DNA of 64,000 nucleotides, taken from NCBI GenBank assembly GCA_976551045.1, contig CDPCPM010000238.1, forward strand, positions 2,914,001 through 2,978,000, written 5' to 3'. The notes below the pieces were generated by a model. That model was not told where the DNA came from and ran no database searches. It was given only the letters and a program-made list of their open reading frames with translations. Below are positions 1-64,000 of the stretch, in pieces (the stretch's first letter is position 1; the number at the start of each line of letters is the position of its first letter). Source of the stretch: Glaucostegus cemiculus (lineage: Eukaryota). The position numbers were made by a program, and so were the translations under genes.

Positions 1-283
1 GACTAACGTATTAACTATTTTAAGTAGGTATCCTTGTCCGCAACCAATCATGATGTGAAAAACAAATACTGTAATGCCTGATTGATGCATGATCATTCCT
101 TGTAAGGTCATCGTTTGCACCTCTGAAAAAAGTATAAGAATGTATGTAAGCTGATGTACTTCACAGACCACTGGGTCCAGGACATGAGTGTCCGACCTGA
201 TGCTCTCTCCTTGGATCAAATAAAGGAAGAGGTTTGAAAGAGATTGTTGGTCTTTTGAGTTTTCTCTCCGACCGAGTTCGACA
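1..283 (+). mobile_element. 3' part of an LTR (truncated by the window edge)
   Basis: TATAAG at about 133, AATAAA at 219-224, ends in ...CGACA at 283, exactly where homology to 43081 begins; absent from the paralogous block. Confidence 0.6.
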
Positions 284-3200
284 CTTATTCTATCGATATC
301 TTTCGTCACCGGTGTTTGAAATGGTCGAACAGTTTATCATTGTAAGGCGCGTAAGACCGAGGTTCTTCATTCGTTGACATGACCAATTCACACTAAGACC
401 AAGGTGAGAAACAGCAACAAATACCTGATGGAAAGCCATTCCGAGCATAGGATGCTGATCGTAATGAAGAGAGAGCTTAGAGTTGAAACTGCAAGTTATT
501 CACAGTTTAATGATGAGGGTAATAGAGAGATTCAAGAGGTAGTGTGAGAAAACGTATACAATGTGCATCGAGGAAGCCTTGGCTGAGTGACTGCAGTCCT
601 GATGCTCCATTTTAGAGACCACAATGCAGCTCAATAAACTGGAACAAAACTGGGGTGATGCTGCTATTTCAAATATCTCCCAAAATCCCACAAAGCAAAA
701 GAGAAACAATGGGAGATTCATCTGAGCAAATATTTATTAACATGACACAGAAAGGAAGGCATTCGGATGATTACCATGTTGACATTTGTCTGACCTGGCA
801 GTTCACAAATCTTATCTGTTTCTAAAATGGGAGGACTGAGTGTACTTCAAAGCAACTTAGTTGGTGGTAAAATCGTGCTGCCGATCTAATGGTCGGTAGT
901 GTCGAAATTAAGCCCTCTTGTTTTGAAACGGCCATCAGCTTTCACCATTTCTGGGTTTCTATGTGCTCCCAACGAACAGAATCAAGGTTCTAATTACATC
1001 CCAATCGCCCTCCCATTTTGAGCAATTATGAGCCTTGACTTTCCACGAATCCGTGGGGATGTTACACTCTTTGTAAGAAGCTTTGTGACCATCATTGAAT
1101 TACATCTCCGGTCCGCTCAGATTTCTGAGTTGTGTGGCTCTTTCGAGTATGTAACACTTGTGTAACACAAGTCTTGTCTATTGGATCCGGCTGAACATAA
1201 TTGAGACCTCATTGTTGTTGAGTTTGGCTGGGAGACGATACCAACGTTGTTTAGCTTATTTGCGGAGGTAATTCTAGTGAGAGATAGCTTAGTTTAACAT
1301 TTCAGTTCCTTTGAGGTGTCTAATTCAGAAATCTGTCTGCGGCAGAGATCACTGTTTTCTGCCAAGACTGGGGTCTTGATCTTCAGATACCCCTTTTCTC
1401 GGAAGGGATAAAATTGACAGCAACTTTGGTATTTTTGTGCATGTATACATATTAATTGAGTAATTCTCCATTAAGTGTGGCTGTCCTCCAATAATCGACT
1501 CTTCGTTGTGTCCAGGAAAGGAGCAGGGACTTGGGCCAATTGCTGTGCGCTTACAAAGATAAGCCGGCTGGTAAAATGTGTGCCACATTTGAGCACATGT
1601 GCGGGATATATTCCTGTTGATTAATAGAAGGGATTGCTGTGTTAGCACCGAGGCGACAATTGAATAAGATTACAGATGCACTCTTAGTTTAAAATACGGT
1701 TTTAAATATTTCCGAGATACTCCCTGCATCTCTGAAGTTTCGTTAGAATAGATTTGTTCCATGTTAACCAATGCGGAAAAGCAAAGGAAAGCACAAAAAA
1801 ATGTGTCTTTTTAAGTGTTTAATTTACTTGGTTTTGTTTTCAAATGCTTAAATATTTTTGATAGTCTCATAAAAATCAGGATCTTTTAAAATGTCATGTG
1901 CAGTTCTAGCCAGATCTATGGCCTAATTGTGAATCTAGTTTTCTCTTCTGTAAGTGAGGCAATTTTACCCAGCTCGCGAGATAATCCTTTGTAATGTCAA
2001 GCCCTAAAGCCTGCCTGCCCTCATTGCAGAAAAAGATTCCAAATGTTTCCAACAAAGTTCCTATTGGCATAAATGTTTCAACTAAATTTTAATTTATTCT
2101 TTTGGTAAGGCCATCACCGAGCTGTGTTGGATTTCTACTGACTGGAAAACTAACGCTAATCAGTATGCAGAAGTGACTGGAAGCACTCAGAATTCCAGGC
2201 AGCAACGGCGGAGGGAGAAATCGTGTTACCACTTCAAGTCCACAATTTTTCACTGGGTCATGAATATCAATATTTAATATTTTTCTGACTCCCCATATGG
2301 ACCTGGGATTGCCAATGTTTTCTGCTTGAGTTTAGATTTCGAGCATCTGCAACGTTCTGTTTTCCATTAATTACCCTGTGAGCTAACTTGATAAGAGCTG
2401 AACATTGAGAGGCATGAACTTCCCCTCCTTCAGTCAAGACTTTAAAAATATTGTGAAAGGCTTAAGCCCAAAAGTATTTTCCCGACGGGCACCAATTGTC
2501 GCCTCAATCCAGTTTGACTACATGTTTCCTATTCCATTCACTCGGCTCATAATCGAACATGGACGAGTACAGAACAGGAACAGGACATTCGACCAAGCTG
2601 TCTGTGTCAAACATCATGTCAAATTAAATTAAATCTCTTCTACTTGCACATGATCCATATTCCATAATTCCCTGCATATTCGTGTGTCCATCCAAAAGCC
2701 TCTTAAGTGCACCATAGAATCTTCTTCTAAATTAATCTGCTTTAATGTCTAGGCAATTTCCCATTCCTGCCAGTAAATTACCTCTAATTGCCAGCGCTCT
2801 CATTATTTTTCGTGAATAGAAACCATGTAACAGCTTGTCACATGTTTTTAAGAGTCCGTATGAAGATCATCCACACCGGTTAAGTGCAAGGACAGGACTT
2901 TCAACTAACTCTCAAATATATTTTCCACCTCCTCTTAGTCTGCGAGACACCCCAAATCTCTGTTCTTTCAAGCATAAGTGCGACCACACGTCAAAGTCAC
3001 CAAATGACAATATAGTACTCTGTGACACCAGGCGGACATTATTTCATGTAATCTACGAGTTTTTATTGTTTTCGAAACAACACCATGACTCCTTTGTAAG
3101 ATGGTGTGCAATACAGTGGAAGATATTACCAAACTTCCGAGGGCTATCGTTATACGGATCAGCTGCAAATGGCCAGACGATTTTCTAAGAGGTCCTTTAT

Positions 3201-3583
3201 GTAAGCGATCACAAAGGAGCATATTTTCCTGACGTCGAATTTCCAATGTCTTTTAATGCGTAAAGTAAAATCTTCACCATTCAATGTTCTTAGAGAATAA
3301 CGAAAACATTAAAATCTGCCGGTTAGTTGTTATTAAGAACTTTGTTTCGTATATTTATTTACACAATGTACACGTCGCAGTATCAGGAAGTATAAACGTT
3401 GCAAAACAGCTTTAAAACATTTAATTGACAGAAGCAGGCCTTCAAATAATTTGTTTAAATTAAACTTCTTGTCCTCTTAAGCGCCAAATCTGATAACAGA
3501 AGTCGTCCGCAACTTAGATGTTTCAGACAGGCGCAATCTTTGACCACAGATTTTCCATGATGTAGCTAGCAGACTCGCGAGTG
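284..3583 (+). repeat. Segmental duplication, copy 1 (direct repeat of 43081-46388)
   Basis: Colinear matches throughout, e.g. 'cgcgtaagaccgaggtt' and 'gatcagctgcaaatggccagacgattttctaag'. Roughly 80-88% identity by eye. Confidence 0.93.
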
Positions 3584-5139
3584 AAATTCTATTTTCAAGC
3601 CGTGTATTACTTCCTGTTAGCTCGAGGTACAAATATATTGTTAGTGAAACAATAGATTAAAGAAAAACTCAATTTCGAACCATCTTTTTATAGAAAACTT
3701 GCAGGAACTCATACGCAAGCATTTATAGTTGTGAATTACAAATAGCAAGTTAAAATAGATGTGTTTCGAGAGTACATATAGTGTCAGCAGAATGGAACAA
3801 AACAGAAGCCGAAGGCATTTAAAATAGGCAGAGCAAATGGAAAAGCGAAGTACCCAAGTCCGCGCGCGTACACATATCTTTTTCCACATTGATTTAAAAA
3901 CTTGAATTTATATTCCACAGGTCTGGCGGTGAGGTTCGAACTCAGGTCTCCAGATGTACTATTCTGAGGAATTTCAGTGAATTGAAACGTTAATTCTGTT
4001 GCTCTCGCTGCACATGCTACCTTGACCTTCTGAATATTCCCAGCGTTCTACATTATATTTCAGCCATCCAGACCGTTAGTCTATTTATTTATCCATTTTA
4101 CAACGCCACTTAATATAGTATCTTCGAAGATTCAACTTTATTTACGGTTTCTTATCCCACGGAAATCAGTTAAGCTCCTAATCTCCACAGGTCTAAATGT
4201 TCCAGGAAATGAGTACGCCCTCTGGAAAAGATTTCATCTCGGTTATATTTTGCAGAATTCCCGCTTTATGAACGCCCGACCGGTCACACCCCCAGACGCA
4301 TTATTATATCAGTTCTATTTCTTGTATCATTTTCCTCTTTTGTCCTCATTATAAGCTAATATTCGTCGTGCACGCTGAAGTGTTCCTGTCATGATCTACA
4401 AAAAGGTTTGAATTTTCCGTTTTAGTGGAGAAGTGCTAAAGCACGAAGATATGAGGATAAGGTTATAAACTCGCGTTCTTCCGCAATCGAATTATACCAC
4501 ACAGGAGCATCGATATTTTCAGGACAAGTCTGGCGCAGTATTCCCAGGGAGCCCAGGTGAGCAGAGCAGGAATGTGGATTGGAGGTTGCGGGGGTGGGAG
4601 GTTGTCTGTTGATGGAGTCAGCTTGGTAACTGGCAGGGAGCAGTAAGGTACCTTTAATTCATGATACTCTGTGGACACAATAATTGTAGGCTGGCTCTAT
4701 CCCAATCTTTATTGCCGTAACTGGAAGGATGATTATATAGGCCGCCTGTTTTCAGAGTTTTAAGGCAATAACAACCATTAAAGATGGAAGATATGTGGTA
4801 ACTTGCAAATGTTTTTGGTTATGTTCGCATTGAGGCAATATCGATTTGGGATTTGAACTCTCAGAAGTCATGATGCAAGCTTCACAGCACGTACATGTCG
4901 CGTGGCTGCACCCAGGCCCTGGAACTTTGTCGTACAGCAAGAGGGCAAAGCAGACCTCTGTATTCTAATTCCTCTCAGTTGTTCTGGCCGCACTTGATAT
5001 TTTGAATAGATTTGAAAACTAAACCCTGCACGACTGCGCTGTTCGTCGTCTGAAGAGTTAACTTTATGCATAGTTGCTCACTTTGCTGTCAAGAGGACGA
5101 CAATTGGTACAGAAGGTTTTAGTTATAAGATGGAAAGGG

Positions 5140-5540
5140 AAAACATTTTTTGTTGGAGCTTGGGAGGCTGAGAGGTGACCAGTTAGAGACATGTAAGTTC
5201 ATGAGGGGCGTAGATAAAGTGGATGGTCTTTTCTCCCCTGGTAGGGTATTCTAAATGTCGAGGGCAGAGACTTAAGGTGAGAATGGAAAGTTTTAAAAGG
5301 GGCCGGGGGGGGGGGCAAAGTTTTAACACGGAATATTTTGCATATATGGAACGAGCTGCCAGAGGACGCTGTAGAGGCGGGTACAATTACAATGTAAAAA
5401 AAAAATGGACAGGCCCGTGGATAGAAAAGGTTTAGAGGGATATGAGGCAAACAAACAAAAGTGGGTCTAGCTCAGTTTGACATCTTGGTTGGCATGGGCC
5501 TGTTTCCGTTCCGTTAAAAATTTATGTCTCTATGATTCTC
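5140..5540 (+). mobile_element. CR1 LINE 3' fragment
   Basis: 'ggaggctgagaggtgacc...tatatggaacgagctgccagag...gggcctgtttccg' is the typical CR1 RT end plus 3' UTR. Confidence 0.75.
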
Positions 5541-7334
5541 TGTTCTAATCCATTTTGAGGGATATTAAATGGGAAAATGGACCATGACTAGTATTTATGG
5601 AATGATGTATTTCTGTTGCTGTTTCGGTGCCTGGAATTTCCTGTTCTACTTTGTAGCAGTGCAGGTGTAATTCACAATGAATGGTAGACGTCGAGCCTTG
5701 AATGCTTTGGAGAGACGTATTTTAATTAACTGATGACATTTTCACTTTAAAATGTTGAATAACATTTGAATAAATCATTGAGGGGAAAGTTATTACAAAC
5801 GGGTCTTGCGGAATATTGATCATATCCTAACAACTGGACTGTATTCTTTTGAATGTCGTTGTAACTGGTAGAAAACAGGTTTTGAATTTTCAGCCTGTGT
5901 AAAACTGGAAGTATTGTCCATGTTTCCTGCAGTAAAAGCAATTTATAGCCGATCCAATTATTAATTGGATCGGCTATAAATTCTGACAGATTATCCTACA
6001 TGTATCTAGGGTGAAAATAATCATATCACGTCCCACCATTGTACGTGCGTTAGAGACTTCACCAACTTTAACTGCAGCAATACATGACTATGTGCAATAC
6101 TTTTAAGTTGCCCTCATTAGTGATCCACACAACCGAATTGTTAATCCATTACCCACACATTGCGGAAAATAAAATTAGAATGCGTTCAACAATTATCAGT
6201 TTCAGACTTTAAAATAATCATGTTGGTGCCTGGATGCCGCTGATAATGCCAGAATTTTTCCCCATCAAATAATCCTGAGAAGCCTTGAGAAGGTGGTGGT
6301 GAGCTGCCTCCTTACAGCACAACACTCTTGCTGCTAAAAGTGGTACCAGAGTGATATTGGGAACGGCTTTCAGGATGTAGACTCAGCCAACATGTTCTAC
6401 GAGCTTGAGGGGACACTGTAGGGTGGTGGTGTTTCCATGCACCTGCTGATTTTGTGTCCGTTTAGTGGTAGAAGACGAGTGATTGGGGAGTGCTATTGGC
6501 CTTTCTGAGGTGTGTAACCAAAGTGCATTTTGTATTTGTTATTCACTGCAGCCACACTGCAACGTTGGTGGAGGGAATGAATATTTTGGGTGGTTAATGT
6601 TGTGGGATCCACAGGTTGTTATGTCATGGATGATGCCGAACCTCGTCGGAGTTTCCGGTCCTGCTTCGTGTCAGCTAAATGATGGCAAGGCCTTCGTGCG
6701 TCGGGAGTTGACTCATGTGCTGTGGGATAAACAAGCTCACCCTGCTCTCAGAGCCATGATATTTGGCTCGAATGCTAATTACTTGTTGTGCATTCTCTTC
6801 CATTTGCCAATTCATCACAATCACTCTGTACTCTCATATTTATGCGTTTCTCGCTATTTCAGTCTTTTTTATTTCAACCAGAACGAATAACCGCATATAT
6901 CACACATTTTCCTCCATCTGACTTCCTTTACAACAGGGCAGATGAAGGATATGTTAATATTCTAAGCATAAGTTACTTTATGATCTGGAGTATATTTCTG
7001 AAAGTATGCAAGCTTCTCAATGAATTTTCAAATTATGATGGTATACAAACATGAACATTAGATGCCGACAAAGACAGAATAGCTTCCTTCTGTATCGCAT
7101 GCTATCATTCTATGAAAATCAATTATGCTTTTCTTTGCTGAATGCAATATTTTTTCTATGATTCCACCGTCACATGACATGGTTCCACAGAATTTCCATA
7201 AACTCCTTTAGAAAACATAAAGGAACCCACGTTAAATAGAAGACAATACGCAGGCAAAATGGAATAAGCGGAGAAAATTAGTTCTCTCATTTTGATGTTA
7301 ATCGAAGTTATTTCCTAATGTAAGGCTTTTGAAG

Positions 7335-7910
7335 GTACAAATCCACAAGGTCCATATTGGATTAGATCATGTGATCCTTTAACCACTTTTGGAAGATTCT
7401 GGTTGCTCTTCAGTTATAATACACTCCTCCCCTCCTTAATGTACATATACCTCGGTTCTCCATTTGTTCGAAAATATTTTTATCTCGGTCTTCGTTATTA
7501 GTGATTTGCTGTGCTTTGAAGAAAAGAATTACAAACACTCACAAACTCTTGAGAATGAAACTTCTCCCCATCTTCGTCATATAAAGCTAAGCGTTTTCTT
7601 GATTATAAACCACATTCTGGCTAAGAGGATGTAGCCTTTCCACCATCTGCCCAGATATCTCTGTGGAATCTTATCGCTTTCTGTAAGATTATCTCTTCTT
7701 GGTTTTACTCCACTGACCTTAGACTCATGCCACACAATATCTTCTCGAAAGGCAGCTTAATCATCCGGAAATGAATCACATGAACTCAACGAAGTACTAC
7801 TTTCAGGACGAACTTTCTTACCTAAGAAGGTCAAAAATGTGTACCTCACTGCAGTTAGTCTAACCAAACCCCAAGGGAATCGCAGCATGATGTGCTTCAT
7901 TTTGCACACG
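7335..7910 (+). repeat. Duplicated block, homologous to 46528-47093
   Basis: Shared strings 'ggattagatcatgtga', 'aaggcagc(t/c)taatcatcc' and 'aaaaatgtgtacctcactg'. Confidence 0.85.
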
Positions 7911-8074
7911 TCCTCTATTGAAATAAAAGCCAGCGAACCATGTGTCTTTAGTTATATGCTGTATCCGCACGTTAAACCTTTGGGTTTGAACAACCAGGCC
8001 TTAATCCTTTCACGTATCACTAACCATCTCGACCGGTTTAACAAAATACTTTTCCTTATCTTGCAACCAAAATT

Positions 8075-8288
8075 GACCTCACAATCTACCTCGTTATGAC
8101 CTTGCACCTTATTGTCTACCTGCAATGCACTTTCTCTGCAGCTGTGACACTTTATTCTGCATTCTATTGTTTTACCTTGTTCTACCTCAGTGCACTGTGT
8201 AATGAATTGATCTGTACGAACTGTACGCAAGACTAGTTTTGCACTGTACCTCGGTACAAAGGACAACAGTAAACCAATTCCAATTCCA
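8075..8288 (+). mobile_element. LINE 3' UTR fragment (Rex1/Babar-like)
   Basis: 'ttttgcactgtacctcggtaca...aaaccaattccaattcc' tail. Confidence 0.5.
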
Positions 8289-8555
8289 AAACAGGCTCAC
8301 ATTTAATGTAACCTACTTTTACAAAATATCCTTCACTGTATAAAGCACTTTTCTTAAGTCACTGCATATCCATTAATTATCCGAAAATCTAAATCTCTGC
8401 TTTGAGTATACTCAATGACTGAGCATCCCCACCTCCACCCCCAACACACACACAGAAGCCAGAGGTAGACAATGACAAAGATTCACTGCTTTCTGTGTAA
8501 AGATATTTTTCCTCATCTCTGCCTTGAACAGCTGACCTCATAACTGGAAACTGTA

Positions 8556-9480
8556 ATTAGAAGGTTGGGTTAGTAAGTTTGCGGATGACACTAAGATCAG
8601 AGTGTTGTGGATAGTGTGGAGGGCTGTCGGAGCTTACAGAGGGATATTGATACGATGCAGAGCTGGGCAGACAAGTGGCAGATGGAGTTCAATCCGGAGA
8701 AGGGTGAGGTGGTACACTTTGGAAGGACAAGCTCCAGGGCAGAGTACAAGGTAAATGGCAGGGTACTGGGCAGTGTAGAGGAGCAGAGGGATCGGGGAGT
8801 TCATATCCACAGATCACTGAAAGTTGGCTCACAGGTGGATAGGACAGTTAAGAAGGCCTATGGGATGTTAGCTTTCATAAATCGTGGGATTGACTTTAAG
8901 AGCTGCGAAGTGATGATGCAGCTTTACAAAACTCTGGTTAAACCACACAAGAGTAATGTGTTCAGTTCTGATCGCCGCATTATAGGAAGGATGTGGAGGC
9001 GTTGGAGAGGGTGCAGAGGAGATTTACCAGGATGCTGCTTGGATTAGAGCGTATGGAATATGAGGAGAGGTTTAAGGTGCTAGGGCTTTACTCATTCGAG
9101 AGGAGGACGATGAGGAGAGACATGATAGAGGTGTGTAAAATATTGAGCAGAATAGATAGACAGGCAGCGCCTCTTTCCCAGGGCACCAATGCTCAAGACA
9201 AGAGGGCATGGGTTTAGGCTATGGGTGGGAAGTTCAGCGGAGATGTCAGAGAGAGGTTTTTCACCCAGAGAGTGTTTGGTGCATGGAATGCGCTGCCTGG
9301 GGTGGTGGTAGAGGCAGATACGTTGGACATGTTCAAGAGATTGTTGGATAGGCATATGGAGGAATGTGGGTAGAGGGATCTGTGGGAGGAAAGCGTTAGA
9401 TGGTGTTAGGTGTGGTTTGATGGACGGCACAACATGGTGGGCCGAAGGGCCTGTATTGTGCTGTACTGTTCTATATTCTA
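8556..9480 (+). mobile_element. 5'-truncated CR1 LINE (RT C-terminus plus 3' UTR), relatively young
   Basis: SKFADDTKI, WADKWQMEFNPEK, LYKTLVKPH and ALERVQRRFTRML, with frameshifts; tail ctgtactgttctatattcta. Confidence 0.93.
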
Positions 9481-10799
9481 ACTCTTCGTTTTAGATACTC
9501 CAGCTGTGGGAAATGTTACTTCTGCAAGTTCCCTTTCAAACTCACTTATATTTTTGTATGTGTCAAAGCATCTCCTCTCATTTATCTAAACTGAAGCCAG
9601 CAAAGGATAAATAAACAATCTTTCCTCAAAGAACAAGCTTTCTATCCTAGGAATCAATGTGGCGAACCTTCGCTGCATTCCCCAGTCCCAAGATTGGATC
9701 TGCCAACAGCGTTCCAAGTGCAGTCTCAGTATGACACCCTATAGTTGGAGCAAGACATCTCCACTCTTCTCCTCAAATACTGCCATTGCGATCATCATAA
9801 AGTTTTCCTTATTTAATGGTGGATTCTCATGTTAAATTACAACATTTCACATTTCAGGGTAGCCAGGTGCCTTTCAATCCTTCGTCATTGAACAAAAACA
9901 TTCCAACTTCCAGTTTTCTTTACCATAATGGGTAATATCGCATTTTCCCCATTAGGTTACATTCATCATTATTTCGTCAGTTCAGTTAGCCATTCCAGCG
10001 AAAAGTCTCAGCAACATCTTCACAGTCCGTCTTGCCAATTAGCTTTGTAGCATCAGTAAAGTGGAGAATCAACCTTATCCTTGCTGCCTTCATCCAAATG
10101 ATCGATACAGATTGTGAGCAACTGGAGCCCCAGTATCAATCCCAGGGGCACGCTGTTTGTTATAAGCTCCAAATCAAAAAAATGATCCTCTTGTTCTTAT
10201 TCTCTGCGAATCGGTACCTGTACAATATCCCCATTACTGTGCATTCTAATTTTATTTAATAAACTGTGTGACATCTTATCATAGACACACAAACTTATTC
10301 TGGAAGCCACAATCTTAGGAAATTCCAGCAGATTTGTGAAACGTGACTTCTTTTTCATAAATACGTTTTGACTCTGTTCTAATTTTCTGCAGAATGGAGT
10401 ATCTTTCACTTGCCTACAAAGAAAAGTAAAAGATGCCCGACTCTTTGAAACTGATGTTTAAACAATGGAAGGTAGAACCACCATTGTAAAGCTGATTCTG
10501 TTGCCTCCCGTTCGATATTCCATTGTCCAAAAACTGCTCGTCACTTCACAGTCAGTCTTCTCGTGATCCATTATACCTGTCGCATTTTGGAAGTTTAGGA
10601 ACGTAATATTTCTGGCGATTAAAACTCAATTCTGCTACCCGAGATATATTTCCCTTTCCTCCTCCTTCAGCATTTTCAGGAGACCATTTCCTTGGCGACT
10701 CCTTTGTTCGCTCTTATATCTCAATAGACTACATGCTTTGTCAAGCTACTTTCTCATGAATCCGCGATTCATTAAATACCTACTCTTTTTAGTTGTTCC

Positions 10800-11150
10800 G
10801 TTCCCATCAACCATCAACCAGGAACCCAAACAGCCCTTCTAAATGAAGTTACAGTTCACTTGAATTTCTTAATGTAATGTGCTGCATTTGGTTCTCAGAG
10901 TATGGTCAGCTCTGTCTTGGTGAAACTAAACTCAGACTGAGGGACCCTTTCCTAGAGAACCTACTTTAGTCTGCACTGTGACTCCCAACTTCCATTCGTC
11001 TTTTTCTTTAATGCTCCATTGTACTGCCATTCTGATCTACCTATTTGTGGCTTCTTGCGCTGTTATTACGACACCTAGTGAAAGTCTGAGGAACGGGACC
11101 TCATTTCTGATTTGCAGTATTACACACTCAATATTGAGTTCATCAACTTA
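10800..11150 (+). mobile_element. Penelope-like element, decayed GIY-YIG endonuclease fragment
   Basis: Degenerate 'cccaaacagcccttc...tgctgcatttgg...ggtgaaactaaactcagactg' resembling PKQSF…CIxC…GETKRRL. Confidence 0.65.
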
Positions 11151-11329
11151 GTTTACTCGCTTTCTCTAGCCAGTTCTGCTGTAGACATCTGGCTCTATGT
11201 TAGTTATGTGAAGTTCTGGACTGACTCTCCCTACTGCTGGCACAGCCTGACCTGTATTTCTCTGCCTCCTTGTCTGTCATAGGACATTACGAGAATTTCT
11301 TTTTAAAAACTTAATGGTGCTTCCTCTGT

Positions 11330-11900
11330 GGGTGCATGGAAAAGTGCTGTGAGAAGGGAAGTGGTTGGTGAAGATGGAAGAATGGATCAGAGAGTCAGAA
11401 TTTTGAAAGAGAATCCTAGGAAAAGGTGTGCCTGATGATGGAATCGTGTTGAAAGTGGCATAAATTGATCCGTTCAATCCAGAGGTTGGTGCACATAAGG
11501 TGACGGCCAAGAGTACCATAGCTTGCTACGGTTGAGAAGAGACTGAGTAACAGCAGCGGTGGTGTAAATGCATCAGATGTTTCCAAGCGTTCTCTCAGCT
11601 CCGCTAGAGGGAAAGTCACAGTTAAGGAAAACGACGACATTTCAGAATTACCTGTGTAGAAAATCTCCTCATCAGAACAGATACAACGGAGATGGAATCA
11701 ATGGGAGAATGGACTTAGTCCGCAAAGGAAGCAGAATAATCGAGATATCAGTTGGAATTTGTGGGCTTGTAATATACATCGGTCGCAAACTAAATGTTGA
11801 CATGGAGGCAAAAAAAAACCGCTGTAAGGGAAGCGTCTGAGATGAGCCATGTGCAAGCGAGAGCAAAGTTGCAATCGGTCGCATAGTTCATGAAATTTAC
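11330..11900 (-). mobile_element. Penelope-like element, decayed RT C-terminal fragment
   Basis: Minus-strand frames give degenerate YKPTDS, IPxS-LxL and MSSF..FP PLE motifs. Confidence 0.65.
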
Positions 11901-14419
11901 GAGTTATTTATAAGTTCAGGAAGCAGTTCCACAACAGTTGAGGGAAGTAACATGAGAAGGACTGAAGCAAAGACTGTTCCACGCATTCCATAAAGAGGCT
12001 GTCATTGCTACCAGGATCACCAGAGAAACCCTGATTTCACCCAATTTGAAATATCCCTTTTATCCATTCAGTCTTCTTCCATTTTCTGCATTGGAACACT
12101 AACTCGCACTCATGTGTGCACCATTCTGATAAAGTGCATTCGACCTGAAACGTTATCTTCTCTTCCTTTTATTTGGTGGTTCCTGAATATATAACGGAAT
12201 TTTCTGTTTCTTTTTATTTCAGCACCTTCCCACAGCTCCAGCCTCCCCCTGTTTGCTGAGACAAATACAACTCGTTTCTTCTGACCAAACACAATGAGGC
12301 CTGAGTGCTCTTAGATTGCAATGCTGATTATATGGCTGGCTTTTGTGGCCTCTCAGCATAGAGCTTCTCTGTTGTTTGTTTATGTGACCGTTCAAAAGCA
12401 ACCTCTTTCATTTGGAAAATAATAGGTTCTTTAGAAATAATTTGGGTGATATCGAGGGTGTTGCGAAGGAATGTCGGAGATGCCGAATTTGAAGAAGCAG
12501 TAATGAACACCAGAGTATGTGAGACAGTGAAACAGTGAGACGTGAGGAAAGTGCTGTTGGGTGCTATAAATGTTGAGGATTCAGAGGAGGAAGCAAAGAT
12601 GACAGAGCCTGGAAAGAGAAAAAGTGAAATTGGGGTAAGAGATAAAGTTGTGTTAGATTCAACAGAGGCAAGATATTGAAAGAGCAAAGAAAGTAATATT
12701 TCAAGGGCTTCCGGTGAAAAATAGTGTTTGCTGAATGAGGGATATTTCACATAAATGCTGCTTGAAAGAGTTTTTATTCTAATCTGGCCTGCTCCATAGA
12801 AAGGGCAGTGTGTCAATGACTACAAATTTTACTGTGATTACTGACCAAATTTATGACTTCAGGACCACATCTGGGATGTTGTCTAGCTACCCAGCATTTT
12901 CTGTGTGGACTGCCTGAGCTATTTCTTGATCTACTTTGTTTGGAAGAAGGATAGTGCATTCTCCATGCAGGATACACACGTTGCTGTTTTGTGTGAAAAA
13001 TGTGCCATGAAGTATATCGCATGTTCTGGATATTGTGGAGCTTCTGATGCATCTTTGGTGATTCGCTAATCCATCCACTATATTCCTGCTTTGAGGCTAG
13101 TAATCGTACAAATATTTTCGTGTGTCGGAGTGGGATACACAAACTCTTACCAGCCCACCTTACACTTCCGCTTTTCCTTACGATATGATGTCATTCTGCC
13201 CATCAAGTCGATGACAGCTCTGGAAATAATCGAATTCACCCCATTCCACCATTTATTTCCTTGCAATTCTCAGTCTCATATGGGCATCACTTGCATTCTA
13301 ATTCAATAAGAACTACACAAAGAGATAATTTACAGCAGCCAACTAACCAACTACAGCACATCTGGGATATGGGAAGAAACCAGACATCACAGTAGAAACA
13401 CTCAAAGTCTGTACGGTCAGCACTGGAGACCACGATGGAACCCACCGTTGTGGAAGTTTGATATTTCGGAGTCACAATATTTTTGTCAATTGCTTGTACT
13501 TGTTTAACGATCTCCAACGGCATTCGCTTGAAAATGTTTCATAAACATGTTGCAACAGCGACATCCTGGAGAATCATAAGCGGGGCAATAAAATGGAATA
13601 TCTACGTAAGTACTGTATAAAGGCCGCAAGAGCAGGGCAGAGTAAACTTATTCTGTGGCAACTGAATGTTCTAATCCTGAATACTCTCTGCCTGCTTGGA
13701 TGAAAGCAGTTCTCACGCTTAAGAGGTAGCACCCATGCCAATGCGGTCCAAATCTGAAACTGAGAGCTTGGTTTAGAATAAAGCTAACAACAAATACACG
13801 TTAAAAGGTAACCGTGGTAGATTGGGAAATTGCATCAAAAGGCGTGGCAATAAAACGCAATGGCGAACTTTGAAATAATTAGCACAAAATCCATTTGTAT
13901 TCACGTGGTCAAGACAATATAAAAAGTGGTATGGTCGTGGCTCTGAAGATAATTTAAAGGTAGTATTAGATTAGCGGAAAGATGGATAATTTTGTCAAAA
14001 AATTGGCAATGTCGAAGATTGGGGGGGGGGAGAACAGGGCAAAGTATGTCTTCAGTATTTTGGACTGTCAGCTACTGTGTGTCATTTGACTGCACTGGGA
14101 CTTCGGGTCGACTGAATGCTGCTGACAGGTGGAAATAATGTCTTCTGGTCTCTGCAGCTTAGAGGTTCTCCTTGTCCTGCAAAATTTTGGCAAGCAATTT
14201 TTTGCTTTTCTAAATCTAGTTGTTCTGTAGTTTAATTGAATAGATTACAGGATTTAAATAAAGGAAAGTGTATTTTATTGCATTAACAGTGTTAATCGTT
14301 TAGGATTAAATATGGCAATATTCCACAATACACTAGCAGGTCTCCTGCTTTGATTATGGACTTGAAAGAAATCACAAAACGTTGTCTTGTGTTTGCAAAA
14401 TATAACATAAGGGGTATAA

Positions 14420-15170
14420 ATTTTGGTTTGGGCAAATATCTGGGAAATTTAGCATAATATTGAAATTTGTGAGATTAGCTATACTGGCAGTAACGTGCAT
14501 AAACTAGCATATAATCTGAATGGTGAGAGGCTGCAGAGCTGTGAGAAGTAGAACCACTTGGAAGCCCTGATGCATGATTCGCAGAAGACTGCAATGAAGA
14601 TACACCGAGTAATCTGCAAAGTTTAAAGAATGCTGATGTATTTTTGAGGGAAAGTAAATATAAAAATGGGAGTTTATGCTTCAGTTACACAGGGAACTGA
14701 TGATATCATATCTGGAGGATTGTGCATAGTATTAGCCTGTTAATTTAAGCAAGGGTGTAAATGCGTTGGAAGCAGCTGAACGATAGTTTATGAGAATGAT
14801 ATGTAGAATCGGCGAATAGTCTAATGAGGATACGTTTGATCGGCTAATTTTGTATCCGCTGTAGTTTATAAAAGTGAAAGAGCAATTGATTGAAATGCAT
14901 AATAGCCCGAGGGGCTAAAAGAGGTAGTAGCTATGGAAAGCTGGTATCCCCTTGTTGAGGAAAAATATTTGCATCTCGATTATTTGGAACCCTCTTCCTA
15001 AGAAGCAATTGAAAGGTAGACGATAAAAAAGTACTTAGGAAATATGAGGGCAAAAGTTACTGAGGGTGGGTAGGATGTGGAGCTGACGTTACTGTCAGAT
15101 CAGTCACAATTTTATTGAATGGCGCAACACTCGCGAGAAGCCGAGTGGCATATTTCCTCACTAACTCCGA
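14420..15170 (+). mobile_element. Old CR1 LINE fragment
   Basis: Degenerate 'ctgaatggtgagaggctgcag', 'cttcagttacacagggaactg' and 'aaatgcgttggaagcag'. Confidence 0.65.
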
Positions 15171-16207
15171 TGTTCGCATGTTGTTTTCCATGGCTGCCTG
15201 TGGGCTGTTAAAGTTGCAGGTATGTAATTGTACACCTCCGTAGGGTCAAATATTAAATTTTATTTTCTACTGAGCCACTCCAATATCTCGCTGCAGCAAG
15301 GCACACCCACAACCTCTACATTTTGTCTTAATGCTAAAAATGCATATTATCCTGTCACCTGCACTGCTCCGTCATGTAGATACATAACGTGTATTGATGT
15401 CAATACACTCTCCCTGTTGGCAGCTGTTTATGTAAATGCTTCATCGGGGGCACCCGTTTTCCGAAGTGTGTTATTGAGTTACTTGTTGATAAACTGGTAC
15501 TTAAAGACCATGTTTTTAGCGATTATGGATTTGAACAACTTAACTTGACTTTCGAATCTCGGTGTGCTCCTGGATTGTTTTCCGAACATGTGATTAAGAT
15601 AGCTTAAACAATATGTTTGCAGTAATGGGACCAGGGATGCAACTTGAATTTCCCAGCTCCAGTACAGCACGAGTCAATTACTCAAGGCGGGGCGTGTGTA
15701 TTGTAGTTTGTTTGCCTCTTTTTCCTTTTCTAGTTCGTGTTATCGTCGGTGCAATTCATAGCAAATGATGAAAATCAAGGTTTGAATGCATTTGAAAGAG
15801 TACGACTTATAATTTCCTGAAAAGAAATTTATTAAAAGCTTGAATTAATTGGCATTCTGTTGGCACAATTAGCAGATAAATTATCTCCAGCTGACGCTGC
15901 GATATTTTGTGATAACGTGTCACCAGCGATATCGTTCAATTCGAAAACCGACGTAAGATGACACGAATAGATTTTTACTTTCCTCCATGTGTAAACTGGC
16001 ATTTTTGTCCCTGTTTTCAGCATTGAAAGCATTGATTACTCATTGATCAATGGCCACTTCGGTCTGAGCAGAGGCTCAAAGAAGATGTAAGCGATATTTC
16101 AAATCCCACAATCGTCTCTCCCTACCCTGGCTACAATTATTTGAAATTAACAATATGTTGGGTCTGTACTTATTCATAGACCACTTAACAGAACTTTGCT
16201 TCTATTC

Positions 16208-16345
16208 TTATCTTCTCGTCTTTTTTAAAACATGTACATTTGCAGACACTGCAAGTTCGTCTTTCTGGATAAATGGTGATGTGTTGTTGGAGCTGGAAAA
16301 CCTCATGGCGGCATAAGTCAATTTGTCAACTGCACGGCTTCTAGG
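16208..16345 (-). pseudogene. Candidate terminal cytoplasmic exon of gene A with an ITIM-like motif; untranslated if the TM-exon stop is real
   Basis: Acceptor tactttcacag|, then PRSRAVDKLTYAAMRFSSSNNTSPFIQKDELAVSANVHVLKKTRR*. LTYAAM is ITIM-like; AVSANV looks like a second motif with Y->S. Intermediate small exons are unresolved. Confidence 0.6.
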
Positions 16346-18047
16346 CTGTGAAAGTAATTCATTTCGGGCATTAGTGCATCATCCAGTGATTGAAGAGGCA
16401 ATCGATGTTGAAATAGAATTGTGACATTCTCATCGACTGTCTGCGACAGATTGCAACCATACTTTTGTCATTTTTAAAATAAATGTTCTTTTCTTGATTT
16501 CACATTCATACTGAAATCTTGTGCTAAGATCCATTCCTGGCCCACAGAACAATGCTAGTGTTCTTGTTAACCTCAAACCTTTTAAACGAACATTAATGCA
16601 ATCTATTTAAGTGAGCAAATGAATAATAAGATCAAAGTAGCTCTTATGCACTAAGTGTTGAGAATGCTAATATTGCAAACTATCAATTTAAGGATCGCCG
16701 GCGGTCATTTTGACCTGCTGCGTTCATGGTTAAGTTGCACATTGAACTTGTCTAGACAATTGACAGAAAATGCACTGATCGCTGGGGAACAGATTTGGAT
16801 TATAAATCGACACCCCAGACTTGGTACAATGAAAGGTGAATCTTTGTTTCCTGGGATTCGGTATCTTCCTGCTTTGGCATAAATTCGGTCTTTATGTGGA
16901 TAACCTGAACGCGGGGTTCAATCAGTTCTTTCGGGGCATTATCTGGCTTTTTAAAAATAGTTTCTGGCGTTGTTTTAGGATGCTGAGTAGAATGATGTTT
17001 CCATGGTTCTTTTCCTTATGTGCTTTTTAAGTTTGAAGTTATTTTTAGTGGAATCACTATCAAAGCTAGACCCCGAAAATAAGGGAAAGTAAATATCGAC
17101 TGTGTAAAAGGGCCAGACAGGTTAAAGGCAGCGTGTAATCTGCTTTACCATCCGGTGATGTGGATTCGCAATCTTTGAAATTAATGAAACGTCCAAAAAT
17201 ATCAAAGGATTTACACTGTCGTACTAGATTAAAATGCTTGTGAAATTAACCTTTTGTTATCACCATGTCAATTATTTAAAAAGCATATATTTTCGACAAT
17301 CAGCGAATAATTGCAAAAGTTCCCACATTAATATCCACGATCCACATTCCTACTCACTCGCATAATGCTTATGAGCTTCATTCCTGAATGAATGTTCAAA
17401 GCAGATTCACGAGCAACGTTAAAATCGCATTGTAGGTATTATGAAAATAAACAGTAAATGCAGTTAGATTGGGTTCTTTCTGTGATCCAGCGTTCTCAGA
17501 TCCTAAAGAATTAACACAATATTTCCTTTGGTGAATGTAATATTTCTGTTACTGGTCCACTCTTCTTAGAAACCTGAGAAACTGTTTGACCACACCAGAT
17601 TTGTTTTATTCTCACTCCCTACCAAAGAATTGATGCATTCTGAAAGGAACGGGGAGAAGAATCCATATGCCAACGAGATGAACATTATATTATGATGGGA
17701 ATCGATTTTATTGGCCAAGGTAAGGACTCCTAAAGGTAGAGCCTGGAGGTATGTAGCAGTACCCTTTGTTGGAATACGGTGTTTTGTGCATTATCTTTTC
17801 GTCCCCTTTCAAAATGCGAAACCCAATGTATTTGATCTTGATGTTAAATAAAACTGTAAAATAGTAAAGAACTCAGCCACCATGTTATTTCTCAAAATTA
17901 AAACAGGAGGTATTCATCAGGACGGCAATTAGCAATCACCTGCTTAGAGCCAACACAGAATGTCAAAATCTACACAGAATTGTTTATGCTTTAAAATATG
18001 GAACTACAAAGATAATAACTAGTTGCAGATCATGAGAAATAACAGGG

Positions 18048-18071
18048 GTGTGTGTGTGTGTGTGTGTGTGT
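18048..18071. repeat. (GT)n microsatellite
   Basis: Direct reading. Confidence 0.95.
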
Positions 18072-18188
18072 AGTTGTTGAATGAACTATTCGCATGAGAA
18101 GTCATTTTCGCAGTAAATGCCATTAACGTGTCATTTACTAATAACATCGCTAAGACCGACAGCACTGTAAAATATGTAAGGTTCTTAC

Positions 18189-18287
18189 CATGTTGCACAT
18201 TTCATCTGAGCCTTATCAAAATTATCGTCAAAACTAAAATTGCCAATCCGCCCACAGCGCATCCGATAATCAAGTTTCCATCAACGC
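18189..18287 (-). CDS. IgSF receptor gene A, transmembrane exon with in-frame TGA at 18204-18202
   Basis: Acceptor ctccataag|, donor G|GTAAGA, 99 nt. Reads GVDGNLIIGCAVGGLAILVLTIILIRLR*NVQH. Predicted product about 243 aa. Confidence 0.85.
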
Positions 18288-18545
18288 CTTATGGAGCAAG
18301 AGAGAAACAGGAAAATGTGAAGCCCATAACATACAGAAATATATACACATGCATGAATTTGGAGACGACACAGAGCTCCTCAATGGGTACATTCGCTACT
18401 GAGTATCTTGTACATTGCTCTTTCATTTTGTAGAAATATGGTTCATATTTTCCCCTTCTCCTCATGTTTGAACGGTTATCAATTTACATCCAAATCTAGT
18501 TAGACCTGTACAAATGCTCCCAGCTGTAAATACTTCCAGTTTTAC

Positions 18546-18830
18546 CTTTTTTTATGATGTAGCTGATCGCCGCGGGCACCGTGAGAGAGGAGTGTGATAC
18601 CAAACAGGTGTAAACAGCAGGTTGCGTTTTTTCCAAAAAACTGGAAGCCTCATAGAATCCTTCCACGGTCCTGTTTTTCACAGTATCTATTCCGGTCAGA
18701 ATTTCCTCATTATTTCTTCGCCAGGAGATTTCTAATTTCTCCGGATAAAAGGCAGCCGTTTTACACACTAGTTTCCGAGAATGCGGTGAATCTACTTCAA
18801 TGGGAGTGATTTTCAGGGGAGTTGGGGAAG
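18546..18830 (-). CDS. IgSF receptor gene A, C1-set domain exon
   Basis: Acceptor tattgaag|, donor G|GTAAAA, 285 nt. C1 motifs LVCKTAAFYP, ISW and YTCLVSHSSL. Confidence 0.93.
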
Positions 18831-20268
18831 CTTCAATAGAAGAAAAATACATTAGATATTTTTGTTTCCTTCCAACGAACGTTTTCTCGCTTGTCTCGCC
18901 AGAGAATGATGGCACACTGCTATTATGATGAGTTATCCGCACTGTCGTTTTGAACGTTTCAGCTGATTCTTATTTCGTAAACTGTTTTACTGTCTGCGGG
19001 AAACTAACATGACTAATTCAAACAATAGGAAGAGTGCGAATCTAAGAGCTGGTGGGATGCGAGGGATATGTCTCTGTTCCGTAGAAATGTCAGATTTAGC
19101 CCACGATCTGAGTTGGTTTTGGACATCTGTGTTTGCTTCAAGAATAAACATTTTGGACATTTTATTAATTTCAAGGATTGGGATGTGTGCAAAGTCCAAG
19201 TTGTCACAGTTTTCTACAGTGAAGGGGTATGGTGCAGTATGGGTGGAAATCGTGTCCTCACAATTGTTTAGGCAGAATTTTAGTGTCTGAGATGAAGTTT
19301 TCCGTTGGTGCAAATTTCACCAGCAGAAACTTCTCCCGAACGTGAACTGAGCGATGATTATTTGCCATGGCATGGAAGTCTTGTTATGCTGGTAAGTGAG
19401 TATGGCCGTATGGATCATAGCACCCATTGAAATGGAGGAACTCAGATGGAAAATCAGAACTCCGTGCATTTCGTCGATTCTACCACCCTCTCCACTTTTC
19501 TCAGTACACTCGGAGAGTAACGCAAATAGTCCTGCCGAAATCGACAGGTTTACACTGACGTCATTGGAGAATCACAACCGTGGAAAAGAACAACCTCTTG
19601 TTTCTCTCTCACCAGATACAACATATATCTGTCTTAGTTTGAACATTTCCGAAACTACTGGATTCGCAATTTGAAGCAGTGCGTCCTAAAATATGTATGG
19701 TGTTATATACTTTACTTCTGACTGTTTAATAAAGCTGTCTTGCTGAAGTGAAGTAGTTGCCTTTTAATGTTGCATAATGCACCCGAACTAGGCAGGAGAT
19801 TGCACCCATTGTCCTTCATCGGTGATATGGAATCTGGCTTGAGGTTGTTACTATATATTTTGTTTCATTATACTTCCTGGGAAACAATTCTAACAGCATT
19901 TCAAAATTACTACTTTGGATTTATCACGACTATAATCCTGGACAGTAGCGCAAGATTGTGCGATGAGAATCTAAAGGTCTACGCCGACTTGAATATAAAA
20001 AAAATGTCCGGAGAAGCATGAAAGCACGAAAAGAGCAAACTGTTTCTGTCTGCATAGATGCGGCGCGACCTGTTGAATACTCCAGTATTTTTTTTTTGTT
20101 TTACCTGGACTTCCAGTCTCTGTCGATGTTAGTTTTCAAGGTAAGAGATGAACTGAACGCCGCTGGAACCTTGTTGCATAACAGGATTTTCATTTTATCT
20201 CAATCAGTGAGCTTTACTTACATGATATAGGACTGAAGATCTGGATTTCCCGGTACAAGGACACTTAC

Positions 20269-20574
20269 CGAACACAGTTAGCTGTGTGCCACTTCCATTA
20301 CCGATATATTGTTGCTGTACCTTTACTTGACAGTAATAGATCCCGGAGTCTGCGCCAGTCACATTAAACAGAGCAAATGCACCCCTGCCTTTATTTATTT
20401 TAAATTGTTTTTTGCTGTCTGGTTCTATAAATGTCTCCTCGCCCTCTCTCCACCAATAAACATCAGGGATATCTTGAAATAACGGATATCTGCAGAACAT
20501 GGAAACATTTCCACCTCGGCGGACGCGCAAATCTGCAGGGAATTGGTCCACATTGTTTGAGGTTACTGCGGCAG
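20269..20574 (-). CDS. IgSF receptor gene A, V-set domain exon with J-like C-terminus
   Basis: Acceptor ttttggcag|, donor G|GTAAGT, 306 nt, phase 1-1. Translation has V hallmarks: VSMFC, VYWW, ADSGIYYC, GNGSGTQLTVF. Confidence 0.93.
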
Positions 20575-20768
20575 CTGCCAAAAAAATTGAGCAAAAACAG
20601 AGAAAATAGTTGCACATGATGGACAAGGATAAAAAGTGACACAGAAGACAGAAATAAAATTAAGAGCTAACGAGAGCGGCATTGAATCGGTATTACTATT
20701 AAATTTACAGTACATAATCAAGGTAGAATATTCTAAAATAAGATTTGGTATTCAGAAAATAAGCCTAC

Positions 20769-20823
20769 CTTGCCAAAATATGCTCAGAAGAGCCATGTGC
20801 CGAATTGTAATATCCACACACAT
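20769..20823 (-). CDS. IgSF receptor gene A, exon 1 (leader): MCVDITIRHMALLSIFWQ
   Basis: ATG at 20823, 55 nt, phase-1 donor G|GTAGG. Same length and MALL motif as the gene B leader; splices in frame to the V exon. Confidence 0.8.
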
Positions 20824-22568
20824 GTTACAAAAAAATTCACCAGTGCAAATTAGAGTTGGAGGTAAGTCGAATAAATAAAAGTTCATGAGTAAATGTATAA
20901 AACATACGATGACCACAAAGGATATCACATGATAGTTTAAGGGATTTTGAGTATAGTTCTGCTTAGGCGGACTGCCGTGTCAGGCCTGTGTCTCCTCCCA
21001 TCTCTTGGTGCTTTCTTTCAGTCTGAGCTGCAATGCTCTTCCAGCTCCTTCCGGGTTACTGGGTTCAAAAATCTACCTCACGCCATTTATTCACTCTTTG
21101 CCCTCTTCTAGATTCTGAACATAATAATGCGGGTCAGTGCCATGGTTCTGTCTCCAAAACATCAGCGGTGGGACTTCTTCACACTGGAAGAGGTATAGTG
21201 AGAGTAGGCAAGTATTCCTTGCTGGGTACATGGGTGATTGTGAGCTTCTAATTTCTCTCATTTTCTCCACCTCTGGGGCGGCCAAATCAAGAGGGATTGA
21301 TTCATTTTCCCCAGTTTAATCACAAAGGAACAATAACATCATTTGGGAATGTAGTTTGCGAAATCTATTTCCTTTCACTGACATCTGTAATCTAACTCCA
21401 GAATAGTGATATTGAAAATTTTTCTTCTGTTTATTTTAATTGTGTTTCTTAACATTATCGAACTCGTGGATTTTATTTATTAGCGTAATATGAATAACAA
21501 TAATTTCGAGGGTAGGGACATGTTCGGCACAGCTTTGTGGGCCGAAGGGCCTGAATTGTGCTGTAGTTTTTCTATGTTTCTATGAAATACAAGAATGCCC
21601 GGCACAGAGAAGAAAGATAGGATATAAGTCGTCACACTCGTGAGGCTCTGCACTGAAATAAAAGTGGATTAACCAATTATTGCTCGCAGACTGATGAAGT
21701 CAATTAAACTGCCTTGAACGTGTGTTATTTTCTGTCGGACGTAGTGTTATTGTGATACAATTAACACTGTGATAAACTCTATGATTTTGGATTCTGAGCA
21801 CATATTAAAAGGTACAGAAACAAAGCATACAATGTGGAGATGCGGGTATTATTTCAGTCTTTTTTTCTGTAATCTAATTGTCCGTTGTTCATCATCCGGA
21901 CGTAGTAACTACTCATTACGAAGGAATAATTCTATTAGAGTTACATATTTTGTATATTATGGATCTGTTTTCAATTTTTTATGAACTAATCGAGCAGTTT
22001 TTATCAATGGATATTAAATAACATTGTGTCATTAAAAGAAGGTTATAGGCCCATTCCTGTCTCGTCGATGCGACCTGTGCAAACTAAGAACGTGGAACAG
22101 AAAAAAGAACTGTCTGTGATGACATACTTTCCAGGCTATGGGATGTTGATTTTTAATGAAGTCAGAGCTACTGATTTTTTAAAAAAGTTTAATGATGACA
22201 CTAACGCAAAGCTGGAAGTATCAATGCGAGCAGCTCTCTGCTTTGGGGCTTGGGGAGTGTTGCCACAGTGACTATGTTTCTGTGAAACAGAGTATTGTGA
22301 TTGCTAACCCCATGCCAAATACTTTAATAAAAGGCTGATATGCCAATGAAGTAAAGAGGAGTAGTTGACCTTTGAAATGTTTGTTAACTATATTCTTTGG
22401 TTGCGGAAAAATAATAGCAAACATTTACATTCCCTCCAACATGGAGATGAAATGATGAACGGTACGCTCAAACTCGTGAGACTTGGCTGAGCCCAAAACA
22501 TTACATGTTTTGTAAATGAAAACACTGAGTATTTTTCAAGACCAATCCATTTGGCAGTAAAATAGAGG

Positions 22569-22782
22569 CAAGAGACTGCAGATGCTGGAATCTGCAGCAA
22601 CAGACAAAGCGCTGGAGGAACTCAGCGCGTCAGGTAGCATCTTGGAGGGAAATGGACAGTCAAGTTTCAGACCGAGACCCTTCATCTGGATTACAGCCAG
22701 TCCAGACGAGGAGTCTCGACTCAAAACATCGTCTGTCCGTTTCCCTCCGTGAATACTGTCTGGTCCGCTGAGTTCTTCCAGT
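22569..22782. mobile_element. Palindromic Penelope pLTR-derived short element with degenerate hammerhead-like cores
   Basis: 'gagactgcagatgctggaatc...gctggaggaactcagc' ... 'gctgagttcttccag'; two inverted half-units. Confidence 0.7.
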
Positions 22783-25700
22783 TGGCTGTAAACAGGCCAG
22801 GAAACTAGAGGGTTGAAAATATCGGAATTAATCCTTCTAGTCTTCAACCCTGGCTTCTGCATTCGCATTTATAAATATTGGAAAGTTTGAAAAGATTTTT
22901 AAAGTTTTTAATTTTTAGTATTTAAATTACAGTTTATACATGTATATTTTACTCTTTGGATATGTTAAATGCTTTTCGAAGAAATGTTTTGCCAATCTGG
23001 ATAAGTCTAGGAATTGTCTCTCAAACTATTTTCCTATTTTATATGTGTGGATATGTTGTCCACCCCTCTTGATAGCACCTTATAATGTTAAGCTCTTACT
23101 GTGTACATGGCCTCATCACAGAAACATTTCCAAATGTTCTTATGAGCTCGAATTTGGAGAATTGCTGCAGATAATTTTGTTTTGCTCTCTTACCAACGTC
23201 ACTAGCGAGCTCATCTGGGTTGCCACTGACTACATAATCAACACCAGCGGTTACTATAAACAATGCAGAAGTTATTGGAAGTAAGCAGTGCGTTTGGCAG
23301 CTTCTTCAGAGAGAGAAATAGGTCGAGAAGCTTTCATCACATCATAATCCCGATTAATTAAATCTGGTTTTTTTTCTCCACAGATGCTCCCTGATTTACT
23401 GAACATCTTACATCCTCAGCGTCGACAGTATTTGCTTCCATCCACACTCAACCAATCCACACCAACCACTGCCTTCACCCCCTTCTGCCCCACCGCTACC
23501 ACTTCGCTGCCTTGTGTCCTTTCGCATGTCATTTGTGAATAAAGTGAAACGTCTTGGTCCCAAAAGAAACTGCAAGGGGTCACCAATTAGCACATCTCTG
23601 CAATATGAGTACATATTCCTTAATCCCATCTCTTGAGTCTTTACGCTTTAACTGTTTCCACATTCAATCCAAAGAATTACTTGCAGTTCTCGTTTTGTTA
23701 ATAGACTCCTATGTGGAACCGTTTCGATACCCTTTTTTCAATTCTGTATTAAATAAATGAATTATGGTAAAATGCATGAGTCCACAAAGTTCAATTATAG
23801 CTTTTTGTTTTAACTGAGATATCAACGTTTCCTTCAGTTATTGAAGTGAAAATTACACAACTCCTGGGCTCGCTCCAGATCTCTGTTCTTGTGATACACG
23901 CAAAAATACACTTAATTCACAAGTAAGTACTCTGAGACCTATAACGGCCAGGAAACTATATACTTATAAAAACAGTATTTGTGGCGTATTTTAGAGTTTT
24001 CTTCCATTGAAGCAAGGTAATTTGTCCTTTTAAGTATCTTATCTTCGCCTTAAATGGCTTCATTCAGATTCCAAAAGGTAGCAGCATTTTCTTTTTTAGC
24101 TTAAAATAATCGACATTTTTTTCCAACCAGTCCTTTTCACGACACATTAGGTTGGCGGAATAAAAGAAAATATTTCATCTGACATCGATATTATGCTGCC
24201 TCGTACAGCAAATTGCAATCAACCGGTGTTCTGAGAAAAATATCCGAATATTTAAAACCTGCATTTAACTGATATCAAGATAACCGATCAGCATTTGTGT
24301 TTTTAATGACATGCCGTGAATACACGAAACACACGATTTTCAGAAATAAATTCTTTAAATTAACTTCCTTACCTTTCACCTTAGCTTCAAATGTGATAAC
24401 TTGAGCATATGCAACCTACTTGCTTGAGGATGGTGAAACTTCTAACCACCGGGAGTTTCCATGATGTCACCAGCAGACTCGTGGGTGCATTTCTATTCTC
24501 CCGCTGTGTGTCACCTCTTGTTAACTCAATCTGAAAAATACAATTGTGGTGGGTTATTAACTTAATGTCACTAGCTTAGTTGAGATTCACCTTTTCATTT
24601 CAAAGACAGAAAAGTTCGCACTTAAGGGTTTGTAATCGCATTTCAAATACAGAAAGCTAAAATATATGTCTCTTTCGATAGATGACCGACACCTCCATCA
24701 CAATGGAACGTAGTACAAAAAAACACATGCAGCAACATTGCACAATAGGTTCTACACCTGCGGCATGAACTTTCATTTAGATGGCGATTTAAATCATTAC
24801 CACAACTCGATGGAGCACAGCAGAAACAATTTTAAACAAGTTTCTGATCCACTATAGATTATGCGACACGTCAGTTAACCGTTGAGCTCAAGAAAGTGAG
24901 ATACCAGAAGGAGTTCAAAAGAGAAGAGCAACAGAAAGCTTTGTGGAGGAAATTCCAGAGTTAAGGTTTGACATGATCCACAGTGGGAAAGAGATGATAA
25001 CTCGGGGTGCACGGGAGATCATTTGAGGTACACGATGAGTTGTAGGCCTGATAAATCAGATAATATCTGGAGGAGCGAGAGCATCGAGCGATTTGAAAGC
25101 ATAGATGTCAACAAAAATATTGGGGTTTTGCTGCTCTCATTGTCAAAGTAGGCCAGTGAGCGCATAGATTGCAGGTAAAATAGGGCGTCTTGCGACTCAT
25201 TCACAACTCATAACCACTCACATAGTCATATAGACAAACACACATAATTAGTCCCAGACATCAGCGCGCAGATATAGGCCTGCAGAAATGTAATTGCGCT
25301 CACGCGTGCAGACAGAAACACAAGCACAGACACACAGGAGATACAATGGAGTGTAAGAACCGACCTTGCCGTTTGCTTTGTTCTGTACCTACTGGGACTG
25401 CTTTGCCTGCTTGAAACGGTTCAATCCGATTCCCTCCCGCCATGACATCCGTGAGACTCAAAGAAAAATCATCTCACGTTCTTCGTGACAGTGACGCCAC
25501 ATTTTCTAAATTATAAAGAATCTAGCCTTGCATTTCTGTGACATAGCCTATCTGCACACCTGTATTTCTGTAACACCACCATCTTCCTACTAATGCACTG
25601 ATAGCTGACCACGCCGTTAATCTTCATCTTCCATTAAGTTACATTCATCCAAATCTCTGTGGTCTACCACACGGCATTTCCCTGATGACCTATAATTCAG

Positions 25701-26894
25701 TGCTCGGGACTTGGATTATTTCGGGTGCTCCAGCTCTTCAAATTTACAATTGCCAGCTGAGATAAATGTCTTCATTCCTTTGTTATTTCTTTTCTTCGAT
25801 AATAGGGCTAGTCAGGCCCACTTCCATCTCCCCATTTCTCACAATGTCGAAAGACATTTCAGGTGTTTCCTGTCATGAAAACCTGCATGAATCCATTCTA
25901 TCTAATTAATAGCAACCCGCTCACTCTCAATAATCTTCAGATGGTCGGTAGAAGATGTAATCGTTTACCTTTGGGATTGAAAGGCAGTACCATTGTTGTG
26001 TTTGCCACCATCAATATCCTGGGGGTCACCATTGACCAGAAATCAATTGGATCAGATGCATAAATACCATGGCTGCCAGAGCAGGTGAGAAGCCGGGCAT
26101 CCTCCGCCGAGTGACTTCCGAATAGAAGTCACCCGCAGTTTTCCTGTAAACCGTTAAACTTTATTCCTCGTGACGACTTAGGGAGATGCACGGTGTCTAT
26201 CTGATCATTATGGAGAATCTGTTTAAGCCGTTGCTTGAACGTCGCTACAAAGCTTAAGTGAGTTTATTATCGAGGCTCATGTTTCCCCAAACATGGGCGT
26301 ATCCCATCTGCACAAGCTCTTCAACAACTAGTTTTATGACAGGTAGCTTTACGTACTTACCTTCCGTAATTTAAGTGTTCCCATTCAAATCGTACGTTTG
26401 CGTAACGACAGGTTGTACGGCTATTTATCATGTCCTGCATGCATCTTTTAATCAAACTCCCGTTCTTTTGTTGGCTGCATAACTGAAGTAAAATTCCCTG
26501 TGGGAAAATAGTATTCATTAACGTTTGAATTTAGATGTTAAGAATAATATTTAAGTGTAAATGTAGATGGGGAATACCTATTAAGAGTGACAGGGTAATC
26601 AGCATTAGGATTGGCCAGTAATCACTGTTGTGGGTTTGGGGCAAGTTGACGAGGGTGCAGATCATATGTAGTTAAGTTTAAGACATTTAATCTTGAAAAT
26701 ATACGTTCGCACAAGAGCAGAAGTGCCTAGGAGATTGCTCCAGTTAGATAAGAGGGGATCAAAGTTAATGTTCAGTGAAATAATTTCAGAGAGAATTTGG
26801 CCGAAGCTCTTGCATCACCTGCGTCTATTTCATCTCGCATCCCCTGTTATAAGGTGCGTATCGTCCCCGTTATTTATTGCTTTTGATATTTTAT

Positions 26895-27352
26895 CTGAAC
26901 TTTGAAACGATTAACATATGAGGAGCGTTAGATGTCTCTGGGCCTGTACTCGATGGCGTTCAGAAGAATGAGAGCAATCTTATTGAAACCTACCGGATAC
27001 TAAATGACCCGCTTAGAGAGGACATGGAAAGGATGGCTTTATTAGCAGCAGAGGCTAGAATCCAGGGCACAGATTCAGAATAAAGGGACCTCCCTCTAAA
27101 ACTGAGAGGAGGAGGAATTTCTACAGCCAGAGGGTGGTGAATCTGTGAGATCCATTTCCACAGAGAGCTATCAAGGCCAAGTCATTGGGTGGATTTAAGG
27201 CGGAGCTTGATAGTTTCTTGCTCAGTGTGGCAGTTACAAGTTACGGGGAGATGGCGGGAGAATGAGGTTTAAAAAAATCAGCCACCATTGAATGCCGGAG
27301 CAGAATCGATGGGCCGAATAGCCTAATTCTGTTCCTATATCTCATGGTCTTA
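26895..27352 (+). mobile_element. CR1 LINE 3' fragment
   Basis: 'gggcctgtactcgatgg...cttattgaaacctacc...agccagagggtggtgaatctgtg...gggccgaatagcctaattctg...tcttatgg'. Confidence 0.85.
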
Positions 27353-39559: not shown

Positions 39560-40330
39560 CTCTCTGCCCGCAATGGCCATCCTGAGGCCCCCGTTGCAGG
39601 AAATGTCAACTCCTCTTCCCATTCCCACTAGACCTCGCCGTCCTCGTCCATCTTAAATGCTAGGGTGACGGATAATCAAACTAGAAGAACAACACCTCAC
39701 ATTCCACCTGGAAAGATTAGAGGCCAATCGCATGAACACTGGATTGTGTCTAATTTCAGTCAACACTCACATCTGTGTCCCCATCCCCTCCTTTTGATCC
39801 TCCTCTGATCCTTCCATTTTTGTTTCCTTTCCTATTTCTCCTCTAGCCCCCATTACCCGGTTTCGTCCCCTTCATCCTCTTCCATCCACCCTCGTCATAC
39901 ACTTCACCCATTGGTTTCCCTACCCATCTGATTCCATATGGCATTTACCTCGCCCAATGTATCCCATTATCAGCGTCCTTACTCAACTCATTCCAGCATT
40001 TGTAGCCTTCGGAGCTCCACTTATCACTGTCCTGCCTTTTGTCTTTACCTGTACTGTCCCTGCCCTGGACTCATCATCCTTTTTGTCTGCTTCGCCGATG
40101 ACCCACTTACCTCTTCACCAACCCCCCCTTCCTGCCCGTCATCCCCCATAGCTGGGCGATCCATCTACTGGTCCTTTTCTCATTCCACCCGGTCACCACT
40201 CCATACAGGCTACCTTCTCTCTACGCTGTCAGTTATAATGCAAGGTCTCGACCCGAAAAGTCGATTATTCCTTTCCCTCCACACATGCTGCGTAGTCACT
40301 GAGTTCATCTAGCAAGCTTTTCTTTGCCGC
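39560..40330 (+). mobile_element. Penelope-like 3' fragment in the gene B V-C1 intron
   Basis: KLEEQHLTFHLG-like sequence, pyrimidine-rich UTR, 'ggtctcgacccgaaa' pLTR end. Confidence 0.75.
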
Positions 40331-41733
40331 TCCATAGTCTCCTGTCTGTTTTGAGAATTCTTATTTTTCCCTCTTTGCATTAACAATGATTTACTAAATC
40401 AGGATTATCGCTAACTTTGAAAGAGATATTACTGGTTATTCCCAGACGCAAGAGTGTCCTGCCGGCCTCATTATTACAGAATGTTACTGTTGATCTGTTT
40501 GAAATATAAATAATCAGGAGAATTTCAATTGAGGGTGTCGTTTTCTTGGTTTTTTTTCGGAACGTTTATCAGCCGTTGGTGGAGTAAAGAGAAATTATGA
40601 ACTACAAATATTGGCGCCTATAGTTAAAGGAACAACAAACAGAGAGGAACTCTGTTGGTCAGTCAGCAAAATCCCTGACATCTTCCTGTGCTTTGCAGAG
40701 ACTGAATGTAAAAGAAAACAGTGGGCTTGGAGTTAGACAGATGTTTATACCGGGCTATTCGTCTCCCAGACGTGGAACCTTTTGGGTAAGTATTACACTA
40801 CATCTCTCCATGGGTTCCAAGATTCATTGTGGAAATACAAGTATGATAGCGTGATCTGGAGGTTTGGCTCAGGTGATTGGCCGAAGAATCAGACGATAAA
40901 AATGCGTAACCCTCGAGAGCACTCTGTTGGTGGATGATCTGTGTTTCAATTCCTTTTTTCCCCTGGAACTCCCTAACCTTTGATTTATAACCCTACCCAA
41001 AATCACCACCATCTTGAGAGATTATTTTTCTCCCTTCCTTACATGTGTATGGACAAAGAAATATAGACTTTGAATAATTCAGAAAAACAACGTTAGAATG
41101 ACGATTTGAAGTAGGTGCGACAAATAGATACTTGATGTTGGACTTAACAAGTGTTAGAGCTGGGTTTTGCTCTTCCGAACTTGTAAGCTCGTCGATAGGG
41201 AATAGAACACTTCAGTGTTGCATGGCAGGCCCTAAAAAGGGAATGTTAAAATTGTTCATATTTTCCTTCCTGGGTGATAAGAAATCGGGCCAGCCTACTA
41301 CAGCCATTCGCATTAATATCAATGTTATTTCCATATCTTGCTTGCAAAGCAACTTAAATTCACTTGAAAATTAATTCCTTGGTTCGGAAGAACTTTCGCG
41401 GTAATCATGGTAAAACACAAAGGTAAAACTAATTTTGGGCCGTAGCGTTAAATAGGAGACAGCTAATCGACAACAATGGAAAAGAGTCCGGAGACGTACG
41501 ATAAGATAAACAGAATAAACTCCATTACTCGCCGCCCTAATGCTGCCTCAACTGTAATTATTTTCTTCCTCTCTCTTTAATTTTGAATATCGAGCCCCTG
41601 GAATATTGTGTTAATGTGTGAAACAAATTCATTCTCACTGTTTCTTTTATCAAGTAGCAACACTTCATATTATCCCCATCACCAAGCTTGAAGTAAATGG
41701 CATAGAAAGTACTTTCCAAACAGACACACTCAC

Positions 41734-42039
41734 CGAACACAGTGAGCTGGGAGCCGCTTCCATTCCCGAATGATTGTCTCCGATGCTTTGCTTCACAGTA
41801 ATACATTCCGGAGTCAGCGACATTCACATTCAGGAGAACAAGTATTCCCCTTCCCTTTTCTACAGCAAATTGTTTTCTGCTGTCGGGTTTTACAAACGAC
41901 GTCCTGCCTTCCTTCCACCAATGAACGTCAACAGTATCTTGTGATATTGGAAATTGGCAGAACATGGTAACATTGGTACCGGGTGCGACGTCCAAGTCCT
42001 TCGGTAATTGAGATACTTTGCTCGAAGTTGCTTTGGAGG
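41734..42039 (-). CDS. IgSF receptor gene B, V-set domain exon with J-like C-terminus
   Basis: Acceptor ttttccgacag|, donor G|GTGAGT, 306 nt. Motifs VTMFC, VHWW, ADSGMYYC, FGNGSGSQLTVF. 57/102 aa identical to gene A V (hand count). Confidence 0.93.
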
Positions 42040-42243
42040 CTGTCGGAAAATAAGCAAGAACTTTAAAAACAGTTGCACACACTGGACAAAGGAGAAGAAC
42101 CGAGAGATGTAAAGGAAAAAAAATTAAGAGTCAAACAGGGTCAAATAGCTGTACCACCGTGTCTAATTGTTCATTGTACAACCAGGGTTGAAGTTTCTAA
42201 AATGGACAGATCGTTCAGAAACGGCACACATAACTAGGTATAC

Positions 42244-42298
42244 CTAGCGAAATAATAGCCAGAAGCGCCATGTAGCAAACTGTAACTTTATCTGACAT
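42244..42298 (-). CDS. IgSF receptor gene B, exon 1 (leader): MSDKVTVCYMALLAIISL
   Basis: ATG at 42298, 55 nt, hydrophobic core, phase-1 donor G|GTATA. Homologous to the gene A leader. Confidence 0.82.
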
Positions 42299-43080
42299 GC
42301 TACAGAAACCTAATTAGGCAATCTCTGTAATGCGATCTGTATTCTCAAGACTCTGTGTGAGGAGAAGAATGTCATGAGTAAATATAGGAACCGTGTCGTC
42401 ATGACGTTGGATATCGCATGACCAAGAGACAGTAAAGTGTTTTAAGTTCACTTCTGCTGCGGCGGGGTGGGATGTAAGAGCTCGGTCCCTCCCAATTGTT
42501 AGGCCTACCGAGTACTTACAGCATCATGTTCGCAGTCTTGCCCTTTTACTGACTTCAGGAATTATCCCAATCTCTATCCAGATTTAAATACGAATCTGTC
42601 CCCTGCGCAGTTTATCCGCTATTAAAAATTCGCACAGGGGTTGAAAAGTGTCTGTAATAAGATGGGCAGACGAGGGTAACATCAACATCATTCCCGATTT
42701 AGTTTTGCCCTTTTCCTCTCTTTCATCTGTATACATTCGGTGAATTATCATCCCGCTGGTTTCTCCCTGCAACCACCACCTCCCAACCCCAGCCCCCAGC
42801 GTCCACTGCGATAATCTGTGTAGGACATTCGGACCTGAAGCTGAATGTTGCTAGCTATGACTCCTACTATTCTTGTAATCACCACTGCAGTTACGTTTCT
42901 GGAAAACGGGAAGACCAGCTGCGCTCATACAGCAAAATGCATGAACAGAAACAACACATGGTCGAGCAGCAGGCCTACTAGTTCAGCAATTTTAAGGTAA
43001 ATTAAATGCTTGTCGCCAATCATTTGGAGGCTATATACATTTGCTGAAATGAAAGGACAATAACGTGAAAATTACCTAAA

Positions 43081-46000
43081 CTTATGATGTCGACAGTTTT
43101 CAATACAGGTTTTTGAAAAAATTGAACAGTTTTTCATTGTAAGTCGCGTAAGACCGAGGTTCCTCAACCGCTGATATGACCAATTCGCACCAAGACCAAG
43201 GTGAGGAGGAGCAACAAAAGCAGTATCTGATGGAAAGCCATTCCGAGCAGAGGATGCTGATCATCATGAAGAGAGAGCTTAGAGTTATTCACAGTTTAAT
43301 GATGACGGTAACAGAGAGATTCAAGAGGTAGTGTGAGAAAACTTATTGTTTGCATCAAGGAGACCGCAGCTGAGTGACTGCAGTCCTGAGGCTCCATTTT
43401 AAAGACCACGATGCAGTCCAATAAACTGGAACAGAACTGGGGGGGGGGGGGGGAGTGCTGCTATTTCAAATATCTCTTAAAATCCCACATAGCAAAAGGG
43501 AGACAGTGGGGAATCCATCCGAGCAAATATGTATTAAACTGACACAGAAAAGAGGCATTCGGTTGATTATCATGCTGCCATTTCTCTGACCTGGCAGTGC
43601 ACAAATCGCTACCCTTTGCTAAAAGGAGAGCACTGAGTGTACTTCAAAAGCAACTTACTTGGTGGTACAATAGTGCTGCCGATCTAATGATTGAAATTAA
43701 GCCCTCCTGTTTTGAAACGGCCTGCAGCTTTCACCCTTTCTGGGCTGCTATGTGCTGCCAACGAACGAAGTTCTGATTACATGCTGATCGCTCTTCCATT
43801 TTGAGCAGTTATGCGCCTTGACTTCCCATGAATTGGTGGGAATGTTACTCTTCATTAAATAAAATTTTGACCTTCACTAAATTACATCTCCGCTCCGCTC
43901 AGATTTCGGAATTGTGTGGCTGTTTCGAGTCTGAACTTGTGCATGTGTAACACATGTTTTGTACATTGGATCCGACTGATTGTAATTCAGACCTGATTGA
44001 TGTTGAGTTTGGCTGGGAGACGATACCGATGTTGTTTACCTTATACTGCTGCAGATCTGGAGGACGTTGGCAGGTAATTCTAGTGAGAGATAGCTTAGTT
44101 TCACCTTTCAGTTCCTTTGAGGTGTCTAATTCAGAAATCTGTCTGCGGCAGAGACCACTAGTGCCTGCAGATAAGTTTTCTGCCAAGAATGGGGTCTTGA
44201 TCTTCAGATACCCCTTTTCTCAGAAGGTCACGCTGCAAATTTGGCAGCAACTTTGGTATCTTTGTGTATGCATACGTGTTACTGTGAGTAATCCTCCATT
44301 AACCGTGGCAGTCCTCCAATAATCGACTCTTCCTGGTGTCCCGGAAAGGAGCAGGGACTTGGGCCAATTGCTGCGCGCTTACAAAGGTAAGGCCGCTGGT
44401 AAAATATGTGCCACGTTTGAGCACGTATGCAGAATATATTCCTGTTGATTAATAGAAGGGATTGTTGTGGTAGCACTGAGGCGACAATTGAATAAAATTA
44501 CAGATGCATTATTAGTTTAAAATGCGGTTTTAAATGTTTCCGAAATCCTTGCATCTCTAATCTCAAAGAATAGATTTGTCCAGTGTTAACTGGCAAAGGT
44601 AAGTATATGAGAATGTATATTATTTAAGCGTTTAATTAATTTATTTTTGTTTTCAAATGCTTGAATATTTTTGATAGTCTCTTAAAAATCAGAATCTTGT
44701 TAAATGTCAGGCGTATTTCTGGCCAGATCTGTGGACTAATCGTGAATCTCGTTTTCTATTTTATAAGTGAGGCAATTTTACCCGGCCCACAAGATGTCAA
44801 GCCCTAAAGCCTGCCTGCCCTCATTACAGAGAATATTCCCAGATGTTCCCAGATGTTTTCAACAAGCTTCTATTAGGATAAACGTTTCAACTAAATTTGA
44901 ATTATTCTTTTGGCAAGGTCATCAGGGAGCTGTAATGGATTTCTAATGAATGTAAAATTAAAGCTACTTTTAACTACCATTATGTAGAAGTGACTGGAAA
45001 CACTCAAAGTCAGACAGGAACGGCGGAGGGAGAAATCGTGTTACCGCTTCGTTCATAATTTTTCACTGGGTCATGAATAGAAAAAAAAATATTTTACTGT
45101 CTGCCCAGATGGGTCTGGGATTTCCAATGTTTTCTGCTTAATTTCAGACTTCGAGCATCTGCAACATTCTGTTTTCCATTAATTACCCTGTGCGCTAACT
45201 TGATTTGAGCTGAACATTGAAGGGCATAAACTTCCCCCCACCCCCTCCCCCACCTCCAGTCAAGACTCTAAAAATATCGTGCAAAGCTTTAGCCAAAAGT
45301 ACACTTCCGACGGCCACCAATTGCCACCTCAATCCAATTTGTTACATTTTCCGTATTCCATTCACTCGGCTCTTAATCGAACATGGACTAGTGCAGCACA
45401 GGGACAAGACATTCAACCAAGCTGTCTGTGTCAAACACAATGTCAAATTAAACTACATCTCTTCTACCTGCAAATGATCTATATTCCATAATTCCCTGCG
45501 TATTAGTGCCTCTTAAATGCCAGCATAGTATCTTCTTCTACTTTAATCTGCTTTAATGTCTAAGCAATTTCCTATTCCTGCCAGTAAGTTACCTCTAATA
45601 CCCAGCTCATCTTTTCCGCGAATAGAATCCTTTGCAACAACAGTCACATGTTTCAGAAAGTCCGTCTGAAGATCATCCACATCGATTAAGTGCAAGGACA
45701 GGACTTTCAACTAACTGAAATATATTTTCCACTTCGTCTTAGTCTGCGAGAAATCCCACATCTGTGTTCTTCCAAACACAAGTGCGACCCGACGTCAAAG
45801 TCACCAATTGACAATCTAGTATCCTGTGACACGCTGGGGACATTATTTCAAGTAATCTACGAGTTTTCATTGTGTTCAAAACAACACCATCACTCCCTTG
45901 TAAGATATTGTGCAATACAGTGGAAGATATTTCCAAAATTCCGAAGGCTAACGTTATCCAGATCAGCTGCAAATGGCCAGACGATTTTCTAAGTGGTCCC

Positions 46001-46388
46001 TTATGTAAGCGATCACAAAGGAAAATACTTATTTCTGACATTAAACTTACAATGTCTTTTAATGCCTAAATTCTTCATTATTCAGTGTTCTCAGAAAATG
46101 ACTAAAACATTAAAATCTGCCATTCAGTTGCTATTAAGAACATTGTTTCGTATATTTAGTTACAGAATGTACACGTCGCGGTTTCAGGAAGTGTAAATGT
46201 TGCAGCACAACTTTAGAAACATCTAGTTGACAGAAGCAGGTTTTCAAATAATTTGATTAAATTAAACTTCTTGTCCTTCTCTTAAGCGCCAACTCCGATA
46301 ACACAAGTTGTCTGCAATTTACATGCATCAGACAGACGCTGTCTTTGACCACCGATTTTCCTCGATGTTCCCAGCAGACTCGCGAGTG
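43081..46388 (+). repeat. Segmental duplication, copy 2 (upstream region of gene B)
   Basis: Colinear with 284-3583. Confidence 0.93.
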
Positions 46389-49300
46389 TCAAAGTGAGTA
46401 AAGTAGGAATTCTTGTGTTTAGGGTATCAGCAGCTGAAGGCACAGTGCACAGAAAATGGATGAGCATGATGGCATTTAACTGTGGAAAGTGGAAAATATC
46501 TGAAAAGAGATGGACACGTTGTACTCGATACAAATCCATAAAGTCTATACTGGATTAGATCATGTGACCCCTTAACAATTTTTGTAAGATTTTGGTTCAT
46601 CTTCAGTAACAACCCATTTTCCTCCTTACTGTTCACAGACATCGGTTCTCCCTTTGTTCGAAAATCATTTTATCTCGGTCTTGAGTATCAGTGTATTCGC
46701 TGTGATTTGAGAATTACAAACACTCACAAGCTTTTGAGAATGAAATTTCTCCCCATTTTAATCCGAAAGAGCTAAGCGTTTTCTTGACTAGAAACCTCAT
46801 TCTGGCTAAGAGGGTATAGTCTTCCTCCCATCTGTCTAGATATCTCGTGGAATGTTATCTCTTTCTGTAAGATTGTCTCTTATTCGTCTTACTCCAGTGA
46901 TTTTAGACTCATACCACCCAATATCTTCTCTAAAGGCAGCCTAATCATCCGGGAATGAATCAATGAACTCAACGAAGTACGACTTTCTGGACAAGCTTTC
47001 TTACCTATGGAGGACAAAAATGTGTACCTCACTGGAGGTAGTCCAAACAAACCCCAAGTGAATTGCAACATGATGCGCTTGATTTTGCATACACCCTTTC
47101 TTGCAAATGTTCGCACTTAAGCAATCGTAATTTCGAATTATAAACAGAAACCAAAAATAGTTGACACATTCGAGAGGACGTGCCCCTCCATCACAATGGA
47201 AAAAAAATAGAAAGATAAGACGTTTAAAAAGGAACGGAGCAAGCCGTAAAGCGAGGCAAATAAGCAGGCACTCTGAAAAGCACAAACACACATTTAATAA
47301 TTGACGTGATACTGCACAATGCTCTCCACAAACACATACAGCGTCAATTTATATGTACACAACTATTTTAAACTATCACGTTCACTCGATGGCGTTTTAC
47401 AGGAATACTATGATGTGAGCCACATAAGATAATATTAAGTGATGTGATTGAATGCCTGAACAAAACGTAGGTTCTAAGTAGCGACCTTTTGAAGAGAGAA
47501 GCGGAGATTTAGGGAAGGAAGATCATAGTTAAGGTTCGCAATCGTCAACAGCTGGAAAGAGATGAAAATCAGGGGTGCCCAGAAGGCCTCATGAGGATTA
47601 CTGAAGATTATGGCTGAGAAAGACGACATAGAGATAGGGAGAAGCGAGGCCATGGAAGGATTTGAACGCAAAACTGGCAATGAAGACTTTGCTGATTGGA
47701 CGCAAAAGCAAACCGACGAGCAAACGGGCAATGGATGAGCAGGACGTGCTACGTATAATGCACACATCATTAGTACAGGTCAAGAGACCTATGGATACAA
47801 CAAGTGTACAGAAAAGCACACCCAAGCACCTATTGTATATACACAAACAGGCGTGCACACACTGATATTGACGAAGTTAAATATGCCTCTTCCCTCACAC
47901 ATATATCTATTTTTTACCTTACCTGTCCCTTTGCTCCACGCCCATTCTACTTTTCTATCTTTCCAATTAGGTGTCTGTGTTGTCACAGTATCAGTAAGAT
48001 CCAAACTAAATTCTCCTCACATTCACTGTGATTGTGGACTTTACTTCCACCTCTCAAATAACGTTCATCTTCATCCCTATTTTTTGTTATATTAACTATG
48101 TTCACCCCGTCACACCAATACTTTCATGGAAGGACACGCTTAAAGGCCCTTCTGACTTACCTATGTTCCTATTTTCTCGTGCTCTTGTGTTCCTGTGGCT
48201 TCTTTTGGTGTTATAAACTCCATATCCTTTAATTGTTGCGGGAACTATTTCATTGGTGAACATCTGTCAGACAAATTGGTAGTTCAGGCATAAGTATTCG
48301 CAAGTCCCGGAACAGAAAACATCATTTGAAAAGGAACACAGGACAGGAACACAGGAATGCATGTTTACAACTTTAAATGTAATTGTGAAACATTTTGTGG
48401 AAGTCTTTAACATTTAAAGTTGTAAACATGCATTCCTGTGTTCCTTTTCAAATGTTGTTTGAAAATTTACCTGATCAAGGAATATGTGGAAAAGCCAAAA
48501 GCTTCATTACAGAAATTTAAAAAAACCCGGTACTATAATACTCAGTAGGTCAGGCCACATCCACGGGAAGAGAAACAGAGTTAATGGTTTAGCTGTGGTG
48601 TGGTGTCTTTGATCTGTAACATTAACATTGCCCTTTATTTCCACAGATGCTGGGCCTGCCGGGTGCCTTTGGGATTTTCTGTCTTTATTGCAGATTTGCA
48701 GCATGTGGATTTTCTTTCATCTGCAATAAAGGAATGGTTTTAACGGATAACCTTAGAATACCTGATCCAACGCATTTTCATACAAACTTAGGAAGAGAAT
48801 TTTAAAACATGTAGCTTAAGCAATGTTAGGGCATAGTTCTACATTGAACATTCAAGGAGTAGAATGATGCGGGAGATGCTGGCTGGATGGAACTATTGAG
48901 ATGGGAAAGAACAAATGAATTATAAAATTAAAATAACAATAACTTTTCTGCATTTAAATAGCTGGGGTACTAAAGCCACTTATATGGATGAGTTGCCTGC
49001 TTGGCTTCTTTCTGTGTTGTAAACTCTATATACTTTGATCTGGTGTAATTTATTATTGTTGGCAATTAATGTTCAGGGAATCAAGTTGATATAAAGGAAT
49101 TCGGTTTTTCGGGAGGAGGATGTCAATAGCCTTCATGGGGGACATAATCAAATTACATGAATGGGCAACAAAATGGCAGTTGGAATGTAATATGGAGAAT
49201 GTGATGTTATCAACTTTGGTGTGCAAAACAGAAAATCAGAGTAAAATTTAAATAGTGAGAGACTGAGTCACTTTGATCTTCAAAATAAACTTGCGTGTGT

Positions 49301-50019
49301 TTTAACTTACATCACTGGACACCAACATATTCTGCAGCATGTGATCAGGAAGCCTTGGTGAGACCATGGAACTGCAGGAACAGGGGCAATTATCTTATGG
49401 TCTATCTATAGAGATAACCATCTTATGGCAATTACACTGGGTCTTTGTGACAGCTCGTCTGGAGTATTCTGTGCAATTTTGGTCTTCTGGCTTATAAACC
49501 TATATGTCTCACTAACTAACTGTTCCCGTTCACTCGATGCCCAGATAAACTTACTTACTGCTTATTGCCATGGTCACCCCAAGTTTTACCCTAATACAGA
49601 CACCCCTCCCCATCTTTGGTGCAGCTTTTTGTCCTTTTTGTCCTTTTTGTCCTTTTCTGTTCTGATGAAGGGTCTCCGATCCTAACCGTTGACTTTTTAT
49701 TCAATTCCCATGGCTGCCTGCTTGACCTGCTGTGAACTTCCAGCATTCTTTCTGTTTGTTCTAGATTTCCAGTATCTGCTTTTTCAAGAATGTCATATAT
49801 GGTGATTCATTCAGAACCAAAACAATTTTTGGAGAAGTATATTATAAAGGCACAGGAAGACCACAAAATTATGAGATAGGCATTCTTCAAAAGTAGAGAT
49901 AAATGATTCTGGGCTCCCAGCAGCTAGAAGCTGGCTGGAAATAGCTGCGGTGTTTTACTGTCATAGAATGGCAGAAATAGAAAAATGTATGACGCTAGAA
50001 ATGAACATCCATCGTCACA

Positions 50020-50330
50020 CATCGGAAATCCACCCTCGATCCTGACCTAAGGCGCTGTTAGTATGGAGTTTGCACATTCTGCCGGTGAGTACCTAGATTT
50101 TCTTAGGGTACTCTGGTTTTCTCCAAGGATGTGCTGGTAGGTTTATTAATGACTGTAAGTTACCCCCTAGTGTAAGTAAGTTGTAAAAACGAACCAAAAC
50201 AGAGTTGATACACACGTAAGACAGTAAATTTACGAATATACAGAGAGAAATGGGACTTAATAGATTCCTCTGGTGACAGACGCCATAGACCCAATCGATT
50301 GAAATACCTCTTCCTGTGCCATAATAGATA
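50020..50330 (+). mobile_element. Degenerate V-SINE
   Basis: 'gtatggagtttgcacattct...gggtactctggttttctcc'. Confidence 0.6.
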
Positions 50331-52989
50331 AGCAACCAAATTCATTGAGTGTGAGGCTGCTCTTTCAAAGAGTAATGCTGTCTGACCCCTCTCCTGCTCT
50401 TCCTTGATATTTCTGCAATTATTTCTTCTTTAACTAAAAAGTTCCTTTTAGAAGTCTATAATTGAATTTCTATTGGCCATCTTAAAAGTCCTGACCGTGT
50501 TGCGCAAAATGCTTTCTCCCATGCAGTTTCTAATTCTTTTGACAATCATGCAAATTCATCATTATATGGACATCTACTAAATCTCTTTTCACTCTTCACA
50601 TTGAAGAATCTGGAGATTTTCTCTTTCTAACAAGAACACCCTGGGCACCTTCAGACTGTCAATGCAAGCGCAGACTTCAATTCTTCAAATAATTTTACCA
50701 TATTCCTTCAGTAACCTTCCAAAAGTCTTCGGCTCATCCAAAACTGTGCTGCTGAAATTGTTTACAATGGAAATTGGACCAGACCGATGGTTTTAGATTA
50801 ATTAATTTAGATGGTCACGATTTCCTATTTTAGCATTGAATTGTGCCATTTATAACGAGGATTGAAGTGCCTCGTTAATTTTTTTGATAAGCTACCCACG
50901 CCTCTGGCTTCCTGCATTTCCTTTAAAGTTGGAACATTTAGAAAATGATAGCTCCCTTTATTCTTCCTACCAGGTGATAACGTTACACATTTTTCTCCAC
51001 AGAATTCGATCCATAATATACTCATTCCACTATCTTGTCTATGTCCTCTTTTAGTCCATAATCATCTTCACTACTTCTGATTTGCAGACGTTGAGCCATA
51101 TGCGAATTTTGAAATTGTGCCACCTACCACCAACAGTAAGCCAGTAAATGATAACCAAAATAATACTGCATTGTGGGCAACTTGCTGATAGTGTAATGGT
51201 ATGTGGGTAAGCAAGTTCTGAGGAGGATACAAAGTCTGCAAAGGAACGAGCTGGTTTATGTGAGTGGGGAAAATGGCAAATGTGGTAAACTTTGGGAGAA
51301 TGTGAGGTTATTCCCTTTGGTAGGAAAAATAGAAATGCAATATATTGTGTAAATTGGGAGAGATTTAAACATTCTGAAGAACAGTGTGATTTGGGTGTCC
51401 TCAGCCACAAAACAGGGCATGCAAACGACTAGGAAGAGAAATGGAATGTTGGCCATTATCTCAAAGGGAGATAATTATGAAAATAGGTTTGAGGTATGTA
51501 TGCTCCACTCGTGCTCCAATTTCTCATCTTATAATTTTGATGTATAAAAACGTATAGGTTATATTTTGCTCATTGTTTTCTTTCTGTTACAATGCATCCA
51601 AACTATAATAACAATGTGCAAAACATATAATTGCCAGGCTGTGTAATTACAAGGATATACAGTGGTAGTAATAGCAAATAGTTCAGAACTCGCTATAAGT
51701 ACTGTAACTTTCTTTATAATCTCTTTTGGGTTTTGTGCATAGACAGTTAAATATAGAAATCTGGAAGTTCATGTAAGTAACAATCTTTTCCTCTGGAGTA
51801 TGCACTGTTAAAGTTCTGCTGCGTAATCAACACAGAATCAATGGATGGGATGAATTTCAATACAGTTTTGCCTCATTCTCACCATAAAAAACACGGAAAA
51901 TGCTATATATTTTTCTGATTTGTTAACGGCACACTTCTGCTGAATAAACATTTTGGTGACCAGGAACTTATTTTACATGTAGTGAGTCTGATTCTCAAGA
52001 ATAATTGCACAAATATTTCATGGGCATTGAAATAAATGTTTTTGTTTTGTTTACTTGCTTGTTGAGGATATTTTAGATTCTACCATGGGTATGTCTCATT
52101 TTTATTTTGTGTTCAGTAAATGTTTAAAACAGTATAAAAATATCGCTTTTTAATTTCTGGGCTGCTGCCATTCAGATTTTAACCTTTCTGGTTGTGGGCA
52201 TTGTTGGTGAGGCCAGCAGCTTTTGCCCATCTCTAACTGCCCCTAGGGAGGTGACACGAAGCTAGTGAAGGTGCTTGGATATGAAGTCCTGGAAGATCTT
52301 CTTCTCAGGCAACTTGGTGGCATTGCCTTTTCTGTATGGAACAGATCCCTTCAGAAGATCAATAAAGAATAAAATAGAGCATTTTAAAACAACGAAAATC
52401 TAAGTGCATACATACAATGACATTTAGTCGTCATTTATGAATATTCCTAAAACCTAGTGGTCAGGAACAAAATCAAAAACAAAATGATCATTAGTTGGTT
52501 AGCTCTTATAACTAGAAGTCTGTAATGTAATGGGTGGACCATCTATGGACAGTTCAAAAGCCAAGATTGGACGATATCAGGAGTGGTGTGTATAATCGTG
52601 TGTTCTACCCTTTAAACTACTCAGATTGATGTTGAATTAAATGTAGATTGAGCTGAATTCTCGGAAGTAACTTATGAACTATGTGTTTATTCCATGGAAG
52701 AAAAGCAGAGAAGACTGAAATAACCCAGAAGGTCAGGCAACATTTGCTGAAAAAGAAACAGAGTTAATGGTTCAAGTTGTAAATCTTTGATCAGAATTGA
52801 GAAACATAAGAAAACAAATTAGTTTTAAATTACAGAGAAGGTGGGGGGAGGACAATGGGAATATTTGTAAAAGGCAGGGATAGAATTATCCAGGTGATTC
52901 TATTGGTTATGAAGCCATCTGTGGTTGATACATTAATGAGGATAATTGGAGAGGAAAAAACTAAATGGGCACATAAAAGCTGTAAAATG

Positions 52990-53870
52990 CGTGTCAGAGC
53001 TGAGACCTGACACCAAAAGGAGGGTGCTGGAAATGTCCAACCCATCGGGCAGCATCTGTGGAGAGAGAAAAACTGAGTTAATATTACAGATGGCTAAACA
53101 TCCGTAGAGCAGATGTTTGAAAAGTTCTGAGACTAGCAAAAATGAAAACGTATCATTTGAATCTGTTGAACTTAATGGAGACTTAATGGCCATGTTGTGC
53201 CCAGTTGGAAGATGAGGTGATGTTCCTCAGGCTTACGTGGGGCCTATTCATAAGAATGCTGGAAGCCACAAACAGACAGGTCAGAGTAATGAAGAATTAA
53301 ATAAGCAAGCTAAGGTTTGTCCCTACAGACTGAATGCAGGTGCTCCACAAAGCAATCACGTAATCTGCATTCAGTTTGCAAAATGTGAGTGTATGTAGTA
53401 CACTAGATTGCAGTGAATTTCTACTTCATCAGAAAGAATTGTTTTAGTCCCTCGATTTTGGGAAGCGATGAGATGAAGGGAAAGATGTTGCATCTTTTTT
53501 GATTGCACTTGAAGGTGCACTGAGAAGGAGAAAGGTTAATGGAGAAGGAAGAGAGAATAAGGGAGTCATGAACAGAATATCTGAAATATTGAAAGTGGAC
53601 AGAATATATGTCTGGTGGTGGAATCTTGTTGAAGGAGGTGAAAATTGTAAATGATGATTGGTTGAAGGTAGTAAGTGGTGATTTGGAAATACCAAGAGAA
53701 TTTTATCCTAGCTCTGTCTGGGGGTAGAGGGGGTGAAAACAAAGATCAAGGAAGCAAATGTGATTTGATTAAGATCTCTGTCAACTATGTATAAGGGAAT
53801 CCAGAGTTAAGAAAATAGGAAGACATCTCAGAGGCATTATTGTGTTCTCAGACTGGACCCAGAAGAGAGA
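52990..53870 (-). mobile_element. Old Penelope-like fragment
   Basis: 'aagatgaggtgatgttcctcaggcttacg' (reverse of RKxEEHHLIF) and pLTR end 'gcagcatctgtggagagagaaa'. Confidence 0.6.
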
Positions 53871-54530
53871 GACAAAGGAACTAGAAGATTCCTAATGTAT
53901 TGGAAGATAATGCATGATATATTTCAAATCTTTTGGATTCTGAAAGTAACACATAGTTAAATTGAGAGTCAACTTTCCTGCCAGTAGAGCTTCAAGTTCA
54001 AGCTTTTTTCAAATGTAATCTTAATATCAGAACTGGCCATTCAGAAAATAAAATGGACTGTCTTTAGGAAAAAAGCCACAGATGTTAATTCAATTGATAA
54101 TGTTAAATCTGATATTACAGGAATAGTTATTAGAAGGTCTGAGGCAAGGTATGTTGAACAATTAGGGCACAGTCCACAAGAATTCACTGCAGATTAGATC
54201 ATCTGAATAGTCTTCATTATAAATGCAGATGAATGATGATGAGTCTGAAATGACAACCAGATTTTTTTCTCTGCATTTGCTGCCTGATCAGAAGAGTGTT
54301 TGCAGCATTTTCTGTTTTGTTCTGGTAGTTACAGTATTTTGTTTGGATATAAATTCAGTTTTTATTATGGATGGTTTTTACACTGACTTGTAACTGTTTT
54401 TCTTTTGGACTCATAGTTATACGGCACAGAAACATCCCATTCACCCAATTCATCCACGCTGACCAAGTTACCATCTTGAGTTAGTTCCATATTCCTTCAC
54501 TTGGGCAATATTCCTCGAAACCTTTCCTAT

Positions 54531-54822
54531 GGTAGTGTAGTGGTTAGCATAACGCTATTACAGCATCAGCGGCCTGGGTTCAATTCCGGCTGCTGTCTGT
54601 AAGGAGTTTGTATGTTCTTCTCCCCATGTCTGCATGGGTTTCCTCTGGGTGCTCTGGTTTCCTCCCTCATTCCAAAGACGTACGAGTTAGGAAGTTGTGG
54701 GCATGCGATGTTGGCACAGGAAGTGTGGTGACATTTATGGGCTGCCCACAGAACACTCTATTCAAAAGATGCATTTCACCGTGTGTTTCAATGTACACAT
54801 AACTAATAAAGTTATCTTATCC
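54531..54822 (+). mobile_element. V-SINE (same family as 29582-29870)
   Basis: 'ggtagtgtagtggttagc...gggttcaattccggc...gggtttcctctgggtgctctggtttcctccc'. Confidence 0.88.
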
Positions 54823-55409
54823 ATAAACATGTTCAAATATTGTAATTGCACCCATCTCTACCACTTAATCTGGTAGCTCATTCTATATACACACCGTGTG
54901 AAAATCTTACCCTTCGTCCCATTTAAATCCCCCCCCCATTCGATTTAAACCTATGCCCTCTAGATTTGGACTCCCCTACCATGGGGCGTCTCTCCTTATA
55001 ACTCTCTGCTTATAACAGAAGCCCTCCAGTTTTTGCAACATCCCTGTGAATCTTTTCTACACACTCACTAGCTTCAAAGTCGAAGTCAAAGTTGAGTTTA
55101 TTGTCATATGCACAAGTAGGTGCTTGCCCTCTCCGAAGAAGGCAAGTGTGCCATATATCTTCTTCGCCAATTTATCTACCTGTGTCGCCACTTTCCAGGA
55201 AATATGTATTTGTACCCCTAGATCTCTGTTCTACAATACTCCCCAGGGCCTTGTGATTTGCTATGGAAGTTCTGCCCTGGTTTAACTTCCCAAAATGCAT
55301 TATTTCATACGTTTGAGTTAGATTCTATCGCAGATGTTCATCAGTTGTTATGATCATGACTGATTTGTTCTCAGAATGATACAAAGACTTGTTATGGTGT
55401 TCTTCCATT

Positions 55410-55870
55410 TCATTGATATGATAGTCTTCAGCCTCCTCCACTGCCAGGAGAATTTCAAGCGCAAACTGGAGGAACAGCATCTCATTTCCCGTCTTGAAAT
55501 CTTGCAGACTAACAGCATGAACATTGAACTCCCCCACTTTAGGTAATCCCCACCCCCTTCCACACAACCCCTCCCCACCATGCTGCTTCTTTTCTTCCCT
55601 TTCCTAGCCGCTTTTTCTACCTTCCCCCCCCCCCCCCCCTTACCTCTGACCCATCCCCCGGTGGATCTGAACTCCCCTTCACCCCTTGACCTGCCTATCA
55701 CCGTCTCTCACCTGCATCTACCCTGTGCCCACCCCGCCTCCCCTCTTTTGTCCACCTTTCACTGCTCTGCTTTTCCCTCCTATATATTGGGCTTCCCCTT
55801 TTCCTATCTTCAGTTCTGACCCGAAACGTTGACTGCCTGGCCTGCTAAGTTCCTCCAGCATCTGCAGCCC
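55410..55870 (+). mobile_element. Penelope-like 3' fragment just upstream of the OGFOD1 promoter
   Basis: LLHCQENFKRKLEEQHLISRLEILQTNSMNIE, C-rich UTR, 'gacccgaaacgttgac'. Confidence 0.8.
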
Positions 55871-55899
55871 TTGGTTTCTCTTCAATTTCTTTCACTACA

Positions 55900-56140
55900 G
55901 CCGGGAGGGTATTATTGCACCGCACGAATTGGTCCTTGACCGGTGGAGCCGTTGCTATTGCCCATCAATGGGGACCCAGCGGGACGGGAGGCGCAATCCA
56001 GTGTCCGACCTTTGAGTGTCGCTGTTCAGGGAGTGACGCAGCGTTGGGGCACGGCGGGGGCTGCCGGGTAATGTAGTTTGAGGGGGGGTCTGGCGCACGC
56101 TGGAGTTAATAGGGATTTGAATCGCTGCTGTGGGATTGGC
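55900..56140 (+). promoter_or_regulatory. CpG-rich OGFOD1 promoter with a ZNF143/THAP11-like motif and a CRE half-site
   Basis: High CpG density; minus-strand ACTACATTACCCGGCAGCC at about 56059-56077 (ACTACAnnTCCC-like); GTGACGCA at 56033-56040. Confidence 0.6.
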
Positions 56141-56291
56141 ATGAGCTCGAAGAGGCTTCGGGCCGAGTCGGAGAATGGGGCTGGAAGGAAGAGGCAGCTG
56201 AAGCGGGAGGTTGCAGAACTCAACCCGTTGTTGGTGGAAGCGAAGGAGCGAGTGAGCGAGGCCTGGAGCCGGGGCCTCGAGTACTCACACG
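56141..56291 (+). CDS. OGFOD1: OGFOD1 (uS12/RPS23 prolyl 3-hydroxylase) coding exon 1
   Basis: MSSKRLRAESENGAGRKRQLKREVAELNPLLVEAKERVSEAWSRGLEYSH resembles the vertebrate OGFOD1 N-terminus (…VAEAWSR…FSH). Donor G|GTGAG; GC-rich context. Confidence 0.9.
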
Positions 56292-56396
56292 GTGAGGGAA
56301 GTGCAGAGGGCCCCGGAGGACGGGCTGCAGCTCTCAGACCGCAAGGAGCGGCGGGGGCGGGGTTCAAAGCAGGGCAGGCAAAGGTGTCGAGGTCGG

Positions 56397-56610
56397 AAAC
56401 ACAAGAGACTGCAGCCGCTGGAATCTGCAGCAAACCAAACTGCTGCGTGAACTCAGCGGCCCGGGCAGCGGCTGTGCGGGGACAGGAACAGTCGGCGGTT
56501 CGAGTCGAGGTCCTGCATCAGGACTCGGGCTGGGTCTCCACCCGAAACGGCAGCGATTCTTCCCGACCCCAGATGCTGCTCGACCCCCTGAGTTCCTCCA
56601 GCCGTTTGTT
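56397..56610. mobile_element. Palindromic Penelope pLTR-derived short element in OGFOD1 intron 1
   Basis: Same architecture as 22569-22782. Confidence 0.7.
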
Positions 56611-57699
56611 TCCCAAGTGTCAGTTTGACTTAATCTTGTGTCAGTTGGAAGGTCATATTCGAATTTCATTCGAGGAGTTGAGCTAATCAGGGCTGACACT
56701 TTAATGCGGTGGAATGTATATATAAAAACACGTGAAGTGGAAGCAATAGTGGACTGAACAGTCCCTTGAGACTGTTTCGCCAAATGTTATGATGTTATGA
56801 TGAAACAGCCGGCTGATACCATCCCTGGTTCATTCCTGCCTGATCCTCAAATTCTCTGATTTCCTTAGTGTCTGAAAAATCTATTGATTTCAAACAATAT
56901 GCTCAGTGACTGAACAGCCATGTCCCCATGGGCTGGAGAATTCTAAAGATTTGTAATACTCTGCATTATGGAACCTGTCATCGTTTCAGTCACCTAAACA
57001 ACCAGTCCCTTATTTTGATACCTTCCTCACTAACTCTGAATTCTCAAGCTCGGGAAAGAGCCTTTTGTGATCTCCTTTGCCAATCTATCAAAGGATCTTG
57101 TATGATTAAATGAAAGTTTCTCATTCTTCTAGTCTCCAGTGAATATTGGCCATTCTTACTCAGTCTCTCTTTGCTGAACTGCCTCCTCATTCCAGAAATT
57201 AATCTCTATACTGTACATATTGAAAGGCAAAGCATATTTTTAGGAACAGAGAACAAAAGTGCACATAGTTCTCAAACTGATGTCTCAGCAAAGTGTCACA
57301 AAAGGCTTTCTTTTGTACCCATTGTGCCATTTGCCTTGAATTTCTTGCTGTATCTTGGTTACTTTCTGCTCAAGAACCAGTGCAGCAACATCCCTTCATA
57401 TACCAATATTTATCAGTCTGAACTATTATCTCAGTTTCTCCCCCCTCTCCTCCTCCCTCATTTGCTGAGTATACCCTGTATTTTTAGCTGTATATTGCTC
57501 TTACATTTTTTCTGCTCAAAGATCATTCCTCACAATTACCTTGATATCATCTTTTAAGAGTAGTCTATCTTTATGATTTTGCTTGTACATTCTAAATGTA
57601 AAGTTTTCTGGAATTTTTAACTTCTAATCCCTCTGAATAGTGGGTACCACAGGAATTGGTGATGAGGCCCAATTTCACATAATATCAATAGTTCAGATG

Positions 57700-58870
57700 G
57701 AATCAATATTAGTTTTTCCAAGGTGATTGATGTTACAATGCTGGGTGGCAATAGTGAAGTGTAAGGAGGATCATAGAGGCTTCTGGCTGAATGAATGGGC
57801 AAGAATGGAATGAATAAAATGTAGAAAAATATGAGCTCATCCACTTTGCTAGAAAAGATAGAAAGGCAGAGTATTTGTGTGAATAGTGAGAAATCAAAAT
57901 GCTTGTTGTTAAAAGTGACTTGTTTGTCCATGTATATGAATGTAAGTAGGCTAATGCTATTTTGACCTTTACTGCAAGAAAATTTCAGTGTAAAAGAAGG
58001 AATGTCTTGCTCCAGGGTCCTAGTGAGACCGCTGGAATATCGTGCATTTTTCTGGTTCTCCTCACCTACAGAAGGATATACTTGTGACAAAGGGTTTGCA
58101 GTGAATATTCACCAGGCTGATACCTGGTATGGCAGGTTTGCCATATGTGCAGAGGGTAAGTAAGTGGAATCTATACCATCCTGGATTTAGAGGAATGAGG
58201 GATGATGTCATTGAAAGACTTAAAATTCTTAGCCCTAGGTGGTAATGTGGACCATGAGGGGTTGTTTACCAGCTTAAGCCTAAGTGAATTGGCAAGGTTA
58301 TAGCAGATGGAATATATCGTGGAAAAAAAAGTGAGCTCGTCTACTGTAATAGACAAAGTAGAAAGGCAGATGATTTTTGTTTGAGTTTGGTGGTTTTTCA
58401 CAACTTGCAATCTGCTTCCAGTTGGCTTTACTATATAAGACATGCAAATTAGAAATGATTAGGAATGTATTTTTACTCTAACTTTTGACTCACTGAAAAA
58501 TAGTTTTTGCTTCAGAGTGCAGGTTGCAGTATGAATCTAGGGTTCATTTTACCTTGGATGGAAATGATTTAATGTTCTCTGGAAGGAAAAAAAGTACTGG
58601 AGTTGGGATGAGGGGTTGATCGTTCCCTGGACATCAGTATCTAAAACCTGGGTCATAGTTTCAAAATAGAATCAGACATTCAGACTGGAGATGAGAAGAC
58701 ATTTTTTCACCTCAGAAGTGGTAACTAAGTGGAGTGTGCAGAACTCAGTTGCCTACACCCAGATTGATAGGTTTTTGTATGTTAAAAGAATCTAGGGATT
58801 TGGGATAAGTGCAGGATATTGGCACTGAGGTTAAATATCAGCCATGATATGATTGAGGGTGGAACAGGCA
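57700..58870 (+). mobile_element. Old fragmented CR1 LINE in OGFOD1 intron 1
   Basis: Degenerate 'gtgagaccgctggaatat', 'ttcaccaggctgatacctgg' and 'tcagccatgatatgattga'. Confidence 0.65.
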
Positions 58871-59230
58871 CGGGAAGCCAAAATTAGCGCACAAGGTTTG
58901 ATTGAAATTGATGTGGAGTACAAGCACAGTGATCTGTGCATCTTGCATGTTCAAACATTCATGCCTAGGCGTAGAGGTCAGCACATGCTGAGAAGAATTC
59001 AAGTGTAAGTCAGGCAGTGCAAGTGGAACCAATACTGCATTTATTGGTACTTGTGATGGGCAACAAATATTTTCCTTTTATATTCTTTAGGTGACTATGT
59101 TCATTCAAATTCCCTTTTATTCTTGAAAACAATTGAAATTGTAAGAAAAAAACATTTTATGCCTAATTTACTGCAGCATGACTCCTTCTTGACAAGATAT
59201 TTACCTCTGCCTTTCTGCCTTCCTTTACAG

Positions 59231-59379
59231 AGCAGGGTCTGCTGGTCAGCACTCAGCCATTCACACACTGTGTAATACCAGATTTTATCCAGAGTCAGTC
59301 GTTCCTGACAGGACTTCAAAATGAGCTTCTACAATTAAACTTTCATGAAAAATCCAATGATCTCTATAAATTTAAGCAG
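59231..59379 (+). CDS. OGFOD1: OGFOD1 exon 2
   Basis: tttacag| [50 protein letters not shown] |gtgag. Confidence 0.95.
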
Positions 59380-60266
59380 GTGAGAAGCAGCTTATGCAGG
59401 GAGCAAATAGAAGGGTTGATTGCAGGGAGAATGAAATTAAACTGATATACCAAAAGAACAAGGCCTTTTGCTGTGTGCACATTAATGGCTTTGTGCTGAG
59501 GAGTTACTGATTTTATTGCTCTGTATGCATGAAGCCTGTGTGTCATGATGCAACAGATACTTAAGAATGGTGTAGACTGTGAGGTTCTCTCACCAGTAAA
59601 TGACCTAGTTGCCCAATGTAGACAAGAGAATCATTGTATAACTGACTCTTGAAGTGATAGATGAATGAACAAAAGAAATAAATAATTCATTAATTATCAT
59701 TTACACAACATTTTACAGCCAAATGACAACTTTTTATAGTGTTGTCATGGTTGATGGTTGTACTGTCAGAAAAACTTCGTACTAAGTTTTGGAATGATAT
59801 AAACTGAGACAATGAGCAGAAACCCTGCAACAGAGGATGAGGTGTGCAATTTTAAATTTTGTAGTGACCTAGGGACAATCACGTTACTTTCCAGTTACCA
59901 TGCTTGCTGTCATTTTTATTTTTTTACCGGAGACAGCAGGTTGCGAGCATCTTTTAAATACTATTTAGAAGTCTTTATTAGCTTATTCAAGGTAAATTGG
60001 AGAGCTTAAATCTGGATAGCATAATACACAGCTAATCTCCATGCAATGATGCCATAAATGACTGTTAATGAAGTGATGAGATGCATTTCTGAATGTAACT
60101 ATTCTGACTGAACTAACAGAATGAGGTTCCAGATGAATATTCAGCGCTAACATTTTGATGGAGGCAAATAAATGGAGCCATTAAAGGGACAATTCTGGTA
60201 GTAAATATAGAGTTAGAACTGATTGACTTTTTTTGTATGTTAATGTTATATATTTTTTCCTGATAG

Positions 60267-60313
60267 TCAGATGATCTCAGAAGGAGGAAAGAGTACCATA
60301 TCTCGGCACTAAG
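60267..60313 (+). CDS. OGFOD1: OGFOD1 exon 3
   Basis: tgatag| SDDLRRRKEYHISALR |gtgag, 47 nt, phase 0-2. Confidence 0.92.
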
Positions 60314-61372
60314 GTGAGTTACTGTGAACCCAGAGCGTATCCTCTTGTGAAGTCTCTAGTAGAGTTCATTGACACTTTCAGTAAAATACCTTGCCCTGTT
60401 ACAGTAATGGGAGATACTACAGATATCCCTCAATTTACATATATTTTATTTATGAGTTTGGCATAATGCATTTTAAGATACATATTCAACAAGCTATAGA
60501 AAGGGGGTGTGGGAAATGGGGCCCAGAGTGTCAAAAGGGAAAACAGGTCCCAGGTGGGGTTAAAGAGAACACTGGAAATAGGTCCCTGGTGAGTAGGAGA
60601 GAGCATGGGAAATGGGATTGCAGTGTGTTTGAAGGGAGCTTGGGAAATGGGGCCCCAGTGTGACAGATACCTAACCACTGGGACTTCTGAGCAATCAAAT
60701 AGCAGATGATTGGCGTTTTACTGTACTCCTTCATGTTTACCACATCTCTGTAGCTGGCACCACCATGAATTGTGTCTTTCTGTCTCTCATAATCTCAACA
60801 CTTACACAGACCTTCCCTCTGGAACTCTCTGCCTCTTCCTGCTGTCTCCACAACCTAATAATTTTATTATTTCCAACTTCTCTCAATTCTAATGAAAGAT
60901 GATCAATCAGAAGTGTTTCCCACACCACAGGTGTTGCCTGATCTGCTATTTCCATTGTTTTCTGTTATTATTTTGCATTGTATGCCTTGTGATATAACAT
61001 CGTAACTTCAGAGTTGAACTTTATTTATACAGCACAGTAACGGGCCCTTCCAGTCCAATGAGCCCGCGCCGCCCAATTACATCCATTTTTTGGTTGCAAA
61101 AAGTGGTTGGCAATGCAGGGAAGAATTGATATTCTGTTTGATCAGTGTACAGGGAAAACTGCAGATGTAGCATTGCACCGTCAACTCTTAAGAATCAAGT
61201 GTTCGAATCTTAACAACTGTCATCAAGAAATGTGCAAAAATGTTTTGCAGTTGCTTATTGTTCACCTGTAATATTTTTGCACCCAAGCAGTGTTTAAATT
61301 TAGTTGAATTTGTGACCTAACATATTTAGTTACAATTAAGCTGTTCATATCTTTTTCTCTGTATCTCTCCAG

Positions 61373-61473
61373 AAAAATACTTTATGAAGACTTTTGTACA
61401 TGGCTCTCAGATGTTGCAGGTGTAAAGCTGGAAAGCACGGTTGATATATCCTGTGCTAAGTATGAATACACAG
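61373..61473 (+). CDS. OGFOD1: OGFOD1 exon 4
   Basis: ctctccag| [33 protein letters not shown] |gtatg. Confidence 0.95.
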
Positions 61474-63027
61474 GTATGCAGTGATAAATGTATAATGTGG
61501 TACATATCGGGGATATTGATTACATGTCATTTTACAGTCGGTGCTGCCTATGTTCTATTACGTGGGACATATGGTGTCACAGTTGCAATGTTCTATGACT
61601 CTGATATGCACAGAATAAGTATTTTTGCTGAGTTGCAGGTATCCAAGTAATGTCTTGCACTGAGTGTACTATAATTGGTGTATCAAAACAGCGATGTAAA
61701 CTAGACGTAACATTTACTAATGATATGTTACACTATGCTGTAGAAATATTGCGTACAGTTAGCTAATTTGAGACTGCTTTACGGATGGGTCTTTAAAGTT
61801 ATCAGAATTGTCAAATACGAAAGTCCTTGGGTAAAAGATATCCCAAGTTTAAAAGTCATTTTGGAAGCTGTGTTTGATGTATTGAGTGTCTCTAGAGAAA
61901 AGTACAGTTTACATCTAATACTATTTTTATGCTTAACGGGCTGAAATCCTGACAAAACTTGAGTTTTTGATAAGGAGATGGACTTCTGCTTTCTCACATC
62001 ATTTAGAAATGTTATAAAATGCTTTGCATACGTTGACTTGCCATAAAGTGCTGTCTTGCTGGATAGGTAAAATTGATAGTACTTTTTATATATACTCGCA
62101 AGGTAAGTAATCAATTAATTTGTTTTTGGTGTTGGTTGAGTGAGAATTGCTAACTGGGTCACCAGAGTTTTTCTCTCTCTTATCCACTCAGAGCACTTGT
62201 AGTCATCCTGTCTACCTTTTGCAAGCTCATGTCATCCATGAAGAGGAATGTTAGAGTTGATATGTGGTCATTATAAAGTTTTAGTTGCAAAAAGTGGTTG
62301 GCAATGCAGGGAAGAATTGATATTTAGTTTGATCAGTGTACAGAGAAAACTGCATGTAGCATTGCACCGTCAACTCTCAAAAATCAAGTGTTCGAATCTT
62401 ATCAACTGGCATCAACAAACCAGTAATGCACAAAAATGTTTAAGGCTAATTTCCATCTTCTCAATGCCATTCCTTACATCATTGCAAAGACAAATTTCTA
62501 GGTCCTTTTTATTTCAGGAGATCCTTAGAAGATAAGTGAGAAAGCACTTCTTTCTTTCCCCTGAAAAACAATAATCGCTCTGTTTTGCCTGAGGTCCAAT
62601 ATTTGCACACATTGTTATTGCTCATTTGAGTCTGGACTTTTTATGTAAACAGCTTATTTAATCACAAGGCAATTGCAGCTGTTTTGCTGTTGCTAATGTA
62701 TTTTGTCGCAGGGTCCATTCAGTAGAAAGGTGAGGACAGTTTGTAGACTTGCTTGTTGCCAGGAGAGAACATAATGCAGACCAACACTGGATTAAGGAAG
62801 CTGCCTGGCTTAAGTAACTTGGAGCGCAGAATGTTGGATGTTACCAAACCATAAACAGCGGTTACATGGTTTCGAGGAAATCATTTAAAAAAAACCTGCA
62901 TATTTAACGGTGACATTTATTAAACTGAAAATGAAATACTCAGCACTCATTGCTCAATACTCTAAGTTTAATCAAGCGTCATTTAGGTAGCAACATCGCT
63001 GAAATTTTGAACCCAATGCTGTTGCAG

Positions 63028-63144
63028 ATGTGTTGCTCTGTCATGATGATGAGTTAGAAGGACGGAGAATAGCGTTCATCTTGTATCTTGTGCCTGAGTG
63101 GCAAGCAAGTGATGGCGGCACCTTGGACCTTTTTGATGCAGATG
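63028..63144 (+). CDS. OGFOD1: OGFOD1 exon 5 (Fe-binding HxD motif); gene continues beyond the window
   Basis: ttgcag| [39 protein letters not shown] |gtgag, the diagnostic OGFOD1/Tpa1 motif. Confidence 0.97.
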
Positions 63145-64000
63145 GTGAGTAGGATCTACGATGTATCAATGACTTGTACTGCTTTTTCCCTGACTTCCTG
63201 GGGACTCTACCCAAGAAATGCCTATCTGATATTCATCATTATGGTGGGCATGTTTTGTGCTGATTTTGTGACTTTGGTTCTCAGTAATTAATGATATGAA
63301 TACCTTGGCAACACTCTACGATCAAGTATAATTAAGCATAATATGATAGAATTTACTTTGGGCCTGTGGCAGGGTAAATGGACCTAGCAGACTCAAGCCA
63401 GTTTCTAATGCTGGAATTCAAATTCAAAATTACTATTCTGACAGGCAAAATTAAAACGAAGAAGAAACAAACAATTATTTATGTACAGTGAATTTAGCAT
63501 GCTGCTATTTACTATTTTTCAAGTCTCTTCTTGGCATTTAGTATGAAGGTCTCCTTTTAAATGTAGAAGTGAATGGTTTAGTAAAATAGAAATTTATCCA
63601 TGGTTCCTGATTGTGTTGGCAGGTGAGTGTCAATCTAACTACTCATCAGTGTGGATCCAACAACTCTGCAGCAGTAGTTCATCTGATTTGCATCTCATCA
63701 ACCATGCTTAACATTGAATCCTTCCATCACCAGCACACAGTGATTGGCATGTGTACAGTTGATGAAATGTAGTGCAGTTACTTGCAAGGGCTATCCCAGC
63801 ATCACCTCTAAACCCATGACCTTACCACAGTTATGAGGGAACAGCCCTGCCTGCAGATTCAGCACCAATTTGCTACCACTGTTTTTGGAAATATATTGCA
63901 CATACTTCATTGTCTGGTTCTAGATCATGGAACTCCCTTCCCTACAGCAAAGTGGGAATACCTTCACTAGTTCATAGACTTCTGTTTTCACTTCTAGTTC

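What the first reader, a model, noticed from the sequence alone, without database searches (positions are those of the whole stretch)
16208..42298. Tandem cluster of non-rearranging antigen-receptor-like VJ-C1 membrane receptors in a cartilaginous fish
Seen: two paralogues with matching exon sizes (55/306/285-294/99 nt, all phase 1). Each has a V domain whose G strand carries a J-like Gly motif (GNGSGTQLTV / FGNGSGSQLTV) in the same exon, followed by a true C1-set domain. Known: C1 domains are largely restricted to Ig/TCR/MHC/B2M/tapasin/SIRP-type molecules, and germline VJ(-C1) genes (NKp30-, SIRP-, PRARP-like) are discussed as relatives of the pre-RAG receptor. Inference: this may be an uncharacterised chondrichthyan NK-type receptor family sitting next to OGFOD1.
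Basis: partly seen in the sequence, partly recalled or inferred. Interest (0 to 1): 0.8.

Follow-up and report, generated by a model that had tools for sequence, protein, structure and literature searches.

The report
Shark paired SIRP-like receptor cluster
These two genes are tail-less members of a large family of immune receptors found across sharks, rays and chimaeras that look like fixed, non-rearranging antibody chains but come in inhibitory and activating pairs, most resembling the human 'don't-eat-me' receptor SIRP.

Summary
The two window genes (leader-V-C1-TM, exons 55/306/294 or 285/99 nt, all phase 1) belong to a cluster of about 60 V-C1 genes on two contigs of this genome. OGFOD1 lies inside the cluster and NUDT21 at its left edge. 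Relatives occur in sharks, rays, chimaera and coelacanth, auto-named SIRPa-, B7H6-, tapasin- or IgL-like. Members carry either a neutral TM with ITIM/ITSM exons or an Arg-bearing TM. Several opposite-type pairs have near-identical ectodomains, and exon-limited gene conversion is evident (gene B versus its ITIM neighbour: exons 99%, introns 87%). Both window genes have lost their tails; gene A's early stop is shared with a Pristis model. They are not germline-joined Ig/TCR: no RSS, no J-Phe118, a fixed 10-residue FG loop, and a C1 clade apart from Ig/UrIg, MHC and tapasin. Best reading: a paired innate receptor family of the SIRP lineage (V-C1 rather than V-C1-C1). SIRP kinship rests on similarity ranks and a coelacanth bridge, not a tree. 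PRARP identity, expression and ligands are untested. I found no description in ten literature searches, but four key papers were unavailable.

The parts
42244..42298 (-). Gene B leader exon (55 nt, split leader)
41734..42039 (-). Gene B single-exon VJ-type V domain; 304 of 306 nt identical to the neighbouring ITIM-bearing gene (L038)
38481..38774 (-). Gene B C1-set exon; 291 of 294 nt identical to L038
36460..36558 (-). Gene B TM exon, neutral type, divergent from that of L038
35766..35812 (-). Gene B first cytoplasmic exon; one base shorter than the L038 counterpart, runs into TAG (short tail, no ITIM)
32373..32456 (-). Decayed remnant of gene B's last ITIM/ITSM exon (approximate limits)
20769..20823 (-). 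Gene A leader exon (55 nt)
20269..20574 (-). Gene A single-exon VJ-type V domain; 87% identical to Pristis XP_051884096.1
18546..18830 (-). Gene A C1-set exon (285 nt)
18189..18287 (-). Gene A TM exon, neutral type, with in-frame TGA at 18204-18202; the Pristis model ends at the same residue
16208..16345 (-). Degenerate last ITIM/ITSM exon of gene A, downstream of the stop
283..3583 (.). Upstream region of the next gene (L038, just left of the window); 81% like 43080-46388 upstream of gene B: the gene B/L038 duplication unit
56141..64000 (+). 5' part of OGFOD1, embedded in the cluster; continues to about C238:2.999 Mb
   Evidence: identified by short recalled motifs; the Pfam search found nothing; 5' limit inferred

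Best explanation
A germline-encoded family of paired immune receptors of the SIRP lineage, with a two-domain VJ-C1 ectodomain, expanded to dozens of genes at one locus in cartilaginous fish. Shown: gene structure, cluster, two TM classes, ITIM/ITSM-type tail exons, exon-limited sequence homogenisation, tail loss in both window genes. Inferred mechanism: neutral-TM members bind a self ligand in trans through the V domain and recruit SHP-1/2 through their tyrosine motifs. Arg-TM members pair with an ITAM adaptor (FcR-gamma or CD3-zeta type) and fire when a pathogen or altered cell engages the same surface. Gene conversion keeps the partners' binding domains matched. Genes A and B are non-signalling decoy or adhesion forms; gene B should compete for the ligand of its inhibitory twin L038. 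Odds: works as paired receptors about 0.8; closest kin is SIRP about 0.55.
For: Cluster: 59 of 60 V hits and 63 of 72 C1 hits on C238/C53; 43 distinct V proteins among 50 stop-free V exons, median identity 37%. Of 55 C1-bearing loci read in stretches of up to 10 kb, a TM exon was found in 44, 14 of them with Arg near the outer end; 27 of 55 had ITIM-type exon hits, some degenerate; 12 of the 14 Arg-TM loci had none (counted from the output). Opposite-type pairs with near-identical ectodomains: L045/L051, L047/L054, L050/L049. Conversion: gene B vs L038 exons 99.3% and 99.0%, introns 86-88%, four-fold sites 2 of 87 vs 11.3 expected, P=5e-4; L044 vs L046 synonymous differences 1/66 in V vs 23/69 in C1, P=4e-7. 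The same signature is described for paired CEACAMs (PMC5112662, passages); Arg-TM pairing with FcR-gamma is shown for Xenopus XFLs (PMC2413239, passages). SIRP link: coelacanth XP_005987622 joins the family in the C1 tree (95/97*), its top 24 hits in this genome are family genes, and its top PDB hits are SIRP-gamma and SIRP-alpha (73.7 and 73.1 bits; most light chains 58 or less). SIRP-alpha ranks first for Callorhinchus P0022 and fourth for the family profile, above all ordinary IgG heavy chains.
Against: No SIRP sequence could be put in a tree. One C1 only, not two. For the ray protein P0015 SIRP is not among the best 60 PDB rows, nor for two single V exons; for P0022 the margin over UrIg2 and light chains is 1-4 bits; UrIg2 and an Ig chimera outrank SIRP-alpha. 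The C1 model's structural matches to MHC II, UrIg2, B7-H6 and SIRP-gamma lie within 1.3 Z. The coelacanth V does not join the family V clade (unresolved, long branch). SEP-domain (NSFL1C-type) genes lie on C7 and C37, not C238/C53. The Arg-TMs mostly lack the Asn of the NxxR motif. The four-fold-site test also flags pairs with poorly aligned introns, and two activating/inhibitory pairs are only borderline (P 0.07, 0.03). Positive selection on V was significant in 0 of 13 pairs. No transcript, protein or ligand evidence.
Confidence: 0.68

Rival explanations
1. The family is the chondrichthyan expansion of PRARP (or the amphibian VJC1 genes), already named in other vertebrates; it would work the same way but be a known family.
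For: PRARP is cited as an MHC-associated joined-VJ gene (PMC10751288; PMC11599192). From recall only, non-avian PRARP is V-C1 with an ITIM/ITSM tail and has a bony-fish orthologue, which fits coelacanth XP_005987622.
Against: PRARP is placed in the MHC by PMC10751288, whereas this cluster lies at NUDT21/OGFOD1 in the CTCF region. No amphibian, reptile or bird V-C1 relative appeared among the best 150 hits of the 50%-representative search as far as named (26 family-like proteins looked up: 25 chondrichthyan, 1 coelacanth), nor in a search with the coelacanth protein. The PRARP paper was not available.
Confidence: 0.2
2. An independent family assembled by exon shuffling from an NKp30/CD28-type VJ exon and a B7H6/tapasin-type C1 exon; paired receptors, but no special kinship with SIRP.
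For: The V falls in an unresolved group with NCR3-like and CD28-like V. B7-H6 is the second-best structural match of the V-C1 model (Z 15.5, rmsd 3.1, 184 aligned). RefSeq often names members B7H6-like or tapasin-like.
Against: B7H6-like and tapasin-like C1 domains do not group with the family and their V domains are separated at 99/97*. The coelacanth bridge points to SIRP over both V and C1.
Confidence: 0.2
3. Germline-joined Ig light chain or TCR segments, processed by RAG in germ cells, as known for elasmobranch IgL-lambda.
For: V-C1 layout and split leader; best Foldseek rows are light chains; some RefSeq names say IgL-like or TCR-beta-like; germline-joined IgL exists in this genome.
Against: No RSS near 52 of 52 V exons, although the positive control was weak (1 hit in 7 Ig loci); no Phe/Trp118 in 50 of 50; FG loop fixed at 10 residues in 46 of 50. 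C1 lies outside the Ig/UrIg clade (96/87*). TM and ITIM exons are present.
Confidence: 0.03
4. The family is real but the two window genes are decaying pseudogenes, not decoys.
For: Both have broken tails with remnants downstream; other cluster members have stops or frameshifts.
Against: Leader, V, C1 and TM are intact with canonical splice sites. Gene A's stop is at the same residue in a Pristis model with 87% V identity. A-versus-B V shows pN/pS 0.51, P=5e-4. Gene B's exons are still homogenised with L038, although conversion can also act on a pseudogene.
Confidence: 0.25

Closest known systems
SIRP family (SIRP-alpha, beta, gamma)
   Same: Joined-VJ V domain followed by C1; ITIM tails; clustered paired forms including a non-signalling one (gamma; recalled); best or near-best PDB match for basal members and the coelacanth relative.
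   Different: One C1 instead of two; about 60 genes; activating forms carry an outer-TM Arg rather than the DAP12-binding Lys of SIRP-beta1 (recalled); locus at NUDT21/OGFOD1, not by an NSFL1C-type gene; CD47 binding untested.
PRARP / Xenopus VJC1 genes
   Same: Non-rearranging joined VJ; V-C1 with ITIM/ITSM tail (recalled).
   Different: Reported as MHC-associated and few in number (the latter recalled); sequences not obtainable here.
UrIg / UrIg2 (PMC12227049)
   Same: Elasmobranch single-exon VJ with split leader and C1 domains; high PDB similarity rank.
   Different: 3-11 C1 domains, disulfide-linked Ig-like dimers, single loci in the MHC and AgRC, liver/gill expression; C1 in the Ig clade, apart from this family.
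NKp30 / shark NCR3
   Same: Single-exon VJ; same 10-residue FG spacing in the NCR3-like exon read here; Arg-TM activating mode (recalled).
   Different: No C1; separate NCR3-like genes on C736 (best single-domain PDB match NKp30) fall outside the family V clade (91/95).
Xenopus XFL, paired CEACAMs, LILR/KIR-type clusters
   Same: Neutral-TM ITIM versus Arg-TM classes; exon-limited gene conversion.
   Different: Other Ig domain types; no C1.

Membership tests
SIRP | Single-exon V with joined J-like G strand | tested here: met
   GxG[ST] in register in 42 of 50 V exons, donor directly after the G strand
SIRP | True C1-set membrane-proximal domain | tested here: met
SIRP | V-C1-C1 ectodomain | tested here: not met
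   One C1 per gene in 50 of 50 loci with both domains; a few database models have two C1 or repeated V-C1
SIRP | Cytoplasmic ITIMs in inhibitory members | tested here: met
   27 of 55 loci with ITIM-type exons, some degenerate; database proteins; absent from both window genes
SIRP | Monophyly with tetrapod SIRP | not testable with these tools
   No SIRP sequence obtainable for trees; similarity ranks favour SIRP but not 32, 109, 110
SIRP | Linkage to NSFL1C (recalled for tetrapods) | tested here: inconclusive
   SEP-domain genes on C7 and C37; contigs are short, chromosome unknown
SIRP | CD47 binding | not testable with these tools
   No assay; complex prediction unavailable
PRARP | Orthology by tree | not testable with these tools
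   Paper and sequences not available
PRARP | MHC-associated locus | tested here: not met
   Flanked by NUDT21 and OGFOD1; MHC-type C1 exons are on other contigs; PRARP's location taken from one sentence of PMC10751288
NCR3/NKp30 | Single V without C1, in the NCR3 clade | tested here: not met
UrIg/UrIg2 | Three or more C1 domains in the Ig/UrIg clade | tested here: not met
Germline-joined Ig/TCR | J-Phe/Trp118 and variable CDR3 length | tested here: not met
   0 of 50; 46 of 50 at one length
Germline-joined Ig/TCR | RSS at or near the V exons | tested here: inconclusive
   0 of 52, but weak positive control, and joined genes would have lost their RSS
Paired receptors (functional class) | Clustered inhibitory and charged-TM members with matched ectodomains | tested here: met
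Paired receptors (functional class) | Adaptor association and SHP recruitment | not testable with these tools
   needs experiment

The most novel reading that the evidence does not exclude
This cluster is the cartilaginous-fish sister of SIRP, born with it in the vertebrate genome duplications (CTCF/chicken chr11 versus chr20 paralogon) from a VJ-C1-TM-ITIM receptor. It keeps the two-domain ancestral form, and is the main, so far unnamed, polymorphic self/non-self receptor system of shark myeloid or NK-like cells: a pre-RAG-style receptor diversified by duplication and gene conversion instead of recombination.
Probability: 0.3. Interest if true: 0.85.

Novelty: new variant of a known kind. Interest (0 to 1): 0.66.

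Why it matters
Apart from NCR3, few paired leukocyte receptors are known in cartilaginous fish (my recall). A family of about 60 genes, conserved from chimaera to rays and hidden under misleading automatic names, gives concrete candidates for shark self-recognition and 'missing-self' control. A 2026 survey of human IgSF orthologues dates the SIRP family to Tetrapoda (PMC13262535, table passage), and the SIRP-alpha structure paper left open whether SIRP came from a receptor precursor or from an antigen receptor (PMC2785349). A V-C1 SIRP relative in all chondrichthyan groups and coelacanth would move that lineage to the jawed-vertebrate ancestor and make the question testable with trees and ligand screens. 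Natural matched pairs such as gene B and L038 are ready-made tools for that.

Tried and rejected
RNA evidence: no RNA holder was listed for window 35500-42400; this is no evidence either way. Complex prediction (V-C1 homodimer) was not available. Pfam search for OGFOD1 (PF10637) found nothing, also in controls. A word-index search with the coelacanth protein returned only itself. V-only PDB searches were swamped by multi-domain I-set proteins. Structure searches confirm V plus C1 but do not separate SIRP, B7-H6, MHC II and Ig; SIRP was not listed among the 50 rows for the two-domain model and was row 7 for the C1 model. The ESM Atlas gave only unnamed chordate V-C1 clusters, with SIRP clusters tied close behind for the coelacanth protein. 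Positive selection: ratios above 1 in 4 of 13 V pairs, none significant. Earlier findings of the scan: nothing. Papers not held: Fu 2019 on PRARP, Ohta 2019, the shark NCR3 paper; Dornburg and Yoder 2022 was seen only as a reference. The elephant shark genome supplement held as text has no SIRP, NKp30 or NCR3 entry, but only one file was held. Rejected: gene A's stop as an assembly error (same end in the Pristis model); the 16.2 kb exon as a live tail; NCR3, UrIg and germline-joined IgL membership.
Full report
OBSERVATION. The window is C238:2,914,001-2,978,000 of genome G000. Two minus-strand genes have the stated exons, all with GT-AG phase-1 introns. Pfam calls the second exon V-set and the third C1-set in both. 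A model of the Pristis orthologue of gene A folds as V plus C1 plus a TM helix (mean pLDDT 89), and a model of gene B's C1 matches C1-set domains best. The C1 hallmarks named in PMC2785349 (passages) are met by 52-53 of 55 family C1 exons.

THE WINDOW GENES HAVE LOST THEIR TAILS. Gene A reads a TGA three residues after its TM. The exon at 16345-16208 is a decayed copy of the family's last ITIM/ITSM exon. The Pristis model XP_051884096.1, 87% identical in V, ends at the same residue, so the stop is not an assembly slip. Gene B's first tail exon is one base short and runs into TAG, and a remnant of its last tail exon lies near 32.4 kb.

THE CLUSTER. Searches of the own genome gave 60 V hits (36 at C238:2.64-3.32 Mb, 1 at C238:0.18 Mb, 22 on C53, 1 CD28-like on C19) and 72 C1 hits, 63 of them on C238/C53. 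These are lower bounds and include broken copies. I read 55 C1-bearing loci, not all of them. Among 52 V exons 50 are stop-free and encode 43 distinct proteins, 22-100% identical. Some near-identical copies (99.5% or more, introns included) could be assembly duplicates. NUDT21 sits at the left border. OGFOD1, recognised by short recalled motifs, starts in the window and is followed by more family genes. In reedfish the two genes are 5.5 kb apart on one strand, 1.1 Mb from ctcf, with no Ig-type gene annotated near them (supplement of PMC10751288, one part read). So the array between them is absent in that bony fish.

RANGE. Named relatives come from horn shark, catsharks, sevengill, smooth-hound, white, epaulette, bamboo and zebra sharks, sawfish, electric ray, devil rays, stingrays and elephant shark. 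Where a contig length is shown for several RefSeq members of one species it is the same. Automatic names are SIRPa-, B7H6-, tapasin-, IgL-, TCR-beta- or MHC-II-like. Of 26 family-like proteins looked up, 25 are chondrichthyan and 1 is coelacanth (XP_005987622, V-C1-TM-ITIM). Chimaera sequences interleave with elasmobranch ones in both trees, so the expansion began before that split.

PAIRED ORGANISATION. A TM exon was found in 44 of 55 loci; 14 carry Arg near the outer end. ITIM-type exons were hit in 27 of 55 (a lower bound, some degenerate), and in only 2 of the 14 Arg loci, both degenerate; one Arg locus was not covered downstream. Database proteins show the same two classes. In 9 of 9 proteins chosen for the Arg type an acidic residue follows 17 positions later; most Arg-TMs of G000 lack it. 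PMC2413239 (passages) shows that Arg-bearing NxxR TMs pair with FcR-gamma; the shark TMs mostly lack the Asn, so adaptor use is inferred. L045/L051, L047/L054 and L050/L049 are Arg/ITIM pairs with near-identical ectodomains. Gene B and its neighbour L038 are 304/306 and 291/294 identical in V and C1 but 86-88% in the introns, and unrelated from about 0.8 kb before the TM exon onward; four-fold sites differ at 2 of 87 against 11.3 expected. L044 and L046 share V (1/66 synonymous differences) but not C1 (23/69). Against this: the test is liberal where introns align badly, two Arg/ITIM pairs are borderline, and no V pair showed significant positive selection (0 of 13).

NOT IG, TCR, URIG OR NCR3. 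Position 118 is never Phe or Trp (Asn in 29 of 50, each forming a glycosylation sequon), the FG loop has 10 residues in 46 of 50, and no RSS was found near 52 V exons, with a weak control. In the C1 tree (58 rows; 20 of 78 dropped as redundant or partial) family plus coelacanth form a 95/97* clade apart from Ig/UrIg (96/87*), MHC (97/93*) and tapasin/B7H6-like rows. In the V tree (44 rows; 9 of 53 dropped) the family is one clade at 91/95; NCR3-like, CD28-like and coelacanth V are unresolved outside it. Outgroup labels are mine, from sequence features; only the NCR3-like one was checked against the PDB. Neither tree has a TCR, SIRP or PRARP row.

THE SIRP LINK. The coelacanth protein's best hits in G000 are family genes and its best PDB hits are SIRP-gamma and SIRP-alpha over V and the first C1. 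SIRP-alpha is first for a chimaera member by a narrow margin and fourth for the family profile, but absent from the top 60 for a ray member. The tails with two pairs of tyrosine motifs resemble SIRP-alpha's (recalled). The CTCF region is paralogous to chicken chr20 (PMC7471279, passages), where bird SIRPs lie (recalled, unchecked); this makes an ohnologue origin possible, not shown. SEP-domain genes are on other contigs. Strict SIRP membership fails on domain number; 'works like SIRP' stands.

MECHANISM. Shown: structure, cluster, TM classes, tail motifs, homogenisation, tail loss. Inferred: trans binding of a self ligand through V, SHP recruitment by ITIM members, adaptor-coupled activation by Arg members, and decoy or adhesion roles for A and B. 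Expression, cell type and ligand are unknown.

LITERATURE. Ten full-text searches found no description of this cluster. Seen: PMC12227049, parts 1-4 of 8 and passages; PMC10751288, passages and supplement searches; PMC11599192, PMC13262535, PMC8040251, PMC7471279, PMC2413239, PMC2785349 and PMC5112662, passages; PMC3964593, one supplement file searched. Not seen: Fu 2019, Ohta 2019, the shark NCR3 paper, Dornburg and Yoder 2022; any of these or their supplements may mention these genes, so I put about 30% on a prior mention.

VERDICT. Real; a large, apparently unnamed paired-receptor family of VJ-C1 type, most likely of the SIRP lineage. New variant of a known kind; interest 0.66.

Noticed in passing
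G000:C143:7,615,466-7,620,300 (L150, L157) and C143:7,680,668 (L151): A second non-rearranging VJ-C1 gene: a single-exon V with the CD28H-type EIPPP motif about 4 kb upstream of a C1 exon, with a second C1 copy nearby. This C1 is sister to the Ig/UrIg clade (96/87*). PMC11599192 describes CD28-family genes as single-V. It may be a better pre-RAG candidate than the cluster itself, or PRARP; splicing and TM not checked.
   Followed up: partly
G000:C238:178,751-192,700 (L067, L138): A solitary family member 2.45 Mb from the cluster, V and C1 about 13 kb apart; its C1 is orthologous to Heptranchias XP_067853539.1 (100/99*), a possible conserved founder gene.
   Followed up: partly
L033-L035 (C238:3.006-3.022 Mb): The member just right of OGFOD1 has a Cys-rich juxtamembrane region and a basic tail without tyrosine motifs, conserved in rays and sharks (P0078, P0090, P0130): a distinct subfamily.
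   Followed up: partly
G000:C736:454,095 and 474,271 (L146, L147): NCR3/NKp30-like single-exon V genes.
   Followed up: partly
G000:C67:2,949,869 and 2,965,560 (L148, L149): Joined VJ exons with a very short CDR3 and a canonical J-Phe; group with IgL V; isotype not determined.
   Followed up: no
P0139, P0169, P0174 (turtles): Multi-V ITIM receptors with joined VJ domains whose best hits in G000 are weak matches to this family; identity unresolved.
   Followed up: partly
PMC10751288 supplement, reedfish chr12: Nine genes auto-named SIRPa-like on reedfish chr12 and one on chr9; possible bony-fish relatives, sequences not seen.
   Followed up: no
L043 (C238:2.80 Mb): Two TM-like exons in one gene, a neutral one and an Arg-bearing one with a stop just after it.
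   Followed up: no
window 30211-30394: A run of 184 N among microsatellites and repeats between genes A and B.
   Followed up: no
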